64,000 nucleotides of DNA from an uncultured Chloroflexia bacterium (GTDB taxonomy: Bacteria; Chloroflexota; Limnocylindria; Limnocylindrales; CSP1-4). The DNA lies in the NCBI GenBank assembly GCA_963789725.1, contig CAWBLU010000001.1:709549-773548 (forward strand). The letters are read 5' to 3'. Of the stretch, positions 1-64,000 are shown in pieces. A program made the position numbers and the translations under genes. Below the pieces are notes generated by a model. The model ran no database searches. It saw nothing but the letters and a program-made list of their open reading frames with translations, and was not told where the DNA came from. How positions within the stretch are numbered: the stretch's first letter is position 1; each line of letters opens with the position of its first letter.

Positions 1-927
1 GCCCTGCGGGACGATGACGATGGGAATGAACTGCAGGATCTGCAGCTCCGTACGGGCGAACGTCGACAGGAAGATGCCCAGCGAAACCGCGCCCAGGCCC
101 AGGACGAGGACCAGCAGGTAGGCGAGCAGCGGGTTGCCGATGGTTCGGACGCCCAGGCCGATAGCGAAGGCCGGAATGGGACCGAGCGCCGGGATGTCGA
201 AGCGACCAAGGACGAAGGCGAGCACAATGGCCACCTGGATGGTCGCGAAGAAGCCGAAGCCGAGGCTATAGCCGAGTACGATCTCGGCCCGGCTGACCGG
301 CGTCGCCAGCAGCCGTTCGAGCGTCCCGCCGATCCGTTCTCGCAGGAAGCTGATGCCGGTCAGGATGAACACGAAGAAGTAGGCGAAGAAGCCGACGACT
401 ACCGGCGCGAGCGTGTCGAGCTGGGTCGCATCCGGCGAGCCGTAGACGGTCGCCCGTTCGAACGTGGGCAGGGCAACCCCGAGCGTGTCCGCCATGGAGC
501 CGAGCAGCGCCTTCTGGATCGCCGGGACGACGGATGCCTCGCCGGGTGGATTGAGACCGAGCGTGAGCAGCTCGAACTTGCGGTTCTGGACGCTGAAGTC
601 GGCCGGGAGGAGGACGACCAGGTCGAGCCTCTTGTCTTCGAGCATCTGGCGGGCGGTCGAGTCGTCGGCGACCGAGCGATCGAGGGCGATGCCGGGCTGG
701 CCTTCGAGCGCGCCCTGGATCTTGGAGGCGAAGGCGCCTCCGGCCGGGGTGCCCGACTCATCGACGACCGCGATGCGAGCCGTGGTCGACTGCGAGCTGC
801 TCAGGACCCAGCCGAGCAGGGCGATGATCGCAAGCGGGGCGACAAAGAGAAGGGCGAGCGAGCGGGGGTCGCGGCGGAACTGGGCGACGATGCGGCGGAA
901 GACGGCGGCCACACGGAGCGGGTTCAT
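1..927 (-). CDS. ABC-2 type transporter permease, partial (C-terminus runs off the window start)
   Basis: Minus-strand frame from ATG at 927 reads MNPLRVAAVFRRIVAQFRRDPRSLALLFVAPLAIIALLGW... with several hydrophobic helices typical of ABC-2 permeases. Its ATG (927..925) overlaps the TGA of the upstream ATPase (926..924) in an ATGA junction. It is absent from the ORF track because no stop lies inside the window. Confidence 0.7.
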   Translation of the reverse strand, partial: MNPLRVAAVFRRIVAQFRRDPRSLALLFVAPLAIIALLGWVLSSSQSTTARIAVVDESGTPAGGAFASKIQGALEGQPGIALDRSVADDSTARQMLEDKRLDLVVLLPADFSVQNRKFELLTLGLNPPGEASVVPAIQKALLGSMADTLGVALPTFERATVYGSPDATQLDTLAPVVVGFFAYFFVFILTGISFLRERIGGTLERLLATPVSRAEIVLGYSLGFGFFATIQVAIVLAFVLGRFDIPALGPIPAFAIGLGVRTIGNPLLAYLLVLVLGLGAVSLGIFLSTFARTELQILQFIPIVIVPQG

Positions 928-1748
928 CGGGTGACCTCCTTCGAGCCGGCCGCGTGGGCGGGGTCCGCGGGGTCGGCGGGGTCGGAGCCGCCCGGGGTCT
1001 GAGCGGCGAAGCTCAGGAAGGCCGTCTCCAGGTTGTCGGTGGCGGCGCGCGCTCGCAACTGTTCCGGCGTTCCCTGCGCCAGGACATGCCCGCTCCGGAT
1101 GAAGAGCAGTTCGTCGCAGCGATCAGCCTCGTCCATCACGTGACTAGAGACAACCAGCGTGGCGCCGTCGGCGGCGAGCTTGTGGAAGTGGTCCCAGAAC
1201 TGGACCCGCAGGGCCGGATCCACGCCGACCGTAGGTTCGTCGAGGAAGATGACGCTCGGGTGGTGGGCCAGCGCGCACGCCATCGAGAGTCGGCGCCGCA
1301 TCCCACCGGAGAGGTCCTGGGCGGGCGTGCCGGCCCGCTTCTCCAGCTCGACGAATTCCAGGGTCGCCTTGAGCTGGGCCTTGTCGGTCTGGCCGTAGAG
1401 CGCCGCGAAGAACGTCAGATTCTCCCAGACCGAAAGCTCGGGGTAGATGCCGTCGGCCTGGGTCATGTAGCCGATGCGCGCCAGGTTGGTGCGCGACGGC
1501 ATCGCCACGCCCATGACCTTGACGGTCCCGCTGGTCGCGGAGGCGAGTCCGGTCAGCAGCCGGATCAGGGTCGTCTTGCCCGAGCCGTTGGGCCCGAGCA
1601 GCCCGTAGATCCTTCCCGGCGGCAGGCGCATGTCGATGCCGTCGACGGCATGTATCTCCCCGAAGTCTTTGCGGAGTGCGACCGCTTCCACCGCCGGCGG
1701 TGGCGGCGTCGGCGCCATGTCGGGTGAGGGCGCGGGAGCGACGGTCAT
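924..1748 (-). CDS. ABC transporter ATP-binding protein
   Basis: Walker A GLLGPNGSGKTT, signature LSGGMRRRLSMACAL and Walker B VIFLDEPTVGVD. The start overlaps the TetR stop in an ATGA junction at 1745-1748. Confidence 0.9.
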   Translation of the reverse strand: MTVAPAPSPDMAPTPPPPAVEAVALRKDFGEIHAVDGIDMRLPPGRIYGLLGPNGSGKTTLIRLLTGLASATSGTVKVMGVAMPSRTNLARIGYMTQADGIYPELSVWENLTFFAALYGQTDKAQLKATLEFVELEKRAGTPAQDLSGGMRRRLSMACALAHHPSVIFLDEPTVGVDPALRVQFWDHFHKLAADGATLVVSSHVMDEADRCDELLFIRSGHVLAQGTPEQLRARAATDNLETAFLSFAAQTPGGSDPADPADPAHAAGSKEVTR

Positions 1749-2575
1749 CGGTTGCCTCCTTGGCTGGCTTCAGGTCGGGCGGCGCCGCGGAGAAGCAGAT
1801 CCACGTACGCCTCGACGTTGTCTATGGCGGGAGTGATGCCGATTCGGGAGAGTTCCTCGAATACGGCAGGCCCGAGGACGATGAGCAGGAAGACGGGCCC
1901 GAACAGCGCCTGGATGAGCAGTGCCGGGTCGGTCTGGCGCAGATTTCCCTTCTGGATCTGGACCCCGAACCAGGCGATCATCAGCGGCGCACCCTGGCCT
2001 ACGATCTCGGACATGACGACGCGGGCCAACTCCGGGTCCCGCGACGAGTTGGCGGCGAGGTTTCGGACGAGGTCGGCTCGGGTCCGCATGGCGTCGTAAT
2101 AGGCGCGGGCGATGGCGATCAAGCCGTCTCTGGCGCTCAGCTCAACGGACGGTTCGATCTTCCCGCGCATCTCATCCACGGGGCTGACGCGCCGGGCGAC
2201 GGCTCGCAGCAGCTCCGCGCGATCATCGAAGTGGTGGTAGAAGGCGCCCTTCGTCAGGCCCGCTTCAGCGGCGATGGCCTCGATCGAGATCTGGCCGCCC
2301 CCGGGGCGGGAGAGGAGGCGGACGGCGGCATCGATGAGGCGATCGCGGGTCGGCTCGTCTCGTGCGGTCGTGGTGTCGAGGCCATCGGCGGCCAGAGCGG
2401 CGCGGAGGCCTCGCAGCCCACCGAAGTAGTGATGAACGGTCTGGCGGGAGACGCCGGCCTCGGCAGCCACGTCCTGGACCGACAGGGCAGCGGGGTCGGC
2501 CTGGAACCGGCGGCGAGCGGCTTCCAGGATCGCGTCCCGGGTTGGCTGCGCGATTGGGCTCGACTGGTCAGACAT
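1745..2575 (-). CDS. TetR family transcriptional regulator with two tandem TetR_N-like HTH segments
   Basis: Start chosen at ATG 2575 (MSDQSSPIAQ...); the ORF-track extension to 2809 only translates the 14-bp repeat array. There are two HTH-like stretches, LSVQDVAAEAGVSRQTVHHYFGG and ISIEAIAAEAGLTKGAFYHHFDD, followed by a roughly 150 aa ligand-type domain. It is the first gene of the TetR-ABC ATPase-permease operon. Confidence 0.8.
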   Translation of the reverse strand: MSDQSSPIAQPTRDAILEAARRRFQADPAALSVQDVAAEAGVSRQTVHHYFGGLRGLRAALAADGLDTTTARDEPTRDRLIDAAVRLLSRPGGGQISIEAIAAEAGLTKGAFYHHFDDRAELLRAVARRVSPVDEMRGKIEPSVELSARDGLIAIARAYYDAMRTRADLVRNLAANSSRDPELARVVMSEIVGQGAPLMIAWFGVQIQKGNLRQTDPALLIQALFGPVFLLIVLGPAVFEELSRIGITPAIDNVEAYVDLLLRGAARPEASQGGNR

Positions 2576-2617
2576 ACGTACCAGTATGCATGTCGTGTCA
2601 AGTGCTTGTTTGGGTGG

Positions 2618-2814
2618 TCCCGACACCCGCGCCCCCGACACCCGCGCCCCGACACCCGCGCCCCGACACCCGCGCCCCGACACCCGCGCCCCGACACCCG
2701 CGCCCCGACACCCGCGCCCCGACACCCGCGCCCCGACACCCGCGCCCCGACACCCGCGCCCCGACACCCGCGCCCCGACACCCGCGCCCCGACACCCGCG
2801 CCCCGACACCCGCG
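2618..2814. repeat. Perfect tandem repeat, 14-bp unit ccccgacacccgcg x14 (first two units are 14 and 15 bp)
   Basis: Read directly from the sequence. The array is intergenic, about 40 bp upstream of the tetR ATG, and has no spacers. The tetR coding strand therefore reads (cgcgggtgtcgggg)n. Confidence 0.9.
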
Positions 2815-3069
2815 CCTTCTCAATATCACCCGGGCTGCTGCTACGCCGAGTACCGGGCCGAATGCCTGCTCAATATCAGCCCGGCGAATGCTGAGGTGCG
2901 TTGGGCCGCCCGCTCGGCCACGGCCGGTGCCTGGGCCGGCGGTTCGAGCGTGAGCAGGACAGCGTCGCCGACCTTTCTGCTCCGCGAGTGTGAAACGGCG
3001 GCTTCGCGGCTGCTTTGGATCACCCAGGATGATTCTGAGCAGGTTTGAGTTGGTGTCTGCCCGCCCTGG

Positions 3070-3858
3070 CTATGGCGCGCTCACCGCCGCGTCCACCGGC
3101 CGGCGGAGCAGCCGCAGAGATGCGGTCTGGACGGCGATGACCGCCAGCAGGCCCGCGCCGAAAGCGACGCCGAGACCCAGCTGTTCGATCGTGGAGTTGA
3201 TTACGAGGAAGAACACGATCGTGCCGAAGAGGCCCATCTGAAGCCCTCGAACGACATGGATCGCCGAGCCCGGTCCTTCGAGGTGGTGGGCAAAGACCGC
3301 CAGGACTGTGACATAAACTGGCAGCGCGGCCAGCAGTCCGCTGAGCGAGGGGCCCAGCGTTTCGGCGGCGGCGGTGATCGCCAGCACGATGCCGGTGCCG
3401 ACGATCATCCGGGCGGGGATGTCCCAGGCCGGCGCGGGGGCGATGTCAATCCCCTCGGGCGCGGGAACCGCCAGCGCCAGGCAGACGATCATCACCACGG
3501 CGACCACGGCGAACACGACCACCGCCGGCTCGGCCAGCACGGGCTGCATGGCCAGTGCCGCCGCGGCAAATGCGCCCAAACCGCAGGCCACCGACACCGG
3601 CCAGCCCGCCCGGCGCGCGACCAGTCCGTACGCCAGGGCGAAGGTGGCGTCGCCGAGCAGCCCCGCGATCGAACCCTTGGCCGAACCCGCAGCGAAAGCG
3701 TTCCCCTGGCCCAGGGCAAGGTAGAGAGCGACGGGCCCGGATGTGAGCGGCAGGGCCACGATCCAGCCCCCGACCGCGGGCCCCCAGCGTCGCGCCGCCA
3801 GGCTCACCCCACCGATGAGCAGGGGCGTAAGGCTGAGTTTGAGCAAGAGAAGGGCCAC
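3070..3858 (-). CDS. Polytopic membrane protein of unknown function, paralog A
   Basis: GTG start at 3858 chosen so the N-terminus aligns in length with paralog B (VALLLLKLSLTPLLIGGVSLAARRWGPAVGG vs MIDLFFKIGLPVVMIGIVTLAGHRYGPAVGG). About 8 hydrophobic helices. The first ~100 codons of ORF 3070..4149 are Arg-rich out-of-frame junk. Confidence 0.6.
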   Translation of the reverse strand: MALLLLKLSLTPLLIGGVSLAARRWGPAVGGWIVALPLTSGPVALYLALGQGNAFAAGSAKGSIAGLLGDATFALAYGLVARRAGWPVSVACGLGAFAAAALAMQPVLAEPAVVVFAVVAVVMIVCLALAVPAPEGIDIAPAPAWDIPARMIVGTGIVLAITAAAETLGPSLSGLLAALPVYVTVLAVFAHHLEGPGSAIHVVRGLQMGLFGTIVFFLVINSTIEQLGLGVAFGAGLLAVIAVQTASLRLLRRPVDAAVSAP

Positions 3859-3925
3859 GAACGGAAGGGTATCGGATTGCAGTGTTAGGTCGCCCGGCGC
3901 CGGACGGGCCCAGTCGCTCCAGGCG

Positions 3926-4396
3926 TCAGCGTCCGGAGAATCGCCTGATCTCGCTCGCCATCGCCGCCGAGAATGTCGGCAATGCGGCCGCCACCGGCTC
4001 CGACAGCTCCTCGCCGAACGAGAACTCCGCGCCGCCGATGCCGACGAATACGCCGTCGAGCGGTGCTCCTCGCATCTCCTCGGCGAGGGCCAGGACCTGG
4101 TCGGGGGGCAGCGAATGGGATGAGGCCGGAGTCGCCGCCGCGCGCCCAACGATCTCGGCGAGCGGCAGGACGACGACCTGCCCGGCCGCGATTCCGACCG
4201 CGGCGTCGGCGACGATCAGTGGCGCTCCCAGAGGAACCTCGAGCAGCGCGTCGACCGACAGCTGACCGATCTCCGAGATTTCTGCAAGGGCCACCGTTCC
4301 CGGATCCAGACCCTCGGCCGCCAGCAGAGCCGCCCCGTCGTCGCGGCGCAACCGCTCGCCGCAGACGAGCACCACGACCGGTTGCGTCGGGGTCAC
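3926..4396 (-). CDS. [NiFe]-hydrogenase maturation endopeptidase (HyaD/HoxW/HycI family)
   Basis: The frame within ORF 3926..5476 reads VTPTQPVVVLVCGERLRRDDGAALLAAEGL...IVADAAVGIAAGQVVVLP...SHSLPPDQVLALAEEMRGAP, matching the family pattern VLGxGNxLxxDDGxG...DAxxxGxxPG...SxHxL. The GTG at 4396 overlaps the paralog B stop (GTGA). About 156 aa. Confidence 0.7.
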   Translation of the reverse strand: MTPTQPVVVLVCGERLRRDDGAALLAAEGLDPGTVALAEISEIGQLSVDALLEVPLGAPLIVADAAVGIAAGQVVVLPLAEIVGRAAATPASSHSLPPDQVLALAEEMRGAPLDGVFVGIGGAEFSFGEELSEPVAAALPTFSAAMASEIRRFSGR

Positions 4397-5220
4397 TCGG
4401 CCGCCTCGGGCAGAGCCAATTCGTCGGCTAACTGAGCCTCGACCTCGGCCGCCGGACGGCGCGCCCGGAAGGCGGACCGCAGCTCCACGAATTGCACGAC
4501 GACCACGGCGCATCCCGCCAGGGCGAACGATCGCACGACCCCCAGCGGCTCGAGTGTCGCCGCGACGACCGTCAGAAAGGCGGCGAAGCCCAGTAATCCG
4601 TGAGTCAGGCCGCGCATCACTCCGACCGTCCGGTCCGGTCCTTCCTGCGCGTGAGTGAAGAGCGCCATGACGGCGGCAATCGTTGGGATCGTGGTCAGCA
4701 TGCCGCTCAACGTCGCCCCGAGGCGTGGGCCGGCGGTTGTCACGAAGACCACCATGGCCGCGCCGGCGATCATGCGAGTTGGCAGATCGGACCTGGCGGT
4801 GGCACGGCGCGGCATCGGCGGCGCCTTCGGCAGCAGGCGGCGCGAAACCAGCAGGACGGCCATGGTGGCGACAAACGCCGGGGCCAGTCCCCAGGCCGAG
4901 ATGGGCAGCATGGCCGCCCATGTCACGGCAAACGCCGCGTAGGCCCCGGCACCTGCCACCGACCAGCTGAAACGGCGGCACATCAGGGCATAGGCAAGGC
5001 AGAAGACGCCGCATCCTGCGGCACCGCCGAGCGACGCGGCGGCGGACTTGGCGGCGAACGACGTGTTCTGCTCCAGAGCCAGGAACAGGAGGATCGGGCC
5101 GCCCTTGGCCGGGACGGCGCTGAGAATGCCGCCGACGGCCGGGCCGTAGCGGTGGCCGGCGAGCGTGACGATGCCGATCATCACGACCGGCAGTCCGATC
5201 TTGAAGAAGAGGTCGATCAT
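4393..5220 (-). CDS. Polytopic membrane protein of unknown function, paralog B
   Basis: Start ATG at 5220 (MIDLFFKIGLPVVMIGIV...). Clearly paralogous to the 3070..3858 product, sharing GPAVGG, ALFTHAQEGP/AVFAHHLEGP and VMRGLTHGL/VVRGLQMGL blocks. The ORF-track extension to 5598 is just the translated 61-bp repeat. Confidence 0.65.
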   Translation of the reverse strand: MIDLFFKIGLPVVMIGIVTLAGHRYGPAVGGILSAVPAKGGPILLFLALEQNTSFAAKSAAASLGGAAGCGVFCLAYALMCRRFSWSVAGAGAYAAFAVTWAAMLPISAWGLAPAFVATMAVLLVSRRLLPKAPPMPRRATARSDLPTRMIAGAAMVVFVTTAGPRLGATLSGMLTTIPTIAAVMALFTHAQEGPDRTVGVMRGLTHGLLGFAAFLTVVAATLEPLGVVRSFALAGCAVVVVQFVELRSAFRARRPAAEVEAQLADELALPEAAE

Positions 5221-5229
5221 GTGCGGCCC

Positions 5230-5657
5230 CACGGTAACCGCCGGAGCGTTCGGCCGCCCAGTCGTCGGCTTCGCCTGGTCCGGAGGGCCCCACGGTAACC
5301 GCCGGAGCGTTCGGCCGCCCAGTCGTCGGCTTCGCCTGGTCCGGAGGGCCCCACGGTAACCGCCGGAGCGTTCGGCCGCCCAGTCGTCGGCTTCGCCTGG
5401 TCCGGAGGGCCCCACGGTAACCGCCGGAGCGTTCGGCCGCCCAGTCGTCGGCTTCGCCTGGTCCGGAGGGCCCCACGGTAACCGCCGGAGCGTTCGGCCG
5501 CCCAGTCGTCGGCTTCGCCTGGTCCGGAGGGCCCCACGGTAACCGCCGGAGCGTTCGGCCGCCCAGTCGTCGGCTTCGCCTGGTCCGGAGAGCCCCACGG
5601 TAACCGCCGGAGCGTTCGGCCGCCCAGTCGTCGGCTTCGCCTGGTCCGGAGAGCCCC
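5230..5657. repeat. Perfect tandem repeat, 61-bp unit x7 (cacggtaaccgccggagcgttcggccgcccagtcgtcggcttcgcctggtccggagggccc)
   Basis: Period of 61 confirmed at 5230, 5291, 5352, 5413, 5474, 5535 and 5596. The last two copies carry gagagcc in place of gagggcc. The array lies between the hydrogenase large-subunit stop (5696) and the paralog B start (5220). Since 61 is not a multiple of 3, it is non-coding. Confidence 0.9.
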
Positions 5658-5695
5658 AGGCTGGCCGGTTGGACGATATCCGGCTCCGCGATCGG

Positions 5696-7009
5696 TCAGT
5701 CGCGCTCGACTTCCAGTTTGAGGAAGTGCGTGGCGCAGCTGATGCAGGGGTCGTAGGAGCGGATCAGCTGCTCCAAGCGGATAGTCGCCTCGGCATGGGG
5801 CAGGGTCAGGACCTGAGGAGCGAACTCCGCCAGGTCCGCCTCGATCATGCCCTGGTTCTGGCCGGTGGGGGCAATGATCTGGGCGGCTTCGATCTTGCCG
5901 TTGTCGTCGAGGTCGTAGTGGTGCCAGCAGATGCCGCGCGGCGCCTCGGTGCCCCAGCCGGTGTCGCCGCCGCGCGGGGTCCAGGGCGTGAAGGGTCTGG
6001 CCGGCTCTTCGTACGAGTTGACGATGTCCAGCGCCGAAGCGGAGGCGTGGATCAGCTCAACCGATCGTGCCGCTATCGCCCAGTACGGGTTTCGCGCGAT
6101 CTGCCTGGCCAGGCCGCTCGCGTGGAGAGCCTCGGCCGCCAGGGGGTGGAGCTGGTCGGCGTTGAGAGTTACACGCGCCGACGGACCCAGCATGTATAGC
6201 TTGCCGTCGAGAGTGCGAGCGTGGAGGGCGTTCGTGCCTTCGTGGTGCTCTTCGTGGAAGGCCTCGCGCCAGCCCCACAGCGGCACGTCGATGCCGTCGG
6301 TGGAGACGATCCGGCCCTCGTTCAGGCCGTACTCGATCGGATGCTTGATGGCCACGTAGTGCGGGTCGCGCTCGAACTTGGGCGCCTTGAACGCGGCCAC
6401 GAGCTTGAGCGTCGCGTGAGAGAGCGCCAGCGCCTCCGTCAGGGGCGCCCGAAGGGCCTGGATCTGGTCCCGGCTCGGGGTCCTGGAAAACCCGCCGACG
6501 CGCATCGAGACCGGGTGGATCGCCCGGCCTCCGATGAGCTTCATGATCTCGTTGCCGGTCCGCTTGAGCCTCAGCGCCTGCTCGACGACGGGCTTGTGGT
6601 CGCGCGCCATGGCGATCGCGCTCTCGTAGCCCAGGAAGTCCGGGGCGTGGAGCATGTAGACGTGGAGGGCGTGGCTCTCGATCCATTCGCCCCAATAGAA
6701 GAGCTTGCGCAGGGCTCGAACCTGGGGGTCGATCTCGACCTCGAAAAGGTGCTCGAAGGCCATTGCGGAGCTCATCTGGTAGGCCACCGGACAGATGCCG
6801 CAAATTCGAGCCGTGATGTCGACTACTTCGTTGGGCGTCCTGCCGACGACGAGCTTCTCGAAGTAGCGCGGTGCCTCGAAGATGGAGAGGCTCGCCTCGC
6901 GGACTTCGCCGTCGGTTATGCGCAGCTTTAGCGTGCCCTCGCCCTCGACGCGCGCGATCCCGACAACCTCGAAGTTGCGCTCACCCGTCGTCGTTCCTGC
7001 CTTTGGCAT
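5696..7009 (-). CDS. [NiFe]-hydrogenase large (catalytic) subunit, group 3-like, 437 aa
   Basis: N-terminal RVEGEG...RICGICPVAY (RxCGxC), EAPRG, and C-terminal DPCISCATH followed by the cleavable tail FLKLEVERD. The size and motifs fit soluble group 3 enzymes. No small-subunit gene lies upstream. Confidence 0.85.
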   Translation of the reverse strand: MPKAGTTTGERNFEVVGIARVEGEGTLKLRITDGEVREASLSIFEAPRYFEKLVVGRTPNEVVDITARICGICPVAYQMSSAMAFEHLFEVEIDPQVRALRKLFYWGEWIESHALHVYMLHAPDFLGYESAIAMARDHKPVVEQALRLKRTGNEIMKLIGGRAIHPVSMRVGGFSRTPSRDQIQALRAPLTEALALSHATLKLVAAFKAPKFERDPHYVAIKHPIEYGLNEGRIVSTDGIDVPLWGWREAFHEEHHEGTNALHARTLDGKLYMLGPSARVTLNADQLHPLAAEALHASGLARQIARNPYWAIAARSVELIHASASALDIVNSYEEPARPFTPWTPRGGDTGWGTEAPRGICWHHYDLDDNGKIEAAQIIAPTGQNQGMIEADLAEFAPQVLTLPHAEATIRLEQLIRSYDPCISCATHFLKLEVERD

Positions 7010-7169
7010 TCGGTTCTACCACCTGGCTGATCTCGCCCGCCCACAGACCCGGGCGTTCCGAGGTTGCCGCATCGCCGCCCGGCCGGGCTAGGGCCGTTTG
7101 TCGTGCCGGAGCGTGCCCCGCGTTCCGAGGCCGGCTCGGACAGGGTGGTTGGACGAGGTGGGGTCCGGA

Positions 7170-8069
7170 TCAGCCCGCGGCCGGCCCGCAGGCTGACTCG
7201 TTGGGATAGACGGGTCGCACGGCGGCCGAATAGGCCCCGCTCGGCGCGCTCCAGACGGTCATCGGCGTCGCCGTCACGGCGACGGTCGTGAACGCTGCGA
7301 GGTCGGCACCGGAGACGGCGACGCAGGTCGTGCCGTCGACCAGCGTCGGCCGCCCGCCCGTGGCGGGATCCACAGACAGCGGCCACGTTACGGTGGGCGA
7401 GGTGGAATCGCCGGGCGATTGCGGCCCGGCCGTCATGAAGACTGCCAGGGCCGTGGGCTCGTAGGCACCGTCGTCTCCGACCGCGCGGCCCAGGAAGGTT
7501 GAGAGGTCGAGGATCTTGGTCTCGAAATCGAGCAGCTTCTCGCGAGCGGCAGCCGTGGCCGGGTCTGGGGCCGGGATGTCGAGGCCGAGTCCACCGGCGG
7601 TGATGGTGTGGACTCTGCCACCGACAATCGTGGTGAACACCGTGTCGCTGGCGTCGGGAGTTCCGACCGACCGGTAGTTCATGTCCGGCCCCAGCAGGCC
7701 GTCGGCATCCGCGGCGGCCACGATCTTCTGGATCTCCGCCACCGTGACGTGCATGACTCGGAGGTTGGGGATGAGCGGAGCCGGGTCGGCGGTGGGGAAG
7801 GGGCCCGGGACTATCAGCGTGCCGTCACCGTAGAGCGCAAGGCGGGGGGTCCTCACCAGTAGGTACCCGGGGCCTACGAATCCGCCCTCGTCCGCCAGCC
7901 GAAAGATGAGCTGGTCCGCCCCGGTTGCGACCTGGTAGCCGGGTGTGGCGGTCGACGCCGCCGATGGGGCCGCCGAGGCGGATTGGCCGGCGGACGGATC
8001 CCCGGTCGCGGCGCTCGCGCACGCCGCTACGAGAAACGAGACTGCCAGGAGCGACGGGAGCGCGCGCAT
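7170..8069 (-). CDS. Secreted lipoprotein, hypothetical
   Basis: Start ATG at 8069: MRALPSLLAVSFLVAACASA, which is a signal peptide plus lipobox LVAAC. The ORF-track N-terminal extension to 8249 is Arg-rich junk. Confidence 0.6.
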   Translation of the reverse strand: MRALPSLLAVSFLVAACASAATGDPSAGQSASAAPSAASTATPGYQVATGADQLIFRLADEGGFVGPGYLLVRTPRLALYGDGTLIVPGPFPTADPAPLIPNLRVMHVTVAEIQKIVAAADADGLLGPDMNYRSVGTPDASDTVFTTIVGGRVHTITAGGLGLDIPAPDPATAAAREKLLDFETKILDLSTFLGRAVGDDGAYEPTALAVFMTAGPQSPGDSTSPTVTWPLSVDPATGGRPTLVDGTTCVAVSGADLAAFTTVAVTATPMTVWSAPSGAYSAAVRPVYPNESACGPAAG

Positions 8070-8247
8070 CGTGTGTTGCCTCAACGTTGGTGTGCGCGCG
8101 GGATGGCGCACGTCTCCACGCCCGACGCAGCCGAGGTGACGGCGGTTCCGCGGAGTCGCCTGATGAAACGGCAGGCCGGGCGCGCGCTGCCACGGCCCCG
8201 GCGTCCCATGCGTGGAACCCGGCCGGTGACTGTGGCCGCGGCTCACC

Positions 8248-9351
8248 ATGCCCCGCTATAGTCCAGCGGTGAACCTGCCGTTCAATCCGCCGATCGAGCC
8301 GATGCTGGCCAAACTGACCGAGGCAATTCCCGCCGGCGCCGGCTGGTTGTACGAGCCCAAGTGGGACGGCTTCCGGGCCCTGGTCTTCCGCGACGGCGAC
8401 GAGACGTTCATCCAGAGTCGCGACCTGAAGCCGCTCGACCGCTACTTCCCGGAGCTGCCGCCGGCGCTTCTGGCGGCCCTTCCGTCTCGCTGCGTCCTGG
8501 ATGGCGAAGTGGTGATAGCCGGACCCAACGGCCTGGACTTCGACTCCTTGCTGCTGCGAATCCACCCCGCGGCGTCGCGGGTCAAGATGCTGGCGGCCCA
8601 GACGCCCGCCAGCTACGTGGCCTGGGATCTACTGGCCCTCGATGACCGCGATCTGCGCGCAGTGCCGCAAGGGGAGCGGCGCGCGCTCCTGGAGCAGGTC
8701 CTGGCCGACGCTCCACCACCCGTGCATCTGACCCCATCGACAGCCGATGCGTCGGTCGCGGCCGACTGGTTCCATCGGTTCGAGGGCGCCGGCCTGGACG
8801 GCGTCGTCGCCAAACGGACGTCGGACCCGTATATGCCGGCCAAGCGTGGCTGGGCCAAGATCAAGCACGCCCGCACCGCCGATTGCGTCGTGGCCGGATT
8901 TCGGTGGCACAAGAACGGACCGGGCACCCTGGTCGGCTCTCTCCTGCTGGGGTTGTACGACGATACCGGCCGATTGAACCACGTCGGCATCACCGCCAGC
9001 TTCACCACGGATAAACGCCGCCAGCTGGTCGAGGAACTTGCCCCTTTGCGTGCAGAGGCCCTCCAGGGCCATCCCTGGGCGGAATGGGCCGAATGGGAGG
9101 CCGCCGCGCGCGCGTCGGGCCAGCGCATGCCGGGAGCGACCAGCCGCTGGAACCGCGGTCGCGATCTGACGTGGGAGCCGTTGCGCGCCGAGCGAGTCTG
9201 CGAGGTCGCCTACGACCATTTGCAGGGCGACCGCTTCCGCCACGCCACTACGTTCGTGCGCTGGCGCCCGGACAAGCGCCCGTCGGATTGCCGCTACGAT
9301 CAGCTGGAGTCGACCGCCCCGTTCGAACTGGCAGCGATCTTCGGGCGGTAG
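8248..9351 (+). CDS. ATP-dependent DNA ligase (LigC-type, adenylation + OB domains)
   Basis: Motif I EPKWDGFR (KxDGxR), DGEVV, WDLLALDD, DGVVAKR and WAKIK. 367 aa. Confidence 0.85.
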   Translation: MPRYSPAVNLPFNPPIEPMLAKLTEAIPAGAGWLYEPKWDGFRALVFRDGDETFIQSRDLKPLDRYFPELPPALLAALPSRCVLDGEVVIAGPNGLDFDSLLLRIHPAASRVKMLAAQTPASYVAWDLLALDDRDLRAVPQGERRALLEQVLADAPPPVHLTPSTADASVAADWFHRFEGAGLDGVVAKRTSDPYMPAKRGWAKIKHARTADCVVAGFRWHKNGPGTLVGSLLLGLYDDTGRLNHVGITASFTTDKRRQLVEELAPLRAEALQGHPWAEWAEWEAAARASGQRMPGATSRWNRGRDLTWEPLRAERVCEVAYDHLQGDRFRHATTFVRWRPDKRPSDCRYDQLESTAPFELAAIFGR

Positions 9352-9361
9352 GGGCCGCCCG
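9343..9361. terminator. GC hairpin between convergent ligase and polymerase genes
   Basis: cgggcgg-tagggg-ccgcccg inverted repeat spanning the ligase stop; no clear U-tract. Confidence 0.3.
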
Positions 9362-9381
9362 GCGTGGCCTGGGGGAGGGAC

Positions 9382-10698
9382 TCAGCGGAACTGGCTCCAC
9401 GGGTCGTAGTCCACCTCGAGCGGCTCCTGCGGCGGCCGTTCCGCCTCGGGGACGTGCTCGAGGTTGACGCGGATCCGGTACCAGAGCTTGTAGCGGCCGC
9501 GCATGCCGTCGACCAGAACGTCTAGCGGGTCGAGGTAGCCGGCGACGGAGCCGTGGCGCTCCTTCCAGCTTTCGAAGCCGGCGAGCGCCTCCTCCTTGGT
9601 CGCCGCCCGCGCGATCTCGATGAGTGGCTTTGTCGAGATGCGCCGGCCGGTCGGGGAGCGGCCGGACTCGGCCCCACCGCCCGGCCCGGCCGCATCGGTC
9701 TTGCGTGCCCGCGACGGCATGACCCTGGGCGGCTCGCCCGGCGCCTTGGCGTAGTGCGGCGGCCACGGCGCGTCGCCCATGCCTTCCTTCTCCTGCCGAG
9801 CGGACAACTCCAGCAACTGGGCCAGCGAGCCAGCGGCCTCGTCGATTCCGGCGCCCGGATCGCCGACCCGCGCATACCGCGCCGGAACCGTTGCCAGCGT
9901 GAAATCACCCAGCTCGCATGAAGGCAACTCGTCCCAGGTCACCGGCGCCGAGACGCGCGCGTCCGGCACCGGCCGGACCGAGTAGGCCGAAGCCACGGTT
10001 CGGTCCTTGGCGTTCTGGTTGTAGTCGATGAAGACGCCGTGGCGCTCTTCCTTCCACCACTTGCTGGAAGCGATCGTCGGGGCGCGGCGCTCGATCTCGC
10101 GAGCCAGGGCGACGGCGGCGCGCCGGACCTGATCGAACGTCCAGCGCGGTTCGATACGAACGTTGATATGGATCCCGCGCGAGCCCGAGGTCTTGGGCCA
10201 GCCGACGAGCGAGTGGTCGGCCAGGACTTCGTGGGCCACCAGGGCCACGCGGCGGATGTCGTCCCAGGGCACGCCCGGCATCGGATCCAGGTCGACCCGC
10301 AGCTCGTCGGGGTGGTCGAGGTCGTCGGCGCGGATGGCGTGCGGGTTCAGGTCGATGCAACCGAGGTTCGCGACCCAGGCCAGTCCGGCGGCGTCGTCGA
10401 GGACGATCTCGTCGGCTGTTCGTCCGGACGGGAAGGACAGCTCCACGGTCCGCAGCCACTCCGGCCTGGACTCCGGGGCGCGTTTCTGGAAGAAGTACTC
10501 ACCGTCGGCGCCGTTCACGAAGCGCTTCATCGCCATCGGCCGGCGTCCGGCGCCGCGCAGGGCGCCATCGGCCACGGCCATGTAGTACGAGACGAGGTCG
10601 CGCTTGGTGTAGCCCGGTCCTGCGAAGAAGATCTTGTCCGGATTCGTGATCGAGACCTGCCGGCCCGCGACCTCTACGACTTCGCTTCGCGTTGGCAT
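9382..10698 (-). CDS. LigD-type NHEJ polymerase/primase domain protein with C-terminal extension
   Basis: GYTKRDLVSYY, WPKTSGSRGIHINV and FIDYNQN blocks typical of the LigD polymerase domain (archaeo-eukaryotic primase fold), about 300 aa. An extra ~130 aa C-terminal region of unknown function follows. Confidence 0.85.
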   Translation of the reverse strand: MPTRSEVVEVAGRQVSITNPDKIFFAGPGYTKRDLVSYYMAVADGALRGAGRRPMAMKRFVNGADGEYFFQKRAPESRPEWLRTVELSFPSGRTADEIVLDDAAGLAWVANLGCIDLNPHAIRADDLDHPDELRVDLDPMPGVPWDDIRRVALVAHEVLADHSLVGWPKTSGSRGIHINVRIEPRWTFDQVRRAAVALAREIERRAPTIASSKWWKEERHGVFIDYNQNAKDRTVASAYSVRPVPDARVSAPVTWDELPSCELGDFTLATVPARYARVGDPGAGIDEAAGSLAQLLELSARQEKEGMGDAPWPPHYAKAPGEPPRVMPSRARKTDAAGPGGGAESGRSPTGRRISTKPLIEIARAATKEEALAGFESWKERHGSVAGYLDPLDVLVDGMRGRYKLWYRIRVNLEHVPEAERPPQEPLEVDYDPWSQFR

Positions 10699-10969
10699 GC
10701 CGCGAACGATAGCGCCTGCCCGATGGCTGGCCTACCTCGGGATCGAGCCACCAGGCGCGGCGACCCGCCGGATGGGACGGCAGTACGAGCGTCACGACTC
10801 CGGCTGTACGCAGGACTCGTTCGATATCGAAAGTACCGAAAGTTGATTCGTGATCGACCAGCCGGCTGCCGAATTCTCTCTTGTCGAACGTAACGACCCC
10901 GCCTCACCGCGGCGTCGGCAACCGTGCCGTTCCGAGATTCGTCCCTCGGAGTATGGGGGTGTGCCCGCC

Positions 10970-11902
10970 ATGAGAATGATCGTTCTGGCTGCCGGTCAGG
11001 GCACCCGAATGCGTCCGGTCACCGACGACCAGCCAAAGGCCGTGATCCCGTTTCTGGGCCGGCCGGTGATCGACTGGACGCTGACGACGGCCGCCGACAA
11101 CGGCCTGACCGAAAACGTAATCGTCGGCGGCTACCGAGCCGACCGGTTGCCGACAGACCGGGCGCAGGTTCTGCGGAGCCCGGACTACATGGGCTCGAGC
11201 GTGGTCGAGTCGCTGATGTTCGCCGAAGAATGGTTCGGTGACGGGTTCGTCATGAGCTACGGCGACATCGTCTACCGGACCGAGGTCCTGCGGGCGCTCG
11301 TCGCCTCGGCCGCGGAGATCGGCGTGGCCGTAGACCTCGATTGGCTGCCCTACTGGCAGCGCCGGTTCGCCGATCCGTACGAGGACGCCGAGAGCCTGCG
11401 AATGACGCCCGATGGAACCATCCGGTCGATCGGGCAGACGGTCTCGCGCGTCGAGGACGTGCAGGCCAGGTTCATCGGCCTGTGCGTGTTTCGTGGCCGG
11501 GGTGTGAAGGCTCTGCGCCGGGCGTGGGTTCGGGCCAAGTCCGACGCGGCTTATCGCCGGCCGATTCTCGGCCACCGCCAGTCGATGGCGAAGCTTGACC
11601 TGACCGACGTCCTCGACGAGCTCGCGGTCTCCGGCGAAGTGCCCGTCAAGGCCATCGGAATCCACGGCGGCTGGGTCGACCTCGACAGACCGGAGGACGT
11701 GCCGATCGCGGAGGAACTGTGGACCGGCAGCGCCGGCAACAACGTGATCGCCAGCGCGCCTGTCGATTCCGCGGCCGTGTCCGCGCCGATGAGCCCGTCC
11801 GGAGTCACCGTCGGAACCGGCGCCGTTGCCGAGTTCGGAGCCAGGCGCGCGGTCGAACCACTCGTCGTGCCGACTATCTTCCGGTCGAGTCGCCGCTGGT
11901 GA
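10970..11902 (+). CDS. Sugar-phosphate/phospho-base nucleotidyltransferase (NTP_transferase, LicC/MobA-like fold)
   Basis: MRMIVLAAGQGTRMRP...KAVIPFLGRPVIDWTL. Start placed at ATG 10970, downstream of ggagtatggggg; the upstream 10850-10969 part of the ORF does not look coding. Confidence 0.7.
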   Translation: MRMIVLAAGQGTRMRPVTDDQPKAVIPFLGRPVIDWTLTTAADNGLTENVIVGGYRADRLPTDRAQVLRSPDYMGSSVVESLMFAEEWFGDGFVMSYGDIVYRTEVLRALVASAAEIGVAVDLDWLPYWQRRFADPYEDAESLRMTPDGTIRSIGQTVSRVEDVQARFIGLCVFRGRGVKALRRAWVRAKSDAAYRRPILGHRQSMAKLDLTDVLDELAVSGEVPVKAIGIHGGWVDLDRPEDVPIAEELWTGSAGNNVIASAPVDSAAVSAPMSPSGVTVGTGAVAEFGARRAVEPLVVPTIFRSSRRW

Positions 11903-11947
11903 TCGGCTGCGCGCTGCCGGCGATGCGTCGCCTGGGCCGGAACCGCC

Positions 11948-12517
11948 TCAGTCCAGCGGGACGCTCCGCTCCATCAGGTCGGCCAGCGTCTCAAGCTCGG
12001 TCCGGTTGAACGATCCGAGGAAGTGGTGCTTGACCGCTGCGAGGTGGGCCGGCCGGGCTTGCTGGAGTCTCGCCAGGCCGCGATCGGTCAAGGCGGCATA
12101 TGCGCCCCGAGCGTCGGACGCGCACTTCATGCGAACGACCAAACCATCGGCGACGAGCCTGTCGACCAGCCGTGTGATGCCGGCGCGGCTGAGGAGAACG
12201 CGATCCGCCAGTTCGTTCATGCGCAGGCGATGCCCGTCGGTCAGGGCAAGCTGGAAGAGGACATCGAACTCGGCCAGGGGCAGGTCGCTGCGAGCCATCA
12301 GGTCGGCCTCCAGCAGCCGGGCCACTAGCGCGTGCTTGTGGAGGAAGGCGCGCCAGGCGCGGTGCTCGAGAGGATCCAGTTCCGGGCCGGGATGGATCGC
12401 CGGAGCCGGTGCGGACGCCGCGGTTCCGGGAGCCACTCCGCCGGCCGCGGCCGAGGCCATTGCGGTGGCCGTGGCGGCAGGCACATTCGTGCCGGCGCGT
12501 GTCTCTTGATTGTCCAT
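11948..12517 (-). CDS. MarR family transcriptional regulator
   Basis: Winged HTH LAEFDVLFQLALTDGHRLRMNELADRVLLSRAGITRLVDRLVADGLVVR. It lies downstream of an MFS gene on the same strand. Confidence 0.8.
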   Translation of the reverse strand: MDNQETRAGTNVPAATATAMASAAAGGVAPGTAASAPAPAIHPGPELDPLEHRAWRAFLHKHALVARLLEADLMARSDLPLAEFDVLFQLALTDGHRLRMNELADRVLLSRAGITRLVDRLVADGLVVRMKCASDARGAYAALTDRGLARLQQARPAHLAAVKHHFLGSFNRTELETLADLMERSVPLD

Positions 12518-12610
12518 GGCAGAACCCCGAGCAGTCGTCGTTGCCGCGCATATTGATGCATCGGGCGTCGATGCGAACGTGCAGGCGCGCGATGCGCACC
12601 CGCGAACGAG

Positions 12611-14179
12611 TCAAGCTGCCGGGGCCAGGTCCGGGCCTGCCCGGTTCACCGTCTCGACGGCCACCTGAGCCCCGGCCGCGGCGCGTCGCCCGGGCAGGAA
12701 GGCCAGGGCCACCACCGCGCCGGCGATCGCCACGACTGCCCCGACAAGGACGGCCGCGCTCATCGCGTCCACGAAGGCCACTCGAGCCAGCCCGAGAATT
12801 GCCTCGCCCTGCGTTCCCGGCAGGTAGCTCGCGACGACTCCGGCGCCGGCCAGAGAGTCGTGGACGGCGCCGGCCGCGTCGGCGGGGAGGAGCGCCGTAG
12901 CCGGCTTGACGCCCGCCGCGTAAACAGGGGCCGAGATGCTGCCGAGGATCGCGACACCGAACGCGCCACCAAGCTCGCGAGCGGTGCTGTTGATCGAGGA
13001 TGCGACGCCCTGCTTGGAGCGCGGCAAAGCCCGGATCATGATCACGGTCAGCGGGCCCATCGCGAAGCCCATGCCGCCGCCGACGAGGAAGAGCGTCGCG
13101 GCCACGAACGGGTAGCCGTCCGCGGTTCCGGCCAGGCGCATGACGAGCAGGCCGGCGGCGACCCCGGCCATGCCGCCGGCGACCGTCAGCCGCGTCCCCA
13201 GGGCCTGAGCGGCGACCATGCTGAGCGGGCTGAAGACCCCGATCGCAATGGCCAGGGGCAGGATCGAGAGGCCGGTCTGCATCGTTCCGAAGCCCAGAAC
13301 GCCCTGGAGATACTGGCTGAGGAAGAACATCGAGCCGAAGAGGCCGAAGCTGGTGAGAAGAACGGCGAGAACCGCCGAGCCGAACGCCGGCTGGACGAGC
13401 ATGCGGACGTCGAGGAGCGGGTCGTCGGCGGTCAACTCGCGCACCACGAAGCCGCCCAGGAGCGCGGCCGCTGCCGCGAAGATAGCGACCTCCGAGGGTG
13501 CGGTCCAGCCGTGGGCAGGAGCCTCGATGACGCCGTAGATCAGGGCCACCAGGCCGCCGACTGACAGGGCGGCTCCGAGCAGGTCCAGCCGAGCGGCGTT
13601 CGGCGAGCGGCCCTCCGGGACCAGGGCAACGACCCCGACCACGGAGATCAGAACCACGGGCACGTTGATCAAAAAGATCGAACCCCAAGCGAAGTGTTCG
13701 AGCAGCCATCCGGCCAGGACCGGGCCGGCCACGATGCCGAGGCCGCTGACGCCGGTCCAGATGCCGATCGCCTTGGGCCGCTCTTCAGTCGAGAACACGT
13801 TAGCCGTCACCGACAAGGTCGAGGGTGTGATCAGCGCGCCGCCGATGCCCATGCCGGCGCGGAGGAGGATCAGGACCGTGGCCGAGGGAGCGAACGCGCT
13901 CGCGAGCGAGCCGGTCCCGAAGATGACCAGGCCGATCAGCATCACGCGCCTGCGCCCGAAGCGGTCGCCAAGCGCGCCGGCGGCGAGCAGCAGTCCGGCG
14001 AACAGGAGCACATAGGCGTCAACCATCCACTGCAGTTGGCTCGTGTCCGCATGGAGGTCACGGGCCAGGGTGGGCAGCGCGACGTTGAGGATCGTGTTGT
14101 CCAGACTGACGGTGAAGAGACTGACTATCAGGACGGCGAGGATCCACCAGCGGCGGCTGTGGAGGGTCGGGTCCGGCAT
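12611..14179 (-). CDS. MFS transporter, DHA2 (EmrB/QacA, 14-TM) drug efflux family
   Basis: MPDPTLHSRRWWILAVLIVSLFTVSLDNTILNVALPTLARDL...GDRFGRRRVMLIGL. 522 aa with 14 predicted helices. Confidence 0.9.
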   Translation of the reverse strand: MPDPTLHSRRWWILAVLIVSLFTVSLDNTILNVALPTLARDLHADTSQLQWMVDAYVLLFAGLLLAAGALGDRFGRRRVMLIGLVIFGTGSLASAFAPSATVLILLRAGMGIGGALITPSTLSVTANVFSTEERPKAIGIWTGVSGLGIVAGPVLAGWLLEHFAWGSIFLINVPVVLISVVGVVALVPEGRSPNAARLDLLGAALSVGGLVALIYGVIEAPAHGWTAPSEVAIFAAAAALLGGFVVRELTADDPLLDVRMLVQPAFGSAVLAVLLTSFGLFGSMFFLSQYLQGVLGFGTMQTGLSILPLAIAIGVFSPLSMVAAQALGTRLTVAGGMAGVAAGLLVMRLAGTADGYPFVAATLFLVGGGMGFAMGPLTVIMIRALPRSKQGVASSINSTARELGGAFGVAILGSISAPVYAAGVKPATALLPADAAGAVHDSLAGAGVVASYLPGTQGEAILGLARVAFVDAMSAAVLVGAVVAIAGAVVALAFLPGRRAAAGAQVAVETVNRAGPDLAPAA

Positions 14180-14220
14180 CTGTGCTGCGCTCCTGCTGCT
14201 TTCTCGTACTGTGGACGATG

Positions 14221-14300
14221 TTTGCTGGTACGGCGTACGTGTTAGTTAGTACGTTGTACGATTGACGTCGCACAAGTTACTAGTACAATGCACGAGTGTC
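14221..14300. promoter_or_regulatory. AT-rich divergent promoter/operator region between MFS and TetR genes, with dyad elements
   Basis: ggtacggcgtacgtgttagttagtacgttgtacgattgacgtcgcacaagttactagtacaatgcacg contains cgtacg, actagt and gacgtc palindromes, ttgtac..gtacaa arms, and near-repeats agttagtacgttgtac and agttactagtacaatg. Confidence 0.35.
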
Positions 14301-14334
14301 AAGCCCCATTCTTGAGGGGCCGCGAGGAAGATCG

Positions 14335-15159
14335 ATGAGTGAAGCCGACAACCCGCCCACGCCGCCGTGGTGGAACAGCCGGGAGACTCGCAAGGCGGCA
14401 CGCGGGGAAAGGCGTCGCCAGCGCCACGAGGCCCGTCATCCGGACGACCCGACCACCGCCGGGACGGCCGCGCGCGAGCCGGTGACTCCGGAGCGAATCG
14501 CTGACGCTGCTTTGAGGGTCATCGATGCGAACGGCATCGACGGATTGACTGTACGGTCCCTGGCCGTGGAGCTCGGTGTCGGGACGATGACGCTCTACTG
14601 GTACGTCAAGAACAAGGACGAGGTCCTCGATCTCGTGGCCGATCGGCTGCTGGCGGACGTCAGCTTCCCGCCGGCGGAGCACGATTGGCGTGTTTCCGTG
14701 GGCGTAGGCGCCGCCTCCGTGAGAGCAGCCCTCCTGCGCCATGCCCGGGCCGTGCCGATCATCGTCGGCCGCGGCTCATTCGGCCCGAACGGTTTGCGCA
14801 TGACCGAGGCTTCCATCGCCGTCTTTCGTGCGGCGGGCTTCGATTCGGACACCGCCGCCGACGCCTACTTCACCATCTCCAACTTCGTGACCGGCTTCTG
14901 TATCTTCGAGACCTCGTCGCTCGGTTATCGCAATCGCCCCGACATCGACATGCGGGCCTACGGCCAGATGATCCGGCAGTACATCGACTCGCTGCCGCCG
15001 GCCCTCTATCCAAACCTCCAGGCGTCCGCGCCGCGCATCTTCGGCCACAGCCTGGACGAGCGCTTCTCTTTCGGCGTGGAGTGCCTGATAGCAGGCTTCG
15101 AGGCCAAACTCGGTGCTGCCGGGGCAGACTCCAACGAGCAGGAGGGATCCAAGCCATGA
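14335..15159 (+). CDS. TetR family transcriptional regulator
   Basis: HTH LTVRSLAVELGVGTMTLYWYVKNKDEVL. ATG at 14335 is preceded by gaggaag; the GTG at 14296 is also possible. The stop overlaps the downstream ATG (ATGA). Confidence 0.8.
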   Translation: MSEADNPPTPPWWNSRETRKAARGERRRQRHEARHPDDPTTAGTAAREPVTPERIADAALRVIDANGIDGLTVRSLAVELGVGTMTLYWYVKNKDEVLDLVADRLLADVSFPPAEHDWRVSVGVGAASVRAALLRHARAVPIIVGRGSFGPNGLRMTEASIAVFRAAGFDSDTAADAYFTISNFVTGFCIFETSSLGYRNRPDIDMRAYGQMIRQYIDSLPPALYPNLQASAPRIFGHSLDERFSFGVECLIAGFEAKLGAAGADSNEQEGSKP

Positions 15160-15639
15160 ACGTTAAGGGTGTCGGTTCGCAGGGTGGCGTCCGGGCCCGC
15201 CCGTCCGGCTTCAACCGCTTCATGATCCGCTGGCTGGCCTCGCCGTTCGGCTTCGTCTCCGGCGGCGTATCGCTAGTCAGGTACGTCGGCCGCATCTCCG
15301 GCCTGCGTCGCCAACTCCCGGTCAGGTGTTCAAAGTACGAAGGCGACTACCTGATCCGTGTCGGCAAGTACGAGCAGCAGACCTGGTGGCGCAACTTCAC
15401 CGTTCCGTGGCCCATCGAGATCGCCAACGGCTTGCGCGTGGTCAAGGGGACCGCGGGTGGCCCTGCCCGGCAGTACCGCAAGGGGTCAGCGCATCGCCGC
15501 TGACTACTTCGCCGTCCATCATGGAGCGGCGAAGCGGGCCGGGCTGCCGAAGCTGCCGAAGGGCAAGAGCCATTCACCGGAAGAGCTGCAAGCCGCGGCC
15601 GCAACGATGCTCTTCGTTGTCGTCACGCCGGATCGCTGA
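15156..15639 (+). pseudogene. DUF385 / nitroreductase-family deazaflavin(F420)-dependent oxidoreductase-like, interrupted by a +1/-1 frameshift in a G4 run (~15482-15485)
   Basis: Frame 0 reads MNVKGVGSQ...VRYVGRISGLRRQLPVRCSKYEGDYLIRVGKYEQQTWWRNF...QYRKG then stops. The C-terminus continues in another frame (ORF 15358..15639) as QRIAADYFAVHHGAAKRAGLPK...MLFVVVTPDR. Removing one G restores a continuous ~160 aa protein, so this may be an assembly indel rather than a true pseudogene. Confidence 0.55.
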
Positions 15640-15692
15640 ACCGGCCCAATCCCCGACGAACAGCGTGGGTTCGATGCAGACGGCGTCGGGAG

Positions 15693-17141
15693 TCATCTCC
15701 CCATCGGGCTCTGCACCGCCTCGAGGGACAGCTTGCGAACGGCCCGATGCCGGGCGATCACTTCGTCGTCGCGCTCCATCGACTCGAGCAGAATGCCCGC
15801 GTCAGTGCGCCAGCCGGCCGCGACCGCCTGCGGCGAAACGCCCCGGAGCACGGCCGCGGCCTGGGCAGCCGCCCCGATCGCGACCAGTTCTGTGGCGGCA
15901 GGAATGCGGATCGCGCGACCCGTCAATCGTCGCGCGACCTGCTGCCAGGTGGCGCCCTTCGCGCCGCCGCCGATGAGGGTCAGCGGGGCGTTTGGGTCCA
16001 CTCCGGAGGATGAGACGTCGATTACCGCCAGGGCGTCCAGCAGGCCGATGACCGCGCCTTCGTACGTGGCCATCAGGATGGACCGAGGGTCCGTATCGTG
16101 GCGCAGGCCGACGATCGCGGCCGCGGCGCCGGGCAGATTGGGGGTTCGCTCGCCGTCGAAGTAGGGAAGGACGACAACGCCGCCACTCGGGGCGACGTCG
16201 TCTCGCGAGAGGCCCAGCCACGCCGCCATCCGATCGATGGCAAGAGTGCAGTTGAGGGTCGCCGCGAGGGGCAGGAAGCGACCGGTCGCGTCCGCGAATC
16301 CCGCCACGCTGCCCGTTGGGTCGGCGGTGCGAGACGTCGAGACCATGTATACGGTGCCCGACGTGCCCAGGCTGAGAGCCGGCGCCCCGGGTTCCAGGCC
16401 GAGGCCCAGGGCGGCGCCCATGTTGTCCCCGGTGCCGGGTCCGACGATCGTGTCCGAGGCCAGACCCGTGGCGGCGCCGGCGGCCGGCGCGACCGTGCCT
16501 GCGGGCTCGTCCGGCCACAGGACTCGCGGCAGCAGCTCGACGGGGAGCGCCAGCTCGGGCAGCTCCAGAACGCCGCCGACGTACGACTCCGACTCCGTCG
16601 ACCACCAGGCCGTGCCGGAAGCGTCGCCCCGATCGGTCACGCCGGCGCCCGCGAGCCGCTCGGTCATGTAGTCGTGTGGCAGCCGGATCGCCGCGGTCCT
16701 GGCCGCGGTCTGAGGCTCGCGGCGCCGCAGCCAGGCCCATTTCGTGGCCGTGAACGAGGCCACCGGCACGACCCCGATACGGGCCGCCCACGCGGTTGCC
16801 CCGCCGAAGGCCTCGATGAGCCTGACCGCGTCGCTGGCCGAGCGGGTGTCGTTCCACAGCATCGCCGGTCGAATCGCCGCGCCCGCGGCGTCCAGGCAAA
16901 CGAGGCCGTGCTGCTGACCGGCCACCGAAATGGCCTTGACCTCCGCAGCCAGCTTCGTCTGTTCCAGCGCGGCTCGGAAGGCCTCCCACCAGACCTCTGG
17001 ATGGGTCTCACGGGCGCCGCCGGTCCCCGAAACGGTGTGGCCGGCCTGGCCAAAACCGACGATCTCGCCGCCATCGGCGTCGATCACCACGACCTTGGTG
17101 GATTGCGTCGAGCAGTCCACCCCGGCGACAAGAGTCCTCAT
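15693..17141 (-). CDS. xylB: Xylulokinase (FGGY carbohydrate kinase)
   Basis: MRTLVAGVDCSTQSTKVVVID...GQQHGLV...GTGDNMGAALGLG...LIGGGAKG. ATG at 17141 with a GGAGG ribosome-binding site. It lies downstream of xylA. Confidence 0.9.
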   Translation of the reverse strand: MRTLVAGVDCSTQSTKVVVIDADGGEIVGFGQAGHTVSGTGGARETHPEVWWEAFRAALEQTKLAAEVKAISVAGQQHGLVCLDAAGAAIRPAMLWNDTRSASDAVRLIEAFGGATAWAARIGVVPVASFTATKWAWLRRREPQTAARTAAIRLPHDYMTERLAGAGVTDRGDASGTAWWSTESESYVGGVLELPELALPVELLPRVLWPDEPAGTVAPAAGAATGLASDTIVGPGTGDNMGAALGLGLEPGAPALSLGTSGTVYMVSTSRTADPTGSVAGFADATGRFLPLAATLNCTLAIDRMAAWLGLSRDDVAPSGGVVVLPYFDGERTPNLPGAAAAIVGLRHDTDPRSILMATYEGAVIGLLDALAVIDVSSSGVDPNAPLTLIGGGAKGATWQQVARRLTGRAIRIPAATELVAIGAAAQAAAVLRGVSPQAVAAGWRTDAGILLESMERDDEVIARHRAVRKLSLEAVQSPMGR

Positions 17142-17181
17142 TGGTCCTCCGCGGCAACCGATCGCCCGACTTGCTACTCGC

Positions 17182-18375
17182 TCAGCGCACGCCCAACAGC
17201 AGGTCCATGACGAGCTGATCGAGTCGCTCGTTGTAGTAGCCGCGATCCGCGAGCGCCTCGGGATCGCCGGGGTTGGCCTTGAGCTCCTCAGCGACCGCCG
17301 CCGAGTACTTGCCCACGGTCGGCCTGGCCAGGTCCGGAACCGATGCCGCGACCAGGGCCGCCTGGATCTCGGTATCGGCCGCGAACCGCCTGGCTTTCTC
17401 CTTGAGCGCCAGGTAGGTGCGCATACAGCCGGCCGCGAAGTCCCAGACTCCCTCCGGATTCTCGTTCCGGTAGGCGTGAGCGTCGAAGTGCCGGGCTCCG
17501 GAGTAGCCCGATTCCTCGAGCAGCTTGACGAGGAAGAAGGCGTCCTTGATGCCCTCGGAGCCGAAGCGCAGGTCCTGGTCGTAGCGGCCGATCTTCTGCC
17601 CGTTGAGGTCGATGTGGAAGAGCTTGCCCTGCCAGACGGCCTGGGCGACGGCATGGTGGAACGAGAGCCCGGACATGGTCTCGTGGGCGAACTCGGGGTT
17701 GACTCCAACCATGTCCGGCCGATCGAGAGTGCTGATGAAAGCCAGGGCATGACCGACCGACGGCAAGAGACAGTCGCCGCGCGGCTCGTTCGGCTTCGGC
17801 TCGAGGGCGAAGCGCATCTTGTAGCCGCGATCGACGACGTAGTCGGCGAAGAAGTTCATGGCCTCGCGCATGCGGTCGAGCGCGTCCCCGACAGGCTTGG
17901 ACGCCATCGCCTCGGCGCCCTCGCGTCCGCCCCAGAAGACGTAGACCGGGGCGCCCAGCTCAGCCCCCAGATCGATCGCCCGCAGGGTCTTGGCGATCGC
18001 ATGGCGCCTCACCTTGGGGTCGTTCGACGTAAAGGCGCCGTCCTTGAAGACCGGGTGTCCGAAGAGGTTGGTCGTGGCCATGGACACGACCAGGCCGGTT
18101 TCGTCGAGGGTGGACTTGAACCGACGCACGACCTCGTCCCGCTCGGGAAGGGAAGAACCGGGCGGAACGAGGTCGTCGTCGTGGAAACAAACGCCGTATG
18201 CGCCCAGCGCGGCCAGCCGGCGAACGCTTTCGTTCGGGTCGACGCGCGGCCGCGTCGAGCTTCCGAATTGGTCGGCGCCGGTGTTGCCGACGGTCCAGAG
18301 GCCAAATGTGAACTTGTGCTCGGGTCGGGGCTGCAGCGAACCCTCACCAAAGGCGCTCTGTCGATCCTGGGCCAT
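17182..18375 (-). CDS. xylA: Xylose isomerase, class I (actinobacterial type)
   Basis: [38 protein letters not shown] and HIDLNGQ. 397 aa. Confidence 0.95.
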
Positions 18376-19171
18376 CAGTTGACCTCCTTCGGATGGTTAT
18401 GAGTGCGAATTCTCCCGCCCGCACGATTCCTCGGGCCGGGAGCGGATAGCGGCAATTCACGGCGGCGTTCGTCGACGGTACGCTGCATTTCTCCTGCCAA
18501 CCGCTCGCCCGCCGGCGGGAAGTCGGCTCCACTCCCGACCCTTGTCTCCCGACAGCCTGGATTGACGCGGGCGTGCCTGGGGTTCGATCGGAGTTGCCTG
18601 GTAGGGGACCGTCGTGAATCTACCTTCTGGACGGGGTCGACCGGTATCGGGCCGACGCCCAGTCGCGGCAGCAAGGACGAACTGTCCCGGATCAGTCTCA
18701 CGCGCGGCGTCGGGTCTGGAATCACAGACGTATACCCGGGCACGGCTGCCGCTGGCGAGCCGACCCTCGGGTGCGCTGAATCCATAGCCGTCATGGCGGC
18801 GACGCCTCCTCGGTGTTCTTGGAGCCAGCAGGTTGGCCGGTCGCGTCTCTCTCTCTCCTCCTGCCCGAACAGGCACCCTCGCCGGCCCGGGCATGGCCGT
18901 GCAATCGTATGCCGCATATCCATGGTCAGCAAGCCCCTTGGGACCCTTGACTCTGATCGCACACGTATGCTACATAGGTATGCATCCGAGCCTGTCGCCA
19001 GATGCGTAACCGTGGCACCCCAGTTTCCACGGGTTCTTATGGCGCGCTCGGTGGCAGTTGGTCGCCCAATGTAGGAGGAGCCGATCGCGGAAGAACCGAG
19101 TGTCCTGTTGAGGAGGCGGCTCCGCCGTCATCTGTCGTGCGACCGCCGATCTCGTCGCTTCGAGTAGGAGG

Positions 19172-20467
19172 ATGGAAGTGAGATTCGTACCCAAGAGGCT
19201 CCTGGCAGGAGTCGCGGTTCTCGCAATAGCGGCAAGTGCGTGCACATCGTCAACAGCGTCAGCCGGCAATGTCACCATTGAGTGGTGGCATATCTCCACC
19301 GGCGAGCCTGGCAAGTCCATCTTCCAGGGCATCGCCGACACCTACCAGGCGGCTCATCCGAACGTCAAGATCAACGTCACGGTCCTCGAGAATGAGGCCT
19401 TCAAGACCAAGCTCGCGACCGCGATGCAGTCGGGCACGCCGCCCGATCTCTTCCAGTCGTGGGGCGGCGGCACGATGGCCGCTCAGGCCGACTCCGGGAA
19501 CCTCCAGGACATCACCTCCGCGATGGCGGACTGGAAGGACACCATCAACCCGGGCGCCCTCGGCATCTACGCCTACAACGGCAAGCAGTACGGCGTGCCG
19601 TGGGACATGGGCATGATCGGGTTCTGGTACAACAAGGCAGCCTTCACCAAGGCCGGTATCAGCGCCCCGCCCACGACCTGGGCTGACTTCCTCACCGACG
19701 TTGGGAAGCTCTCCGCAAGCGGCATTGCTCCTCTCGCAATAGCCGGCAAGGACGAGTGGCCGTCGATGCACCTCTGGAGCTACCTCATCCTCCGCATGGC
19801 GGGCTATGACGCCCTCCAGACGATGATCCAGACCGGCGACTGGAACACTGACTCCTGCAAGGCTGCCGGCGACGAAGTCGTCAAGCTCAACGCCCTGAAT
19901 CCCTATCAGGAAGGCTACAAGAGCGCAACCTACGACGATGAAGCGGCCGCGGTTGCCAACGGCAAGGCGGCGATGGAACTGATGGGCCAGTGGGCGCCTG
20001 GCGTCCAGCAGAACGACAGCGCCGACAAGAAGGGCCTCGGCGACAATCTCGGTTGGTTCGCATTCCCCGGCATTGACGGCGGCAAGGGCGATCCGGCCGA
20101 CGGCGTCGGCGGCGGCAACGGCATCGCGGTTGGCAAGAATGCCCCGCCCGAAGCCATCGATTTCCTCAAGTTCTTCAACAGCGTCTACAACGCCCAGAAG
20201 CTTGAGACCCCGTCCACCCCGGGTGGCACCGACAGCATGGGCCTCTCGCCCGTAGTCGGCGTCGACTCGTCCTCCCTGGCCTCGACCCTTCTGCAGGTTC
20301 TCGCGGGTCGCGACAAGGCCAAGCACATCCAGCTCTACCTCGACCAGGCCACCTCGCCGGCCATGGGCACGGCGATCAACGACGCGACGGCCGCGCTCTT
20401 CCTGGGCGCATCCGACCCCACCAAGACCTGCCAGGCCATCACCGACGCCGCAGCCAAGAACAAGTAG
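19172..20467 (+). CDS. ABC transporter substrate-binding lipoprotein (family 1 sugar SBP)
   Basis: Signal peptide plus lipobox AASAC; the domain begins NVTIEWWHISTGEPG. RBS aggagga. Divergent from xylAB. Confidence 0.9.
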   Translation: MEVRFVPKRLLAGVAVLAIAASACTSSTASAGNVTIEWWHISTGEPGKSIFQGIADTYQAAHPNVKINVTVLENEAFKTKLATAMQSGTPPDLFQSWGGGTMAAQADSGNLQDITSAMADWKDTINPGALGIYAYNGKQYGVPWDMGMIGFWYNKAAFTKAGISAPPTTWADFLTDVGKLSASGIAPLAIAGKDEWPSMHLWSYLILRMAGYDALQTMIQTGDWNTDSCKAAGDEVVKLNALNPYQEGYKSATYDDEAAAVANGKAAMELMGQWAPGVQQNDSADKKGLGDNLGWFAFPGIDGGKGDPADGVGGGNGIAVGKNAPPEAIDFLKFFNSVYNAQKLETPSTPGGTDSMGLSPVVGVDSSSLASTLLQVLAGRDKAKHIQLYLDQATSPAMGTAINDATAALFLGASDPTKTCQAITDAAAKNK

Positions 20468-20557
20468 CGGCTAGGAATCCTCGATAGGACCACAGTGAAG
20501 AGCGGGCCGGCCAAACGCCGGCCCGCTCGATCTCCCGGGGGGGAAGAGAGGACGGCG

Positions 20558-21490
20558 ATGAGCGCAACGACGGTCAGGCCACGCACCGAAAGACGGCTTT
20601 CGGCGAAGTGGCTGACGATCATCCTGTTTCTGCTTCCAGGCCTGGCGCTGTATTTGCTGTTCGTCTTGTTCCCGGTCGTCCAGGCCGTTAGATACAGCCT
20701 CTACAACTGGAACGGGCTCCAGCCGCTCACGGATTTCGCCGGACTCGAAAACTACGCAACCGCGCTGGGCAGCGGCGTATTCCAGGCCGCGGTCGCCAAC
20801 AACGTCCTCATCATCGTTCTATCGCTGGCGCTCCAGATCCCGTTCTCACTCTTCCTGGCCTTGATGCTGAACCGCCGCTTCCACGGGCGGGCGCTCTTCC
20901 GAGTGATTTTCTTTCTCCCGTATGTGATCTCGGAAGCAATCACGGGCATCATCTTCTCGTTGTTCCTGCGCTCCGGATCGATGATGGACTCGACCATGCA
21001 GGGCATAGGCCTCGGGGCCTTGAAGCAGGACTGGCTGGGCGATACCAGCATAGTGATGATCACCCTCTTCGTGATCATCTCGTGGAAGTACTTCGGCTTC
21101 CACATGATCATTCTGCTCGCCGGACTTCAGGGCATACCCAAGGAGATCGAGGAGGCCGCACTCATCGATGGCGCGGGCCGCTGGCAGGCCTTCCGTCACG
21201 TGACGTTGCCGCTGCTCGGCCCCACCTTGCGGGTCTCCGTCTTCCTGTCGATGATCGGAGCGCTCCAGCTCTTCGACATGGTGTGGGTCATAACCAAAGG
21301 CGGCCCGATCGGCGCCTCGAACACCATGGCCGTCTTGATGTTCAAGAACGGCTTCGTAAGCTCGGACATGGGCTACGGAAGCGCCCTGGCGGTCATCCTC
21401 TTCCTATTCGCCCTCGTGCTGGCGCTCGCCTACCAGCGTTTCGTGCTGAGGCGTGACGTCGAGGGTGCAGTCACGGCATTCAACGGGTAG
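20558..21490 (+). CDS. ABC sugar transporter permease (MalF/UgpA-like)
   Basis: Six helices and an EAA-like loop IDGAGRWQAFRHVTLPLL. Start at ATG 20558 after gagagga. Confidence 0.85.
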   Translation: MSATTVRPRTERRLSAKWLTIILFLLPGLALYLLFVLFPVVQAVRYSLYNWNGLQPLTDFAGLENYATALGSGVFQAAVANNVLIIVLSLALQIPFSLFLALMLNRRFHGRALFRVIFFLPYVISEAITGIIFSLFLRSGSMMDSTMQGIGLGALKQDWLGDTSIVMITLFVIISWKYFGFHMIILLAGLQGIPKEIEEAALIDGAGRWQAFRHVTLPLLGPTLRVSVFLSMIGALQLFDMVWVITKGGPIGASNTMAVLMFKNGFVSSDMGYGSALAVILFLFALVLALAYQRFVLRRDVEGAVTAFNG

Positions 21491-21494
21491 TGCG

Positions 21495-22400
21495 ATGACC
21501 ACCACAGCTTCAGCCGCCAAGACACACGCTCCGGCCACAACCGTCTGGAAGCGGCCCGGCAGGCTCGCCCGAATGGGCATAGTCGGGATCCTCCGCTATG
21601 CGATCCTCGTCTTGGTCGCGTTAGTGATCCTGGTGCCGATCGTATTCGCGGTCATGGGCGGTGCCAAGACTAACGGCCAGCTCGTGAGCGACCCCGTCGG
21701 TCTGCCGAACCCGTGGGTCTTCTCGAACTACACGGAAGTCCTGTTCGGTGAAAACGCAGCCGTCTTCTGGGGGGAGCTTCTCAACAGCCTGATAATCGCG
21801 ACGATTGCCGTCGTATTGACGGTGGGTCTGGCCTCACTCGCGGCCTTCACCTTCGCAAGGCTGGTGTTCCGGGGCCGCGAGGCGATGTACACGCTGTTCA
21901 CCCTCGGCCTGCTGTTCCCTTCGGCTGTCGCGATCCTGCCGCTCTACATCCTCGTCCGCGATCTCGGGCTGGAGAGCAACTACCTGGGAGTGGCTCTGCC
22001 GCAGGCCGCCTTCGGACTGCCTCTTACAGTCATCATCCTGCGACCGTTCTTCAAGAGCATCCCGGTGGAGCTCGAGGACGCGGCCAAAATCGATGGCTGC
22101 ACCACGTTCGGCTTCTTCTGGCGTGTATTGCTGCCGCTGGCCCGGCCTGCCCTGGCTACGGTGAGCATCCTGGCGATCGTTGGGACGTGGAACGCGTTCA
22201 TGCTGCCGCTGATCATCCTGAATGGCGCGGATCAGTGGACACTCCCGCTCGGTGTGATGAACTTCTCAAGCGAGTACGTGCGCGACCAGGCCCGCACCCT
22301 GGCGTTCACGGTGATGGCGATCCTGCCGGCGATCATGTTTTACATAGTTGCGGAACGCCAGATCGTTTCCGGCCTCACCGCCGGCTCGGTCAAGGGTTGA
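21495..22400 (+). CDS. ABC sugar transporter permease (MalG/UgpE-like)
   Basis: EAA loop AKIDGCTTFGFFWRVLLPLARPAL; membrane topology typical. Confidence 0.85.
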   Translation: MTTTASAAKTHAPATTVWKRPGRLARMGIVGILRYAILVLVALVILVPIVFAVMGGAKTNGQLVSDPVGLPNPWVFSNYTEVLFGENAAVFWGELLNSLIIATIAVVLTVGLASLAAFTFARLVFRGREAMYTLFTLGLLFPSAVAILPLYILVRDLGLESNYLGVALPQAAFGLPLTVIILRPFFKSIPVELEDAAKIDGCTTFGFFWRVLLPLARPALATVSILAIVGTWNAFMLPLIILNGADQWTLPLGVMNFSSEYVRDQARTLAFTVMAILPAIMFYIVAERQIVSGLTAGSVKG

Positions 22401-22402
22401 CC

Positions 22403-24739
22403 GTGGCCGGGGCCGTCTACAGAGACGCCGCGGCCGACATAGATGAGCGAGTAGCAGATCTCCTCGGGCGCATGTCGCCCGAGGAGAAACTGGCCCAGCT
22501 CGGATCTGTCTGGTCGTTCGAGATACTCGATCACTTCGCCTTCGACCCTGCCAAGGCAAGCCCACGGCTGGGCGCCGGCATCGGCCAGATAACGCGCGTG
22601 GCCGGGGCCACGAATCTCGGCTCGGTGGCGTCGGCCGAACTGGCCAATCGGATCCAACGCTTCCTTGTCGAGGAAACCCGGCTTGGAATCCCGGCCATCG
22701 TTCACGAGGAATCGCTGCACGGCCTCCTGGCCACCGAGTCGGTGTGCTTTCCGCAGTCGATCGGCCAGGCGGCCAGCTGGGAGCCCGGGCTGGTCGAGGA
22801 GATGGCCAGGCGGCTCGGCCGCGAACTGCGGGCCCAGGGTGCTCAGCAGACGCTGGCCCCAATCCTGGATATCACCCGCGACCCTCGGTGGGGACGCCTC
22901 GAGGAAACCTACGGCGAAGATCCGTACCTGGTGGCCGAGCTCGGCACGGCATACGTCCGCGGCATTCAAGGCGACGGTGGGCCCTCGGACCTCGTCTACG
23001 CCACGGGCAAGCACATGGTCGGCCACGGACTGCCCGAAGGCGGCATGAACCACGCCCCGGCCCACATCGGATCACGCGAGCTGGTCGACGAGTTCCTCTT
23101 CCCATTCGAGGCGGCCGTCCGGGGGGCAGGCTTGCGCTCGATGATGCATGCGTATGACGAAGTCGACGGCGTTCCGTGCGTCGCGTCGCGGGAACTCTTG
23201 ACGACGATCCTGCGGGAGCGCTGGGGCTTCACGGGGATCGTCGTATCGGACTACTTCGGTGTCGATGAGCTCATCACCTCGCATGCCGTGACCGAGGACC
23301 TCGCTGGCGCGGCCGTAATGGCCATCGAGGCGGGCGTGGACGTCGAGCTGCCCACGACGCGGGGATTCGGTGGACCGCTGGCAGAGGCTCTGTCGACGGG
23401 CCGGGTGAGCCAGGCGACCGTAGACATGGCAGTCGGGCGGGTCCTGTGTGCCAAATTCGAGCTCGGACTCTTCGAGACCCCGTACGTTGACCCGGCCGCC
23501 GCGGTCTTGCCGTACGAATCGGATCGGGCGCTCGCTGCCGAGATCGCTCGAAGGTCGATCGTCCTCCTGGCCAACGATGGCACCCTGCCCCTGAAGCCGA
23601 ATCTCGCCACAGTCGCCGTTATCGGGCCGAACGCCGATTCCGGCCGGAACCTGCTGGGCGACTACAGCCACCTGGCCCATATCGAGGCACTCCTCGAGCA
23701 GGGCGGCTTCGGCACCGAGCTGCCGGACGGGCTCGAGGCCAGCGACGACCTCGGGTCCATCAAGACCGTCCTGCAAGCGATCCGCGAGAGCGTCGGTCCG
23801 TCTACAAGCGTTCGATTTGCCGCCGGTTGTGGCCTCCTCGACGGCGACGACGCGGACATCGAAGAAGCGGTCGAGGCCGCGACCGGCGCCGACGTCGCCA
23901 TCGTGGTCGTGGGCGAGCGATCGGGGCTCACCGACGACTGCATCTCCGGCGAAGCCAGGGATCGTCTGGAGATAGGCCTGCCTGGCCGTCAGAGCGAGCT
24001 GGTGGCCGCCGTAGCCTCGACCGGCACCCCGGTCGTCCTGGTCCTGATCGCGGGCCGCCCGCTCTCCGTAGGGTCGGACGCGGCTGTGGCAGCAGCGGTG
24101 TTGCATGCCTGGGTGCCCGGTGAGGAGGGTGCCGGGGCGGTGGCGGACGTATTGTTCGGGCGCGTCAACCCGGGTGCCAAACTGCCGATCACCGTTCCCC
24201 GCAATGTCGGCCAGGTGCCCATCTACTACGGCCACAAGCCTTCTGGCGGCAGGTCGCATTGGAAGGCGGCCTACGTCGACGGCTCCAACGAGCCGCTGTG
24301 GCCATTCGGCTACGGGCTCTCATATACGAGCTTCCGGGTGTCGGACCTCCGTCTGGACCGTGACACGACTCCGGTCGACGGCGAGTTCGAGGCAACGGTG
24401 GTGGTTGAGAACACCGGCGACCGCGAGGGCGACGAGGTCGTTCAGCTATACCTTCGAGACGATCAAGCCAGTGTGACTCGCCCCGACAAGCAGCTCCGCG
24501 GCTTCAGGAGGGTGACGCTCGCGCCCGGCGAGCGCCGCAACGTCACCTTCCGGGTCGCGGCAGAACAGCTTGCTTTCACCGGCGTTGACGGCCGTCGCAT
24601 CGTGGAGCCGGGCAGGATCACGGTCATGGCGGGAACGTCAGCTGTCGATCTGCCGTGCCGGGCCGGCCTGCGTCTCACCGGCAAGACGGTTGTGGTGGAG
24701 CGGCGCAGCCGCTTCTTCACCGAGACGCGGGTCGAGTAG
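22403..24739 (+). CDS. Glycoside hydrolase family 3 (beta-glucosidase/beta-xylosidase-like)
   Basis: GH3 N-terminal domain GIPAIVHEESLHG...KHMVGHG...GFTGIVVSDY, then C-terminal and fibronectin-like domains. GTG 22403 (or TTG 22397) lies immediately after the permease stop. Confidence 0.85.
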   Translation: MAGAVYRDAAADIDERVADLLGRMSPEEKLAQLGSVWSFEILDHFAFDPAKASPRLGAGIGQITRVAGATNLGSVASAELANRIQRFLVEETRLGIPAIVHEESLHGLLATESVCFPQSIGQAASWEPGLVEEMARRLGRELRAQGAQQTLAPILDITRDPRWGRLEETYGEDPYLVAELGTAYVRGIQGDGGPSDLVYATGKHMVGHGLPEGGMNHAPAHIGSRELVDEFLFPFEAAVRGAGLRSMMHAYDEVDGVPCVASRELLTTILRERWGFTGIVVSDYFGVDELITSHAVTEDLAGAAVMAIEAGVDVELPTTRGFGGPLAEALSTGRVSQATVDMAVGRVLCAKFELGLFETPYVDPAAAVLPYESDRALAAEIARRSIVLLANDGTLPLKPNLATVAVIGPNADSGRNLLGDYSHLAHIEALLEQGGFGTELPDGLEASDDLGSIKTVLQAIRESVGPSTSVRFAAGCGLLDGDDADIEEAVEAATGADVAIVVVGERSGLTDDCISGEARDRLEIGLPGRQSELVAAVASTGTPVVLVLIAGRPLSVGSDAAVAAAVLHAWVPGEEGAGAVADVLFGRVNPGAKLPITVPRNVGQVPIYYGHKPSGGRSHWKAAYVDGSNEPLWPFGYGLSYTSFRVSDLRLDRDTTPVDGEFEATVVVENTGDREGDEVVQLYLRDDQASVTRPDKQLRGFRRVTLAPGERRNVTFRVAAEQLAFTGVDGRRIVEPGRITVMAGTSAVDLPCRAGLRLTGKTVVVERRSRFFTETRVE

Positions 24740-24756
24740 CGCCGGCGCGGCGAAGT

Positions 24757-26133
24757 TCAGGCGGTCAGGGTCATGGCCTTGTCCGGCCTGAGCAGGAACG
24801 GCGGCAGGTGCGCGGCCAGGTTCGAGAACGGCAAGACGTCCGGGTGGAGGGCGATTCCGAGGGCGTCGTTCATGAACCTGCGTCGGGCCTGGATCCGCCC
24901 CCATGCCGCCGGATAGGCGGACGCGAAGGCCTCGCGCAGGGACTCGTCCGCAAGAGCCAGTCCGTCCTCGATGTTGGTGGTGAAGTAGTCCGTGCCAGTC
25001 GCGGGAATGACGTCCACCTGGAAGGCCATGCCGGACTCGAGCTCGATCCGCGAGTCCGGCGCGATGGGCGAGTTGACCCATTCGTCCAGGTGGATCTGGT
25101 GGCCCGGGTTCAGCGAAACCCCGAAGAACGGGTCCCCGATGTGTCGCCGGATGATCTCGTAGAGCGCGCCGCCGGTCTGGCCGACGCGCAGGGCGCCGTA
25201 CCACTCCGCGATCGCCTCGAAATATGGTCCGACGAGCCGGTCCACGTAGTCCGAGATGCCGGCCGGCAACTCGTCGGCCGACTCGACGACGAATCCGGCG
25301 CGGCAGTTGAGGGCGCCCCAGACGCCAAAACCGACGGTGAAGCGGTCGCCCCGCTCGATCTTTCGGTCGCCCGGGCTCACGAGACCGAAGGTCGCCCGCG
25401 GACCGGCCGTGAGCATCAGGTGGCATGACAGCGGCATGCCGTTCCAGCGGAGCAGCCGCACGGCCTCGCCTTCCGTCATGCCGGGCCTGAGCTCGGACAG
25501 CATGCGGCGGACGCCGTCCGAGGTCTGGCACGACGCATACTCGAAAACCGCGAGCTGGTCGACTTCGTTGATCACGCGCAGTCCGTCGGCGGCATCTGTC
25601 AGCAGATCCGTTGCGTTCTCGACGAGCCCACCCGGACCGGTGAGGCGCCGCAACTCGTCGACGATGTAGGCGGGGACGTCCATGGCTTCGCGGGTCGGGT
25701 ATGTCTTCCAGCCGATCACGCCGACACGGCTGCCCCTGCCGATGCCCTCAGAGGCAAGGGACTCGCCGAGCGGCGCGGTCTTGTCGCGCGGTTGCCCGGG
25801 CAGGCTGAAGTGCTGGAACAGCACCCGCCGCATCTCCAGCGGGGCGGCCCCGGCCATGCCGGTGTTCTCGTTGCCGACCAGGATCGCGGGCTCGCCGGTC
25901 GACCCGAGGACCATGAGCGCTTCCTCGAAGCGAGGATCGAAGCCGCTCAGGTAGGCGAGGTTGGCGCTGTGCTCGCGGTCCGCGTAAACGACCAGGCGGT
26001 CGTAGCGGCGGGCCTCGAGGCGCTCTCGCAACCCGGCGACGCGGGCCGGATAGATGTCCGCCGGGAGTTCGGGGCGCGTTTCCGGCATCCCGAATTCCGG
26101 CAGCTTGATCTCAGCGAGCCGTGCCCTGGGCAT
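24757..26133 (-). CDS. M24 family metallopeptidase (Xaa-Pro aminopeptidase/creatinase-like)
   Basis: Creatinase_N-like N-terminus and pita-bread C-terminal domain with the HQIHLDEWVNSPIAPD...GMAFQVDV pattern. Confidence 0.75.
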   Translation of the reverse strand: MPRARLAEIKLPEFGMPETRPELPADIYPARVAGLRERLEARRYDRLVVYADREHSANLAYLSGFDPRFEEALMVLGSTGEPAILVGNENTGMAGAAPLEMRRVLFQHFSLPGQPRDKTAPLGESLASEGIGRGSRVGVIGWKTYPTREAMDVPAYIVDELRRLTGPGGLVENATDLLTDAADGLRVINEVDQLAVFEYASCQTSDGVRRMLSELRPGMTEGEAVRLLRWNGMPLSCHLMLTAGPRATFGLVSPGDRKIERGDRFTVGFGVWGALNCRAGFVVESADELPAGISDYVDRLVGPYFEAIAEWYGALRVGQTGGALYEIIRRHIGDPFFGVSLNPGHQIHLDEWVNSPIAPDSRIELESGMAFQVDVIPATGTDYFTTNIEDGLALADESLREAFASAYPAAWGRIQARRRFMNDALGIALHPDVLPFSNLAAHLPPFLLRPDKAMTLTA

Positions 26134-26151
26134 TGCCTGCCGTCCTTCCGT

Positions 26152-27870
26152 TCAGTTCTTGGGGGGATCCCACGCGCGAGCGTCGGTCGCATCGCGATCG
26201 ACGAAGACGTGCCGGTTGGCATCGACGCTGATCCACGGTCCGGCAGCCCCGTCCGGCCATATGACACGGACCTGCGCCTGACCCGAACTGCCCAGCCCGA
26301 ATTGACTCCAGCCGATCTGGCCTCCGGCATGACCGCCCCCGATTGTCAGCTCCCGCCGCATCGTGGTGTCGCCGACCTTGACTTCTATCCAGCCGCCGAC
26401 GGCGTTCCGATTCGGGCCGGGCTGAGTCGCGGCCACCGCGATCCAGTTGCCCATCTGGGCCGGCTTTGCCGCGTCCCCCGAGCCGACGTTACGCCATACT
26501 TTCAGGCCCGAACCGTAGTTGACCTCGACCAGGTCCAACATCCCATCGAGATTGAAGTCGGCCAGCGCGGCGCCGCGGCCACGTTCGTAGTTGAGAACGC
26601 CAGCCTTGTCGGCCGCCTCCGTGAAGGTGCCGTCGGGCTGGCCGAGGAGCAGGTTGTTCGGATCCTTCGTGGCGAAGTCGGGCTGGGTGCTGACGTTGCC
26701 CTTGGAGACGAACAGGTCGATGAAGCCGTCGTTGTTGACGTCCTGGAACTCGGGGTCCCAGGCGGTGGACGGAAGCACATCGCCGCCGGTGAAGGGCTGG
26801 GCCACCGTCACGCCGCGCTTGAGGGCGATGTCACGGAAGGTCGGCTGCTCCGGCCCGATGGTCAGAGTCTGGAGCTTGTTGTCGCCCTGGCTGGTGATGT
26901 AGTACTCGGGCAGGCCGTCGCCGGTCAGGTCGTAGCCGGCGATGCCCATGCCGAAGATCTGCATGGAGACCCATCCGTCGGCGTCGGTGTACAACCGCGG
27001 AGGTTGACCCGCGTCGATACGCCAGAGTTGATCCGTCCCATTCATGTAGTAGTTCTTGTCGTTGGTCATCCGGAGGTCTCGCCGCCCGGAGCCGTCCCAG
27101 TCGCTGAATAGCATCGACAGCGTGCAGAAGCCGGGCGACAGGACGGTCGGAAAGGCGTAGCCGTTCCCGGCCGTGTCCGGACGGTAGAGGGCGCTGTCGG
27201 CGCAGTCGAGGGTCGGGGCGCCGGCGCCGTCGAGCTTGCGGTAATGGCCGACGGCCAGGGTCGGGAGCGCGGCCTGGCCTTCCCACGTCGCGCTGAATGC
27301 GGCGGCCCAGGCATTGTCGTCCGCGAACGACCAGGCGTGGTTGGCCGCCTCGAACCGGCAATCGCCGAGCCCTCGCAGCAGCTGCGTCCCGCCGACGCGC
27401 AGCACCGCCAGGTCGGTCGTACCGTCGCCGTCGACATCGATCGGATAGGCGCCGACGACGGCCGTGAGATCCGTGGCCGGGTCGTGAATGGCGCTGAACT
27501 CGAGCGCGCCGCCGATCGAGCCGTCGTTGCGATATAGCGTCGCCGGATTGGTGCCTCCGGCGACGTACATGTCGGGTTTTCCGTCGTCGTTGCAGTCGAG
27601 GACGGCCACGCCGCCGCCGGTTGCGTACTCCTCTCCGCCGTCATAGATGTGGCCGACGCCCGACGCCGCCGTCTCGTCGACGAAGTTGGGCGGGCCCAGG
27701 GCGGTAGTGGGAGTAACACCACCGGGGCGGCTGCCTACGAAACCGATGACTGCCACCCCGGCCACGGCGACCGCGACGACGGCCACGGCCACGCCGATCA
27801 GACGCCGGCTGAGTCGGCGGCCTGGTCGGCGCCGAATGCGAGTCTCGGCGGGACCGGGGGCGTCGGTCAC
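26152..27870 (-). CDS. CRTAC1-family protein (FG-GAP/VCBS repeats + ASPIC/UnbV C-terminal domain), membrane-anchored
   Basis: N-terminal transmembrane helix IGVAVAVVAVAVAGVAV. Repeated DxDGDGxxDL/FG-GAP-like blocks (LDCNDDGKPDMYVAGG, DVDGDGTTDLAV, NNDGFIDLFV, DFNLDGMLDLVEV) and a UnbV-like tail. GTG 27870 overlaps the upstream stop (GTGA). Confidence 0.75.
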   Translation of the reverse strand: MTDAPGPAETRIRRRPGRRLSRRLIGVAVAVVAVAVAGVAVIGFVGSRPGGVTPTTALGPPNFVDETAASGVGHIYDGGEEYATGGGVAVLDCNDDGKPDMYVAGGTNPATLYRNDGSIGGALEFSAIHDPATDLTAVVGAYPIDVDGDGTTDLAVLRVGGTQLLRGLGDCRFEAANHAWSFADDNAWAAAFSATWEGQAALPTLAVGHYRKLDGAGAPTLDCADSALYRPDTAGNGYAFPTVLSPGFCTLSMLFSDWDGSGRRDLRMTNDKNYYMNGTDQLWRIDAGQPPRLYTDADGWVSMQIFGMGIAGYDLTGDGLPEYYITSQGDNKLQTLTIGPEQPTFRDIALKRGVTVAQPFTGGDVLPSTAWDPEFQDVNNDGFIDLFVSKGNVSTQPDFATKDPNNLLLGQPDGTFTEAADKAGVLNYERGRGAALADFNLDGMLDLVEVNYGSGLKVWRNVGSGDAAKPAQMGNWIAVAATQPGPNRNAVGGWIEVKVGDTTMRRELTIGGGHAGGQIGWSQFGLGSSGQAQVRVIWPDGAAGPWISVDANRHVFVDRDATDARAWDPPKN

Positions 27871-29762
27871 GAGCCGACCAACCCCTTGAAGTAACGGTTG
27901 GCCAGCGCCCACGAGGCCTTGCCGCACTCGGAGCCGACCCGGCGTCCGATGAAGTCGTCAGCCTGGACGTGGATGCCGCCCCAGAGCCGGGACTGGCCGG
28001 CCTGGTCGGAAGCGTCGTAGTAGGTCGCCCACTCGAGTCGGATATCGGTGGTGGGCCCAACCTCGAACTTGAGCGAGCCCGCCTTGATGGTGTAGCCGCT
28101 GACGCCGCCAGGGAAGTACTCGCTGCCGGTGAATCCCGTCAATGCCTCAGCGCCGGCCCGGCTGAATGTGCTGTGGCCCGAGAAGTAGCCCGGGAACGAC
28201 GGCGTCACGAATGTCGGCAGCTGGTAGGGGACCCACGTCGTCGCAAGGATCCACTTGACGCCGCCGATCTCCGTCTTCGGGTTGGGGGGGTTGCCGGCCC
28301 AGGCTCGGATGGCGATCTCGCCGATGTGGCCGGCCAGGGCCTCATGCCTCTGTCCGGGCGCGCTGGACTCGGGCGTAACGACCTCGATGAGGCCGGGCAC
28401 CAGCGTCAGGCCGTCCTTGTTGTACGAGGGCCCGTTCGGCTCGTTCGACTGGCCCAGGCCGCCCATGTAACGGATCCACTCGATCGGCCGCCCGCCGTCG
28501 TAGTAGCCCTTGGCTCCCCAGGCCGCTATGGCGGCATCGTGCACCGCCCCGTTGATGGTGAGGTAAAGCTTGACGTCCCATTGCAGCCGGTCGACCACCG
28601 GGCCGGTCCCGCCAACGCGCAGATCCGGGTCGAGCTCGTCGGAAACCAGGTTGGCCAGCACGTTCCAGTGCCCGGGAGGCGTCTCCGAGTTAGGGCCGTC
28701 GGCCCAGAATTCGGCCATGATGCGGCCGAAGTCGCCCTGCTTGACGATATTCGGCGGGTAGGGCTGGCCCGTGACGGGGTTGACCGCGCGGCCCGTTCCA
28801 TCGTTGGTGCCGAGCGAGTTATTGCCGAGCGACCCGGGCGAGATGTCCATGGTCAGGCCGTCGGTCGGATCGAGCATGCTGCTGTCCTTGATGACCTGGA
28901 CGACGTCGGCCTTGAACTGCGCGTCCGTGGCGGGGTCTCCCAGTCGGGGCTGCGGGCCCGGATCGAGCGGCGGAGCGCCGCCGCTGCCGGCCGGAGGCAG
29001 GCCGAAGCTCGCGACATGGCCCCACTGCGGGCCGACATTCTGCTGAACGCCGTTGGTCACCGGTATGCCGTTCTGGGAAATCATGTGCAGGATCTGGAGC
29101 GGCTGCCAGTGGTTGGGGTCGACCAGGGTCGTTCCGGGCTGGGCCACGACCAGCGGCGGATTGACGGACACGTAGCCCGTCGCGGCGTAGCCGCCCGCCT
29201 CGTTGGATCCGTCCGTCTTGCCGTAGTCGAGCACGGTCCTGGCAATCCGGTTGCCGAGAGCGGCCGGCGTGTCGCCCTGCGTGGCCGTGAAGTTCAACGG
29301 ATAACACAGCGAGTCCATCACGTCATCGAACTCGGAAAGCGACTTGTCCGCGCCGACGGACTTGATGAAACGGGCCGTCAGCACGCGATATGCGGCGTAG
29401 CTGATCGCTTCGTTCCTGGCCGCGGCTACGTCCGGGGCGGTATCCTTCTCCTTCACGAGGTAACCGGACGCCTGCGGATCGTACGCGGCCCAGGCATCCC
29501 ACATGGCGACGGACATGTGGAGGAGGTTGCGGGCATGGACCGGCGGGTTGGGCAGAGCACGCCGAATCGCGTCGAGCAGGGCTTCGTCCCACCTGCGGGC
29601 CACGGACCACTCGGGGTGGACGGCCGGAGGCGCGCACGTAGGAGTCGGGCTCGGGCCGGTCCACGGCTTGACGACAGCCAGCCCGCCCGCGGCGACCGCC
29701 GCTACGATCAGGACAGCGCCGACGGCCGCGGCGACCTTAGCTTTAGAACGCCTCGCTCCCAT
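27867..29762 (-). CDS. PAP2-superfamily protein resembling vanadium-dependent haloperoxidase / acid phosphatase, N-terminally anchored
   Basis: All three PAP2 motifs are present: KGYYDGGRP (KX6RP), PGYFSGHST (PSGH) and SRLWGGIHVQADD (SRX5HX3D). 631 aa with an N-terminal transmembrane helix. Confidence 0.7.
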   Translation of the reverse strand: MGARRSKAKVAAAVGAVLIVAAVAAGGLAVVKPWTGPSPTPTCAPPAVHPEWSVARRWDEALLDAIRRALPNPPVHARNLLHMSVAMWDAWAAYDPQASGYLVKEKDTAPDVAAARNEAISYAAYRVLTARFIKSVGADKSLSEFDDVMDSLCYPLNFTATQGDTPAALGNRIARTVLDYGKTDGSNEAGGYAATGYVSVNPPLVVAQPGTTLVDPNHWQPLQILHMISQNGIPVTNGVQQNVGPQWGHVASFGLPPAGSGGAPPLDPGPQPRLGDPATDAQFKADVVQVIKDSSMLDPTDGLTMDISPGSLGNNSLGTNDGTGRAVNPVTGQPYPPNIVKQGDFGRIMAEFWADGPNSETPPGHWNVLANLVSDELDPDLRVGGTGPVVDRLQWDVKLYLTINGAVHDAAIAAWGAKGYYDGGRPIEWIRYMGGLGQSNEPNGPSYNKDGLTLVPGLIEVVTPESSAPGQRHEALAGHIGEIAIRAWAGNPPNPKTEIGGVKWILATTWVPYQLPTFVTPSFPGYFSGHSTFSRAGAEALTGFTGSEYFPGGVSGYTIKAGSLKFEVGPTTDIRLEWATYYDASDQAGQSRLWGGIHVQADDFIGRRVGSECGKASWALANRYFKGLVGS

Positions 29763-29940
29763 CTCTCTCCACCAGGCGGCCGGGCGCTCCCGGTTCGGTC
29801 AGCCCGCTCGTCGCCCCGGTCCCACCCCGGCGACTACCGCAGACGCATCCAGCGAGACTCCTTGCTGGAAAGCTCCGTGCGGAGAATAAAGTCTGCTCAT
29901 GACAAGGGTGTTGACACGACCGCCTCGTATGTAAGAGGCT

Positions 29941-29974
29941 ATCACAAACGTTTGCAAGATAACGTTTGCATAAC
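29941..29974. promoter_or_regulatory. Two adjacent LacI-type operator palindromes (tcacaaacgtttgcaag / gataacgtttgcataac)
   Basis: caaacgtttg is a perfect 10-bp palindrome, with a second aacgtttgca copy 17 bp on. Both sit in an AT-rich island about 300 bp upstream of the sugar ABC operon (30281-33761), whose LacI gene lies just downstream. TTGACA at 29910 is nearby. Confidence 0.45.
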
Positions 29975-30280
29975 AAACCCGGTCACTCGGCCGCGACGGG
30001 CCGGACCAAGGTGTGAGACTCCTCGGCGGGGCTGCCGTCGTCGCGACCCTTGCACCTGAGAATTGGTTCGGACCAGCCCTGGTCCACCGGACAAGTCTCG
30101 CCGCCCAGCGAGGACCCGGGAGAGGTCGCAAACAACCAGCACCTATGTCGATCGATCGCTTCCCAGAGATCGAGAGTGATAGGAGGATGTCCAGCCCAAA
30201 TCGGACCCAGACCCGGTGATTTCCGGAGCTACCGGTAACCCGGGAGAACGAGTGGAAACTTCCAGAGGAGGAAGGACCCT

Positions 30281-31429
30281 ATGATCGGTCACCGCAAAGC
30301 TGCGGCATTTATCGCGATTACCGCGATCGTCGCGTCGGCTTGCTCAAGCGCAGCCGCGACCCCGACCGAAGCCCCGGTAACGGCGGCTCCCGTCACGGAA
30401 GCTCCCGTAACGGCCGCCCCGGCCACCCCCACCGCGAGTCCGTGCGTAGTTGGCGTCTCCTGGAACAACTACGCCGAAGAGCGCTGGGCCAAGTGGGACG
30501 AGCCGGCAATCAAGGACGCGCTCACCAAGGCCGGTGCAACCTACATCTCGAACGACGCGAAGTCGTCCGCTGACAACCAGCTGTCGAACGTCGACGCGCT
30601 GATCAACCAGGGCGCCAAGGTCCTGATCATCCTGGCCCAGGACGGCACGGCCATCAAGCCGGCCGTTACCAAGGCTCTCGCGGCCGGCATCCCGGTCATC
30701 GCCTATGACCGCCTGATCGAAGATCCGGGCGCGTTCTATATCACGTTCGACAACGTCCTCGTCGGTAAGCTCCAGGCCGAGGCACTGCTCAAGGTCAAGA
30801 GCGCCGGCAACTTCGTCGTCATCAAGGGCAACAAGGCCGATGCCAACGCAGACTTCCTGCGCTCGGGCATGGTCCAGGCTGGCCTCCCGGACGTCGGCGC
30901 GACCGACCCGGCCGGCAAGCTCGTGAACGTCGGCGAGACCTACACCGACAACTGGGATCCGGCCAACGCCCAGAACGAAATGGCCCAGCTCCTTACCAAG
31001 AACAACAACAAGATCGACATCGCCTTCGTTGAGAACGACGGCATGGCCGGTGGCGTCATCGCCGCCCTGAAGTCTCAGGGTCTTGCCGGTAAGGTTCCGG
31101 TTTCCGGCCAGGACGGCGACGCAGCCGCCCTCAACCGCATCGCCCTCGGAACCCAGACCGTTGACGTCTGGAAGGACGCCCGCCTGCTCGGCAACGCGGC
31201 CGGCGAGGCCGCCGCGCAGCTGTGCGCCGGCACCACGATGGACAAGATCACCACGGCGCAGGGCGCTTCCGCCATCTTCAAGACCCCGGGCGGCAACAGC
31301 GTCAACTCGATCCTCATCACCCCGCAGGCGATCACCAAGGACAACCTCCAGGTCGTCCTCGACGCCAAGTGGATCGACCAGGCCACGCTCTGCAAGGACG
31401 TGACCGCCGGATCCGTCAAGGGCTGCTAA
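30281..31429 (+). CDS. Sugar ABC transporter substrate-binding lipoprotein (periplasmic-binding-protein type I, XylF/RbsB-like)
   Basis: Lipobox ASAC and an APVT-rich linker; VGVSWNNYAEERWAKWDE...IPVIAYDRLI...VSGQDGD. Confidence 0.85.
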   Translation: MIGHRKAAAFIAITAIVASACSSAAATPTEAPVTAAPVTEAPVTAAPATPTASPCVVGVSWNNYAEERWAKWDEPAIKDALTKAGATYISNDAKSSADNQLSNVDALINQGAKVLIILAQDGTAIKPAVTKALAAGIPVIAYDRLIEDPGAFYITFDNVLVGKLQAEALLKVKSAGNFVVIKGNKADANADFLRSGMVQAGLPDVGATDPAGKLVNVGETYTDNWDPANAQNEMAQLLTKNNNKIDIAFVENDGMAGGVIAALKSQGLAGKVPVSGQDGDAAALNRIALGTQTVDVWKDARLLGNAAGEAAAQLCAGTTMDKITTAQGASAIFKTPGGNSVNSILITPQAITKDNLQVVLDAKWIDQATLCKDVTAGSVKGC

Positions 31430-31544
31430 CAGCTCTCGACATCTAACGGCAATCGACGCGCCCTGCACCCGGGAATCCGCGGTGCAGGGCGCGTAACATT
31501 ACGGTGAAGGGTGTCTTGATCCCAGGTCAATCGAGAGGCTGACG

Positions 31545-32924
31545 ATGACTCAGGTTGCGGGCGAAGTACGGGCTCCGGCGCCACCTCAGCCGGCGTGGAG
31601 GCGGGCGACGGGACCGCTGCAGGTCGTTTTCCGGAGGCTAAGGTCCGGTGCTCGGACGATGGAGATCGACTTCCGGCTGACCGGCATGATCCTGGCCCTG
31701 GTTGCCATCTGGCTGGGCTTCGGCTATGCGTCGGACGGCCAGTTCCTGACGCCGCGCAACCTTTACGACGTCTCCGTCCAGAGCGTGCCGGTGGCGATCA
31801 TGGCCACGGGCATGGTCCTCATCATCGTTTCACGGAACATCGACCTTTCGGTCGGCTCGGTCATGGGTCTGACGGCCTACATGGCCGCGATGACGCAGCG
31901 TATCTGGCTGACCGAGAACCTGCATCTCGCCTATGGCTCGTGGGAGATCTGGATCGCCGCCCTCCTGGCCGCGATTGTTGTGGGTGCTGTGGTCGGAGCC
32001 ATCCAGGGCGGCCTGATCGCCTACATTGGGATCCCGTCGTTCATCGTCACTCTGGGCGGCTGGTTCATATGGCGCGCCATCATCTTCAAGATCCAGCAGG
32101 GCCAGACGATCGCCCCCATGGACAAGAACTTCGCCATCCTCGGCGGGAACCTTTCCAGCGGCAGCGCAATCAGCGATGTCGGCGGCGCGATCGGATTCTG
32201 GCCGACCTGGATTGTCGCCATATTGATCTGCGCGGGGATCGCGTATGCGCTGATCAGCAGCAGTAACAAGCGCCGGCAGTACGGATTCCCCGTCCGGCCG
32301 CGGTGGGCCCTGGCTGTATTGATAGTGGTCGGCTGGGCAACCGTTTTGTACTTTGCCTGGGTCCTCAACAACTATCCGCTGCCGCCCGGACTCGCCACCC
32401 AGTACGCCACGGCGCACAGCATCACCGAGCCGGCCGGCGGCCTGATCATTCCTGTCGGCCTTGCCACACCGGTCTTGATTCTGCTGGGCATAGGGCTCGT
32501 AATGGGGTACCTGGCGACCCGACGCCCCTTCGGCCGCTACGTTTTCGCGATCGGCGGTAACCCCGAAGCGGTCACCCTGGCCGGTATCAACACGAAGCGA
32601 ATCATCCTCGGCACGTTCGTGCTGATGGGCATACTCTGCGCCATCGCCGCGTGCGTTCAGGCGTCCCGGCTCGACGCCGGCGTGACCAGCACCGGAACCG
32701 GATACGAGCTGCTCGTGATCGCCGCGGCTGTCATCGGCGGAACGTCGTTCTCCGGCGGCATCGGCACGATCCAGGGCGCCATCCTGGGGGCGGTGCTCAT
32801 GCAGTCGCTCAAGGCCGGCATGGTCACCGTCGGCCTCGATTCACCGATGCAAGACGTCGCGATCGGTTCGGTCCTGGTGTTCGTGGTCGGCCTCGACACC
32901 GTCCTTCAGCGGCGTTCCAAGTAG
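31545..32924 (+). CDS. Sugar ABC transporter permease (XylH/RbsC-type, BPD_transp_2)
   Basis: Ten hydrophobic helices. The start may be ATG 31659 (MEIDFRLTGMILALV) rather than 31545. Confidence 0.8.
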   Translation: MTQVAGEVRAPAPPQPAWRRATGPLQVVFRRLRSGARTMEIDFRLTGMILALVAIWLGFGYASDGQFLTPRNLYDVSVQSVPVAIMATGMVLIIVSRNIDLSVGSVMGLTAYMAAMTQRIWLTENLHLAYGSWEIWIAALLAAIVVGAVVGAIQGGLIAYIGIPSFIVTLGGWFIWRAIIFKIQQGQTIAPMDKNFAILGGNLSSGSAISDVGGAIGFWPTWIVAILICAGIAYALISSSNKRRQYGFPVRPRWALAVLIVVGWATVLYFAWVLNNYPLPPGLATQYATAHSITEPAGGLIIPVGLATPVLILLGIGLVMGYLATRRPFGRYVFAIGGNPEAVTLAGINTKRIILGTFVLMGILCAIAACVQASRLDAGVTSTGTGYELLVIAAAVIGGTSFSGGIGTIQGAILGAVLMQSLKAGMVTVGLDSPMQDVAIGSVLVFVVGLDTVLQRRSK

Positions 32925-32939
32925 GCCAGGAGCAAGAAG

Positions 32940-33761
32940 ATGAGCATCGCACCCACCCCCGAGCCCAAGCTCGCAGCGCCGGTCGCGGACGCGCCCATGG
33001 TCGAGCTGCGCAACATCAGCGTGGCGTTCGGCGGCGTTCACGCGGTCCAGAACGTCACCGTTGATCTCCGTCAGGGAGAGGTCGTCGGCCTGGTCGGCGG
33101 CAACGGCGCCGGCAAGACGACGCTGATCCGGACCCTCTCGGGGGCCCGCCCGCCCGATTCCGGCGAGGTCCTGATCGACGGCCGGCCCGTCTCGATACCG
33201 AACCCGCGCGTGGCCAAGGCCCTGGGCATCGAGACGATCTATCAGAACCTGGCTCTGGCCGAGAACGTGGACGCGCCTGCCAACTTCTTCCTCGGACGGG
33301 AGCTCAAGACTCGGACGGGGTCGCTCAACGACGCGGCCATGGAATCGGCCACTCGCCAGGTCATCGGGCGCCTGAACCCTCACTTCAAGAACTTCAAGTC
33401 GCCGGTGATGTCACTCTCCGGCGGCCAGCGGCAAGCCATCGCGATCGGCCGCGCCATCCACTTCAACGCCCGCATCCTGATCATGGACGAGCCCACGGCG
33501 GCCCTCGGGCCGGCTGAGACGGCGCAGGTCCGCGACGTGATCAAGCAGTTGAAGTCGGAGGGGATCGGCATCTTCCTGATCAGCCACGACATCCACGATG
33601 TCTTCGACCTGGCGGACCGGATCAGCGTCATGCTGCACGGCCGGCTCGTGGGCACGGTCAACAAGGCCGAAGTCACGACCGACGAGGTGCTGGCGATGAT
33701 CATCATGGGCAAGATGCCGACCGAAGTAACGCAGACTGAACTGGCCCAACTTCACGAGTAG
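32940..33761 (+). CDS. Sugar ABC transporter ATP-binding protein (single ABC domain)
   Basis: Walker [10 protein letters not shown], signature LSGGQRQ and Walker [12 protein letters not shown]. Confidence 0.9.
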
Positions 33762-33941
33762 CCGCTCTTTCCGGCGCGCCGCGGGCATCTGCCGAGGCGG
33801 GACTTGAGCCGGCCGGCAGTCACGGAGAAGCAATTCCCCGTGCCCGTCCCCGGGCCGTGGGCCGGGCCTCTTCTGACAGGGCAAGGACTACCGGTCGGAC
33901 CAAACGCTTGCCTTCATCGTGGTACTTCGGCAGGCGTGCCG

Positions 33942-35177
33942 TTAACCACTGTGGGCCGGCGGTCCGGATGATTCGCGCACGACCAGCGACGGGACAAGCA
34001 GCTGGACGACGGGGGCATCGTCGTCGCCTGCCTTGTCGATCGCCGCGCTGACGCCGACCGCAGCCATCTCGGCTATCGGCATCCGCACGGTCGTCAGGGC
34101 CGGGTTCGCGTACTCGGCCATGGGCAGGTCGTCAAAGCCGACGATCGATACGTCGCCGGGCACACTCATGCCCATCCGGCCGGCGACGTGGAGCGCCCCG
34201 ATGGCCAGCAAGTCGGTCGAGGCGAAGATCGCGGTCGGGCGGACGGGAAGACTCATCAACGCTTCGAAGGCGATGGCGCCGCCGCCGAGGTTGTTCTTGA
34301 TCTCGCACACGTAACCGTCCGGGACCGGCAGATCGGCCGCAGCCATCAGCTCCAGGAACGCCGCTCGCCGCTCTCCGATGTCGCCCAGCAGCAAGCCCTC
34401 GCCGAAGCCGCCGCCGATGAAGGCCAGTCGCTTGTGGCCGAGGCCGAGGAGATGGGCCATCACCTCTTCCACGCCGGCCCTGTTGTCGACGCTGACGGTA
34501 GATATCCCGGGCACGGGCGTGGACCCCTGCCACAGCCCCACGACGTTGATATTCGTGTCCCGCAGATCCCCGAGAAGGCGAGGCTGGTCGCTCGTGTCGC
34601 CGAGAAGGAGGATGGCGTCGCAGTGGCGCGTCTCCAGGACCGCACGCAGGGCAATGGCTTCGTCCGTCTTGCCGTGGGCATGCCCCAGGACGACGTTGTA
34701 GCCACGCCGGTTTGCCTCGGACGAGATCGCGTCGACGGCGCCGGCGAAGAACGGGTCGGTGATCTCCCGGACGATGACGCCGAGGAGCATCGTGCGAGCG
34801 CCCCTCAGGCCCCTGGCCAGGGGGTTCGGGCGGTAGCGCATCTGGCGCGCGACTTCCAGGACCCGCTCGCGAGTGGCCGGGTTGATCGGAACGACAGTCG
34901 GAGCGCCGGTCAGAACCCTGGAAACGGTGCTCTGCGATACGCCGCTCGCCGTGGCGATGTCCTGCATCGTCGGGATCCGCGAGAGACGCGGCGGTGACGC
35001 GGTGTGGCCGCCCGCGGGAACCACCGGAGCGGCACGTCCGTTTGTGGCCGGCTCTTCGCCGGAGCCCTTGGCGGCCGTGGGCCGGGCGCCCCGTCCGTTG
35101 GATTTCGAGCTGCTATCTGACATCAGGCGCCCATGACCAAGTGGTTCGGACTGTTGCCCATGTATCAACCTGCTCAC
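33942..35177 (-). CDS. LacI family transcriptional regulator
   Basis: HTH MQDIATASGVSQSTVSRVLTG plus a periplasmic-binding-protein-like effector domain. The N-terminal extension is uncertain: GTG 35177 overlaps the abfA stop, and alternatives are ATG 35123 or ATG 34967. Confidence 0.8.
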   Translation of the reverse strand: MSRLIHGQQSEPLGHGRLMSDSSSKSNGRGARPTAAKGSGEEPATNGRAAPVVPAGGHTASPPRLSRIPTMQDIATASGVSQSTVSRVLTGAPTVVPINPATRERVLEVARQMRYRPNPLARGLRGARTMLLGVIVREITDPFFAGAVDAISSEANRRGYNVVLGHAHGKTDEAIALRAVLETRHCDAILLLGDTSDQPRLLGDLRDTNINVVGLWQGSTPVPGISTVSVDNRAGVEEVMAHLLGLGHKRLAFIGGGFGEGLLLGDIGERRAAFLELMAAADLPVPDGYVCEIKNNLGGGAIAFEALMSLPVRPTAIFASTDLLAIGALHVAGRMGMSVPGDVSIVGFDDLPMAEYANPALTTVRMPIAEMAAVGVSAAIDKAGDDDAPVVQLLVPSLVVRESSGPPAHSG

Positions 35178-36708
35178 TACTGGGAATACTGAATGGTAGC
35201 TATGGAGTGCGCGGGAATTGCGGTGCTTGAGACGCCACTCGCAACCGACCGCACAGCCAGCGGTCTCGGGGCGACGCGCTGGGGCGACTCAAGCGTATTG
35301 GCGGCGTCGGCGGCGTCGGCCGAAAGGAGGAGGCCGTCCGCTACGCCCGCGGGACCGTGGATCTCGACCTCGACCGACCGGCGGAATTCGCGATTGACGA
35401 CTGTCACCGCCGTACGGCCGTCGCGGACCGAAGCCGTCGCGCTGACCGCGCTTCCACCGGCGGGCAAGGACACGCTCGACGTGATCGTGACCGGCACAGC
35501 GGTCGCGCCTATGTGAGGTCGGTGGAGGGCGAAGGCGTGGTACGTCGGCGTCCTGACGCAGGTCTCTCCGTCTGTGACGAGCACCGACTGGAGGACGTTG
35601 ACGACCTGAGCCAGATTGGCCATCGACAGCACCTCGCACTGCCGGTGGAAGCCCTCGAAGGCGATCGCGACCGCGATCGCGTCGCGGAGGGTGTTGGCCT
35701 GCTCGAAGGTCGGAGGGGATCTGCGCGGCACCTCGCCCGGGCCCCAGGTTCGGGCCTCCGGGTGCCACACGCCGTACTCGTCCAGGGCCACTCCCAGTCG
35801 GCGCCCGGCGGGGGCGAATTGGGCCAGCCGCGCCGCCGTTCGCTTGACCAGGCCCTCAGTGGATGCGGCCTCGTCCAGGAGTGCGTAGTACTCGTCCTCG
35901 CCGAAGCCGGTCTCGGGACCGCCCCTGATCCAGTAGCGGTGGACGGAGAGGTGGTCTATCAGGCCGGCGTTCGGGCTGAGGGCGTCAAGCAGGCGTACGT
36001 TCCAGTCCGGATCCAACATCGATTCGGGCAGCGGCTCGTCCTCCATCCCGACCGCGACCAGCTCGATCCGCGGATCGATATGGCGCAACATCGTGGCGTA
36101 GCGCCTGTACTCATGTGCATATGACGCGGCGTCGTAGCGGCCGCCGCAGTCCCACGTTTCGTTGCCGATGCCCCACAGCCTGACGCCCCAGGCCGCCGCG
36201 TGGCCGTTGGCCGCCCGCAGGCGCGTCAGGGTCGTATCGACGTCGGCGTTGACGTACTCGAGCCAGCCACAGGCTTCCTCGACCGTTCCGGTTCCGACGT
36301 TGACGGCCAGGTACGGCTCCGCCCCGAGCAGTTCGGCCAGGCGCATGAACTCGTGCGTCCCGATGCGGTTGCCGTCCGATTCGAGTTGCCCGCAGGACGT
36401 GTTGAGGGTGGCCGGCCTCGCCTCTGGAGCCCCTATTCCATCGCGCCAGTGGTAGTGGTCCGCATAGCAGCCGCCGGGCCAGCGCAGGAGGGGCACCGGC
36501 AATTCGTTGAGGGCCGCCACGACATCGGTCCGGAAGCCGTCGACGTTCGCTACGCCGCTGCCGTCGCCTGCCCAGAGCCCGCCGTAACAGCATCGGCCCA
36601 GATGTTCGGCGAAGTGGCCGTAGATGCGCGGGGAGATGCGGCCGATCGGCTCATGGCCGATCGTGATGGAGGCTTCTGGCACTTGTGAGGCTCCGGACGG
36701 CGGCATCG
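35177..36708 (-). CDS. Alpha-L-arabinofuranosidase (GH51)
   Basis: IGHEPIGRISPRIYGHFAEHLGRCCYGG...LRWPGGCYADHYHW...GIGNETW are GH51 catalytic-domain blocks. ATG at 36708. Confidence 0.85.
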
Positions 36709-36878
36709 CGGCAGCAACCCGACTCGCTGCATGCAATCGAATGAAGCATACCATTGCAGGGCCGGACTGGAGACCCGAGCAGCTGTGGAAATGTGCGCCC
36801 GGGCTTGCGGCGGTCGGTAGCTTGCGCCATATTCGGCGGGCCGCCATCGCGCCGACAGGCCCGTCGGAGTGATAGTAG

Positions 36879-36908
36879 AGACCGCCGGCGGTTGCCCTCC
36901 GGCGGTCT
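36879..36908 (-). terminator. Putative intrinsic terminator hairpin downstream of pspA
   Basis: agaccgccgg-cggttgccct-ccggcggtct, 10-bp perfect arms, about 50 nt after the pspA stop; a weak T-tract follows. Confidence 0.35.
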
Positions 36909-36954
36909 GATGTTTCGTCTGCGAATCGTTGGGTCGCCGCGTTGCGACCGACCG

Positions 36955-37665
36955 CTACTTTGCCTTGAGAGCCGCGAGACGCGCCTCCACCTCGGCCGAG
37001 TCCTCCTCGCCCTGAAGGGCCGAGAACTGCTCGTCGAGAGAGTTGGCGTTCACCTCGGCCATTCCGCGGGCCATGGCTTCCTGGCGCCGGACCTTCTCCT
37101 CGTACTGGCTCAACTCGCTCGTGGGGTCCATGACCGAGACGTTCTTGAGGGTCTGCTGGACCTGCGTCTGGGCCTTGGCCATCTTGGCGCGAGCGACCAG
37201 TTCGTCGCGCTTTTGGACCAGCTCGTCGCGGCGGACTCGCATCTTTGTGAGGCCGTCCTTGAGCTGGTTGACGAGTTCAGTCTGCTGGGCGATCTGGGTG
37301 TCGAACGTCTTGACCTGGTTCTCAAAGCTGATCTGGCGACCGAGGGCCAGCTTGGCCAGGTTATCGAACTTGTCCGCTCCGGCCCCGTCCCCGGCGGCTC
37401 GCAATTCGTCCGCCTTCTTCGAGGCGGCCGTGGCCTTGCCGCCCCAGTCGTCCGCGGCCGCGCGCGCTTCCTTCTCGTCGTCCTCGACCATGCGCAGGTT
37501 GCCGATGGTCTGGGCGACGGCGTCCTCGGCCTCGGCCATGTTGTTGGTGAAGTCCCGAACGAGCTGGTCCAGCATCTTCGCGGGATCTTCGGCGCCGTCG
37601 ATCAGGGCATTGATGTTCGCCCGGAGCAGTTGACCGACGCGTCCCAGGATCGTTGTCTGAGCCAT
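36955..37665 (-). CDS. pspA: PspA/IM30 family protein (phage-shock protein A-like)
   Basis: MAQTTILGRVGQLLRANINALIDGAEDPAKMLDQLVRD and coiled-coil throughout. 236 aa. Confidence 0.9.
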   Translation of the reverse strand: MAQTTILGRVGQLLRANINALIDGAEDPAKMLDQLVRDFTNNMAEAEDAVAQTIGNLRMVEDDEKEARAAADDWGGKATAASKKADELRAAGDGAGADKFDNLAKLALGRQISFENQVKTFDTQIAQQTELVNQLKDGLTKMRVRRDELVQKRDELVARAKMAKAQTQVQQTLKNVSVMDPTSELSQYEEKVRRQEAMARGMAEVNANSLDEQFSALQGEEDSAEVEARLAALKAK

Positions 37666-37735
37666 GGATTCGATCTCCTTCTCTGTGTCCTATCTCTTGA
37701 CTGCCGAAGTATTGCGAAGGTTCGAACGAGGTCGC

Positions 37736-39859
37736 CTACCAGCCTCCCCCTCCGCCATGGCCGCCGCCACCGCCACCGCCACCGCTCGTCCAGCCGCCGC
37801 CACCACCGTGGCCGCCGCCGAATCCGCCGAATCCGCCGCCGCGGCTCGAACCGCCGCCGGTCCAGCCGCCGCCCGAGCCCCACGGCGTTCCGCCGAACCC
37901 GCCGTGCCGGCCGCCGCCGCTCAGGAGGCCGCCGATGACTCCGCCGAGAATCGCGGCCCCGACGTCCGTTCCGCCAGACCCGCCGGACCCGCCCGTGCCT
38001 CCGCGGCGGTCGTAGTCGTTGAAGTTCGTCTGAGCCAGGGACCGGGCCTCGTCCGCCATCTGATGGGCCGTGAGGGCCTCGCGCGTGGCTCCGTCCGGAT
38101 CGGTCGAGGCAAGGCTCTCGGCCTGGGCCATGTGCCTCTCCGCTTCGGCCAGGCGCGTGCGCGCCTGGGTGCCGATGCCGTCCCGGCGCGACGCCACGAA
38201 GGCGCTGGCCTGCGCGATGCTGATGGCCGCCGACTGATGCGTGGAGCCGTACGCGGCCTGGGCCCGGGCTTGCTGGGCGGCTGCCTCGCGAATTCCGGTG
38301 AGGGCGTGGTCCGCCTCGAGGTGGGCGGCCTGCGCCGCCTTGAGGGCAGCGATCGGATCCGGGGTCGCCGCGGCCGCCTGGCGCCGGGCTTCGCCGAGCA
38401 GCGTCTCGGCCTTGGAGAGGTCCGCGGCCTTTGCCGGGCCAGCGGCCGAGGGCGCCGCAGCAGCGGCCTTCTTTGCCGCCGCCAGGTCTTCGTCTGCCGC
38501 CGCGATCTCGCCGTCGAGCTGGCCGTGTGCCGTCTGGAGCGCGGCGGCGAGGCTCTCGACCGCGTCGAGGAGCTGGTTGGCCTGAGCCACCGCCTCCTGG
38601 GCGGCACGGGCCGCTCGGGCCGCGGCGTAGTTGTCGGGCGGCGTTGCCGCGAGTGCGGCCGAGCCTTTCGCGATCTGCGCCTCCGCGAAGTCGCCCCGCT
38701 TGTCGGCTTCCTCGGCGTTGCCCTTGACGGTCGCCCAGCTGGAAGGCGCATATGCAGTGAAGGTCGCGGCCGCTGCCTGAATGGCGGGCAGCCGCGCCTG
38801 GAGCGCTTCGATCGACTTGGGAAGTTCCGCCAGCGCGGTCGGGGCCGTCTTCTCGAGGTCCCGGAGGTTGTCGATGCGCTTGGCCTGCTCGTCTACGGCG
38901 GTAGTCGCGGCCTGGCAGTAGGCGATTATCTGGCCGTACATCTTCTCCTTGGTCGGCTGGTCTTCCGGGATCGAATCGTCGAGTTGCTGCCGGATGGCGA
39001 AGGCTTGCTTCAGATTCGCCTGGGCGGCGGTGACCGCGTCGGCGTAGGGCTTCACGTCCGCCCCGTCGAACTCCGCCTCCGCGAAACCGACTTCCTGGGT
39101 GGCATTGTGCAGGGCGTCGTCCGTATCGACGAGGAGCTTGTTGGCCTGACGCGCCAGGTCTCCCGTCTTCTTGTCACGCTCCTCGACGCTCAGACGTGAC
39201 TGCTGCCGCCCGCGGTACCACACGACCACGACGAACAGTCCGATGCCGATCAACAGGAGTGCGACCACGAACCACAGGAAAGTCGCGACACCCGAGGTGT
39301 CGACGGTCGTGGTGTTGTCGGCAGGGACGGGTGTCGGCTCGTCGGCAGTCGGCTTCGGCACGGGGTTCCTCGCCTGGAGGATGGCGCCGCCCAGCACATC
39401 GGTGAACTTGATGATTCCGGCCGAATAGTTGCCGGCTCGGAAGCTCGGCTCCATCTCCGAACCGAGCAGCCCGTCGATCTGCGAGCCGGGCAGGCCCGTC
39501 GCCTGGGTCTCCCACCAGCCGTAGCGATGGTCGTCGACGGCGATCAGGAGGACCAAGTCGTTGCCGCCGAGCCCGTTCGACTCGAAGGTCTGCTGGGCCA
39601 GATCCTGCGCCGTGGCCCCGCCGGTGCTCGAGATGAGTACTAGCCACAGCTGGACATTCTCCTGGTTCAGCAGGTCGTCGAGCGCGCTCTGAACCTGGGC
39701 CTGGTCCGACCCAAGAACCCCGGTCTGATCCGTGATCTGGCTGGTCAGGCTGGGGACGGATTGGGCCAGCGCCGCGGGCACGAGCAGGAGTGACAGAGTC
39801 CCTGCGAACAGGACCGGCCGAATTGTCGAGCGTAGCCAGGCGACGATCTTCATCGGCAC
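37736..39859 (-). CDS. TPM-domain (TLP18.3/Psb32/MOLO-1) membrane protein with long Ala/Gln-rich coiled-coil region and Gly-rich C-terminal tail
   Basis: Signal peptide, then a TPM block (TDQTGVLGSDQAQVQSALDDLLNQENVQLWLVLISS...), a transmembrane helix FLWFVVALLLIGIGLFVVVVWY, about 350 aa of alanine-rich helix, and a final GGGFGGFGGGHGGGGGW tail. It lies immediately upstream of pspA. Confidence 0.75.
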   Translation of the reverse strand: MPMKIVAWLRSTIRPVLFAGTLSLLLVPAALAQSVPSLTSQITDQTGVLGSDQAQVQSALDDLLNQENVQLWLVLISSTGGATAQDLAQQTFESNGLGGNDLVLLIAVDDHRYGWWETQATGLPGSQIDGLLGSEMEPSFRAGNYSAGIIKFTDVLGGAILQARNPVPKPTADEPTPVPADNTTTVDTSGVATFLWFVVALLLIGIGLFVVVVWYRGRQQSRLSVEERDKKTGDLARQANKLLVDTDDALHNATQEVGFAEAEFDGADVKPYADAVTAAQANLKQAFAIRQQLDDSIPEDQPTKEKMYGQIIAYCQAATTAVDEQAKRIDNLRDLEKTAPTALAELPKSIEALQARLPAIQAAAATFTAYAPSSWATVKGNAEEADKRGDFAEAQIAKGSAALAATPPDNYAAARAARAAQEAVAQANQLLDAVESLAAALQTAHGQLDGEIAAADEDLAAAKKAAAAAPSAAGPAKAADLSKAETLLGEARRQAAAATPDPIAALKAAQAAHLEADHALTGIREAAAQQARAQAAYGSTHQSAAISIAQASAFVASRRDGIGTQARTRLAEAERHMAQAESLASTDPDGATREALTAHQMADEARSLAQTNFNDYDRRGGTGGSGGSGGTDVGAAILGGVIGGLLSGGGRHGGFGGTPWGSGGGWTGGGSSRGGGFGGFGGGHGGGGGWTSGGGGGGGGHGGGGGW

Positions 39860-40058
39860 ATCCTACCCAACGCGCGAGCCCAGGTGTCCGGCATTCGCTC
39901 GAATTTGTGCGACGGCAGGCGCCGTTCGAAGTCGCAGAGGACCAGAGTCCGTGCCGGCAGCCCGCGATGGACGCTCCCCGCCGGTCTTCGGGCTATCTCC
40001 GTCAAGCCGACGACTGGCTCTGCCAAACGGCGTAATGGGCTGTTACTATCGCTTTCGC

Positions 40059-40133
40059 GCCGACATAGCTCAGCGGTAGAGCAGTTGTTTCGTAAACAAC
40101 AGGTCCTCGGTTCGAATCCGAGTGTCGGCTCCA
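40059..40133 (+). tRNA. tRNA-Thr (anticodon CGU)
   Basis: Cloverleaf folded by hand: acceptor gccgaca/tgtcggc, D arm gctc..gagc, anticodon stem gttgt/acaac with loop ttCGTaa, T arm ctcgg-ttcgaat-ccgag, and an encoded CCA. Confidence 0.9.
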
Positions 40134-40218
40134 CCCTTCCCCCGGCATCACGCTGCCGGGCCGACGCGCGCCGAACACGGTCGCGCCTCCCGGCGCGCGC
40201 CGTGTCGCGGGCCTCCGA

Positions 40219-41390
40219 TCAGACCGAGGGCGCCGGCCGTGGGGTGACGACCAGGACGGCGAGCGCCGCCACGGCGAGGGCCAGAATGATCGGCCAGGCA
40301 GCCCCGCCACGCCGACGGCGTCTGAGGCGAGGCCCAGCGCGGAGGGTGCCAGCAGGACCGCCGTGCCCGAAGCCAGTGTCGACCGGGCGGCCGCCGAAAG
40401 CGGAGCTTTCGGGGCACTCTGGAGCGCGGCAGTCAGCCCGACGGGCCACAGTGGGGCCAGGCCCAAACCGCCGAGGAAGAGCCCTGCTCCTGAAAGGGCG
40501 GGCGCAGGCGAGAGCCATACCAGGCTCGCGCCCAGCAACACCACTGCCAGGCCGACGGCAAGGATTCCTCGCGGCGCACGCCCTGCTCCCAATCCCCGCC
40601 CCACGGCGGCGCGGCCGACGAACATGCCGGCGACGAAGAGGCTCGCCAGCAGAGTCGCGTCGGCGGTGGACAGGCCGGTCTGCTTGCCCACGATGGTCGA
40701 ACCCCAGAAGACGAACGAGAATTCGATCGAGACCCCGAGCACGAGCAGGAGCCAGGCGAACCAGTAGGCTCGCGGCAGCCTGATGCGCGGCGGCCTGACC
40801 GAACTGTGAACCTCCGAGTCGCGCGGCCGGCTCAAGGTCAGGGCCAGGAAGGCCACGATCGGAACCAGCAGGGCCAGCCGCCAGGCATGCAGCCCCGCGA
40901 CCGCGAGTCCGATCGTCACGGGCGCCGCCGCGGCCGTGATCATCGACAGGGCGTTGGCCTGGCCCATGGCCCGACGCGTTGCCGCCACGTCCGGGCGGAT
41001 CAGCCGGACGTTGATGTCGGTGCCAAGAACCCCGCCGCCAAACCCGATCAGCAGTGCCCCGGACAGCGATGCGGGCAGGGTTGGAGCCAGAACGATGAGA
41101 CCGAGGGCCACGACCAGGATGGCCACGGCCAGGTCGAGCAGCCAGCGCGGTCCCACCCAGCGGGCGATCTGGTCGGCGGCGACTCCGGCCATGAGCACGC
41201 CCACGGCGAGAGCGGAGGCATGAAGCCCGGCCTGGAAGTCGGTCAGGCCCAGGTCCGTGCGCAGATACGGCGTGGCGTTGCCGAGGGCGTAGAGCACGTA
41301 TCCCCAGACCGACAGATAGGAGTAGGCGGTCCAGGTCGCCCAGCGTCCCGGTGCCGTGGCGCGACCGTCGGTGGTAATCGCGGCAGCCAA
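40219..41390 (-). pseudogene. MFS transporter (12-TM), frameshifted in a C4/G4 run near 40302-40305
   Basis: Eleven helices read in the main frame as far as ...ASDAVGVAGLPG. TM12 and the true stop (WPIILALAVAALAVLVVTPRPAPSV*, stop 40219-40221) lie in another frame. The alternative, ORF 40002..41390 running antisense through the tRNA, is implausible. Inserting one G restores a continuous protein. Confidence 0.6.
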
Positions 41391-41396
41391 GGCTGG

Positions 41397-43931
41397 CTAG
41401 GCCCCGACTTCGACTATCGTCGCCAGCCGCAGGTCGCCGACGCTGCGGCCGACGCGAACCTCGAACGAGCCCGGTTCGATCGCCCAATCGCCGCCGGCCT
41501 CGTCCCAGTGCCGGAGCGCCCAACGGTCCAGCGGGACCACGACCTCGATCGTCTGCCCGGCGCCGGCCTCCACGGCTTCGTAACCACCCAGCCAGAGCAG
41601 CGGCCTCTCGATCGAACTGGCCGGGCGGGCGAGATACACCTGCACGACTTCGCGGCCGGGCCGGGCGCCGGAATTTCGGAGACGGACCCTGACCGACGGC
41701 GAACCGTCCCCGGTCTCCGGCTCCGCGTCGAGGTAGGTCCACGTGGTGTAACCTCCGCCATGCCCGAAGGAGAAGGCCGGTGCCTTTGCGGCCCGTAGCC
41801 AGGCCTTGTAGCCGACGTGGAGCCCCTCGGTGTATTCGAGCCGGCCGTCGACGGGCTGCGTGTCCAGAACGGGCACGTCGTCCATCGTGGCCGGCCACGT
41901 GGTCGGCAGGCGCCCGCCCGGCTCAACGTGGCCGAGCAACATGTCGGCGAGGGCGTTGCCCGCCTCCTGGCCCGGGAACCATGTGAGCAGGACGGCGGCC
42001 ACGTCGTCGCGCCACGGCATCTCGACGGGGGCTCCCGCGGACACGACCACGATCGTGCGGGGGTTGACCGCGGCCACGCGGCGGACGAGTTCGTCCTGGG
42101 CCGGGGGCAGGGCCAGGGACTTCCGGTCCCGCCCTTCACTCTCCTCCTGGTCGCCGGTGCCGATGACGAGGACGACGGCATCGGCGGCTCGGGCCAAACG
42201 CTCCGATTCATTCAGGGCTTCGGATGGGGCTACGGTCGGCTTCTCCATGGAGAGCGACAGGACCACCTGGTTGTGGTCGAAGAACTTGCGCCAGCGGGCC
42301 CGGAACTCTACCGGGCGGCGCGCCTCCATCTCGATCTCGGCCACGTGGTACGGCTGTTCGCTCCAGATCCCGTCCAGCTCGAAGGCCGCCGGCGACTCGC
42401 CCTCCTCGACGATCAGCTCGCCGTCGATCCAGACCGCGGTCCGGCCGCGGGCCGCGAGACCGATCCTGTGCTTGCCGCTGACCGAGGAGACGATTCGGGT
42501 CGAAATCTCGAGCACGGACGGGCCGGCCAGGATCGGATCCCCGCCCCACACCAGTCTTCCATCCGGGCGGATGTAGCGGCGGATCTCCGGGCCTATTTCC
42601 CCGTCCAGGTCGGCGGTCGGCGTGGCCGGGCCGCCCGCCGCGGCCTCGTCAAGGACGCGGACCAGGATGCCGGGCTTTGCGGCGCCCTCACCGGCGCCCC
42701 CGGGAAGGAGCACCTCGTCCTGGGCCACGAGCTGCCAGCCGGGTCGGATGCGGTCGGACGGATTGGCGAGTATCTCGACGCCGGGCAGCGCCGCCCGGAT
42801 GCCATCCAGGGGCGTCACCGCGTAATCGGGCCGCAGGTTGGCGCTGCCGCCGCCCTGGCCGGGAGGAACGGCCGCGCTCGGGCCGAGGACCGCCAGCCGC
42901 CGCAACTCGCCGGCGGCGAGTGGCAGGGTGCCGTCGTTGCTCAGAAGAACCGAGCCGGCCGCCGAGACCTGCCGCAGGAGCGCGGCCACCTCCGGCGGCG
43001 ACGGCCGCACGGCCGGGGCAGTCGCCGGTGCCACTCCTTCGAGCGCGCCCACGCGTGCGGCCAGGCGCAGCAGCCGCCGCACTTTGTCGTCGATCGCGCC
43101 GACGCCGACGTCCCCGGCCTTGACCGCAGCCAGGAGCGCGGCCCCCCACGGGCCGTCGGGGCCGGGCATGACAAGGTCCAGGGCCGCCCTCCCCGCCTCA
43201 ACGGTCCGCTTGGTGGCGTACCAGTCACTGACTACAACCCCGTCGAAGCCCCACGTCTCCTTGAGTGGGTCGCGGAGCAGGTCGCTCTCGGTCATCGGAA
43301 AGCCCCGCACACCGCCGTATGCGGCCATCACCGACCATGCCCCGGTCTCGCGCACGGTCCGCTCGAACGGGGCCATGTAGAGCTCCCGGAGCGGCCGCTC
43401 GTCGGCCTCGACGGTCAGCGTCTGGCGTTCCGTCTCGGAGTCGTTGCAGACATAGTGCTTGGGGCACCCGCCCACGCCGTGCATCTGCAACCCGCGCACG
43501 TAGGCCGCGGCGATCCGGCCGGTCAGGAGCGGGTCCTCCGAGAACTGCTCGAAGTGGCGCCCGCCCAGGGGCGATCGGTGCAGGTTGATGGTCGGGCCGA
43601 GCAGAACGTCGACGCCTTTGGCCCGGGCCTCGCCCGCGAGCAAGGCTCCCACTTTGCCGACGAGATCCTCGTCCCAGCTCGCGGCCAGGGCCGTCGGACC
43701 GGGCAGGCTGGTCGTCGTCTCGTCGTGGCCGACAGAGCCGCCCTTGACGCCTGCAGGGCCGTCGGAGACCACCACGGTGCGCAGGCCGACAGCCGGGACG
43801 GCGTGAGTCTTCCAGAAGTCGGCGCCGGTCAGCAGGTGAACTTTCGTTTCCAGGTCGAGCCCGGCGATCGCTCGTTCGACGGCGGCCTCCACGGTGGCTT
43901 CGTAGTCGGTTCCGGGCGCGCCGGTGCTCAC
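41397..43931 (-). CDS. Glycoside hydrolase family 3 beta-glucosidase (with PA14-like insertion)
   Basis: TKVHLLTGADFWKT...GPTINLHRSPLGGRHFEQFSEDPLL...GFDGVVVSDW, plus a C-terminal domain. GTG at 43931 with a ggagg ribosome-binding site. Confidence 0.85.
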   Translation of the reverse strand: MSTGAPGTDYEATVEAAVERAIAGLDLETKVHLLTGADFWKTHAVPAVGLRTVVVSDGPAGVKGGSVGHDETTTSLPGPTALAASWDEDLVGKVGALLAGEARAKGVDVLLGPTINLHRSPLGGRHFEQFSEDPLLTGRIAAAYVRGLQMHGVGGCPKHYVCNDSETERQTLTVEADERPLRELYMAPFERTVRETGAWSVMAAYGGVRGFPMTESDLLRDPLKETWGFDGVVVSDWYATKRTVEAGRAALDLVMPGPDGPWGAALLAAVKAGDVGVGAIDDKVRRLLRLAARVGALEGVAPATAPAVRPSPPEVAALLRQVSAAGSVLLSNDGTLPLAAGELRRLAVLGPSAAVPPGQGGGSANLRPDYAVTPLDGIRAALPGVEILANPSDRIRPGWQLVAQDEVLLPGGAGEGAAKPGILVRVLDEAAAGGPATPTADLDGEIGPEIRRYIRPDGRLVWGGDPILAGPSVLEISTRIVSSVSGKHRIGLAARGRTAVWIDGELIVEEGESPAAFELDGIWSEQPYHVAEIEMEARRPVEFRARWRKFFDHNQVVLSLSMEKPTVAPSEALNESERLARAADAVVLVIGTGDQEESEGRDRKSLALPPAQDELVRRVAAVNPRTIVVVSAGAPVEMPWRDDVAAVLLTWFPGQEAGNALADMLLGHVEPGGRLPTTWPATMDDVPVLDTQPVDGRLEYTEGLHVGYKAWLRAAKAPAFSFGHGGGYTTWTYLDAEPETGDGSPSVRVRLRNSGARPGREVVQVYLARPASSIERPLLWLGGYEAVEAGAGQTIEVVVPLDRWALRHWDEAGGDWAIEPGSFEVRVGRSVGDLRLATIVEVGA

Positions 43932-44079
43932 TGGGAGACCTCCAGATGGGACCCTTCGTTGGCTCGGCATCAGTCTAAACCGGTCAGCGAAACGGCCGAC
44001 CGGCGGCTTCCTGACCCGGTCGGGGCGGCTTGCATACATGGCTTGCATTCTCTGGCGCGTTTTTGCGTAGAATTGCAGC

Positions 44080-45093
44080 ATGTCGAAACGACTTGCAGAA
44101 GTTGCGCGCAAGGTGGGCGTCAGCGAGGCGACCGTTAGCCGCGTTCTCAACGAGCGGCCCGGAGTCTCAGAGCCCACGCGCCAGGCTGTCCTCACCGCCC
44201 TGGACGTCCTGGGCTATGAGCGACCGACCAAGCTGCGAGGAGAGCGGGCGAGGCTCGTCGGCCTGGTCCTGCCCGAACTGCAGAACCCGATCTTCCCTGC
44301 CTTCGCTGAGGTCGTGGGCGGGGCGTTGGCCCAGCGCGGCTTCACGCCGGTTCTCTGCACCCAGACCACCGGCGGCGTCTCCGAGGCCGACTACGTGGAC
44401 CTCCTTCTGCAGCAGCAGGTCTCGGGCATCGTCTTCGTCGGCGGCCTGTACGCCCAGGAGGACGCGCCGCACGAACACTACGCTCTGCTGGCGAGACGCC
44501 ACCTGCCCACGGTGCTCGTCAACGCCTCGGTCAAGGGCCTGGACTTTCCGTGCGTCTCGTGCGACGACAGCGTGGCTATAGAGCAGGCCATGGGCCATCT
44601 ACTATCACTCGGCCATACCCAAATCGGCGTCCTCATCGGGCCGCCGGACCATGTTCCCTCGCAGCGTAAGCTGGCCGCGGCCAGAACGGTAGCCGCCAGA
44701 TCGGGCATTGCCCTGGAGGCGGACCAGGTCGCGCATTCCCACTATTCGCTCGAGGGGGCTCAGGCCGCGGCGATGCGACTGCTCGATGCCGGCGTTACGG
44801 GGATTGTCTGCGCCAGCGATCCCATGGCACTCGGGGCGATACGCGCGGCCAAACGAACCGGTCTGGTAGTGCCGCGGGACGTCTCGGTCGTGGGCTTCGA
44901 CGACTCGGCCTTGATGAACAGCATCGATCCGCCACTTACGACCGTGCGGCAGCCGATCGAGCCCATGTGCCGGATGATCATCGAGCTCCTGGCCAGCCAG
45001 ATCTCCGGGACGTCCCTGTCCCACGACGAGCTCCTCTTCGAGCCGGAGCTGGTCGTTCGCGGTTCAACCGCTCCTCCCGCCGCCACGCGGTAG
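44080..45093 (+). CDS. LacI family transcriptional regulator
   Basis: MSKRLAEVARKVGVSEATVSRVLNERPGVSEPTRQAVLTALDVLGYERP. Divergent from the GH3 gene; ttgcat/ttgcag repeats lie in the shared 148-bp intergenic region. Confidence 0.9.
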   Translation: MSKRLAEVARKVGVSEATVSRVLNERPGVSEPTRQAVLTALDVLGYERPTKLRGERARLVGLVLPELQNPIFPAFAEVVGGALAQRGFTPVLCTQTTGGVSEADYVDLLLQQQVSGIVFVGGLYAQEDAPHEHYALLARRHLPTVLVNASVKGLDFPCVSCDDSVAIEQAMGHLLSLGHTQIGVLIGPPDHVPSQRKLAAARTVAARSGIALEADQVAHSHYSLEGAQAAAMRLLDAGVTGIVCASDPMALGAIRAAKRTGLVVPRDVSVVGFDDSALMNSIDPPLTTVRQPIEPMCRMIIELLASQISGTSLSHDELLFEPELVVRGSTAPPAATR

Positions 45094-45410
45094 GGTCGAC
45101 CTCGCGAAAGAAGGGCCGATCGGGCCGGCGGATGTGGAAGCCTGGCCCGGCTGGTCCGGCCGGCGCGGCGCACGGGGTCGGGCTCAAGGACCGCCAGACC
45201 GGCCTCGCTCCTCCGTTTCCGAACGCCCACCATGCCTGCCCGAACCCCTGACGGCACGGTATGAGTCAGCTAGTTGCCATCAACCGCGTGGTACTGAGCT
45301 AAATCTTGTTCAGATCTTGCATTTCATTGTTCGATAGTGTACTTTGCGCAGCGCGGTGCCAAGGGTGCCCTCAGGTGTGGCACCAGCCGCTTGACCGGAG
45401 CTGAGTCCAA

Positions 45411-47165
45411 GTGACAGACGGGGTCCTGGCAGGTGCGGCAATACAGCCCAGAGCGACCGATGCGTCGTCGGGGTCCACCGGCACCGTCTGGGGCGAAGAC
45501 CAGTGGTGGCGCCGCGCGGTCATATACGAGGTGTACGTTCGCAGCTTCGCGGACGGCAACGGCGACGGCATCGGCGACCTCGCCGGCGTGCGCGCCCGAC
45601 TGGAATACCTTGCCGACCTGGGTGTGGATGCGATCTGGTTCACGCCGTGGTACGTGTCGCCGCTCGCGGACGGCGGATACGACGTCGCGGACTACCGCGC
45701 CATCGACCCCGCGTTCGGTTCACTCGGCGAGGCGGAACAGCTGATCGCCGAGGCCCGCGCCTTGGGGATCCGGACCATCGTCGACGTCGTTCCGAATCAC
45801 GTGTCGGACCGGCACCCCTGGTTCGTGGCCGCCCTGGCCGCGGCGCCGGGTTCGCCGGAGCGAGCCCGCTTCTGGTTTCGGCCGGGGAGCGGCGTGAACG
45901 GCGAGCTCATGCCCAACAACTGGGTCTCCAACTTCTCGGGTCCCACCTGGACGCGGACGACCAATCCCGATGGAACGCCGGGGGAGTGGTACCTGCACCT
46001 TTTCTCGTCTCAGCAGCCCGACCTGAACTGGAGCGACCCGGAGGTTCGGGCCGAGCACGAAGCGATCCTTCGGTTCTGGTTCGACCGCGGCGTCGCGGGC
46101 GTCCGTATCGACTCGGCCGCCTTGCTGGTCAAGGACCCGGCTCTGCCCGAGGTCCCGGCTGAGCCGGCGCCCGGCGAGCACCCCAACACCGATCGCGATG
46201 AGCTGCACGAGATCTATCGAGGCTGGCGGGCCGTAGCCGACACATACCCCGACGAGCGGATTCTGGTGGGCGAGATCTGGCTGCCGGACATCGACCGGTT
46301 CGCCAAGTACCTGCGACCGGACGAACTTCACACCGCCTTCAACTTCGACTTCCTCGCCCGACCGTGGGACGCGGCGAGTCTACGGGCCTCGATCGACATG
46401 ACTCTTGCCGCCCACGCTCCGGTCGGCGCTCCACCCACATGGGTCCTGTCGAACCACGACGTCACCCGGCCCGTGACCAGATACGGCCAGGCGGACACGG
46501 CCTTCTCGTTCGCCACCAAGAGGGCGGGTGTTCCCACCGACCTGGCCCTGGGCCGGCGGCGCTCCAGGGCGGCGGCGATGCTGTGCGCCGCCCTGCCGGG
46601 GTCTCTCTACATATACCAGGGCGAGGAGCTGGGCCTGGACGAGGTCCAGGACTTGCCCGCCGAGCAGCGCCAGGACCCGATGTACCACCGTTCCGGCGGC
46701 AGCGATCCCGGCCGGGACGGATGCCGCGTGCCCCTGCCGTGGGCGGGCCTCGAGCCACCCTTCGGGTTCAGCCCGTCGGACGCGACCGCCGAGCCCTGGC
46801 TGCCGCAGCCGAGCCATTGGGCTCGGCTGACAGTCGAGGCGGAGGAAGCCGACCCGGGCTCGATGCTGAGCCTATACCGGGAGATGCTGCGGATTCGGCG
46901 GAGCGACCGCGACCTTGGCCGGGCGCCGCTCAGGTGGCTGCCCTCCGACCCCGAAGTGCTCGCGTTCCGCCGGGGAGACGGCTTCGTCTGCGTCGCCAAT
47001 CTCTCGTGCACTCCTATCGAATTGCCCGCCGAGGCTTCCGTACTGCTAGCCAGCACCGACCTCACGTGCGGCCATCTGCCGTCGGACGCGACCGCCTGGT
47101 TGCGGCCCGACCGGCCCCAAACCGAGGACCACATCCTCCGGTTCCGGAGTGTGGGAGGAGAATGA
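45411..47165 (+). CDS. GH13 alpha-glucosidase / oligo-1,6-glucosidase (AglA-like)
   Basis: AVIYEVYVRSFADGNGDGIGDLAGV...DVVPNHVSDRHPWF...GVRIDSA...EIW are GH13 regions I-IV. Confidence 0.9.
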   Translation: MTDGVLAGAAIQPRATDASSGSTGTVWGEDQWWRRAVIYEVYVRSFADGNGDGIGDLAGVRARLEYLADLGVDAIWFTPWYVSPLADGGYDVADYRAIDPAFGSLGEAEQLIAEARALGIRTIVDVVPNHVSDRHPWFVAALAAAPGSPERARFWFRPGSGVNGELMPNNWVSNFSGPTWTRTTNPDGTPGEWYLHLFSSQQPDLNWSDPEVRAEHEAILRFWFDRGVAGVRIDSAALLVKDPALPEVPAEPAPGEHPNTDRDELHEIYRGWRAVADTYPDERILVGEIWLPDIDRFAKYLRPDELHTAFNFDFLARPWDAASLRASIDMTLAAHAPVGAPPTWVLSNHDVTRPVTRYGQADTAFSFATKRAGVPTDLALGRRRSRAAAMLCAALPGSLYIYQGEELGLDEVQDLPAEQRQDPMYHRSGGSDPGRDGCRVPLPWAGLEPPFGFSPSDATAEPWLPQPSHWARLTVEAEEADPGSMLSLYREMLRIRRSDRDLGRAPLRWLPSDPEVLAFRRGDGFVCVANLSCTPIELPAEASVLLASTDLTCGHLPSDATAWLRPDRPQTEDHILRFRSVGGE

Positions 47166-47256
47166 GGATGGTGTGACGGCCCAGACACGCTATCAGGGGG
47201 ACCCGGGCTCACCCAAGGAGCCCAGAATCGAGCCAGAGATCAAGGTGAGTGAGGAT

Positions 47257-48705
47257 ATGACAGCCAAGCCGAATCGCAGGTTCATATCGACGGCGATGGC
47301 CGCGTTGGCCATTGTCGCGCTGAGCGCCTGCAGCTCCGCAGCCAGCACTCCTACGGCCGCGCCCGCCGCCGCCGACGCCACCGCCGCCGCCGACGCCACC
47401 GCCGCCCCGAGCGCGGATACGCACAAGCCCGTCTCCATTACCGTCGGCGTGCTTCGCCCCGGCGCCACCCAGGAAGCCAGCGACGCCCTGAACCTTCAAA
47501 TCGCCGAGTTCGAAGCCAAGTATCCGTGGGTCACCGTTGTGCCGAACGAGTACAACTGGACCGCCCCCACGTTCACCGCGCAACTCGCCGGCGGCACCCT
47601 GCCGACCGTCTTCAACATCCCGTTCACCGACGGCAAGGGTCTGATCGCCCAGCATCAGATCGTCAACATCGACGCACGCGTCCGCGCTCTCGGCTATGCG
47701 GACAAGTTCAACCCGAACGTCCTGGTCAACGGCGAAGACGCCGATGGCAAGATCTACGCAGTGCCGATCACCGCATACGGCATGTCGCTGACCTACAGCC
47801 GGACCCTCTTCACGCAGGCCGGCCTCGACCCCAATAAGCCGCCCACGACGTGGGATGAAGTCAAGGCCGACGCCAAGGTCATCGCCTCCAAGACCGGCGC
47901 CGCCGGCTTCGCCCAGATGGCCACACAGAACACCGGCGGCTGGCAGCTGACCACCATGACGTACTCCCTCGGCGGGCGCATGGAAACCGTCGACAACGCC
48001 GGCAAGGTCACCGCCACGCTAAACAACAGCTACACCAAGGCCGCCCTCGACTATCTCCACGGTCTGCGCTGGGACGACAACTCGATGGGCGCCACCTTCG
48101 ACTACAACTGGGGCACCATCAACCAGGCCTTTGCCGCCGGCGAGATCGGCATGTTCACGGGCGGATCCGATCTCTACACCGCCATGGTCCAGAACAACGG
48201 GCTCAGGGCCGACGACTACGGCATCACCGTCATTCCGCTCGCCAGCGACCCGAATGCGGGCGTCCTCGGCGGCGGCAACCTCGTCGCCGTCAACGTCCTC
48301 TCGACCGAGGCCCAGCGCGACGCGGCAGTCAACTTCATCGACTTCTACTACATGAACAAGCTCCGAACCCAGGACGGCGCGGTTGCCGATGCCCAGGCCC
48401 TGAAGGCCAACAATCAGCCCGTCGGCGTCCCGGCCCTGCCGATCTTCGACAAGGCAACCTACGACCAGTCTCTGACCTGGATCAAGGACTACATCAACGT
48501 CCCCACGGCCCAGATGACCCCCTTCACCGGCAAGATCAACGCCCAGCCCCTGGTCACCGAACCGCGCTACAGCACCCAGGATCTCTACGCGGCTCTCGAC
48601 CCGGTCGTCCAGGCGGTCCTGACCGACAAGAACGCGGACATCAGCAAGCTGCTCGACGCAGCCAACGCGAAGGTCCAGAAGCTCCTCGACGCCCCGGCCT
48701 CCTAG
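47257..48705 (+). CDS. ABC transporter substrate-binding lipoprotein (alpha-glucoside/maltose type)
   Basis: Lipobox LSAC and an Ala-rich linker. RBS gaggat. Family 1 SBP. Confidence 0.85.
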   Translation: MTAKPNRRFISTAMAALAIVALSACSSAASTPTAAPAAADATAAADATAAPSADTHKPVSITVGVLRPGATQEASDALNLQIAEFEAKYPWVTVVPNEYNWTAPTFTAQLAGGTLPTVFNIPFTDGKGLIAQHQIVNIDARVRALGYADKFNPNVLVNGEDADGKIYAVPITAYGMSLTYSRTLFTQAGLDPNKPPTTWDEVKADAKVIASKTGAAGFAQMATQNTGGWQLTTMTYSLGGRMETVDNAGKVTATLNNSYTKAALDYLHGLRWDDNSMGATFDYNWGTINQAFAAGEIGMFTGGSDLYTAMVQNNGLRADDYGITVIPLASDPNAGVLGGGNLVAVNVLSTEAQRDAAVNFIDFYYMNKLRTQDGAVADAQALKANNQPVGVPALPIFDKATYDQSLTWIKDYINVPTAQMTPFTGKINAQPLVTEPRYSTQDLYAALDPVVQAVLTDKNADISKLLDAANAKVQKLLDAPAS

Positions 48706-48832
48706 TCCCGCACCTCCGATGGGGGCCTTTCATCCCTTGGCCCCCATCGGAGCCTCGATCCACCATGAACCCCCTCAAGCCGCCGGCACGTCCGGCCCCG
48801 CGCAGAAAGGCAGTAGTTCGGGCATGGACTCC

Positions 48833-49771
48833 ACGGCTGTACGACCGGGGTCGGCCAGCGGCACACGCCCAGGTCGTGGTCGGCTGACCTGGCTCAGCCG
48901 CGACGGGCTCAGCTCGCTGTTATTCCTGCTTCCTCTGCTGCTCGTCTTCGGGACCTTCTCGTGGTTCCCGATCCTGCGTTCCTTCGTCATGGCGGTGCAG
49001 GAGACCAACCTGGTCTCGACGCCCACATTCGTCGGCCTGGACAACTTCGCTACCGTCCTGGCGGACCCGCTCTTCGGCAAGGCTGTCGCCAACACGGCCT
49101 ATTTCGCCGTCCTGGCTCTCGTCATCGGCTATCCGATGCCATTGGTCCTGGCCATCGTCATGAGCGAGACCCGTCGCTTCCGGGGCCTGTACAGCGCCCT
49201 GGCATATCTCCCCGTCGTGGTCCCGCCTGTGGTCGCCGTTCTGCTGTGGAAGGTCTTCTACAAGGGCGGTCCCAACGGCGCGTTCAATTCGATACTCGGC
49301 GTCGTGGGCCTCGGGCCGATCCTGTGGCTGGGCGACGCGGCCATGGCGATGCCGTCGATCGTGGTGGAGGCCACGTGGGCCGCGTTCGGCGGGACGGTGA
49401 TCATCTACCTGGCGGCCCTGGTGAGCGTCCCGCCGGAGCTCTACGACGCGGCCGAGGTGGACGGGGCAAACATCTGGAACAAGATCCGATACGTGACCCT
49501 GCCGCACATGCGCGGGATCCTCTTCATCACCCTGATCCTCCAGCTGATCGCCACGGCCCAGATATTCACAGAGCCGTTCCTGCTGACTGAAGGGGGACCG
49601 GCCAACTCGACCACCACGGTCCTGCTGCTCATCTACAACTACGCCTTCGGGAGCAGCCTGGGCGGCCACTTCGGCGAAGCCGCCGCCCTCAGCCTGATGC
49701 TTGCCGCCTTCCTCGGCGTCTTCACCGCGGTCTACTTCTGGTTCACCCGGTCGTGGAGCACCTCCTCATGA
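48833..49771 (+). CDS. ABC sugar permease (MalF-like)
   Basis: EAA loop VDGANIWNKIRYVTLPHM. ATG at 48833. Confidence 0.85.
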   Translation, partial: TAVRPGSASGTRPGRGRLTWLSRDGLSSLLFLLPLLLVFGTFSWFPILRSFVMAVQETNLVSTPTFVGLDNFATVLADPLFGKAVANTAYFAVLALVIGYPMPLVLAIVMSETRRFRGLYSALAYLPVVVPPVVAVLLWKVFYKGGPNGAFNSILGVVGLGPILWLGDAAMAMPSIVVEATWAAFGGTVIIYLAALVSVPPELYDAAEVDGANIWNKIRYVTLPHMRGILFITLILQLIATAQIFTEPFLLTEGGPANSTTTVLLLIYNYAFGSSLGGHFGEAAALSLMLAAFLGVFTAVYFWFTRSWSTSS

Positions 49772-50691
49772 TGCTGCCGATCCCCTTCCGCCGCGGGCGC
49801 AAGAGAGCGCAGTCCGGACAACGCGGCCTCGTCTCGCTGGCGGACTGGCGCCGGCGCAGGATCCGCTGGTCGATCCAGACGGCCCACGGGCTGACGCTCG
49901 TTGTGCTGCTCATCGTGGGCCTCGGCCCCATCCTGTGGCTGGCCAAGGCCGCCATCACGCCGACCCAGGACACCCTCCGCCAGCCGATGGCGCTGTGGCC
50001 CAACGGCTGGGACCTGGACCTGCTGGTCCGGGCCTTCACCACGGTGCACATCGAGCGCTACTTCATGAACACGGTCTGGATCGCGATCGGGTCGTGGATC
50101 TGCCAGATCACCGTCGCCACAACGGCGGGCTACGCGCTTTCCGTCCTGAGGCCGAAGGGCTCGAGGATCCTCTACGGCCTGGTCCTGGCGACGCTGTTCG
50201 TGCCCTCCATCGTGCTTCTCGTGCCGCTCTACCTGACCGTTCTGGACATGCCGATCGTGGACGTCAAGCTCGTCGACACCTACTGGGCGGTCTGGCTGCC
50301 GGCCGGAGCAAGCGCCTTCAACGTCGTGATCATCAAGCGCTTCTTCGACAACCTGCCTCGCGAGATATTCGAGGCCGCGGAGGTCGATGGGGCCGGGCCC
50401 TTCCGGCTCTTCTGGTCGATTTGCCTGCCCATGTCACGCCCGATCGTCGGTGTCGTGTCCGTCTTCGCGGTGATCGCGACCTGGAAGGACTACCTCTGGC
50501 CGATGCTGGTGCTGCCGACCCCGGCCAATCAGCCGCTTTCGGTCCGACTCCCAACTCTTGAGCGGGGCATCCAGCTGGACCTCTTCCTGGCGTCGCTCGC
50601 GATCGCGACCCTGTTCCCGATCATCCTGTTCCTCATCTTCCAGCGAATGTTCCTGAAGGGCGACAACCTCAGCGGCGCGATCAAGGGCTGA
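49768..50691 (+). CDS. ABC sugar permease (MalG-like)
   Basis: EAA loop AEVDGAGPFRLFWSICLPMSRPI. ATG at 49768 overlaps the upstream TGA (ATGA). No ATPase follows, so a shared MsiK-type ATPase is inferred. Confidence 0.85.
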   Translation: MMLPIPFRRGRKRAQSGQRGLVSLADWRRRRIRWSIQTAHGLTLVVLLIVGLGPILWLAKAAITPTQDTLRQPMALWPNGWDLDLLVRAFTTVHIERYFMNTVWIAIGSWICQITVATTAGYALSVLRPKGSRILYGLVLATLFVPSIVLLVPLYLTVLDMPIVDVKLVDTYWAVWLPAGASAFNVVIIKRFFDNLPREIFEAAEVDGAGPFRLFWSICLPMSRPIVGVVSVFAVIATWKDYLWPMLVLPTPANQPLSVRLPTLERGIQLDLFLASLAIATLFPIILFLIFQRMFLKGDNLSGAIKG

Positions 50692-50803
50692 CCAGTCTTC
50701 GGCCGTGCGGCCGTCGAGATCCCGGCTGCCGTAGAGCCCGACCGGTCGCGGCCGTCGCGGAACGACCCGCCGGCCGCTTGCGCAGGGCCCGTAGGATCGG
50801 ACC

Positions 50804-51964
50804 ATGGGATCGGTCGGGTCGCGGTCGCCGCTCAAGGCCGCCGCGCTGTCTCTGGTCGTGGTCACCGCCCTCGTCGGCTGCGGCAGCTCGGGCGGCCCGG
50901 TCCTCGGCGGTCTGTCCGCTTCAGGAGCGGGCCGGTCTGGCGCTAGCGCATCCGGCGCATCGTCCGTGGAGCCGAGCCCCGTCGGATCGGCCGCCATCGC
51001 GGTCGGAGACGCATCCGATTCACCCGGCGCCGGATCCACAGCGGCGGTCGGCGCGACAGCCACGGCCCCGGCTGCGCCGACGCTCGCCGCCACCGTAGGG
51101 CCGACCGCCACGCCACGGCCGGTGCCGCCCGCCCCGACTCAACCCCCGGCCGCCGGACCGTGTTATGTCTTCCCGTCTTCCAACGTCTGGAACCGCAGCG
51201 TCGCCGGCCTGCCGGTGGCATCCAACTCGGCGGCGATGGTGAACGCGATCGGCCCGGCTGCCTACCTCCATCCGGACTTCGACGCAATCGGCGACGGGAT
51301 CCCGTACAACATCGTGACCGCGGCCACGCCGTCCTACACGGTCGCATTCGACTATGCCGACGAGTCCGATCCCGGCCCGTATCCGATCCCGTCGAGCCCC
51401 CGGATCGAAGCGGGCTCGGACCGGCATCTGCTCTCGCTGGATCTCGGTCGGTGCAAGCTCTGGGAGCTGTACGACGTCCGCAGATCTGGTTCGGCCTGGT
51501 CGGCCGGGTCGGGCGCGGTCTTCGATCTCCGCTCGAACGCCCTGCGCCCGGCAGGCTGGACGAGCGCCGACGCCGCCGGCCTGCCGATCTTCCCGGGCCT
51601 GGTTCGCTACGACGAGGTCCTGACCGGCGCGATCAACCATGCCATCAGGTTCACCGCCCCCAGGACATGCGGGTACATCTACCCTGCGCGCCACCTGACC
51701 GCGAGCTCGTGCTCTACCCTGCCGCCGATGGGATTGCGCCTGCGCCTGAAGTCCTCCGTGGACATCAGCGGCTTCGGCCCGCACGCGCAGGTGGTGCTCG
51801 CGGCTCTCAGGCGCTATGGCATGATCTTGGCCGACAACGGGTCGCCCTGGTACGTCAGTGGTGCCCCCGATGCGCGCTGGAACGATGACGAGATGCACGA
51901 GCTCCAAACCCTGACCGGGGCGGATTTCGAGGTCGTGGACACGAGCGGGCTCCGCAACGGATGA
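50804..51964 (+). CDS. Secreted lipoprotein, hypothetical
   Basis: Signal peptide plus lipobox LVGC, and a Ser/Ala/Gly/Pro-rich linker. The conserved-looking C-terminal domain has no family I can name. Confidence 0.55.
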   Translation: MGSVGSRSPLKAAALSLVVVTALVGCGSSGGPVLGGLSASGAGRSGASASGASSVEPSPVGSAAIAVGDASDSPGAGSTAAVGATATAPAAPTLAATVGPTATPRPVPPAPTQPPAAGPCYVFPSSNVWNRSVAGLPVASNSAAMVNAIGPAAYLHPDFDAIGDGIPYNIVTAATPSYTVAFDYADESDPGPYPIPSSPRIEAGSDRHLLSLDLGRCKLWELYDVRRSGSAWSAGSGAVFDLRSNALRPAGWTSADAAGLPIFPGLVRYDEVLTGAINHAIRFTAPRTCGYIYPARHLTASSCSTLPPMGLRLRLKSSVDISGFGPHAQVVLAALRRYGMILADNGSPWYVSGAPDARWNDDEMHELQTLTGADFEVVDTSGLRNG

Positions 51965-52137
51965 GGGCGTCGGGGCGATGGAGCAGGACCCAAGGTGCGG
52001 TCGGGGAGACTCCGGATAGGGCGTGGAAGCACCACCGGTACTTACGTATGGCTATATCCGCAAGCACGACGCGATACCCTCGGGCTACCGTTCGGCGAAC
52101 GTCAGACCGGCCCTTACTCGTCATCCATGGAGGCTGC

Positions 52138-52653
52138 GTGCTCATCCCGTTCATCGGGTACGCCCGGGGTCGGCGGTTCATCGGTTACGTGGAATGCGAG
52201 GGTGACCGACTCACCGACGTGCTCAACCGGACCGACTCGGTGGTCATCCGGGAGACCTACGTCGAAAGCTTCGAAGACGACACCGTCGTGAATCTCGGGG
52301 ACGGCGAGGTGGACCGGTCGATGCTGTACGCGGTCGAGACGACCGGCGTCCGAGGGGAAGTCACCAGGCGCATCCACACCATCCGCCACCGTCTGCAGGT
52401 CCAGCTCGGGCCCTACACCGCCCTTGGACTCCTTCATTCTCTGCCGGGCCAGCTGCCGCTGCCGCATCTCCATTCGCGCGGCCCCATGATCCCGCTCTCC
52501 GACGCCACCATCGGGTTCGCCTGCCGGGGCTCGATCCAGCTTCGCGATGTCGGCACCCTCATCGTCAACCGCGACATGCTGGACTGGGTTCGCGCCAGCG
52601 ACGACGAAGCCCTGGCCTTCCCGGGCGTGCCCGTCGTCTCGGACCGGGCATAA
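52138..52653 (+). CDS. Hypothetical protein (~171 aa)
   Basis: High GC3 coding signal from about 52110. GTG at 52138 is preceded by ggagg. No recognisable motifs. Confidence 0.4.
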   Translation: MLIPFIGYARGRRFIGYVECEGDRLTDVLNRTDSVVIRETYVESFEDDTVVNLGDGEVDRSMLYAVETTGVRGEVTRRIHTIRHRLQVQLGPYTALGLLHSLPGQLPLPHLHSRGPMIPLSDATIGFACRGSIQLRDVGTLIVNRDMLDWVRASDDEALAFPGVPVVSDRA

Positions 52654-52693
52654 CCCGGGCGACGCCGTCGCGCATGCGGGCCGGGGCTTGCGC

Positions 52694-53260
52694 CTACAGT
52701 CCCAGCTCGCCGCGGATCGTCTTGAGGCCCTCGATCACGTTTGCGACGTGCTCCTCAAAAGGCACGCCCAACTCGTCCGCCCCCTTGAGCAGCTGATCGC
52801 GTGGAACCAGCCTGGCGAAGCTCTTGTCCTTCATCTTCTTGACGACGGCCCGGACGTCGACTTCGTCCAGGCTTCGGCTCGGGCGGACATACGTGACGGC
52901 GATGATGAAGCCCGTCATCTCATCGCAGGCGTAGACCGTCTTCGCCAGCAGGCTGACGCGCGGCACACCGGTGTGGTCGCCGTGGCCCAGGATCGCCTCG
53001 ACGACCTCGTCGGGGTAACCGAGCCGCCGCAGCTCTTCGGCGCCGCGCATCGGGTGGGTCTCGGGATAGCGCTCGTAGTCGAAATCGTGGAGCAGGCCGG
53101 CCGAGCGCCAGGTCTGGAGTTCGGGCTCGCCGATTCCGAAGCGGTTCTCGCCATACCAGCGGACGGCCGCCTCGACGGCCAGGCCGTGTTTGCGCAGGGC
53201 CTCGCTCGGGGTCCAGTCGGCCAGGAGACGCCAGGCATCGTCGCGCGTCGGAGTGTTCAT
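52694..53260 (-). CDS. HD-domain phosphohydrolase
   Basis: HD motif AGLLHDFDYERYP...HP...ILGHGDHTGVP. ATG at 53260 with a GGAGGAGG ribosome-binding site. Confidence 0.75.
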   Translation of the reverse strand: MNTPTRDDAWRLLADWTPSEALRKHGLAVEAAVRWYGENRFGIGEPELQTWRSAGLLHDFDYERYPETHPMRGAEELRRLGYPDEVVEAILGHGDHTGVPRVSLLAKTVYACDEMTGFIIAVTYVRPSRSLDEVDVRAVVKKMKDKSFARLVPRDQLLKGADELGVPFEEHVANVIEGLKTIRGELGL

Positions 53261-53328
53261 GAAGCCTCCTCCGCGGGAGCGTACCATCGACCCGATGAGC
53301 CGGCATCCGCCGGGGCCGCACACGGGGA

Positions 53329-54156
53329 GTGGCGTCAGGTATGAGCCTACTAAGAGTCGCCCTCGTCCAGCTCGCTGCCGACCACGACGTGGCCGCGAAC
53401 ATCGACCGCGCCGCGGAACTGGTCCGGCAGGCGGGCGAGAGCAGGCCGGGGCTGATTTCGCTGCCCGAGGTGTTCCAGTACCGCGGCCCCGTGGCGGGCT
53501 TCCGCGAATCCGCGACCGGGCTGCCCGGCCCGATCACCGACCAATTCTCGGAGCTGGCACGCGGCCTGAACTGCTGGATCCTGCTCGGCAGCCTGGCCGA
53601 ACGATCGACAGACCCTCTGCGGCCTTACAACACGTCCGTCCTGCTGGACCCGGCCGGGCAGATCGCGGCCGTGTACCGCAAGCGTCATCTCTTCGACGTC
53701 GCCATCGAGAACGGGCCCTCGGATCGCGAGTCGGCCCGCATCACGCCCGGAGACTCGACCGTGATCGCGTCGATGGAGGGGCTAGGAGAGGGTCTGGACG
53801 TGCGCCTGGGACTGAGCATCTGCTTCGACGTGCGCTTCCCGGAGCTGTACCGCGAACTCGCCGCCGGTGGGGCCGTGGTGATGGCCGTCCCGGCCAACTT
53901 CACCGAGGCCACGGGCCGCGACCACTGGGAGGTTCTCCTGCGGGCCCGAGCAATCGAGAACGGATCGTTCGTGATCGCGCCGGCTCAGTGCGGCAGCGGC
54001 GGCGGCGTCCCCGCGCACGGCCGCAGCATGGTCGTGGATCCGTGGGGCATCGTCATTGCCCAGGCGCCGGACGGACCGGGCGTCATCGTCGCCGATCTGG
54101 ACCTCGATCGGGTAGCTTCAGTCCGTCGTCAGCTGCCGACCCAGCCCGCCGGTTGA
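53329..54156 (+). CDS. Carbon-nitrogen hydrolase (nitrilase superfamily)
   Basis: LRVALVQL...ISLPEVF...YRKRHLFD...LGLSICFDVRFPELYR...ENGSFVIAPAQCG, with the Glu-Lys-Cys triad context. Confidence 0.85.
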   Translation: MASGMSLLRVALVQLAADHDVAANIDRAAELVRQAGESRPGLISLPEVFQYRGPVAGFRESATGLPGPITDQFSELARGLNCWILLGSLAERSTDPLRPYNTSVLLDPAGQIAAVYRKRHLFDVAIENGPSDRESARITPGDSTVIASMEGLGEGLDVRLGLSICFDVRFPELYRELAAGGAVVMAVPANFTEATGRDHWEVLLRARAIENGSFVIAPAQCGSGGGVPAHGRSMVVDPWGIVIAQAPDGPGVIVADLDLDRVASVRRQLPTQPAG

Positions 54157-54206
54157 GGCTCAGGCCAGGGGGCCGGACCGAGCCATTCGAGCCCTCCGAG
54201 CCGAGA

Positions 54207-55052
54207 TCAGGCCGCTCCCCATCGCCGGGCGAGCGGAGAGTCTTCCGCGTGGCCGTCGTTCTGGTCGCTGGCGCCGTCCCCGCCATGCTCGGCGACTATC
54301 GTCAGCAGTTGCTCGCGATTGAGCAGCGCGAACGGGAACCGGGCCACGAGGGTGGGATTCGAGAGCGAGCCAACGGTCAGGTCCGTGATCGGCAGGAAGT
54401 GAGGATCGGGCGTTTCCAGGAACTGCGCCATCGACCCGTGGGCATGGACGTGGAGGCTGCCGCGGAGCTCGTAACCGGGGGTCACGATCGAGACTCGCAG
54501 CTGCTGCTTCCGGATCACGGGTGCCCCGGGTCGGCCCTGCGTAGCCGGGGCCCGTTCGGCGAGCATGACCACCTGGTCCAGGCGAACCCAGAGCGTGCCC
54601 CGTTGTTTGTCCGAACCGGGAGCTTCCGGCTGCCCGAGGTGGGATAGCGACGCGTCGCAGACCTGCAAGAACCCGGCTTGCATGTTTACCCAGTCCGAGA
54701 GGCGATCGAACTGCCCGGTACGGATCTGTCCCGAGATCTGGAATCCGTTGCCGAATATCTCAACTCCCACGGCGACGCCCTCGGACGCCGCGGCCTCACC
54801 GCCGAGCCAATCGTTGCCGCCCTGCGGAACCGGGGCGCCCAGGGTCCCCCACACAGGGTCGAACCCGGGCTGGGCGCCGCGCTCACCGATGAGGCGGCCC
54901 GCGTGCGGATCGCCCAGGCGGACATACGGGGCATAGCCGGTCGAGGCGTTCGCGTCGAAGCCCGATCCATAGTCCTGCTCCGGCGAATCGCCCTGGCGAA
55001 GGCCCCCGAGGAATCCCGGTCTTGCAACCATACGTCTGTCCGCGTGCCTCAA
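54207..55052 (-). CDS. Hypothetical protein, downstream of the two-component system
   Basis: Long ORF with coding-like composition and no family motifs recognised. The start is uncertain. Confidence 0.45.
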   Translation of the reverse strand: MRHADRRMVARPGFLGGLRQGDSPEQDYGSGFDANASTGYAPYVRLGDPHAGRLIGERGAQPGFDPVWGTLGAPVPQGGNDWLGGEAAASEGVAVGVEIFGNGFQISGQIRTGQFDRLSDWVNMQAGFLQVCDASLSHLGQPEAPGSDKQRGTLWVRLDQVVMLAERAPATQGRPGAPVIRKQQLRVSIVTPGYELRGSLHVHAHGSMAQFLETPDPHFLPITDLTVGSLSNPTLVARFPFALLNREQLLTIVAEHGGDGASDQNDGHAEDSPLARRWGAA

Positions 55053-55258
55053 CTGATGCCGTCGCGAGCACCTGCCGGAGGAGTCGGCAGATTGCCGTGG
55101 GGACTTAATCCGCCAAGGATGAGTGACAGCGCGGTCCGTGGCGTCGCATCATCCTGCGTCTCATGAGGTCGCCTGCCCATGGCCCAAGAGTGGACATGCA
55201 ATCTCCGTGCTCCGGCGTGGGTCCAACACCGCCGGCCTGCGACTTGGAGGGACGGACT

Positions 55259-56749
55259 TCAGCTGTCGTCGCCGGGCGGCTCGCCCGGAAGGGATAGCGT
55301 GAAGGCGGCGCCGTGGCCAGCTTGTGCCGGCTCGAGCCAGAGATCTCCGCTCATGGTCCGGAGCAACTGCCGCGACACATACAGGCCCAGGCCCGTGCCG
55401 TCGGCGCTCTCGTGACCCTCACCTCTGCTGAAACGGATGAATAGCCGCTCGCGGTCGCCCTCGGGGACGCCCGGCCCGTGGTCGACGATAGTGACGTGGA
55501 GGCGGTCGATGGTTTCGTCGGCCTGGATGTGGGCCTCGACTCTGCCACTGCGACCGCCGTACTTCACGGCGTTGTCGAGCAGCGCCCACAAGACCTGGTC
55601 CAGCTGGTCCGGGTCCGCCACGCCAAGCCAACCCGGAGCCCCGTCGTGCACCTCGAAGCGGGCATCGGCCGCGTTCAGGGCTTCCCACGCGCGCCGGATG
55701 CGCGGACCCAAGGCGATGACTTCCGCCTCGGGTCTCAGCACGCCCGCTTCCAGCCGCGTCACGGTCAGGAGCTGGCGCACGAGTCGCGTCAAGCGCTCGG
55801 TCTGCTCGGCCACGATTTGCAGGCGGCGGTCTCGGGCGGCTTCGTCCGATGCCGCTCGGAGCTGATCCACGTAGGCGCGAATACTGGTAAGGGGCGTTTG
55901 GAGGTTGTGGCTGACGCCGCGCAGGAACTCATCCTTGGCGGCGTCCAGTTCGAGCAGCCTCTCGTTCTGGTTCTCTATCTGCCCGAACAGTTCCGCATTC
56001 CTCAACGCAACGCCGACCTCACTGGCGAACAGGTCGAGCAGGTCCTGGTCTGCCCGCTCCCAACCACGAGTTGCGGGCAGATGCCCGCTGAGAACTCCGA
56101 GCGTCTCGCTGCCGGCCCGAAGCACGACACGCACGGGCCGTGGGTCTCCCGGGATCGCCTCCTCGACCGGAACGTCGACCGCGTCGACGAGCTGGAGCCG
56201 GCAATCGATCAGGCCGTAGATCGAACAGGCGTCGAATTCGGCTCGGGCCGTCAGGGCGGGAAGTCCCTGTGCCGGGTTGTACGTCGCGATCGCCCGAAGG
56301 AGCGACCCCAACTCGCGGTTGCGGCGCTGGGCGTCGGCGGCGATGCGGTTATGGCTCTCCGCCAGCCGGGCGAGCTCGTCGTCCCCGGTGATGTGGATCG
56401 GGGGGCCCGGTTCGCCCGCCGCGACCCTCTCGACCGCGGTCGTGATCCGGCGCAGCGGCACCGTCAGCCAGGAGACCGACATGGCTGCCGCGAGGAGGCC
56501 CAGGAAGGCAGCCGCGACGATCGACGCGATCAGGAGCGGGACCATCACGCCGGCGTCGGTGTACAGGCGCGCAGCGACGACGATGCCGCCGAAGACCGCC
56601 ACGGGGAGTACGGCGGCGGCGATGAGGCCGGTCGTGAGCAGGATGCGGAATGAAGGTCCGGTTCCCCCGGCTTCCCCGCGGGCGGGCTCGCCGTCGCGAC
56701 TCTTCCGCGGATCACGCATTTGCGGGGCTCGCGACGAGTCGATAGCCAA
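55259..56749 (-). CDS. Sensor histidine kinase (2 TM, HAMP, GAF-like, HisKA, HATPase_c)
   Basis: H-box FLRGVSHNLQTPLTSI, N box LLDNAVKYG, and G boxes DHGPGV and GTGLGL. Confidence 0.85.
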   Translation of the reverse strand: MAIDSSRAPQMRDPRKSRDGEPARGEAGGTGPSFRILLTTGLIAAAVLPVAVFGGIVVAARLYTDAGVMVPLLIASIVAAAFLGLLAAAMSVSWLTVPLRRITTAVERVAAGEPGPPIHITGDDELARLAESHNRIAADAQRRNRELGSLLRAIATYNPAQGLPALTARAEFDACSIYGLIDCRLQLVDAVDVPVEEAIPGDPRPVRVVLRAGSETLGVLSGHLPATRGWERADQDLLDLFASEVGVALRNAELFGQIENQNERLLELDAAKDEFLRGVSHNLQTPLTSIRAYVDQLRAASDEAARDRRLQIVAEQTERLTRLVRQLLTVTRLEAGVLRPEAEVIALGPRIRRAWEALNAADARFEVHDGAPGWLGVADPDQLDQVLWALLDNAVKYGGRSGRVEAHIQADETIDRLHVTIVDHGPGVPEGDRERLFIRFSRGEGHESADGTGLGLYVSRQLLRTMSGDLWLEPAQAGHGAAFTLSLPGEPPGDDS

Positions 56750-57419
56750 CGCCCCGGACGGTGATCAGATGGACCGGCCGGTCGGGGTCGACTTCGATCT
56801 TCTGGCGCAGCCGGCGCATCGACACCCAGACGTACGATGGCTCGGCCTCCTCGGTCTCGGTCCACCCCCGCGACAGAAGGGTCTCGGTTGGGACGATCTC
56901 CCCAAGGTTCGCAGCGAGCGGCTGGAGCAGGCGTGCCTCCGTCGGCGTCAGCTGGACTTCCTTGCCGGCGACAGTGGCCGACCGGCGATGCAGGTCCAGT
57001 GTGAGGTCCGGGCCAAGGACCACGGATCGGTGTGGGATCCGATCGCCAAGACGTCGCAAGACACGTTCTATTCGAGCCCTGAGCTCGGGGTAGTGATACG
57101 GCTTGGAGACGTAGTCCTCGGCCACTTCGTTTAGCAGGCGGGCCTTGCTGTCGGCCGTGTCGATGGCGGACAGGACGATAATCGGCAGGTCTGCCTCGGC
57201 TTTGATTCGTCGGGCCAGTGCCAGACCGTCGTAGCGAGGCATCGTCAGATCGAGCAGGATCAGGTCGGGCCAGCCAGCCTCGAGGCGGCGCACGGCCTCC
57301 GCGCCATCACGGGCGGTGGCCACTTCATAACCATCGTCCCGCAGCTGCTCGGACAGAACGACCAGCAGGCTGGGGTCGTCGTCCACGAGCAGGATCCTTC
57401 GCGGCCGTTGGTCCATCAT
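56712..57419 (-). CDS. Response regulator, OmpR/PhoB family
   Basis: ILLVDDDPSLL...DLILLDLTMP plus winged-helix LTPTEARLLQPL...VRGVGYRL. Overlaps the kinase start. Confidence 0.9.
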   Translation of the reverse strand: MMDQRPRRILLVDDDPSLLVVLSEQLRDDGYEVATARDGAEAVRRLEAGWPDLILLDLTMPRYDGLALARRIKAEADLPIIVLSAIDTADSKARLLNEVAEDYVSKPYHYPELRARIERVLRRLGDRIPHRSVVLGPDLTLDLHRRSATVAGKEVQLTPTEARLLQPLAANLGEIVPTETLLSRGWTETEEAEPSYVWVSMRRLRQKIEVDPDRPVHLITVRGVGYRLVASPANA

Positions 57420-57543
57420 CCCGCCGATATGCCTCCCCCGAGCACCACGCGGCGCGGGGCGGTCGGACCGAGTATAGGCCTGAGCCGGGGACCGGCGTGG
57501 GGTCGAGGATCGCGCGCGGCTCGCCGTCGGGCGGTCGGTCGCG

Positions 57544-58404
57544 CTAGTCTGCCGAGCGGTCGAAGTAACGGCAGCGCAGCGCGATCGGGCAATGCTCACA
57601 GTCGGGGCGTTGGGCGTGGCAGGTCCGGCGCCCGTGGCTGATGAGCGAGACGTGGGTCTCGTACATCTGGTCTGGGCGGAGCATCGCCAGGAAGTAGTCG
57701 TGGGCGGCGTCGGCCTCGACCTTCGGCGGTATCAGGCCGATCCGGTGGCTGACCCGGTGGACGTGCCGATCGACCGGCATCAGCGGCGTCCCGAAGCTGA
57801 AGAGAAGTACCACCGAAGCCGTCTTCTTGCCGATGCCGGGGATAGCGGCAAGCCAGTCGCGAGCCTCGAGTGGCGGCTTCGTCGCCAGGAAGTCCAGGGA
57901 GTATCCGCCGCCGTTGGTGGCGATTGCCTGTAGAGCGGCCTGGATGCGCGGTGCCTTCTGGTTGGCGAGCCCGCCCGGGCGGATTACGTCCGTCAACTCG
58001 GCTATGGGCGCCGCCTCAACCGCCGCCCAATTCGGCGCCGGCAGGTCGGGAAGGCCTACCCCACCCCAGCCCGGGAACTTTCGGGGTTCTGTCGAAGCGC
58101 CGTCCGGGGCTGGCGCGGAGGGATATGCGTCCCGAAGCGCGCCGAAGGCGACCTCGGCGTTGATGTCGGCGCTGTTGGCCGAGAGAATAGTCAGGATCAG
58201 CTCGCTGATGGGGTCGAGGCGTCGGTGCCACACCGGGCGGCCGTTGGCTTCCGCGAGCCGGTCCAGGACGAATTGGGTGAGGCCCGGCCGCTTCTTCTCG
58301 AGTTGCGCAGCCCAGCGCCGAGCCACCTGGTCCGGACTCGGTTTCGTCTTGTGCCGGGCCGTGGCTTTCCGGGCGGCCGCCGGGACCTTGCGAGCCGGCG
58401 TCAC
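57544..58404 (-). CDS. nth: Endonuclease III (HhH-GPD, [4Fe-4S]) with basic N-terminal extension
   Basis: HhH-GPD IPGIGKKTASVVLLF and cluster CHAQRPDCEHCPIALRC (C-X6-C-X2-C-X5-C). GTG 58404 overlaps the glycerate kinase stop (GTGA). Confidence 0.85.
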   Translation of the reverse strand: MTPARKVPAAARKATARHKTKPSPDQVARRWAAQLEKKRPGLTQFVLDRLAEANGRPVWHRRLDPISELILTILSANSADINAEVAFGALRDAYPSAPAPDGASTEPRKFPGWGGVGLPDLPAPNWAAVEAAPIAELTDVIRPGGLANQKAPRIQAALQAIATNGGGYSLDFLATKPPLEARDWLAAIPGIGKKTASVVLLFSFGTPLMPVDRHVHRVSHRIGLIPPKVEADAAHDYFLAMLRPDQMYETHVSLISHGRRTCHAQRPDCEHCPIALRCRYFDRSAD

Positions 58405-59591
58405 GCCACGGGCTCGCGCAGGTTCAGCCGGGCCGATCGCCGCCGCCCGACGAGCGTTCCTACCTGCACGATGCGGGCCAGTCTTTCGCCCGCGGCCGCA
58501 ACCAGGGGCCCGGCCTGGGCCATCGCGTCCTCCAGCGTCATAGGCTGGTCCGGAACCGGCACGGCCAGGGTTCCTATCGCCGCGAGTGCCTCGACGCCCT
58601 CCGGGGTGACGCCGCCGCCCATGGCCACGCACGGCACCCCGGCCGCGGCCGCGCGCCGCGCGACTCCGAGGGCCGTCTTGCCGTACGCGGTTTGCTCGTC
58701 GATCCGGCCCTCGCCCGTTATGACGAGGTCCGCGGTCGCCAGTCGCTCGTCGAAGTGGGTCTCCTCCATGACCACGTCAATGCCCGGCACCAGATCGAAA
58801 CGGCGCATCCGCGGAGCCAGGCACAGCAGCCCGAAGCTTGTACCTCCGGCCGCACCGGCGCCCGGAATGGCGCGGGCTCGAGTCCCCGACGCGGTCTCCA
58901 GCAGATCGGCGTAGTGCTCCAGCCATGTCTCCAGGGCGACGACATCTTCCGGCCATGCTCCCTTTTGCGGAGCGTAGACCGCGGCAGCGCCGCGCTCGCC
59001 GAGAAGAGGATTGGTCACGTCGCAGGCTATGCGCAACTCCAGTTCTCCCAGCCTGGGGTCCAGCGACGCCAGGTCCACGGCGGCAAGGTCCGGGATCGGC
59101 CCGGGCAGCCGGCCGCCGGTGCTGCCGCGGTACCAGACACCGAGGGCGTTGAGGAGTCCGGAGCCACCGTCCGTCGTGGCGCTGCCGCCCACGCCCATAA
59201 GGACATGCCGAACGCCCGCATCCAGGACGGCGACCAGTACCTCGCCCGTGCCCCCGGTCGTGGCCGCCAGCGGGCTGCGCGGCTCGCCCTCGGGCAGGCG
59301 CGACAATCCTGATGCCTCGGCCAGCTCCACGGCGGCGCGCTTCCCGTCGGCGGAGAGAAGCCAGCGGGCCGTGAGCGGGCGGCCCAGCGGGTCATGAGCG
59401 GGGCACTCCTGCCACTCCCAGCCGCCCGTTTCGGCGATTGCCGCCAGTGTGCCCTCCCCGCCATCCGCGAGAGGGGCCAGGATCAGTTCATCGTCCGGAC
59501 GGGCTCGAGACCAGCCGTCGGCCAGGGCTCTGGCCACGTCCACGGACGACAGCGACCCCTTGAATGAGTCCGGGGCAAGCAGAACGCGCAA
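58401..59591 (-). CDS. Glycerate kinase (GarK/GlxK family)
   Basis: N-terminus RVLLAPDSFKGSLSSVDVA matches the family's APDSFKGS signature. TTG at 59591; everything 5' of it in the ORF is Arg-rich junk. About 396 aa. Confidence 0.8.
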   Translation of the reverse strand: MRVLLAPDSFKGSLSSVDVARALADGWSRARPDDELILAPLADGGEGTLAAIAETGGWEWQECPAHDPLGRPLTARWLLSADGKRAAVELAEASGLSRLPEGEPRSPLAATTGGTGEVLVAVLDAGVRHVLMGVGGSATTDGGSGLLNALGVWYRGSTGGRLPGPIPDLAAVDLASLDPRLGELELRIACDVTNPLLGERGAAAVYAPQKGAWPEDVVALETWLEHYADLLETASGTRARAIPGAGAAGGTSFGLLCLAPRMRRFDLVPGIDVVMEETHFDERLATADLVITGEGRIDEQTAYGKTALGVARRAAAAGVPCVAMGGGVTPEGVEALAAIGTLAVPVPDQPMTLEDAMAQAGPLVAAAGERLARIVQVGTLVGRRRSARLNLREPVA

Positions 59592-59611
59592 CCGATCGTC
59601 GCGAGAGCCGC

Positions 59612-61657
59612 TCAAGACTCGACTCCGCCAGCCCCGGCCCCGAGCGGCGTGGCCTCGCCGTTCTCGACCGGATCGCCGGCGGCGCTCGATGCCGCGACGT
59701 CCGGCGGCGCCGCCGGACTGGCCGGCGCAACCCCGCCCTGCTCCGCGGCCCCCGCCATCCGGCGCCTCTCCAGATACTCGGGGATGCCGATCATCGGTGG
59801 TCGCTCGTGGTCCGCCAGTTCGATCACTTCCAGGCCCAGGCGACCCTGGCCCGATCGTGGCAGTTTCATGGTCGAACCCGCTTCGGCCAGGAGTGGAGTC
59901 TTGCCTCTCTCCTCCAGCCGTTTCATGACGGCCTGGAGGATGACGAAACTCATCCGCGACAGGCCCTCCAGCTCCTGGTTGCGGTGAACGCGCCGCTCCA
60001 GGTCCACCTGGCCCAGGCCCTCGAGGCCGACTCTGGCCGAGACGTCGATGAGGTGGCCGATCTCCACGGCATAGCTCGTGAAGAACGGGATCGTCTCGAG
60101 CAGGCTCCGGCGGCCCGCGTACTCTCCGGCAAGCGGCTGGATCAGGCCCGACAACTCGGGATAGAAGAGGTTGATCAGCGGCCTCGCCACGAGCTCCGTG
60201 ACGCGCCCGCCGCCGCCTTCCTTGAGGACGCCGCCTTCGACGATCGGCCGGCGGTAGTAGCCCTTGACGTACTGGATCCGTTCTTCGGCGATGAGCGGCC
60301 CGAGCGTGCCGTAGACCATCCGAGGATGCCAGTTGTGGACGTCCGTATCGGCCCACACGATCAGGTCGCCGCAGGTTTCATACAGGCTTTTCCAGAGCGC
60401 CTCGCCCTTGCCTCGATAAGTGCCGTAGCCCGGCAGCACCTGCGAATGCACCGCCACCCGAGCGCCCTCGGCCGCGGCGATCTCGCGAGTCCTGTCCTCC
60501 GAATCGGAGTCCATGACGAGCAGCTCGTCGATCAACGGGTGGCGCTCCATCAGGTCGCGCCGGGCCCGCCGGACGATGGCTCCGATCGTCGCAGCCTCGT
60601 TGAGCGCCGGCAGCACGAGGCTGACGGTCAGGCCGGCCTGCTCCTTGAGGCGGACCAACCTGTCGAGGTCGCTGAATTCGCGGTGATGGAAGTTGGATTC
60701 GCCGAACCAGCGCTCGACCCGAAGCGGTACCGCCCGGGAGTCGATGGCGGCTCTCTCCGCCGCGGCCAGGGTCTCGGCTGCGGCCTCGAGTCGATCGAAG
60801 GTCGCCTCGCCGATCGCCTCACGGGTCTTGACGACTACGACGGTGTTCTTGGACTTGGCCGCGATGGCCTCCGGCAGGGCCCCGAACAGGAACGTCTCTC
60901 CGCCGTCGATCGCGGGCGCGGCCGCGGCGCCCATGACCACCACGTCCGCCGTTTCCGCGGCCTTCATGATCGCGTTGCGGACGTTCGTGCCCTCGACGAC
61001 GGCCTGCTCGACGTGGCCGCTGGCGTGCTGGCGGATGAAGTGGGCCAGGGCCCGTTCGGACTGTCTGCGGATGCCCTCGGGAATCCCCGGTGGAACCACG
61101 TGAAGGGCTATTGCCTTGCCCCCACCGTGGCGGGCCATCGCGTCGGCGAAGTGGAGCGCCATCTCGGCGTGTGGACCGCCCCGGATCGGCACCAGAACGC
61201 GGCCCATCTCCGCGGTGCCGCCCTGCTTCACGACTGCGATGTCGCACGGTGGCTCGCGAACGACCTCGTCGATCGTGGAACTGAAGACCGGCGGCTGCGC
61301 GCCCGGCTTGGCCGCCGACGGCTTGCCGCCCCAGCCGAAGATGATCAGGTCGGCGTCCATCTCCGCGGCCGCCTCGACGACGCCTTCGGCCGCGCGACGC
61401 CCGATTCTTACGATTGGGTGGATCGTCACTCCCTCCGGAGTGAAGTCGAGGACGCGCTGCAGCAGACGCCGGGCGTGGCGCGCGCGGTTCGCTCCCTCCG
61501 AGAGAGGTGTGCCTTCCGGCACCTCCACGATGCCCAGGACGGTCAGGCTGCCATTCTTGCGGTCCATGACTGCCGATCCCAATCGGACCAGTTCCTGAGC
61601 GGTCAGCGGGTTAGCCACCGGGATCAGGATTCGGCAAGGCAGCGGTGCTCTGATCAC
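59612..61657 (-). CDS. Fusion protein: two tandem USP-like (adenine-nucleotide alpha-hydrolase) domains + GT81-type glucosyl/mannosyl-3-phosphoglycerate synthase (GpgS/MpgS-like) domain
   Basis: USP-like blocks ILIPVANPLTAQELVRLGS...DLIIFGWGG and RVLVPIRGGPHAEMALHFAD...VVVMGAAAAP. The C-terminal ~330 aa read LTVSLVLPALNEAATIG...LLVMDSDSEDRT...GKGEALWKS...GGGRVTELVARPLINLFYPELSGLIQPLAGEYAGRRSLL...VHRNQ, which I recall as GpgS-like. 681 aa. Confidence 0.75.
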   Translation of the reverse strand: MIRAPLPCRILIPVANPLTAQELVRLGSAVMDRKNGSLTVLGIVEVPEGTPLSEGANRARHARRLLQRVLDFTPEGVTIHPIVRIGRRAAEGVVEAAAEMDADLIIFGWGGKPSAAKPGAQPPVFSSTIDEVVREPPCDIAVVKQGGTAEMGRVLVPIRGGPHAEMALHFADAMARHGGGKAIALHVVPPGIPEGIRRQSERALAHFIRQHASGHVEQAVVEGTNVRNAIMKAAETADVVVMGAAAAPAIDGGETFLFGALPEAIAAKSKNTVVVVKTREAIGEATFDRLEAAAETLAAAERAAIDSRAVPLRVERWFGESNFHHREFSDLDRLVRLKEQAGLTVSLVLPALNEAATIGAIVRRARRDLMERHPLIDELLVMDSDSEDRTREIAAAEGARVAVHSQVLPGYGTYRGKGEALWKSLYETCGDLIVWADTDVHNWHPRMVYGTLGPLIAEERIQYVKGYYRRPIVEGGVLKEGGGGRVTELVARPLINLFYPELSGLIQPLAGEYAGRRSLLETIPFFTSYAVEIGHLIDVSARVGLEGLGQVDLERRVHRNQELEGLSRMSFVILQAVMKRLEERGKTPLLAEAGSTMKLPRSGQGRLGLEVIELADHERPPMIGIPEYLERRRMAGAAEQGGVAPASPAAPPDVAASSAAGDPVENGEATPLGAGAGGVES

Positions 61658-63069
61658 GGCGTCACCTCGGGGGCGGCGGGAGCCGCTTGTTCATGCCAGT
61701 GCTTGACGAGGTACGGCTTCAGGAGCTCGAACTCGCGCGCCTGACGTTCTACCCGCTCCTCGGCCTGTTCCCCGGACAGCCGGCGGTTCTCGATGATGAA
61801 AGCGCCGACTCGACCGAAATAGATCGGCACGAAGGCGGCGACGAGTCGCTCGAGTGTGAGGTTGCCGAAACTCGCGCTAACGAGCAGGTCGTAGAAGACC
61901 CTGGCCCACAGGTCGTCCGGGAAGTGGAAGGACGCGACGGAATCCGAGAGCTCGTCGGTGGATGGCAGGCCGCTCCGGCCGGCGGAGCCCTCGCCGGACT
62001 CGGCGTCGATGCCGAGCCTGTGGGCCGCGGCCTCGGCCAGCTTCCCGGCCTCCTCGGCGAGGAGCATGACGTTCTCGTAGTTGCCCTGGCGGAGCATCTG
62101 CTGCCACGTGTCGCACATGGTCAGAGAGCCGGCGTGGAACTGCGCCAGCAGCCGCAGCGTGTTGACCTCGAGCGGGGGCGGGTCGGCGTACCGCTCGAAG
62201 CCGTAGACCGGAACCTCGCGACTGCCCACGATCGGCAGCCAGCGCTCGGCATTGTCGCGAGCCATCGTCAGCAGGGTCCCGACGACCTGGCGGAACATCG
62301 GACCGAGGTCCGAGCCGGGGTCCTTGGGGTCGTGGATCTTGGTCCCGAGGCGGGTCTGGCAGACGGCGAAGCCGCCGGTCAGGGCCGTCGTGGTCATCCA
62401 GATGTCAATGCCGAAGCGCGAAACGTCGTCGGTCCAGCCCTCCTGGGCGAGGTAGTGGCGGATCAGGTCCCCGCTGACGCCGAAGTCGCCGCCGATGGGC
62501 TGGCGGATTCGGTGCCCATAGAGAGCTCGCGTGACAGGGTAGGTGACCGTGTTCGTGATCGTGCCGTCGTACTTGTGGCGCGCGTACAGAGGCGCCACGT
62601 AGTCGTAGCCGCCCTTGAGGATCGGGCCGGCCAGGAGTTCGATCCATTCCGGCACGATCGATCGGAGGTCGGAGTCGACGACGACCAGAGCCTCGACCTC
62701 CAGGGCAGCCGCCATCTCGAAGAGCGTTCTGAGGGCGGCGCCCTTGCCACCGATGCCGTCGACCTCGGGGTAGGTCAGGCTGACGCGCTGGAGGCGGTTC
62801 GTCGGGCGGACGAGCAGGATCTCCTCGACGTACCCCGGCGGTTCGGTTTCGACGACGACTCGCTGCGTGCCGTCCGGCGAGCCCGCGTCGGCGTTCACCA
62901 GGATCGGGCGCAGGTCGGGGAAGTACTGGACCAGGCCGGCCTGAGCGGCCCGAACGACGTGGCCTATCGTTGCCGCGTTCCGATAACTCGGTATGCCGAC
63001 CATGATGTCGGCGCAACCGAGCCGAGCGATCTCGTCCTTGATTGCGGGGGTAAGGGCGCTCGACGGCAT
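61654..63069 (-). CDS. GT78-like glycosyltransferase resembling mannosylglycerate/glucosylglycerate synthase (single-step, glycerate acceptor)
   Basis: From ATG 63069: IMVGIPSYRNAATIGHVVRAA...GKGAALRTLF...VVDSDLRSIVPEWI...QPIGGDFGVSGDL...FGIDIWMTTTAL. These align by eye with blocks I recall from Rhodothermus-type MGS: GKGDGMNTAL, YDADITSFGPDWI, QPLGGELLM and WGIDTLYTFV. The 5' 440 bp of the ORF are Ser/Arg-rich junk. Confidence 0.6.
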   Translation of the reverse strand: MPSSALTPAIKDEIARLGCADIMVGIPSYRNAATIGHVVRAAQAGLVQYFPDLRPILVNADAGSPDGTQRVVVETEPPGYVEEILLVRPTNRLQRVSLTYPEVDGIGGKGAALRTLFEMAAALEVEALVVVDSDLRSIVPEWIELLAGPILKGGYDYVAPLYARHKYDGTITNTVTYPVTRALYGHRIRQPIGGDFGVSGDLIRHYLAQEGWTDDVSRFGIDIWMTTTALTGGFAVCQTRLGTKIHDPKDPGSDLGPMFRQVVGTLLTMARDNAERWLPIVGSREVPVYGFERYADPPPLEVNTLRLLAQFHAGSLTMCDTWQQMLRQGNYENVMLLAEEAGKLAEAAAHRLGIDAESGEGSAGRSGLPSTDELSDSVASFHFPDDLWARVFYDLLVSASFGNLTLERLVAAFVPIYFGRVGAFIIENRRLSGEQAEERVERQAREFELLKPYLVKHWHEQAAPAAPEVTP

Positions 63070-63196
63070 CACGGGCACCGTACCACGTCGGGGGCTTTCC
63101 GGGGCATCCTGCGGCGCAGTTCCAGCCGGGCATCCATTAGCCCGCCGTTGGCCATCGGCGTCCTGCCGAGGCGACACGTTGGTCGATCGGGGACGT

Positions 63197-63886
63197 CTAC
63201 TTTGGCGGCATCGGCAGGATGGACCAGTCGTCGTTCCTCGAGTTGGGAACGTAGCGGCTGTTCGCGGCCTTGTACACCAGCGCCCCGAAGCCGGCGCTGC
63301 GCCAGGTGGTGATGAAGCTGCCGATCGGCGGCCTGACGAACGGCGTGATCCGGACGAGGTCGCCCGGCTCGAGCGCACCGTCGAGGAGCCGCTTGCGCTC
63401 CAGCAGGGGAAGGTCGAGCAGCCGCGAGCCGTCGATCGACAGGAGGTCGACGGCGACGAACGCGATGGGTCGATCAGGATCGAGCCGGCGTTCCGGAGCC
63501 GCCATTCGGGCAACGCGGCTGCCGACCAGGAACTGGGTCATCATCTGGCCGGTCGTCGGAGCGGCGGGCTCCTGGACCGTCGTCCCTTCGGTGGGCTGGG
63601 TCGGCTCGACCGTGAGGAATCCGTCGAGAATCAACTCGCCCGCCAGCGCAGACGAGGCGATCGCGGCTGCGACCTCGGCGAACTCGGCGGTGCAGTCGAC
63701 CCCTTCTTCGTCGACGAGTGTCGCTGCCGCGCCGTCGTAGCGGACGAGGACGCGGACTCCGCCCCACCTGGGCTCGATGACCGCGTCGCGCGTCCGGCTC
63801 CCGCCGCGACCGCAGCGTTGCGGTCGCCAATCGGCCGGATCGCTCGGCGGCTGCGGCGGCGGTGGATGTCGGCGGAAGATCGGCAT
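63197..63886 (-). CDS. ATP-dependent-ligase-like adenylation domain protein with degenerate motif I (possible inactive ligase homolog), no OB domain
   Basis: IEPRWGGVRVLV aligns to the ligase motif I EPKWDGFRALV but with the catalytic K changed to R and D to G. Motif-like blocks follow: LDGFL, VDLLSIDGSRLLDLPLLERKRLL and GALVYK. About 229 aa. Confidence 0.45.
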   Translation of the reverse strand: MPIFRRHPPPPQPPSDPADWRPQRCGRGGSRTRDAVIEPRWGGVRVLVRYDGAAATLVDEEGVDCTAEFAEVAAAIASSALAGELILDGFLTVEPTQPTEGTTVQEPAAPTTGQMMTQFLVGSRVARMAAPERRLDPDRPIAFVAVDLLSIDGSRLLDLPLLERKRLLDGALEPGDLVRITPFVRPPIGSFITTWRSAGFGALVYKAANSRYVPNSRNDDWSILPMPPK

Positions 63887-63910
63887 GGTGGAACCTGACT
63901 TCGATCGTGG

Positions 63911-64000
63911 CTAGTCGCGGTAGCCGGCGGGGTTGGCATGGCGCCACGCCCACGCGGAGCCGATCATCTCTTCGATACCGCTCCGGCGCGGCCGCCACCC
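63911..64000 (-). CDS. 3' end of an unidentified gene running off the window
   Basis: Minus-strand frame ...SGIEEMIGSAWAWRHANPAGYRD* with stop TAG at 63913..63911. Too short to assign. Confidence 0.2.
   Translation of the reverse strand, partial: GWRPRRSGIEEMIGSAWAWRHANPAGYRD

Follow-up and report, generated by a model that had tools for sequence, protein, structure and literature searches.

The window, by which we mean the whole stretch of 64,000 nucleotides that was analysed, carries close to its start a gene for a TetR/AcrR-family regulator (tetR), followed by the genes of an ABC transporter and preceded, in the spacer that separates tetR from the next gene upstream, by a tandem array of a 14-bp unit. 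The preliminary description of this DNA had reported 14 copies of a 14-bp repeat just upstream of a tetR-ABC operon, about 40 bp from the tetR start codon, and TRF, an exact pattern count and Pfam searches confirmed this arrangement. The features of the locus, in window coordinates, are as follows.

1 to 927, minus strand: gene for an ABC-2 type permease, partial, running off the window start (open frame; orthologous calls match ABC2_membrane families)
924 to 1748, minus strand: gene for the ABC transporter ATPase, abcA (Pfam ABC_tran, E = 1.3e-31; sequence)
1745 to 2575, minus strand: tetR, encoding a 276-aa TetR/AcrR-family regulator (Pfam scan, homologues)
2565 to 2602, minus strand: conserved 38-bp block, putative tetR promoter and operator (near-invariant in 93 orthologous loci)
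2571 to 2594, minus strand: 24-bp imperfect palindrome GACATGCATAC TG GTACGTATGTC, in which the tetR ATG is embedded (pairing counted from the sequence)
2602 to 2618, minus strand: non-conserved 17-nt linker accacccaaacaagcac from the array to the block (no column conservation upstream of -27 in 93 loci)
2619 to 2816, minus strand: minisatellite, 14-bp unit x 14.1 (TRF, exact pattern count, repeat finding, G4Hunter)
2817 to 3069, no strand: species-specific distal spacer with two direct repeats (repeat finding; no homology, no promoter or terminator match)
3070 to 3882, minus strand: memA, a co-oriented membrane-protein gene upstream of tetR, with no Pfam family (tblastn synteny, gene calls)
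about 4441 to 5220, minus strand: memB, a paralogue of memA, with no Pfam family (tblastn synteny)
5225 to 5658: second perfect tandem array, 61 bp x 7.1, filling the hydrogenase-memB spacer (TRF, 99% matches, score 854)

The tetR product matched the Pfam family TetR_N in two HTH stretches (E = 4e-24) and TetR_C_11 once. The two HTH stretches are consecutive (about residues 12-58 and 80-126) and precede TetR_C_11, and this architecture is kept in the Limnocylindrales orthologues. The abcA gene overlaps tetR through an ATGA, is translationally coupled to it and possesses a canonical Shine-Dalgarno sequence (AGGAGG) 6 nt upstream of its ATG. On the other side of tetR, memA and memB, which are approximately 40% identical, sit between tetR and a gene for a NiFe-hydrogenase large subunit (5696-7009). 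Tblastn searches and gene calls revealed that the order NiFe-hydrogenase, memB, memA, tetR, ABC ATPase, ABC-2 permease is kept across the lineage. The second array of the window ends 4 nt upstream of the memB ATG (5220, minus strand), and all of its reading frames stay open throughout; in relatives that keep memB, the hydrogenase-memB spacer measures 50-160 bp.

A total of 264 TetR homologues were found at E <= 1e-20. Among the matches listed (120 of the 264), identity to TetR was 75-89%, save for one identical sequence, and the named homologues came from MAGs of Candidatus Limnocylindrales (Chloroflexota) of peat, fen and soil. The genome that carries the array is a Limnocylindrales (Chloroflexota) MAG. 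Approximately 115 related loci were fetched, comprising 31 loci from GTDB genomes, 80 from JGI metagenomes and four 21-kb loci with gene calls from long-read MAGs. Several of the long contigs among these loci belong to the Nanopore-only Microflora Danica MAG set (PMC12313526).

According to TRF, the array occupies positions 2619-2816 with a period of 14, 14.1 copies, 99% matches and a score of 387; the preliminary description had put it in the right place, its coordinates (2618-2814) differing from these by 1-2 nt. The sequence of the unit is CCCGACACCCGCGC when the plus strand is read and GCGCGGGTGTCGGG when the tetR strand is read. An exact pattern search found 14 copies of CCCGACACCCGCGC, and the maximum in 100 dinucleotide shuffles, with 2 mismatches allowed, was 9 matches. 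The array thus consists of head-to-tail units in the range of 10-100 bp at a number far above chance, as is characteristic of a tandem repeat or minisatellite. Only a single additional C, at 2633 behind the unit nearest to tetR, disturbs the series; it may be real or a homopolymer sequencing error. Between the tetR ATG (2575-2573, minus strand) and the array there is a gap of 43 nt (2576-2618), in agreement with the distance reported before. On the upstream side, 17 bp separate the array from the conserved block; the array lies outside both this block and the ORF and, with the putative promoter in the block, would occupy none of the positions expected of a phase-variable simple sequence repeat (in an ORF, between -35 and -10, or in a 5'UTR).

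Database searches indicated that the unit is peculiar to this locus. The 28-mer formed by two units had no match in 185,579 GTDB species genomes and none in the JGI metagenomes, and the unit was absent from all of the 114 related loci that had been fetched at that point. No Rfam family matched the array region, in which there was only a chance snoRNA match (E = 0.13). The array is not CRISPR-like, as its units are contiguous with no spacers between them. A literature search found no papers on tandem repeats in Limnocylindria or Chloroflexota.

From tetR outwards, the 494 bp of the window's memA-tetR spacer comprise 43 bp that take in the upstream portion of the conserved block, then the 198-bp array and finally a distal part of 253 bp. 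Compact relatives have spacers of 41 bp (L118) or about 44-90 bp (several further loci), and their memA stop codon precedes TTGACA by at most a few tens of bp (15 bp in L118). Among the four long-read loci of 21 kb, the spacer measured 41, 472, 739 (as called) and 985 bp; arrays explain much of its inflation in these loci, and it is the longest spacer in two of the four, L115 and L116. Further signs of structural turnover were observed in L002 (2778-2909), where a memA fragment (residues 23-66) directly abuts TTGACA, and in L031 (2864-2987), where a 62-bp x 2 duplication extends across the tetR start (-5 to +118). The distal part of the window's spacer (2817-3069) had no homologue in any of the 114 related loci and contained no convincing ORF. 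Two direct repeats, 2814-2842 and 2864-2892, show 79% identity over 29 nt and have in common the exact core CTCAATATCA at 2819 and 2869. These 'ctcaatatca' repeats had been suggested as operator- or promoter-associated elements, a suggestion that found no backing, as they have no counterpart in the 114 related loci and no promoter-like match.

To compare conservation, the related loci were anchored on the tetR ATG. The results revealed a 38-bp block, cTTGACAcGaCATgCATACTgGTACGyATGtCtGaCca, which extends from -27 to +10 relative to the ATG and is near-invariant in 93 orthologous loci, even where TetR is only 64-70% identical (range 64-89%), for example in L118 at 9975-10012. This block is the only conserved non-coding DNA in the 93 loci, and conservation stops sharply at TTGACA. 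The palindrome lies within the block; its consensus, GACATGCATAC-TG-GTACGCATGTC, covers positions -19 to +4, with 10 of 12 positions paired. It was found once in the 64 kb and never in shuffled sequences, and no second operator exists distal to the array, the palindrome being single and proximal in the window. An operator of the TetR family is a conserved palindrome of 15-30 bp; the array is a direct repeat that does not match the palindrome at 2571-2594, and it is the palindrome, not the array, that fits this definition. We infer from its sequence that the palindrome is an autoregulatory operator. The palindrome is flanked by conserved TTGACA/TGAC motifs, with which the extra HTH of TetR might be connected.

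The tetR gene has no Shine-Dalgarno sequence, and no alternative in-frame start codon is present in the sequence before the first HTH. The periods of the arrays upstream of the ATG (14, 20 and 26) are not multiples of three, whereas past the ATG the repeats show periods of 9, 15 or 18, as would be anticipated in a coding region, which supports this ATG as the true start. In the block, CATACT (2583-2588, -13 to -8) is the only hexamer with an A at position 2 and a T at position 6, and it is the only candidate there for a sigma-70-compatible -10 element. Taking CATACT as the -10 element would put the transcription start at or beside the ATG, and the tetR mRNA is probably leaderless or near-leaderless and autoregulated. 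Other readings of the block were also considered. TTGACA (-26 to -21) lies too close to CATACT to be the -35 element of a leaderless promoter, and with a -10 element 15-18 nt downstream of TTGACA the start would fall inside the ORF; ECF-like and sigma-54-like readings, judged by eye, showed the same spacing failure.

A consensus scan of positions 2300-3300 found neither a sigma-70 promoter nor a terminator. With no terminator detected downstream of memA, transcripts of this gene may read through into the array. The memA-tetR spacers of approximately 41-90 bp in the compact relatives suggest that the promoter and the operator lie between the array and tetR, and the driver of tetR in these relatives must sit in the block or in memA itself. 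Because the conserved block is situated between the array and the start codon, the transcript of tetR itself probably excludes the array. All of the conserved cis-sequence being contained in the 38-bp block, the tetR promoter would likewise be expected in the 43-bp gap; the preliminary description had named a transcription start in this gap, combined with invariant copy number across isolates, as a result that would tell against its reading of the array as a switch, and a promoter at the position of the block would supply the first half of this pair.

The tetR-coding strand had been described as G-quadruplex (G4)-prone, and G4 prediction bore this out. On the tetR strand, the unit GCGCGGGTGTCGGG(G) has a G3 tract followed by one loop (TGTC) and a G4 tract followed by another (CGC); the alternation of G3 and G4 tracts is as reported, while the loops are 3-4 nt long and not 1-4 nt. 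The mean G4Hunter score over the 198-bp array was 1.70 on the tetR-coding (minus) strand, which contains 28 G-tracts with loops of 3-4 nt and on which canonical G4 motifs start, in overlapping fashion, at 37 positions. The whole 64 kb (68% GC) contains no more than 7 canonical G4 clusters, among which the array is by far the longest. The array has at least four tracts of at least three Gs, loops of at most 7 nt and a G4Hunter score above approximately 1.5, the features by which G4 sequences are recognized, and its G4 potential is genuine at the level of the sequence. As single-stranded DNA, the G-rich strand has a weak hairpin alternative, its centroid being nearly unstructured (z = -2.3). For the G-rich RNA, ViennaRNA RNAfold with quadruplex energies switched on preferred a long repeat-on-repeat G-U/G-C hairpin (-145 kcal/mol), and a G4 is not the predicted ground state of the array RNA.

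Unrelated arrays were found in the tetR-upstream slot in at least four other species (periods 15, 20, 24 and 18), and most tetR orthologues have no upstream array at all. The arrays of the relatives, with positions counted from the tetR ATG, are as follows.

L001, -193 to -70: 15 bp x 8.3 plus degenerate higher-order repeats, 93% match
L011, -206 to -35: 20 bp x 8.6, 100% match
L018, -168 to -28: 24 bp x 5.9, 94% match
L023, -213 to -84: 18 bp x 7.3, 90% match
L007, -161 to -112: 26 bp x 1.9, 100% match

No canonical G4 motif was present on either strand of the arrays of L001, L011, L018 and L023, and their G4Hunter scores on the tetR strand were -1.01, -1.12, -0.01 and -0.38, respectively. 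Strand bias differs among the arrays in this slot, and their G/C skew is opposite to that of the window's array or absent. Because the arrays in the same slot elsewhere lack G4 motifs and show an opposite skew or none, G4 potential is not a conserved property of the locus. It is not kept at the orthologous position, where most orthologues have no array, and on these comparisons the G4 propensity is a by-product of the unit of this particular array rather than a conserved feature.

Length differences were detected in related repeats. L032 and L033 are near-identical assemblies of essentially one species, obtained from different samples. In the memA-tetR spacer they are set apart by a clean indel of one 55-bp repeat unit, which falls in a degenerate higher-order array, and the perfect 15-mer array next to it has the same copy number in both. 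Three single-base indels that resemble Nanopore errors also distinguish these two assemblies. In the coding sequence, TetR orthologues from different samples that are otherwise identical vary in their N-terminal linker, where an in-frame 15-bp repeat encoding [G/E]TATR has 3, 6, 8, 8 and 9 copies. This coding VNTR is located in L050 at about 2370-2496 (+73 to +199 from the ATG), the proteins being P0037, P0127, P0038, P0133 and P0126, and different linker repeats (ATEPA x5, APHEP) occur in other TetR orthologues. The 55-bp indel and the copy-number differences in the coding repeat indicate that repeat-mediated length change is active at this locus in the lineage.

Arrays are not confined to the spacer upstream of tetR. 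Intergenic tandem arrays are common in L115-L117, where many spacers contain them and the units measure 13-81 bp, and the array-bearing spacers of the 21-kb long-read loci include perm/MFS, MFS/L25, LigD/Lig, Lig/hyd, hyd/memB, AIM24/YceI and others. The rarity of arrays in short-read contigs of the same locus suggests that short-read MAGs under-represent them. A short-read Logan contig breaks inside the 15-mer array of the L001 species; none of the JGI contigs that end just upstream of tetR ends in an array, the sole such case being the Logan contig L034.

We compared the frequency of arrays in the tetR-upstream slot with that in other spacers. Arrays were present upstream of tetR in 4 of 9 long-read orthologues and in 7 of 61 other spacers (Fisher p = 0.029), and strong arrays, with at least four copies, in 3 of 9 and 1 of 61, respectively (p = 0.006), in a small, phylogenetically non-independent sample whose background comes from only four neighbouring 21-kb loci. 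The window was left out of this test because it had been ascertained through its array. In the four 21-kb loci, the memA-tetR spacer was the most array-rich one. These results are only suggestive of a slot that is modestly array-prone, and the enrichment hints at something beyond neutral drift.

Several explanations of the array can be weighed against this evidence. The preliminary description had proposed that the tetR coding strand could form stacked G-quadruplexes, as DNA and, were the promoter beyond the array, as 5'UTR RNA, and that variation in repeat number is a plausible phase or level switch for the efflux operon. With a G4Hunter score of 1.70 over 198 bp and 28 G-tracts, the array does far exceed every other G4-prone stretch of the 64 kb in size, the ssDNA hairpin that would compete with a G4 is weak, read-through transcription with a G-rich non-template strand is possible in view of the lack of a terminator between memA and the array, and related tracts in the lineage do change length. 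We nevertheless regard such a switch as quite unlikely, because all of the conserved cis-sequence sits between the array and tetR and the compact orthologues leave no room for a distal promoter. In addition, the arrays of four other species have no G4 motif and a different strand bias, most orthologues are arrayless, RNAfold with G4 energies gives a hairpin and not a G4 for the RNA, and the palindrome occurs only once, with no distal operator. The 15-mer array of the L001 species was also equal in copy number in the single comparable pair of near-identical assemblies. That the units are iteron-like, repeated sites for a DNA-binding protein, such as extra TetR sites or sites of a nucleoid protein, is scarcely credible. 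There are 14 identical sites at a regular spacing of 14 bp, and GACAC/GTGTC in the unit weakly resembles the operator ends GACA/TGTC, but no match to the operator or its half-site was found in the array at <=2 mismatches, save for a trivial CCGACAC on the opposite strand. Moreover, the unit was found nowhere else in GTDB, the JGI metagenomes or 114 loci, and the arrays of other species use unrelated units although their TetR proteins are 70-85% identical. Assemblers are not known to create perfect 14-mer repeats between unique flanks, and it is very improbable that the array, or at least its copy number and perfect identity, arose in the assembly or polishing of a long-read metagenome. Such an artefact would agree with the fact that the window's TetR is known from a single contig, with the Nanopore-only origin of the related array-bearing long contigs (PMC12313526), a kind to which the window's own contig might belong, as guessed from its length, and with the extra C at 2633, which resembles a homopolymer error; however, comparable arrays exist in several independent assemblies, and the L001 15-mer array recurs with an identical copy number in the assembly of a second sample and has a short-read Logan contig ending inside it.

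The remaining alternative concerns the slot and not the unit, namely that unrelated arrays are repeatedly born beside the conserved operator through selection or through a mechanism. The arrays could uncouple tetR-ABC from read-through out of memA, in the role of an evolvable spacer or insulator, or a TetR-bound operator could stall replication forks and thereby provoke slippage. In five species, unrelated arrays have proximal ends that are 2-58 bp from TTGACA on its upstream side (-28 to -84 relative to the ATG), arrays are more frequent in the slot than in neighbouring spacers of the long-read loci, and the memA-tetR spacer, the largest in L115 and L116, measures 494 bp here compared with 41 bp in L118. 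Against this stand the small and phylogenetically non-independent sample, with its background from four 21-kb loci, the occurrence of arrays in many other spacers and in coding linkers, and the compact, arrayless spacers (41-90 bp) of half of the long-read orthologues; the arrays also share no pattern in the length and composition of their units or in how far they lie from the block. We therefore consider a hot spot of this kind unlikely. A combined scenario, in which a Limnocylindrales hot spot upstream of the operator, as a kept insulator or through repressor-triggered slippage, is joined here by a G4 or R-loop roadblock on the non-template strand, appears decidedly unlikely.

Known repeat systems provide a further basis for comparison. 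The MIRU-VNTR loci of Mycobacterium tuberculosis are intergenic VNTRs or minisatellites of a high-GC bacterium. Like these loci, which are often near gene starts and change length by whole units, the array consists of head-to-tail units of 10-100 bp in an intergenic position of a GC-rich genome, and whole-unit length change was seen in related arrays of this lineage. Unlike MIRU-VNTR, which represent a dispersed repeat family, the unit is confined to a single locus in a single species and its copies are perfectly identical, and the organism is an uncultured Chloroflexota MAG. G4s are known from the region upstream of pilE in Neisseria gonorrhoeae and have been reported in GC-rich Actinobacteria and Deinococcus; promoter-proximal G4s of the pilE type are single, conserved four-tract motifs with experimental support. 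At the sequence level, the array resembles them in its G3/G4 tracts, its short loops and its location upstream of a gene, whereas it is a 28-tract repeat array whose G4 potential is a sequence prediction and is not conserved at orthologous positions.

Phase-variable systems were also compared. The TAAA tract of nadA in Neisseria meningitidis is reported to be phase-variable, to lie upstream of the core promoter and to be flanked by NadR operators (PMC2791445). The nadA gene and the present locus share a repeat tract that is upstream of, and not within, the core promoter of a gene under the control of a ligand-responsive repressor. For nadA, repressor operators or promoter elements are reported to be required at either side of the tract, so that their spacing matters, whereas at the tetR locus the operator is found once only, proximal to the array, the distal spacer is unconserved with no conserved element in it, and the unit is 14 bp rather than 4 bp. 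In hmw1A of Haemophilus influenzae, an (ATCTTTC)n tract is reported to be transcribed in the 5'UTR, where it forms a long hairpin that is processed by RNase III (PMC12721329). The array RNA, if it is transcribed by memA read-through, is likewise predicted to fold as a long repeat-based hairpin; the hmw1A repeats, however, are situated between the promoter and the start codon, a place that is taken here by the conserved block.

Thus, with a probability of roughly 60%, we interpret the array as a young, species-specific intergenic minisatellite of the VNTR type that expanded in the unconstrained memA-tetR spacer, upstream of a probably leaderless TetR-operated promoter. Slipped-strand replication or unequal recombination would have created the array in the unconstrained part of this spacer. 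The 38-bp block would function as both the tetR promoter and the TetR operator, giving rise to a leaderless or near-leaderless autoregulated mRNA, and the array would remain outside the core promoter and outside the transcript of tetR itself. Under this interpretation of a minisatellite beside a conserved control element, a change in copy number would not turn the operon on or off. Points that weigh against it are the spacing of TTGACA, which leaves the assignment of the promoter incomplete, the chance that read-through reaches the array, the enrichment of arrays in the slot and a G4 propensity that stands out in the window. The effect of the array is probably neutral or at most modulatory, and any such modulation might arise from altered upstream spacing or from memA read-through that is hindered by a G4, an R-loop or a hairpin.

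The array appears to be an ordinary, though unusually clean, bacterial minisatellite, and its value is mostly descriptive. Long-read MAGs of this abundant uncultured Chloroflexota lineage of soil and peat contain many intergenic arrays that are missed or broken in short-read assemblies, and such arrays can inflate compact spacers right beside conserved control elements. The array is a candidate marker for strain typing, and the conserved operator block offers a well-delimited test case for the influence of an upstream array or G4 on a TetR-controlled, probably leaderless promoter. If the slot upstream of tetR were truly a hot spot, the birth of repeats would appear to be linked to repressors or driven by selection, which would be of broader interest for genome evolution.

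Follow-up and report, generated by a model that had tools for sequence, protein, structure and literature searches.

The locus described here pairs the catalytic (large) subunit of a [NiFe]-hydrogenase with a maturation protease and two membrane proteins, mem1 and mem2, and its phylogeny and gene neighbourhood point to the deletion, once and in place, of the genes for the FeS small subunit (HyhS) and the fused diaphorase (HyhBG) in the ancestor of one clade of Candidatus Limnocylindrales. Since that deletion, purifying selection has maintained the large-subunit (LSU), protease, and mem genes. In cytoplasmic hydrogenases of this type, the two-subunit form is normally obligate. We tentatively interpret the locus as a derived descendant of a bacterial group-3b operon (HyhBGSL; NAD(P)-linked, cytoplasmic) that lacks a small subunit and in which the LSU may work with a mem partner.

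All features of the locus (3070–7009) are carried on the minus strand of the window, the 64-kb stretch of DNA that was analysed, with the LSU followed downstream by a sevenfold 61-bp tandem array, mem1, the hydrogenase endopeptidase, and mem2 (Table 1). The upstream neighbour of the LSU, a gene running from 8069 to 7170, encodes a product whose start carries a signal peptide and a lipobox (LVAAC), and ends 160 bp from the LSU start, in agreement with a preliminary description of this DNA. That description had also reported no small-subunit or diaphorase gene upstream, and this was borne out: tblastn (E ≤ 0.1) returned no match to a small subunit or HyhBG homologue in the 64-kb window, and searching the ORFs of the window against Pfam recovered no hyp, Oxidored_q6, or diaphorase genes.

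Table 1. Features of the hydrogenase locus in the 64-kb window
Feature	Position	Strand	Details
LSU ([NiFe]-hydrogenase large/catalytic subunit, group-3b type, HyhL-like)	5696..7009	-	ATG 7009, TGA 5696; 437 aa
Tandem array, 61 bp x 7.1, in the LSU–mem1 spacer	5225..5658		TRF
mem1, 8-TM membrane protein	4393..5220	-	275 aa; family uncharacterised
Hydrogenase maturation endopeptidase (HybD/HycI/HoxW superfamily)	3926..4396	-	GTG 4396, TGA 3926; 156 aa; TIGR00072, PF01750
mem2, paralog of mem1	3070..3858	-	GTG 3858; 262 aa; tblastn and alignment

The endopeptidase sits, as first described, between two paralogous membrane proteins of about eight transmembrane (TM) helices (~39% identity between mem1 and mem2 by tblastn and alignment). 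It was also said to follow the LSU directly on the same strand and to be coupled to the downstream paralog by a GTGA overlap; strand and identity stand (TIGR00072, 67.2 bits, cut-off 47.45; Pfam HycI, 27.9 bits, cut-off 23), but mem1 intervenes, and the overlap (4396–4393) instead joins the mem1 stop to the GTG start of the endopeptidase, whose own stop lies 67 nt from the mem2 start. The endopeptidase is 43–50% identical to the post-LSU protease of two canonical operons (L002 and L086) and has a weak PDB match (5ija_A); its E14, D64, and H94, which we take to occupy the positions of the HybD metal-binding triad, form a candidate triad. The tandem array, absent from the preliminary description, makes up 434 of the 475 bp of the LSU–mem1 spacer, with copies 99% identical; its 61-bp unit length is not divisible by 3, so the array is non-coding. 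It arose locally, by amplification of a segment native to the spacer: the unit has single-copy partial matches in the same spacer of three related loci (L107, L108, and L111), and this spacer spans 33–160 bp in most related loci.

The LSU matches PF00374 (108.9 bits) and ShyA/HydA in NCBIfam, its best hit in the PDB is the alpha subunit of sulfhydrogenase I (9nez_D, E = 2.4e-65), and its homologues at 93% identity, in Ca. Limnocylindrales, are named Ni/Fe hydrogenase subunit alpha. The nickel-binding motifs noted earlier are RICGIC (68–73) and DPCISCATH (420–428), with C70, C73, C422, and C425 as Ni/Fe ligands, and the tail noted with them, FLKLEVERD, consists of the nine residues after H428 (429–437); RVEGEG (residue 20, including E22) and EAPRG (355, including R358) are present as well. 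The Tyr of RICGICPVAY (Y77), initially regarded as an oddity, is instead the rule among bacterial 3b-type LSUs: of 88 LSU-bearing loci, 86 matched the scan, and all 86 have the Tyr, RICGICPxAY being the sole form found, in a set that includes LSUs of canonical operons from many phyla. Group 1 and archaeal enzymes, including that of P. furiosus, have His at this position.

We surveyed about 170 related loci, comprising about 120 canonical relatives and 47 loci without a small subunit, with stored flanks reaching 10 kb on each side. In essentially all of the canonical relatives, whose LSUs are at most 72% identical to that of the window, HyhBG and HyhS lie immediately upstream, consistent with the earlier expectation that a group 3 LSU directly follows its small subunit. 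None of the 47 loci with an LSU at least 76% identical carries a small subunit or HyhBG in the stored flanks (up to 10 kb), and the arrangement, which the preliminary description had proposed to look for in related genomes, recurs among them. The LSU nests inside bacterial 3b LSUs with HyhBG-HyhS-HyhL-protease operons; the LSUs lacking a small subunit are monophyletic in 100 of 100 NJ bootstraps, and the canonical locus L086 is their sister in 95 of 100. In L086 (LSU 70% identical), HyhBG-HyhS-LSU-HycI precedes TetR/ABC/MFS genes, which are also the neighbours in the window; the canonical L002 operon is placed between a ligase and L25/RR-HK genes. A monophyletic clade that is sister to a canonical operon at a syntenic site argues for a single deletion in place. 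A cognate small-subunit gene adjacent to the LSU of a close relative had been proposed as the mark of a recent deletion remnant; L086 has such a gene, but the deletion is old rather than recent: its descendants have by now diverged to 76% amino-acid identity (dS ~0.65) under purifying selection.

The strength of this selection bears on the suggestion, made in the preliminary description, that the locus is decaying, with the LSU and protease as remains of a lost operon that are turning into pseudogenes. The missing electron-transfer subunits would fit such decay, as would the structural plasticity of these loci (insertions between mem1 and protease, and the tandem array in the window's spacer) and one MAG copy, L010, that looks frame-shifted. 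Yet no stop interrupts any of 35 distinct full-length sequences of 437 aa, every catalytic residue is invariant, and LSU dN/dS within the clade lies at 0.08–0.19 (median 0.135 over 774 pairs, at dS ~0.65), as low as the 0.17 of canonical pairs of like divergence. The protease is likewise constrained (dN/dS 0.20–0.35), and mem1 values span 0.07–0.31. We therefore consider decay highly improbable.

A rather unlikely alternative is a split operon, in which the HyhS and HyhBG genes were relocated rather than lost: the LSU would assemble with their products, or with a small subunit belonging to a different hydrogenase, from genes elsewhere in the genome, and function as a normal NAD(P)-linked group-3b enzyme, the mem genes being unrelated neighbours. 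Isolated LSUs are poor catalysts (PMC8159394), a point in its favour. Of the 141 LSU positions that are conserved in canonical enzymes, the clade keeps 131, among them all Ni/Fe ligands, E22, and R358, a retention that would also suit an LSU still binding a small subunit from elsewhere in the genome; the endopeptidase and the cleavable tail have been kept too, and in canonical enzymes tail cleavage comes before docking on the small subunit. On the other side, no split 3b operon was seen among the ~120 relatives from many phyla with their almost invariably adjacent small subunits, synteny places the deletion at the ancestral site, and the 47 loci have no small subunit in their stored flanks. 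The clade has also fixed changes (H83M, C106W, P380A, S383G, and E325S/A) at canonically conserved LSU residues. A weaker point is that, among the best 120 homologues of the sister small subunit, the four largest clusters all correspond to small subunits from canonical loci, and none shares a contig with an LSU of the clade.

The case for a membrane partner comes from gene linkage. Where loci of the clade have enough downstream sequence, at least one mem paralog almost always lies beside the LSU (29 of about 30); no mem gene was found near the ~120 canonical loci. The position of mem1 is between LSU and protease, close behind the former in most loci (33–160 bp) and overlapping the start of the latter (by GTGA in the window). 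An orthologue of mem1 occurs in most loci of the clade and mem2 in types A and C of related loci, and one or the other has been reciprocally lost in several separate branches. The association stems from one ancestral event, and its conservation is thus partly shared ancestry. The linkage also varies: one locus (L087) has LSU and protease without a mem gene, and three (L089, L090, and L121) have mem1 with no protease within 2.7–3.7 kb. Each mem protein is a tandem duplication of a 4-TM unit, as seen in mem1 (hhalign of N-half against C-half, 96.6% probability), for which an AF2 model is all-helical (pLDDT 82). We found no Pfam match and no real match to PDB folds for mem1. Each half of mem1 and mem2 is weakly similar to the ~110-aa, 4-TM DUF3147/PRK09272/'GlpM-like' proteins (both halves of mem2 match PRK09272, E = 2e-6; mem1 gives weak matches only, and one mem1 orthologue is annotated 'GlpM family' by JGI), but scores fall far under curated cut-offs and the 8-TM proteins form a large, uncurated family of their own. 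The concern that they might belong to a well-known, independently conserved family was justified in part: the family is independently conserved (3413 clusters at 50% identity) but uncharacterised. Residues H23, C70, C81, and H207 are specific to the mem1 subfamily; mem2 is nearer than mem1 to stand-alone members (48% identical to that of L083); no redox-cofactor motif is recognisable in the family.

These properties could also suit an LSU that functions without a small subunit and without mem as a physical partner, an explanation we regard as unlikely: the LSU would be soluble, activating H2 weakly, sensing H2 or nickel, or storing nickel, and mem would supply nickel or another ion, or be a co-transcribed passenger. 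Most family members adjoin no hydrogenase genes, L087 lacks mem altogether, and two stand-alone relatives have TrkH/TrkA and a c-di-AMP receptor as neighbours, a hint of ion transport. Nickel-transporter genes are, moreover, common in hydrogenase clusters. However, mem shows no similarity to known Ni/Co transporter families in Pfam or NCBIfam (only the weak DUF3147/PRK09272 matches), and canonical relatives need nickel equally yet have no mem gene nearby. Reciprocal loss of paralogs, with one copy nearly always left beside the LSU and its protease, points to more than a passenger role.

After HyhS and HyhBG were lost in place, with the catalytic subunit and endopeptidase retained, the mem genes came to share the LSU's transcription unit. 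Under the membrane-partner interpretation, Hyp proteins encoded elsewhere would supply the NiFe(CN)2CO cofactor, and the adjacent endopeptidase would trim the LSU after His428. Rather than docking on HyhS, the LSU would sit at the cytoplasmic membrane face with a hetero- or homo-oligomer of mem1/mem2, which may cover the face usually shielded by the small subunit and serve as output partner, either passing reducing equivalents to a membrane-soluble acceptor or placing mem's own, possibly ion-transport, activity under H2-dependent control. Such a covering partner is plausible in that an LSU on its own can carry the cofactor intact but activates H2 only weakly, the small subunit normally excluding water (PMC8159394).

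Likeness to bacterial group 3b (archaeal counterparts: sulfhydrogenases I/II of Pyrococcus/Thermococcus, PDB 9nez and 5yxy) is clear in LSU homology (E = 2e-65 to SHI alpha), motifs, the Tyr that follows the first CxxC, and the type of both C-terminal tail and endopeptidase. The clade's loci differ in encoding no FeS relay or NAD(P) site, in carrying membrane-protein genes instead, and in having their own H83M, C106W, P380A, and S383G. Membrane-bound group 4 [NiFe]-hydrogenases and Ehr complexes also combine an LSU-type protein with integral membrane proteins; to our knowledge a NuoB-like small subunit and antiporter subunits of Mrp/Nuo type are always part of them, and Ehr LSUs have lost the Ni-binding cysteines, whereas the LSU of the window is of group 3b type with intact cysteines and its membrane proteins are an unrelated 8-TM family. 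The closest parallels to an LSU without its small subunit are isolated HoxC (of the regulatory hydrogenase) and HoxG (of the membrane-bound hydrogenase) of Cupriavidus necator, studied in vitro, which retain intact NiFe(CO)(CN)2 and show H/D exchange (PMC8159394, PMC9886862). Those are very poorly active laboratory preparations from two-subunit enzymes, whereas the state seen here is a gene arrangement that is natural, inherited, and selected across an entire clade: a soil and peat lineage of Chloroflexota retains a hydrogenase catalytic subunit and its protease under strong selection without the electron-transfer subunits that would normally be encoded next to them.

The preliminary description had read the window as carrying an orphan [NiFe]-hydrogenase large subunit (LSU), and this holds across all 64 kb (G+C ~68%; close homologues of the window proteins bear the name Candidatus Limnocylindrales, phylum Chloroflexota). 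Searches by tblastn with the FeS small subunit (SSU), diaphorase, and cNMP-binding protein of a related canonical operon gave no match in the window at E ≤ 0.1, and a Pfam sweep of the window ORFs, which returned sugar transporters, regulators, NHEJ ligase genes and similar, recovered no SSU, diaphorase, or hyp genes. Genes of the hyp type are also absent next to L002 and L086, two related loci with canonical operons. Downstream of the LSU, the expected same-strand maturation endopeptidase is present, but a membrane protein gene, mem1, intervenes, so that the protease is not directly next to the LSU. Two paralogous membrane proteins (~39% identical) do flank the protease, mem1 before and mem2 after, and the GTGA overlap originally placed between protease and mem2 actually joins the mem1 stop to the protease start. 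The 475-bp spacer between LSU and mem1 holds a tandem array that had been overlooked (61 bp × 7.1), ending 5 nt before the mem1 ATG. Single-copy partial matches to its unit (29–45 nt, ~91% identity) in the same spacer of three relatives (L107, L108, and L111) indicate that the array arose recently, by local amplification of sequence native to the spacer. A perfect array of a 14-bp unit (CCCGACACCCGCGC) lies just upstream of a TetR-family gene, and the related locus L001 carries a different tandem array at the equivalent site, ahead of its own TetR gene; these genomes seem to undergo intergenic tandem expansion readily. A promoter and terminator scan across the locus yielded nothing informative. 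The locus is bordered by an NHEJ gene pair that is a conserved synteny marker in canonical and SSU-less relatives alike, and another ligase-domain ORF sits at the far end of the window.

Table. Features of the hydrogenase locus and its surroundings (window coordinates)
Feature	Position	Strand	Remarks
TetR-family gene	1745-2560	minus	
14-bp tandem array	2619-2816		14.1 copies
mem2	3858-3070	minus	262 aa; GTG start, 67 nt past protease stop
Endopeptidase	4396-3926	minus	156 aa; GTG start overlaps mem1 stop
mem1	5220-4393	minus	275 aa
61-bp tandem array	5658-5225		434 bp; copies 99% identical
LSU	7009-5696	minus	437 aa
ATP-dependent DNA ligase	8248-9351	plus	NHEJ pair
LigD primase-polymerase	9382-10698	minus	NHEJ pair
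Ligase-domain ORF	63197-63886		

The LSU matches PF00374 and contains RVEGEG, RICGIC, EAPRG, and DPCISCATH, followed by a nine-residue tail, FLKLEVERD. RICGIC (residues 68–73) and DPCISCATH (420–428), which correspond to the four-Cys Ni-Fe site motifs RxCGxC and DPCxxCxxH, are invariant throughout the clade of SSU-less relatives, as are E22 (in RVEGEG) and R358 (in EAPRG); these correspond to the proton-transfer Glu (RxEG motif) and to the conserved Arg that overlies the active site, roles established for group 1 enzymes. Among solved structures, the LSU is closest to the alpha subunits of sulfhydrogenase I, a group 3b enzyme (E = 2.4e-65 against PDB), the best NCBIfam models are ShyA and HydA, and in our survey of loci and neighbor-joining (NJ) tree the protein nests among LSUs of HyhBGSL operons. 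Its closest sequence relatives thus assign it to group 3b, and the SSU neighbor (HyhS, PF01058) and HyhB/HyhG that mark operons of this group are missing from the window and from 47 SSU-less loci; we classify the locus with group 3b as a variant, one that would represent a distinct architecture if the genomes hold no SSU. The locus does not fit a group 4 membrane-bound hydrogenase or Ehr, whose LSU is of NuoD/HycE type: NuoD profiles match the LSU only marginally, and the Pfam sweep of window ORFs found neither a NuoB-like SSU nor antiporter-like membrane subunits. Nor does it fit an H2-sensing regulatory hydrogenase (group 2b): there the LSU is without a C-terminal extension and has its own SSU, HoxB, and a partner histidine kinase, HoxJ, whereas the window LSU is of group 3b type, with a nine-residue tail and a protease but no SSU or adjacent kinase. 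Finally, the Tyr in RICGICPVAY, at first taken for an oddity, proved to be a family trait—using scan patterns that left this position unconstrained, RICGICPxAY was the only form found in 3b-type LSUs, with Tyr in all 86 scan-matching loci (of 88 bearing an LSU). Loci with complete operons in Acidobacteriota, Actinomycetota, Proteobacteria, Nitrospira, and others are among these, and the Tyr is accordingly rejected as evidence that the motif has degenerated; in the archaeal P. furiosus enzyme this residue is His.

We then drew on ~170 loci from individual homologues, a one-genome-per-species scan, and a metagenome scan, all scored by tblastn. Where the LSU was at most 72% identical to that of the window (~120 loci, many phyla), a PF01058 SSU lay immediately upstream, preceded by the diaphorase HyhBG, the sole exceptions being contigs broken off at the LSU. 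Canonical operons of the Limnocylindria type have a HyhB-HyhG fusion (~670 aa; L002 6579–9106) with a separate cNMP-binding gene before it; in most other phyla (comparison of L022–L082), a cNMP-binding-like region sits between the HyhB-like and HyhG-like parts. Where the LSU was at least 76% identical, all 47 loci had no SSU or HyhBG in the stored flanks (up to 10 kb), so the arrangement first noticed in the window recurs across related genomes. The SSU-less LSUs are monophyletic (100/100 NJ bootstraps), and the sister of their clade (95/100) is L086, a Limnocylindrales contig with a canonical HyhBG-HyhS-LSU-HycI operon. In both L086 and L002, the canonical operon has the neighbors of the window locus, with the ATP-dependent ligase and LigD to one side and, to the other, TetR, ABC transporter, MFS, ribosomal protein L25, and a two-component system. 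The SSU-less locus therefore arose in place from a 3b operon, and the simplest reading is a single deletion of hyhBG-hyhS at the ancestral site.

The main rival explanation is that the SSU is encoded elsewhere in the genome. Such a split arrangement occurs in none of the ~120 relatives, however, and synteny shows a deletion at the ancestral site. As weaker evidence, no unassigned SSU clade turned up among the best 120 homologues of the sister SSU—the four largest clusters all match canonical SSUs, and none shares a contig with an SSU-less LSU.

Decay of the locus, which the preliminary description had considered, is contradicted by dN/dS and conservation analyses. Within the SSU-less clade, LSU dN/dS ranged from 0.08 to 0.19, with a median of 0.135 (774 clade pairs, dS ~0.65) against 0.17 for 143 canonical pairs of similar divergence. 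Of 141 positions with at least 90% conservation among canonical LSUs, the clade keeps the same residue at 131, including the four Cys, E22, R358, and H428, a degree of retention that would also fit an SSU encoded elsewhere. Conserved canonical positions fixed otherwise in the clade are H83M, C106W, V169M, P228G, P380A, S383G, and E325S/A, where His83, Cys106, Glu325, Pro380, and Ser383 are conserved across the ~120 canonical bacterial 3b LSUs; the distance to the outgroup is somewhat greater for the SSU-less clade than for its canonical sister. The genes for mem1, mem2, and the protease are constrained as well (dN/dS 0.07–0.35). Together with the survey of relatives, these analyses show that the SSU-less arrangement is real, inherited, and under selection. 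In one related locus (L010 871–2053; MAG fen_1046, PMJT01000043), the SSU-less LSU was matched as two overlapping tblastn pieces, suggesting a frameshift due either to an assembly error or to a rare pseudogenized copy.

The SSU-less LSU is consistently linked to the endopeptidase and the mem family. Among ~30 informative SSU-less loci, defined by at least 2.4 kb of sequence downstream of the LSU, 29 contain at least one mem paralog and 27 the protease, while mem genes occur in none of the ~120 canonical loci. Three gene orders recurred: type A, LSU-mem1-protease-mem2, as in the window; type B, LSU-mem1-protease; and type C, LSU-protease-mem2. On the LSU tree, types B and C are interspersed with type A, implying that one or the other mem paralog was lost several times independently, and only L087 is missing both. 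This pattern suggests that the paralogs are redundant, with selection retaining one of them beside LSU and protease. The LSU–mem association does trace to a single event, and shared ancestry contributes to its conservation. Gene content ahead of the protease is otherwise variable: a ~420-aa lipoprotein is inserted before the protease in L003 (12392–13651), L092, L093, L096, L125, and L143, and a ~227-aa opposite-strand gene lies between LSU/mem1 and protease in L087 (9399–10082) and nine other loci, neither having a Pfam match. Two candidates for a substitute SSU upstream of the LSU were rejected—the lipoprotein, with homologues in just two related loci and no Cys motifs, and a commoner gene (~150 aa, single-pass), which is absent from the window and also has no Cys motifs.

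The endopeptidase scored above curated cut-offs for TIGR00072 (67.2 versus 47.45) and PF01750 (27.9 versus 23). By inspection, its E14, D64, and H94 fall at positions matching the metal-binding Glu/Asp-Asp-His triad of E. coli HybD (E16/D62/H93) and are candidate metal ligands; PDB 5ija is a weak match, in a phmmer search against PDB dominated by spurious TALE-repeat matches. In two type A loci (L001 12183–13160 and L094 12227–13186), a 2H-phosphoesterase domain (2',5' RNA ligase-like, PF13563) with two HxT motifs is fused N-terminal to the endopeptidase and begins straight after the mem1 stop.

Neither mem1 nor mem2 has a Pfam match above cut-off. Both halves of each weakly resemble DUF3147 (PF11345)/PRK09272, with scores so far under the cut-offs (Pfam 8.2 bits versus 23.6; NCBIfam 28 versus 162) that we regard this as resemblance rather than membership, and no Pfam or NCBIfam match to Ni/Co transporters (NiCoT/HoxN, HupE/UreJ, CbiMNQO) appeared even at E ≤ 10. 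Each protein consists of a 4-TM unit duplicated in tandem (hhalign, N-half versus C-half: 96.6% probability, E = 6e-10), and the AlphaFold model of mem1 is confident (pLDDT 82) and all-helical, with no meaningful match among solved structures. A profile search with the mem family returned 3413 clusters at 50% identity, indicating a large uncurated family; ten distant relatives have no Pfam match, and source names are only “hypothetical” or “GlpM family.” Five stand-alone relatives occupy unrelated contexts. Two of these—one directly upstream of trkH-trkA (L174 6001–8850) and one immediately following a c-di-AMP receptor gene, PF06153 (L083 5627–6804)—offer a weak hint of a link between this family and K+ or osmotic homeostasis. 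Among mem1 orthologues, His23 (Arg in the wider family), Cys70, Cys74, Cys81, and His207 are near-invariant, with the three Cys spaced i, i+4, i+11 on one predicted helix; Cys70, Cys81, His23, and His207 distinguish the mem1 subfamily, and mem2 lacks them. We set aside the mem1-specific Cys and His residues as cofactor ligands, given that type C loci have no mem1 at all.

Taken together, we propose that the LSU would be matured and would function alongside the membrane proteins, which would stand in for HyhS. An LSU on its own can hold the cofactor and cleave H2, though poorly, because the SSU excludes water (PMC8159394); if the LSU here is catalytic, a protein covering its exposed face would accordingly be expected. 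A more specific version strikes us as unlikely though worth stating: a natural [NiFe] hydrogenase without any FeS SSU, whose matured LSU docks directly on pseudo-symmetric 8-TM mem1/mem2, with H2 activation at the Ni-Fe site either driving the direct two-electron reduction of an acceptor soluble in the membrane or gating the membrane protein in an H2-dependent way. If true, such an SSU-less, mem-docked hydrogenase would have an architecture not covered by the four-group [NiFe] scheme.

To our knowledge, [NiFe] hydrogenases are treated as obligate large-plus-small-subunit enzymes. Hydrogenase surveys commonly drop LSU genes without an adjacent SSU. One survey of Chloroflexi hydrogenases, for example, excluded LSUs without a nearby SSU from its counts (bioRxiv 10.1101/2021.08.23.457424), and the literature searched gave no account of a [NiFe] LSU clade that naturally goes without an SSU, of a Limnocylindria hydrogenase arranged in this way, or of this locus. 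Here, purifying selection acts on the LSU throughout a clade of bacteria abundant in peat and soil, as strongly as it does in complete enzymes. This reflects either an undescribed use of the Ni-Fe site without an FeS relay or operon splits missed by annotation pipelines, and both outcomes affect how H2-metabolizing capacity is counted in metagenomes. The clade also provides a first functional handle on a large uncharacterized membrane-protein family, and, for the “minimal hydrogenase” idea, a test case from nature, where work to date has used only artificially isolated subunits.

Follow-up and report, generated by a model that had tools for sequence, protein, structure and literature searches.

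A sevenfold 61-bp tandem repeat between a hydrogenase gene and a membrane protein gene of an uncultured Chloroflexota bacterium: probable in-place amplification of a candidate promoter region

We describe a homogeneous array of seven 61-bp units directly upstream of the gene for a membrane protein (membrane protein B) in a 64,000-nucleotide stretch of genomic DNA (hereafter the window). The array very probably represents a recent, lineage-specific amplification, in place, of the native upstream region of this gene. For the complete reading, in which the amplified region also acts through promoter dosage, we estimate a probability of roughly 0.55.

Results

The array separates a hydrogenase gene from a membrane protein gene

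All genes flanking the array lie on the minus strand, and their order is [NiFe]-hydrogenase large subunit, array, membrane protein B and HycI-type protease. The features of the locus are as follows.

5696–7009, minus strand: [NiFe]-hydrogenase large subunit, group-3-like, 437 aa (Pfam PF00374)
5659–5695, minus strand: unique 37-nt spacer from the hydrogenase stop to the array (sequence; fold z = +0.08)
5225–5658, minus strand: 61-bp array, 7.1 copies (Tandem Repeats Finder, exact and near-exact matches, sequence)
5248–5255, minus strand: GGCCGAAC box, 11 nt upstream of the hexamer, once per unit (motif listing, alignment)
5231–5236, minus strand: proximal TACCGT hexamer of the form TANNNT, candidate −10 element, 10 nt upstream of the ATG (motif listing)
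5221–5230, minus strand: right boundary, TGGGGC followed by CGCAC, adjoining the ATG (sequence)
4393–5220, minus strand: membrane protein B, 275 aa, directly downstream of the array (homologues, conserved N-terminus)
3926–4396, minus strand: HycI/HyaD-type hydrogenase maturation protease (TIGR00072, 1.7e-18)

The first-pass annotation, made from the sequence alone, had placed the repeats between the large-subunit stop and the start of membrane protein B. This placement is right, though everything is read from the minus strand. It had also spoken of a hydrogenase cluster, a generous term for a locus whose hydrogenase genes amount to a large subunit and a maturation protease. The best NCBIfam matches of the large subunit are sulfhydrogenase/group-3 alpha subunits, which score under the equivalog cut-offs, and its stop codon (TGA) occupies 5696–5698. 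Membrane protein B has no Pfam family and was found solely in Limnocylindrales-like genomes. Its stop codon overlaps the GTG start of the protease gene (GTGA, 4393–4396), which indicates that the two genes share an operon and are translationally coupled. Further downstream lie a paralogous membrane protein gene (paralog A, 3070–3858) and a TetR gene (1745–2575). Hydrogenase homologues at 84–89% identity carry the NCBI name Candidatus Limnocylindrales, phylum Chloroflexota; the closest relative in our comparison shares 93% identity with the hydrogenase and 88% with membrane protein B. Look-ups of the exact hydrogenase and membrane protein sequences yielded no entry, and no sequence from the same species came up. 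The 64 kb hold one other perfect array of such kind, 14 bp × 14.1 at 2619–2816, which is situated in the promoter region of the TetR gene, about 2.4 kb away.

The array consists of seven nearly identical, directly abutting units

Tandem Repeats Finder reported a period of 61, 7.1 copies, 99% matches, no indels and a score of 854 at 5225–5658. The interval 5230–5657 given by the first-pass annotation denotes the same array with the register shifted by 5 nt. On the transcribed strand the unit reads CTCCGGACCAGGCGAAGCCGACGACTGGGCGGCCGAACGCTCCGGCGGTTACCGTGGGGCC. When up to three mismatches were allowed, the 61-mer matched seven times, six times perfectly and once with a single mismatch; it had no match elsewhere in the 64 kb, and 100 shuffles returned 0 matches. 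Repeat finding and direct matching thus agree on the seven copies that had been described, and the same base accounts for the gagggcc to gagagcc change noted at that time. This base is the sole variable one in the array, G to A at plus-strand positions 5591 and 5652, so that the unit junctions read T, T, C, C, C, C, C along the direction of transcription.

With a unit of 10–100 bp, a head-to-tail arrangement and high identity, the array is a minisatellite and a candidate VNTR. The units abut directly, with no CRISPR-type unique spacers between them, and the k-mer GGTTACCGTGGGGCCCTCCGGACCAGG exists solely where at least two units adjoin. Within each unit the box and the hexamer recur at fixed places; beyond the proximal copy, TACCGT is found every 61 nt, with starts at 5292, 5353, 5414, 5475, 5536 and 5597. 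The array ends 4 nt (GCAC) before the membrane protein B start codon (ATG, 5218–5220).

The unit corresponds to the native upstream sequence of membrane protein B

To place the unit in an evolutionary context, we gathered about 50 related loci via the hydrogenase and the membrane protein. The 61-bp array is absent from all of them, consistent with the earlier description of it as homogeneous and young, although this absence carries a bias, since repeats of this sort break short-read assemblies. Between the hydrogenase and membrane protein B genes, the relatives have a spacer of 30 to 478 nt with little conservation outside one motif. In about 25 relatives, alignment revealed (G)GCCGAAT-N14-TAGCCTG-N8/9-ATG directly before the membrane protein gene. 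The window carries a variant, GGCCGAAC-N11-TACCGT-GGGG...GCAC-ATG, whose TACCGT aligns with the TAGCCT hexamer of the relatives and whose GGCCGAAC box is the counterpart of their conserved (G)GCCGAAT box. A single copy of this variant, likewise ending in GCAC-ATG, is present in relatives L027, L041 and L057, and L014 and L053 have a single copy of a slightly more diverged version. The conserved box and a TANNNT hexamer precede the membrane protein gene in about 30 relatives. The unit is 97% identical to the L027 sequence over 34 nt and 91% identical to that of L041 over 45 nt.

Two further loci illustrate the behaviour of the motif. Relative L012 has four diverged copies at the orthologous site (98-bp period × 1.9), and L029 keeps the motif behind a lipoprotein gene at a locus without hydrogenase and without protease. 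Relatives L004–L009, whose hydrogenases are 89% identical, had been candidates for expanded spacers; they were set aside, as they have instead an unrelated lipoprotein-like gene between hydrogenase and protease. In the window, the box-plus-hexamer combination was searched for as the mark of a regulon and occurs in the array only. Because single-copy homologues and the conserved motif occupy the same site in the relatives, the comparison identifies the 61-bp unit as the sequence that natively adjoins the membrane protein B gene on its upstream side.

We also considered that the unit might be a small dispersed or mobile repeat of the MIRU, REP or MITE type that was inserted and then multiplied. 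When L027 and L041 are set against L033, their single unit does look inserted between TAGCCTGGG and the ATG, with TGGG(G) at its flanks. MIRUs are tandem 40–100-bp units that occupy intergenic positions between co-oriented genes of a high-GC genome. The array resembles them in one further respect, as one frame through it ends in a TGA overlapping the downstream ATG (ATGA, 5217–5220). In contrast to the array, MIRUs form a dispersed family at tens of loci, and the 61-bp unit occurs at one locus in the sequence searched; nor does any small ORF overlap the upstream (hydrogenase) stop codon. Relaxed blastn detected no other copy in the window, the fetched sequence of the relatives contains none outside the orthologous site, and a 22-nt core searched against 185,579 GTDB species representatives returned only two isolated 23-nt matches. 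These matches, in a Mycolicibacillus and a Streptomyces, do not extend and were rejected as chance. The first-pass annotation had named a common dispersed repeat as one finding that would count against it; across the window, the relatives and the GTDB representatives, the unit is not dispersed. It is also not palindromic, and it resembles the neighbouring native motif in its box, hexamer and GGGG, which is better explained by an old local duplication of locus-specific sequence than by insertion. A mobile origin is thus very improbable.

The array boundaries record how the duplication may have begun

The hexanucleotide TGGGGC bounds the array on both sides, as CAGCC-TGGGGC-T on the left and ACCG-TGGGGC-C-GCAC-ATG on the right. 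The sole polymorphic site of the array comes directly after TGGGGC, at the very base that distinguishes the two ancestral flanks (T on the left, C on the right). The unique spacer at 5659–5695 holds a degenerate older copy of the motif, GCCGGAT-N14-CAGCCT, with its hexamer at 5658–5663 and the first T changed to C. The left microhomology copy, TGGGGC at 5653–5658, follows directly after this degenerate CAGCCT. The window and L041 both have 61 nt from the old TAGCCT/CAGCCT copy to the TACCGT copy, and L027 has 59 nt.

The TGGGGC at both bounds and the junction variant fit slippage or unequal exchange followed by expansion through 61-bp homology, and the identity of the units shows it to be recent. 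Two TGGGGC repeats 61 nt apart most likely gave rise to the first duplication, through slippage or unequal exchange, and would themselves be what is left of an older doubling of the motif; later growth of the array would have proceeded through the 61-bp homology now available. By these alignments, an old two-copy duplication at the site has been re-amplified at least two times, in the window and in L012.

An assembly artefact, whether of the copy number or of the array itself through collapse, expansion or loop traversal, has to be weighed against this reconstruction. The perfect array, at 434 bp, is longer than a short read, its copy number is seen in the assembled window alone, and metagenome contigs of relatives tend to stop at this very place: that of L034 ends exactly at GCAC/ATG, which in the window is likewise the border of repeat and unique sequence, and that of L045 at codon 2, a sign that assemblers have difficulty here. 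Strain-level heterogeneity of the spacer could equally explain these two breaks. On the other side, the array lies within a contiguous 64-kb window with intact flanking genes, its variants are ordered (T, T, then C five times) between clean microhomology bounds, and the single-unit progenitor state in relatives makes a duplication biologically straightforward. The other long perfect array was resolved as well, which suggests long-read data. We regard an artefact as improbable.

The conserved motif has the features of a candidate promoter

To evaluate what the amplified segment might do, we counted TANNNT hexamers relative to candidate start codons in the window and 11 relatives' loci. The counts show a sharp peak at −12 (18 against a background of about 2), and the window genes concerned include the ligase, paralog A and several others. 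A TANNNT next to the start codon is a signature of leaderless genes in high-GC bacteria (PMC3160421). At membrane protein B, the first T of the hexamer stands at −15 in the relatives and at −16 in the window, so that hexamer and ATG are 9–10 nt apart, as against 6–7 nt in typical leaderless genes of the lineage. This longer distance possibly reflects a short leader or another role for the motif; judged by the spacing, an mRNA with a 2–4-nt leader is more likely than a strictly leaderless one. The common form of the motif contains no conserved Shine-Dalgarno sequence.

In the relatives, the motif is usually preceded by a strong hairpin with a U-rich tract. Five of these hairpins were folded, and four gave z-scores of −3.3 to −5.8, the fifth −1.9. 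The arrangement of hairpin and motif reads as a terminator-then-promoter layout. Given the TANNNT peak at −12 and the terminator-like hairpin before the motif in relatives, we infer that the motif is the membrane protein B gene's own candidate promoter. Box and hexamer are separated by 11 nt in the unit, as against 14 nt in the common form; should the box be a −35-type element, the unit may hold a weaker promoter. A sigma-70 consensus scan found nothing here, which is expected at 70% G+C and gives no support. More generally, sigma-70 and terminator consensus scans of the window and relatives are uninformative at such G+C, and they missed hairpins that are clear on folding. A reading of GAAC...CGT as an ECF-sigma promoter was rejected, since its spacing of 14 nt (9 nt to GTT) misfits the usual 16–17 nt.

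The first-pass annotation had proposed, among other roles, a copy-number-variable spacer within an operon. The motif comparison suggests that the array is better described as an amplified candidate promoter region than as an inert operon spacer.

The array shows little sign of RNA structure or coding function

The array has also been proposed to act as a structural element of the RNA, for instance one of riboswitch-like, processing or stabilising type within the intercistronic transcript. Folding detected no terminator-like hairpin in the spacer at 5659–5695; since none follows the hydrogenase gene in the window, transcription from upstream probably runs through the array too. A small GGGCG/CGCUC stem surrounding the GCCGAA box shows, in addition, one compensatory pair (G-C to A-U). 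This lone compensatory change occurs in two close sequences and may be one event, and the common form of the motif does not retain the stem. Folded in four registers, the unit was less stable than dinucleotide shuffles, as were a two-unit dimer and the entire 475-nt spacer (z = +1.0 to +2.5); plus-strand controls gave z = +0.3 and +0.9. Rfam returned no match at E ≤ 1, and RNAalifold on eight homologous leaders yielded a weak structure of −9.9 kcal/mol with a covariation term of +0.19, which offers no stabilising support. An inverted-repeat scan of the array found short imperfect palindromes only, located at the unit junctions. The proposal of a structured RNA is not borne out by these results and is highly unlikely.

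Coding across the array can be assessed in the same manner, either as an N-terminal repeat extension of the membrane protein or as a separate repeat protein. All three minus-strand frames are open, and the ORFs 4393–5598, 3926–5476 and 5217–5537 each start at a GTG of the unit; open frames across the array are expected because its G+C content is 73%. Three does not divide 61, and each further unit therefore shifts the reading frame. A search of 5.8 billion protein clusters with the translated array brought up no relative, and the extended ORF has no Pfam match. Among the matches listed, 120 of 120 homologues of the membrane protein measure 258–281 aa, none of them extended, and they start at MIDLFF-type N-termini. 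The ORF translations with a 61-aa period are artefacts of the repeat, as had been recognised at first sight, and a protein-coding array can be considered practically negligible as an explanation. For annotation, this means that three spurious ORFs cross the array and that the true start of the membrane protein gene is the ATG at 5220.

Discussion

Relation to known tandem repeats

The array is an ordinary kind of bacterial minisatellite, a putative VNTR of a candidate promoter region, and no new genetic element. Its description in the first-pass annotation as unusual for a bacterial chromosome was overstated, since minisatellites of 50–60 bp are well known from positions directly upstream of genes, with M. 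tuberculosis as one example (PMC12817950). The closest known analogue of the array is found in the promoter tandem repeats of that species, which include units of 57 bp at dop, 58 bp at lpdA and 54–56 bp at cysG (Modlin et al. 2025, PMC12817950). The lpdA repeat lies 12 bp upstream of a leaderless gene and the cysG repeat 29 bp ahead of the start codon; copy number is variable among strains as well as inside cultures, at 10^-2 to 10^-3 per chromosome (PMC12817950). Engineered strains with a second copy of the lpdA repeat formed more biofilm, according to work cited in that paper (PMC12817950).

The likeness extends over several properties. Both kinds of array have units of about 55–60 bp joined head to tail in a few to several copies, both end a few base pairs before a start codon (4 bp here), and both reside in high-GC hosts. 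The downstream genes are leaderless or nearly so behind TANNNT −10 elements in M. tuberculosis, and here they may be nearly leaderless behind candidate elements of this form. The unit includes a promoter region in M. tuberculosis and, by comparison with relatives, a candidate one here, and copy change is presumed to occur via slippage or recombination in both. The differences concern host, evidence and detail. M. tuberculosis is an actinobacterium, whereas the host of the array is an uncultured, Limnocylindrales-like member of the Chloroflexota; transcription starts have been mapped and copy-number variation demonstrated there, whereas the present array was compared at the level of sequence. 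The distance from hexamer to ATG, 10 nt, is about 3 nt beyond the typical leaderless spacing, and seven perfect copies are at the high end.

The contingency loci of host-adapted bacteria offer a second comparison, in that promoter-region copy number may serve as a potentially reversible, high-rate expression dial. Those loci use units of 1–7 bp that alter the spacing between −35 and −10 elements, whereas here whole 61-bp units bearing a candidate promoter are duplicated, and the expected effect would be on dosage or leader length instead of spacing. The 14-bp × 14 array is nearer to contingency loci in unit size.

Proposed function and the neutral alternative

Of the seven copies, just the proximal one keeps the native distance to the ATG. 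The six copies farther upstream could act as extra entry sites for RNA polymerase, giving transcripts with leaders of 61 × n nt; alternatively, they could provide additional sites for a factor that recognises the box, or titrate polymerase or such a factor. The extra copies would in this manner tune the operon of membrane protein B and the maturation protease, and their number would be expected to change readily. Any effect on membrane protein B would reach the protease because the two are translationally coupled.

Several considerations temper this proposal. The 61-bp spacing of the units is smaller than the footprint of RNA polymerase, so the copies may interfere with one another instead of adding up. 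The extra promoters could also matter little if transcription reads through from the hydrogenase promoter. We infer both that copy number varies and that it affects expression, and the variability of the array and its behaviour as a recombination hotspot, already suggested in the first-pass annotation, are plausible. Taken by itself, a promoter-dosage function is tentative, at somewhat less than even odds. The earlier interpretation as a whole is partly supported.

The array may instead be a neutral or mildly deleterious product of slippage, a transient minisatellite without effect on expression. The perfect identity of the units would then reflect an array so young that selection has yet to act; the array is absent from all relatives compared; the length of the spacer at this site is plastic without obvious consequence; and folding gave no sign of structure. 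Against this, the amplified segment is exactly the conserved, motif-bearing one, the same motif was independently amplified in L012, and another perfect array is found in the TetR promoter region of the same cluster. Each of these observations speaks against neutrality, and none of them is proof of function. We consider the neutral alternative unlikely, though it carries appreciable weight.

Implications

Provided that the array is real and its copy number variable, it would represent a promoter-region VNTR beyond the well-studied pathogens, in a poorly known uncultured order of the Chloroflexota. The pair affected would be a lineage-specific membrane protein and a hydrogenase maturation protease. 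A more far-reaching idea, that the 61-bp and 14-bp × 14 arrays are both functional, fast-mutating copy-number dials, is speculative and has a rather low probability. If it held, the hydrogenase-maturation and membrane module of soil or peat Chloroflexota would show heritable and reversible heterogeneity of expression, and promoter-repeat phase variation, so far described from pathogens, would extend to free-living environmental bacteria. Given the contig breaks of relatives at this site, short-read metagenome assemblies would then hide such loci systematically.

At a practical level, arrays of this type break or mislead short-read assemblies and merit attention in assembly quality control. The array is also a possible marker for strain typing.

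The orthologous site in relatives

Related loci (L-numbered) had been fetched from relatives through hydrogenase or membrane protein homology, and one of them carries a tandem repeat of its own upstream of the membrane protein gene:

L012, 2797-2977: tandem repeat, 98 bp x 1.9, made up of four diverged copies of ~49 nt arranged ABAB

This repeat is built from the same motif as the window array, GGGCGGCCG(A/C)ACGCTCCGGCGGCTACCGT, and occupies the orthologous position; after it comes a TAACCT hexamer, 9 nt away from the ATG. It is an amplification at the same site as the window array, independent and older.

Two short-read metagenome contigs, L034 and L045, both stop within a few nucleotides of the start codon of the membrane gene:

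L034, position 1-4: contig end exactly at GCAC|ATG, which is where the window's 61-bp array passes from repeat to unique sequence
L045, position 1: contig end

These ends near the start codon suggest that, in other populations, this site holds repeats left unresolved or differs between strains.

The relatives' spacers upstream of the membrane gene also conserve a terminator-like hairpin, AACCGGCGG(G/A)GGC-loop-GCC(T/C)CGCCGGTT with a U-rich tail, located after the upstream gene and ahead of the promoter-like motif. It was found in L001, L013, L014, L026, L028, L029, L032, L041 and L048, with a stem sequence that differs from relative to relative; the corresponding spacer of the window lacks this hairpin.

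A second perfect array in the same gene cluster

The 64-kb window contains only two long perfect arrays, the 61-bp array and a 14-bp array near the TetR gene, and both sit in 5' regions within one gene cluster:

2619-2816: second perfect tandem array, 14-bp unit CCCGACACCCGCGC, 14.1 copies, 99% matches

The 14-mer does not occur in any relative's locus. Approximately 20 nt separate the array's end from two downstream features, a TTGACA box and the near-palindrome CATGCATAC-TG-GTACG(T/C)ATG. The palindrome lies directly ahead of the ATG at 2575 with which TetR starts, and it is conserved in L029 and L004.

The spacer between the membrane paralog A and TetR genes additionally holds two copies, ~58 nt apart, of a CCGGGTGA(T/C)ATTGAG-like box, a pair that the window shares with a relative whose hydrogenase is 89% identical:

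~2815-2885, minus strand: paired boxes in the window
L004, ~12466-12545: paired boxes in the relative

Apparently variable composition of the cluster

No small-subunit gene adjoins the [NiFe]-hydrogenase large subunit (5696-7009) and the maturation protease (3926-4396) on either side. In L029 (1990-4739), the membrane gene and TetR pair is present without hydrogenase or protease and immediately follows a gene homologous to the lipoprotein gene of the window (7170-8249). On these two observations, the cluster appears to have a membrane-protein/TetR/ABC-transporter core to which the hydrogenase and protease are variable additions.

Leaderless signature and the probable start of paralog A

Across the whole window and loci L001-L048, TANNNT hexamers showed a sharp peak at -12 from candidate start codons, indicating that leaderless mRNAs are frequent in these Limnocylindrales-like genomes. 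Examples of window starts with this signature were:

8269, 14296, 44080, 50804
39853, 10698, 3858 (minus strand)

The start of membrane paralog A is most likely GTG 3858 (minus strand), whereby the gene would be ~290 nt shorter at its 5' end than the longest ORF, which starts at 4149; a leaderless-type TACCCT hexamer lies 7 nt upstream of this GTG (3858-3875, minus strand).

Follow-up and report, generated by a model that had tools for sequence, protein, structure and literature searches.

The window analyzed here, a stretch of 64,000 nucleotides, carries on its minus strand four coupled genes which probably form an operon for the metabolism of glucosylglycerate, mannosylglycerate or both, and this operon would be common to the whole order of Limnocylindrales. 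The order, formerly known as Ellin6529, comprises uncultured Chloroflexota that abound in soils and fresh water. The genes encode, in order of translation, a glycosyltransferase resembling glucosylglycerate synthase (Ggs) and mannosylglycerate synthase (MGS), a GT81 synthase fused to two USP domains, a glycerate kinase and a DNA glycosylase of endonuclease III (EndoIII) type (table 1).

Table 1. Features of the locus, with their positions in the window
Feature	Position	Strand	Domains and remarks
Ligase-like gene, 229 aa	63197..63886	-	PF01068 only (ATP-dependent DNA ligase adenylation domain)
Conserved CGTGGTACGGTG element	63076..63087	-	Invariant block in alignment of close relatives
Ggs/MGS-like retaining glycosyltransferase, 471 aa	61654..63069	-	N-terminal GT-A domain and C-terminal helical domain
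USP-USP-GT81 fusion, 681 aa	59612..61657	-	Two N-terminal PF00582 domains and GT81
Class I (GlxK/GarK-type) glycerate kinase, 404 aa assuming a TTG start at 59615	58401..59615	-	PF02595, TIGR00045
EndoIII-like HhH-GPD DNA glycosylase, 286 aa from GTG at 58404	57544..58404	-	PF00730; basic N-terminal extension
OmpR-type response regulator	56712..57419	-	Response_reg and Trans_reg_C domains
Sensor histidine kinase	55259..56749	-	HAMP, GAF-like, HisKA and HATPase_c domains

All five minus-strand reading frames of the original prediction are present where it placed them and have domains that fit their labels, but the tight packing it described holds for only four of them. The ligase-like gene stands apart upstream, with a gap of 127 nucleotides between its stop (63197) and the ATG of the glycosyltransferase (63069). 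The two GTGA overlaps that had been proposed can both be read directly from the sequence, one joining the glycosyltransferase to the USP-GT81 fusion (61654-61657) and the other the stop of the glycerate kinase to the GTG start of the EndoIII-like gene (58401-58404). The remaining junction, between the fusion and the kinase, overlaps too, through a TTGA at 59612-59615, if the first TTG is the start of the kinase; an alternative TTG lies 24 nucleotides downstream. The response regulator gene follows on the same strand about 125 nucleotides after the EndoIII-like gene, and the longest reading frame of the histidine kinase overlaps its end.

The arrangement was followed through 80 species-level Limnocylindrales genomes, each gene being counted over those loci that extend far enough to include its place. 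The USP-GT81 fusion comes after the first glycosyltransferase in 68 of 68 loci, the glycerate kinase is present downstream in 61 of 61 and the EndoIII-like gene in 59 of 59, while the ligase-like gene precedes the glycosyltransferase in 70 of 76. A response regulator lies within 10 kb downstream in 35 of 53 loci, in some of them after insertions, and is followed by a histidine kinase in most. Such an arrangement is far beyond chance. In evolutionary terms it nevertheless raises a question: Could the gene order be simply the inherited synteny of one bacterial order, in which the kinase and the genes resembling DNA repair functions are mere neighbours sharing no function with the synthases? All 80 syntenic loci do come from a single lineage, neither the EndoIII-like nor the ligase-like gene is connected with the others by metabolism, and in related loci cluster genes can be separated by small unrelated insertions (a GNAT, a PIN toxin). 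Yet the core order never breaks even where protein identity has fallen to about 52-69% (33% for the ligase-like gene), the outer flanks do vary, start and stop codons overlap and, as described below, an unrelated lineage pairs the same enzymes with a kinase of another family. We therefore consider inherited synteny a very unlikely explanation.

The first gene is predicted to encode a one-step NDP-sugar:D-glycerate glycosyltransferase. Its earlier designation as GT78-like is borne out by the two-domain fold and by the catalytic and acceptor residues, but not by sequence models: PF21969 (MGS_GT) gives no match even at E <= 10, and P0050, a close homologue, reaches 25.5 where the cut-off is 27, with more distant members of the family passing the same model (P0127 with 103 bits, P0159 with 37.5 and P0158 with 32.6). 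In sequence, its catalytic domain comes closer to GT81; in fold, mannosylglycerate synthase is the closest structure across both the GT-A catalytic domain and the C-terminal helical domain, which together make up the GT78-type architecture. Moreover, the motifs GGKG, DSD, RHKYDGTIT and QPIGGD align with PGKG, DAD, RASTDAMIT and QPLGGE of MGS, for which the catalytic or acceptor roles of the PGKG lysine, the DXD, the R...D..IT glycerate loop and QPLGGE have been described (PMC2581804). The acceptor loop is of MGS type, without the glycine-rich insertion that carries an arginine in GT81 enzymes. Orthology to Ggs is likewise predicted, on the basis of database names and family membership: many homologues with 75-91% identity carry the JGI name "glucosylglycerate synthase", and full-length comparison gives 38% identity both with a Thermosipho protein so named in UniRef and with a Petrotoga homologue. 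Distant members of the family occur alone or beside ABC sugar transporters, with neither GT81 nor kinase.

The product of the second gene, judged from its sequence, is a bona fide GT81 enzyme, namely a glucosyl- or mannosyl-3-phosphoglycerate synthase, fused as originally described to tandem USP domains, since PF00582 is found twice. The model NF010496 matches residues 314-625 with 368.3 bits (cut-off 262), and the best PDB match of the GT81 domain is the MpgS of Rubrobacter xylanophilus (3f1y, 6e-81 over about 285 residues). Residue-by-residue alignment to 3f1y and 7pdo, together with a multiple alignment, found all the GT81 motifs in place: RGKG, DTD, the GGGRVTE loop, QPL(A/S/G)GE and HRN. 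The 3f1y enzyme is reported to accept both mannose and glucose (Empadinhas et al. 2011, as cited in PMC3736172), so the donor of the window enzyme is not readable from sequence.

The two types of synthase occur also in a single chain, in P0122 (1061 aa, with USP), P0201 (730 aa) and P0159 (748 aa). It is uncommon for enzymes regarded as alternatives to be fused, which hints that the two cooperate rather than being redundant. Directly upstream of the fused gene in three metagenomic loci (L086, L087 and L091) lies a class II MOFRL glycerate 2-kinase (NF041176, 272 bits). These loci resemble the window operon in combining Ggs-like, USP and GT81 domains with a neighbouring glycerate kinase; they differ in having the enzymes in one chain and a kinase that is not homologous to that of the window. 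L086 and L091 have in addition a divergent MpgP phosphatase, which scores 248.7 with TIGR02461 (cut-off 244.35), and in L088 the fused Ggs-like/GT81 gene is followed by a phosphatase of the MpgP family, an adjacent gene that the window operon does not have. The link between kinase and synthases is thus supported independently by an unrelated metagenomic lineage with a non-homologous class II kinase.

Do the two glycosyltransferases then cooperate in one pathway or complex, the first producing a di-glycoside from the GT81 product or from glucosylglycerate, or serving as a partner subunit? Natural single-chain fusions in at least three architectures would fit this possibility, for enzymes joined in this way usually catalyze successive steps or interact, and the two transferase genes of the window are translationally coupled. 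The USP-GT81 fusion is also present in many other metagenomic lineages, and there are lineages in which it is coupled to a GT4 enzyme in the manner of mannosylglucosylglycerate clusters (PMC3736172). However, the second-step enzymes of that pathway, MggA and MggS, are described as classic Leloir glycosyltransferases, MggA being assigned to GT4 with another fold (PMC3736172). The acceptor loop of the window enzyme equals the glycerate-binding loop of MGS in length, residue for residue, and has Arg, Asp and Ile-Thr conserved. Moreover, the many family members that have no GT81 nearby fit a self-sufficient one-step synthase. On balance, cooperation of this kind seems unlikely.

The third gene matches PF02595 practically over its full length (401 bits, profile positions 1-371 of 372) and TIGR00045 with 366 bits against a cut-off of 168, which confirms it as a glycerate kinase; it falls under both equivalog cut-offs, for glycerate 3-kinase (282 against 625) and for 2-kinase (264 against 686). 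Its presence in every one of the 61 informative loci and the class II kinase beside the fused gene elsewhere support a functional tie with the synthase pair. GT81 enzymes take 3-phosphoglycerate as acceptor. The proposal that the kinase interconverts exactly the acceptors of the two synthases is inexact in this regard: characterized glycerate kinases of both class I and class II, including the two E. coli enzymes of the PF02595/TIGR00045 family (PMC4378991), yield 2-phosphoglycerate, which is not the GT81 acceptor, so that the kinase may serve catabolism rather than synthesis.

These considerations lead to a different reading of the first gene, whereby the Ggs-like enzyme would run in reverse as a recycling branch, turning glycosylglycerate and NDP into NDP-sugar and D-glycerate, with the kinase drawing the released glycerate into glycolysis as 2-phosphoglycerate, while GT81 and an unlinked phosphatase would constitute the sole synthetic route. 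The cluster and the scanned window proteins yielded neither a GH63 hydrolase nor a GH13_18 phosphorylase, the sole GH13 gene of the window (45411-47165) looking like a generic alpha-glucosidase. Recurrence of the kinase in two non-homologous forms, both with characterized members that make 2-phosphoglycerate (PMC4378991), points to disposal of glycerate, and a glycerate kinase also adjoins the catabolic glucosylglycerate phosphorylase (PMC7178133). Conversely, a hydrolase may lie elsewhere in the genome. We know of no report of reversal of MGS or Ggs, and the Ggs of Persephonella marina was reportedly characterized in the synthetic direction. A recycling role of this sort is improbable. Equally doubtful is its extension to a switchable unit for making and recycling the solute: Under stress, the USP-gated GT81 and an unlinked phosphatase would build glycosylglycerate, and once stress is over the MGS-like transferase would be reversed to recover NDP-sugar, conserving the energy of the glycosidic bond, with the kinase trapping glycerate as 2-phosphoglycerate and rendering the reversal irreversible. 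A unit of this kind would account for the kinase, of one class or the other, that accompanies the synthases, for the fact that neither hydrolase nor phosphorylase was found and for the occasional fusion of the transferases.

As originally noted, there is no phosphatase in view: the cluster and the window proteins that were scanned (about 28 of roughly 47 predicted genes) include no MpgP or GpgP, and neither of two insertions examined in related loci is a phosphatase. One may ask whether glucosylglycerate is here not a free solute but the primer of a larger glycoconjugate, comparable to mycobacterial methylglucose lipopolysaccharide. GpgS of family GT81 has exactly such a role in mycobacteria (PMC2581804, PMC2674218), and all four of the closest relatives examined have a gene for an NAD-dependent sugar epimerase immediately upstream of their ligase-like gene. 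Nevertheless, no methyltransferase, acyltransferase or elongating glycosyltransferase was found in the conserved core, and the USP fusion with the adjacent two-component system better fits a stress-regulated solute, which renders the primer role very unlikely.

The genes at the two ends of the locus, EndoIII-like and ligase-like, have no evident role in the glycosylglycerate scheme. The EndoIII-like protein matches PF00730 (38.2 bits, cut-off 26.2) but remains under the curated cut-offs of NF053634 (DR2438-like, 168 against 400) and TIGR01083 (93 against 212); its translation carries the Fe-S motif C-x6-C-x2-C-x5-C and GIGKKT...VDRH with the Lys/Asp pair. The ligase-like protein is probably a pseudoenzyme. 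PF01068 (39.8 bits, cut-off 26.2) is its sole Pfam family at E <= 0.01, a scan in which the OB domain PF04679 was not found, the protein ending at residue 229, and it scores far under the cut-offs of NHEJ ligase models. Its motif I, EPRWGGVR, is devoid of the catalytic lysine of KxDG, and in about 65 homologues the lysine position is occupied by L, A, S, R, E or M while the motif keeps its E, G and R; a true ligase within the window (8248-9351) has instead EPKWDGFR and an OB domain.

The ligase-like gene is probably a transcription unit of its own. In the gap that follows it, 6-7 nucleotides before the start codon of the glycosyltransferase, lies the CGTGGTACGGTG element, a 12-mer with a single occurrence in the window, the core of which, TGGTA(C/G)GGT, is a form of the extended -10 (TGnTAnnnT). 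The shorter GGTA[CG]GGT adjoins the glycosyltransferase start in 71 of 79 loci, at a spacing of 6-7 nucleotides in 68 of these 71, against 24 other occurrences in 2.75 Mb counting both strands. This pattern suggests a promoter giving a leaderless transcript that would begin at the start codon of the glycosyltransferase.

Returning to the operon for glycosylglycerate metabolism which we favour, its working may be pictured as follows. Transcription would start without a leader at the first glycosyltransferase and continue through the four genes with their 4-nucleotide overlaps. The first enzyme would join NDP-sugar directly to D-glycerate, while the second would combine NDP-sugar with 3-phosphoglycerate into a phosphorylated product, to be processed by a phosphatase encoded elsewhere, and its two USP domains probably gate this activity on stress. 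The kinase, most likely converting D-glycerate to 2-phosphoglycerate, would determine how much glycerate the first enzyme has at its disposal and would return glycerate from solute breakdown to glycolysis, from which a mutase could supply 3-phosphoglycerate to the second. The DNA glycosylase encoded by the fourth gene would have no clear connection with these reactions.

The universal conservation of the operon predicts that Limnocylindrales produce glucosyl- or mannosylglycerate, and it provides concrete genes for testing this. Two non-homologous kinases and the natural fusions suggest that glycosylglycerate metabolism includes, as an integral and overlooked part, the control of free glycerate; together, the fusions and recurring kinases suggest also that "one-step" and "two-step" enzymes may cooperate and not merely duplicate each other. 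The enzymes are, in addition, of interest for the biocatalytic production of glucosyl- and mannosylglycerate as protein-stabilizing solutes.

In relation to known systems, the operon is a tidy variant of an established glycosylglycerate pathway and does not represent a new type of system. In 2007, Fernandes, Empadinhas and da Costa (J Bacteriol 189:4014, cited in PMC3736172) reportedly described an operon-like arrangement of ggs, gpgS and gpgP in P. marina, which would similarly bring together the genes of the one-step and two-step synthases as two routes to one solute. That cluster reportedly includes GpgP, has no glycerate kinase and has a GpgS without USP fusion, whereas the window operon has the kinase and the USP-USP fusion, and no phosphatase was found in it. 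The MGS of Rhodothermus marinus (GT78; PDB 2bo4, 2y4j) is only 15-16% identical to the first glycosyltransferase, which is about 90 residues longer and has an insertion in the helical domain. Among solved structures, the R. xylanophilus MpgS/GpgS comes closest to the GT81 domain, with which it shares GGGRVTE and QPLAGE; it is without USP domains. Finally, the novelty that had been surmised in the co-encoding of glycerate kinase is weaker than proposed, since glycerate kinase near glucosylglycerate genes had already been noted: genes for glucosylglycerate phosphorylase are often accompanied by glycerate kinase, gpgS or gpgP (PMC7178133). The GH13_18 neighbourhoods reported by Franceus and co-workers (PMC7178133) resemble the window operon in that glycerate kinase adjoins genes of glucosylglycerate metabolism, in their case gpgS and gpgP, but they are centred on the catabolic phosphorylase, of which none was found in the window operon.

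The five minus-strand genes recognised in the original prediction between positions 57544 and 63886 of the window (G+C ~68%) are all real, and domain searches agree with the domains named for them, the glycerate kinase and the GT81 synthase fused to tandem USP domains included (see the table below). The tight packing proposed for them holds from the first glycosyltransferase onwards, since we read from the sequence not only the two expected GTGA overlaps, at 61654-61657 and 58401-58404, but also a TTGA overlap at 59612-59615; it does not extend to the ligase-like gene, whose stop codon is followed by a spacer of 127 nt before the ATG of the glycosyltransferase at 63069. On the same strand, domain searches place a response regulator and then a histidine kinase after the cluster; between the latter and a carbon-nitrogen hydrolase gene lies a 281-aa protein with a weak match to DUF6812 alone (54207-55052, minus strand). 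The EndoIII-like protein has a Lys/Arg-rich N-terminal extension of ~30-40 residues and an intact C-x6-C-x2-C-x5-C iron-sulfur motif, and its top curated model is the monofunctional glycosylase of the Deinococcus DR2438 type, with a score below the cut-off.

Genes of the predicted glycosylglycerate cluster, in their order of reading
Gene product	Position	Strand	Features
Ligase-like protein	63197-63886	-	229 aa; adenylation domain of ATP-dependent DNA ligases only
First glycosyltransferase	61654-63069	-	471 aa; GT-A
USP-USP-GT81 fusion	59612-61657	-	681 aa; NF010496, 368 bits (cut-off 262)
Glycerate kinase	58401-59615	-	PF02595, 401 bits
HhH-GPD/EndoIII-like protein	57544-58404	-	Domain search

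Metagenome-assembled genomes assigned to Candidatus Limnocylindrales (Chloroflexota) are the nearest relatives of the window. When one protein was used to scan a set with a single genome for each species, the 80 loci obtained all came from Limnocylindrales; the window proteins were mapped onto them, and in the following counts the denominators are the loci long enough to show the neighbour in question. The USP-GT81 gene lies directly downstream of the first glycosyltransferase in 68/68 loci, while the glycerate kinase (61/61) and the EndoIII-like gene (59/59) are always found near it. The ligase-like gene is upstream in 70 of 76 loci and the response regulator falls within 10 kb in 35 of 53. 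The lowest protein identities in these loci are ~70% (transferases), 52-55% (kinase and EndoIII-like protein) and 33% (ligase-like protein). Sub-lineages differ in their outer flanks: close relatives carry genes for an epimerase, a TPR protein and a CCA-adding enzyme on the upstream side, more distant ones a divergent MFS transporter, and small unrelated genes are occasionally inserted inside the cluster. Such differences in the flanks, together with the insertions, argue that recent shared ancestry is not all that keeps the core intact. One insertion lies between the GT81 and kinase genes (locus L016, ~13330-13838) and another between the kinase and EndoIII-like genes (locus L013, 14722-15111). 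Both were rejected as candidate phosphatases, the former, which was tested, being a GNAT acetyltransferase and the latter, judged by eye, a probable PIN-type toxin.

The boundary of the operon can be considered from the spacer that precedes the first transferase gene, where the alignment of related loci brought out an invariant block, CGTGGTACGGTG, at 63076-63087 (minus strand). Its core, GGTA(C/G)GGT, stands beside the start codon of the transferase in 71 of 79 loci and occurs elsewhere only 24 times in 2.75 Mb, both strands counted. The motif follows the pattern of an extended -10 element, TGnTAnnnT (core TGGTA(C/G)GGT), and in 68 of the 71 cases 6-7 nt separate its end from the following ATG or GTG, a spacing that would set the start of transcription at the start codon itself. 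We infer that this -10-like motif may drive a leaderless mRNA, in which case the operon would begin at the first transferase, leaving the ligase-like gene as a separate unit. A scan of the cluster for promoters and terminators of E. coli type produced nothing useful.

The ligase-like protein has no OB domain, and in every homologue examined the lysine of motif I is replaced (EPxWxGxR), with the flanking E, G and R retained. A normal ATP-dependent DNA ligase of LigD type is present elsewhere in the window (8248-9351, plus strand), with adenylation and OB domains and the motif EPKWDGFR; it is convergent with a LigD primase-polymerase (9382-10698, minus strand), and the two form a split NHEJ system. 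The loss of the lysine, the absence of the OB domain and the presence of this normal ligase together indicate that the ligase-like protein is a predicted pseudo-ligase, conserved beside the operon across the order.

The nature of the first glycosyltransferase creates a puzzle: How can a protein resemble a GT78 mannosylglycerate synthase (MGS), as originally predicted, when the GT78 model PF21969 (MGS_GT) does not match it? A close homologue also falls short of that model (25.5, cut-off 27), and a single-sequence search against solved structures matched only a GT81 GpgS (E ~1e-7). A family profile built from 106 members matches GpgS over the catalytic domain (2e-17) and the MGS of R. marinus over both domains (7e-12). 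The acceptor loop is MGS-like, RHKYDGTIT in the window protein vs. RASTDAMIT in MGS, with equal length and common Arg, Asp and Ile-Thr, the last of which binds, in MGS, the carboxylate of glycerate (PMC2581804). Both GT81 enzymes compared, that of the neighbouring gene included, carry at this position a glycine-rich insertion ending in GGGRVTE. The nucleotide-binding lysine, DXD motif and metal-binding histidine are all intact. The family, which comprises 2,335 clusters at 50% identity in bacteria and archaea (typically 400-440 residues), includes many close homologues that JGI names glucosylglycerate synthase; identity is 38% over the full length both to a Thermosipho protein with the same name in UniRef and to a Petrotoga homologue. 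No member from Persephonella appeared among low-GC cluster look-ups, a homologue search seeded from Thermotogota and two thermophile-like contexts. We read the protein as GT78-like in predicted action and fold, yet outside GT78 by the sequence test, and predict an NDP-sugar:D-glycerate transferase that works in one step, as Ggs and MGS do, the likeness to the glucosylglycerate synthase Ggs coming through the named homologues. An identity with MggA, which adjoins gpgS in Petrotoga, was considered and rejected, since MggA is a GT4 enzyme (PMC3736172) and the window protein is GT-A.

Within their C-terminal helical domain the Limnocylindrales proteins have an insertion of ~40-60 residues (62000-62150, minus strand; residues ~320-380 of 471), where model confidence drops to ~70-80 and which Thermotogales homologues do not possess. 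In Petrotoga and another low-GC lineage (contigs L084, 791-7209, and L089, 3756-9011) the Ggs-like gene stands immediately after an operon for an ABC sugar transporter, and in Petrotoga an RpiR-type regulator comes after it; neither contig has a GT81 gene near it.

The GT81 domain of the second transferase is nearest to 3f1y of Rubrobacter xylanophilus (E 6e-81), with which it has the QPLAGE motif in common. Because this relative has dual substrate specificity, according to the title of the paper describing it, the donor sugar of the window enzyme cannot be called. Contexts beyond Limnocylindrales were obtained from individual look-ups and from a metagenome scan for which the fused protein served as seed. 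That scan found the USP-USP-GT81 fusion in many metagenome contigs (L092-L114) of 42-69% G+C, which shows that other lineages have it too. In two of these (L097 and L098) it adjoins GT4 enzymes, with a GH13 enzyme also downstream in L098, an arrangement resembling mannosylglucosylglycerate-type clusters.

The same contexts include single-chain fusions of Ggs-like and GT81 enzymes, with or without USP and in either order (L086, L087, L091, L088 and L090, 382-2628). One such homologue of the first transferase, P0122 (1061 aa; on L086, region 2187-8101), combines a Ggs-like domain, two USP and GT81 (NF010496, 416 bits). Directly upstream of it lies a class II MOFRL glycerate 2-kinase (NF041176, 272 bits), and a divergent MpgP phosphatase adjoins it, passing the equivalog cut-off of TIGR02461 (248.7 vs. 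244.35). Two more contigs of the same lineage, L087 and L091, have the class II kinase, and L091 the phosphatase also, while another fusion, P0201 (730 aa; on L088, region 4301-7357), is followed by an MpgP-family phosphatase. Hence, a glycerate kinase accompanies the same enzyme pair twice, from unrelated families, which argues for a functional tie; this link is the most useful new result of our analysis. The original idea that the kinase interconverts the two acceptors retains the tie with the synthases and is inexact in its chemistry. GT81 enzymes require 3-phosphoglycerate as acceptor. Both class I enzymes of E. coli, in contrast, give 2-phosphoglycerate (PMC4378991), and the class II models likewise carry the name 2-kinase in NCBIfam. 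By analogy with these products, the kinase would more likely control or drain the pool of free glycerate than directly interconvert the acceptors.

The original remark that no GpgP or MpgP phosphatase is visible in the window agrees with our scan: neither HAD MpgP nor histidine phosphatases were found among the scanned proteins (all but ~19 of ~47 predicted genes), and the cluster and the same proteins yielded no GH63, GH13_18 phosphorylase or sucrose-phosphorylase-type enzyme. The only candidates, all rejected, were an HD-domain protein (52694-53323), a TPM-domain protein (37736-39859), two GH3 and a generic GH13 alpha-glucosidase. About 7 kb from the operon (44080-50691, plus strand) is a locus that probably serves the uptake of alpha-glucosides, comprising a probable LacI-type regulator (by eye), ABC sugar transporter genes and a GH13 alpha-glucosidase-like enzyme (584 aa, DUF3459) that is not of sucrose-phosphorylase type. 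The window also contains a NiFe-hydrogenase large-subunit-like gene (5696-7009, minus strand), a MobA/NTP-transferase-like gene (10850-11902, plus strand), the product of which might synthesise an activated sugar or a nucleotide conjugate, and, as the sole Rfam match, a tRNA (40059-40130, plus strand).

In sum, the observation behind the original prediction is confirmed and its interpretation partly supported. The novelty suggested for the co-encoding of both routes with a glycerate kinase is weaker than first put. Fernandes and co-workers are reported to have described in 2007 ggs, gpgS and gpgP of P. marina in one operon-like structure, so that the co-encoding of the two routes is not new. 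Moreover, glucosylglycerate phosphorylase genes often have glycerate kinase, gpgS or gpgP beside them (PMC7178133); in a 2024 review of glucosylglycerate (PMC11009771) no mention of Ggs, a kinase or an operon was found. In the phosphorylase neighbourhoods the kinase goes with the catabolic enzyme, whereas in the window operon it goes with the synthases. What appears to be new is this placement of the kinase, a second kinase family recruited in parallel, the fusions that naturally join both synthase types and a four-gene arrangement that is fixed throughout one order of abundant uncultured bacteria.
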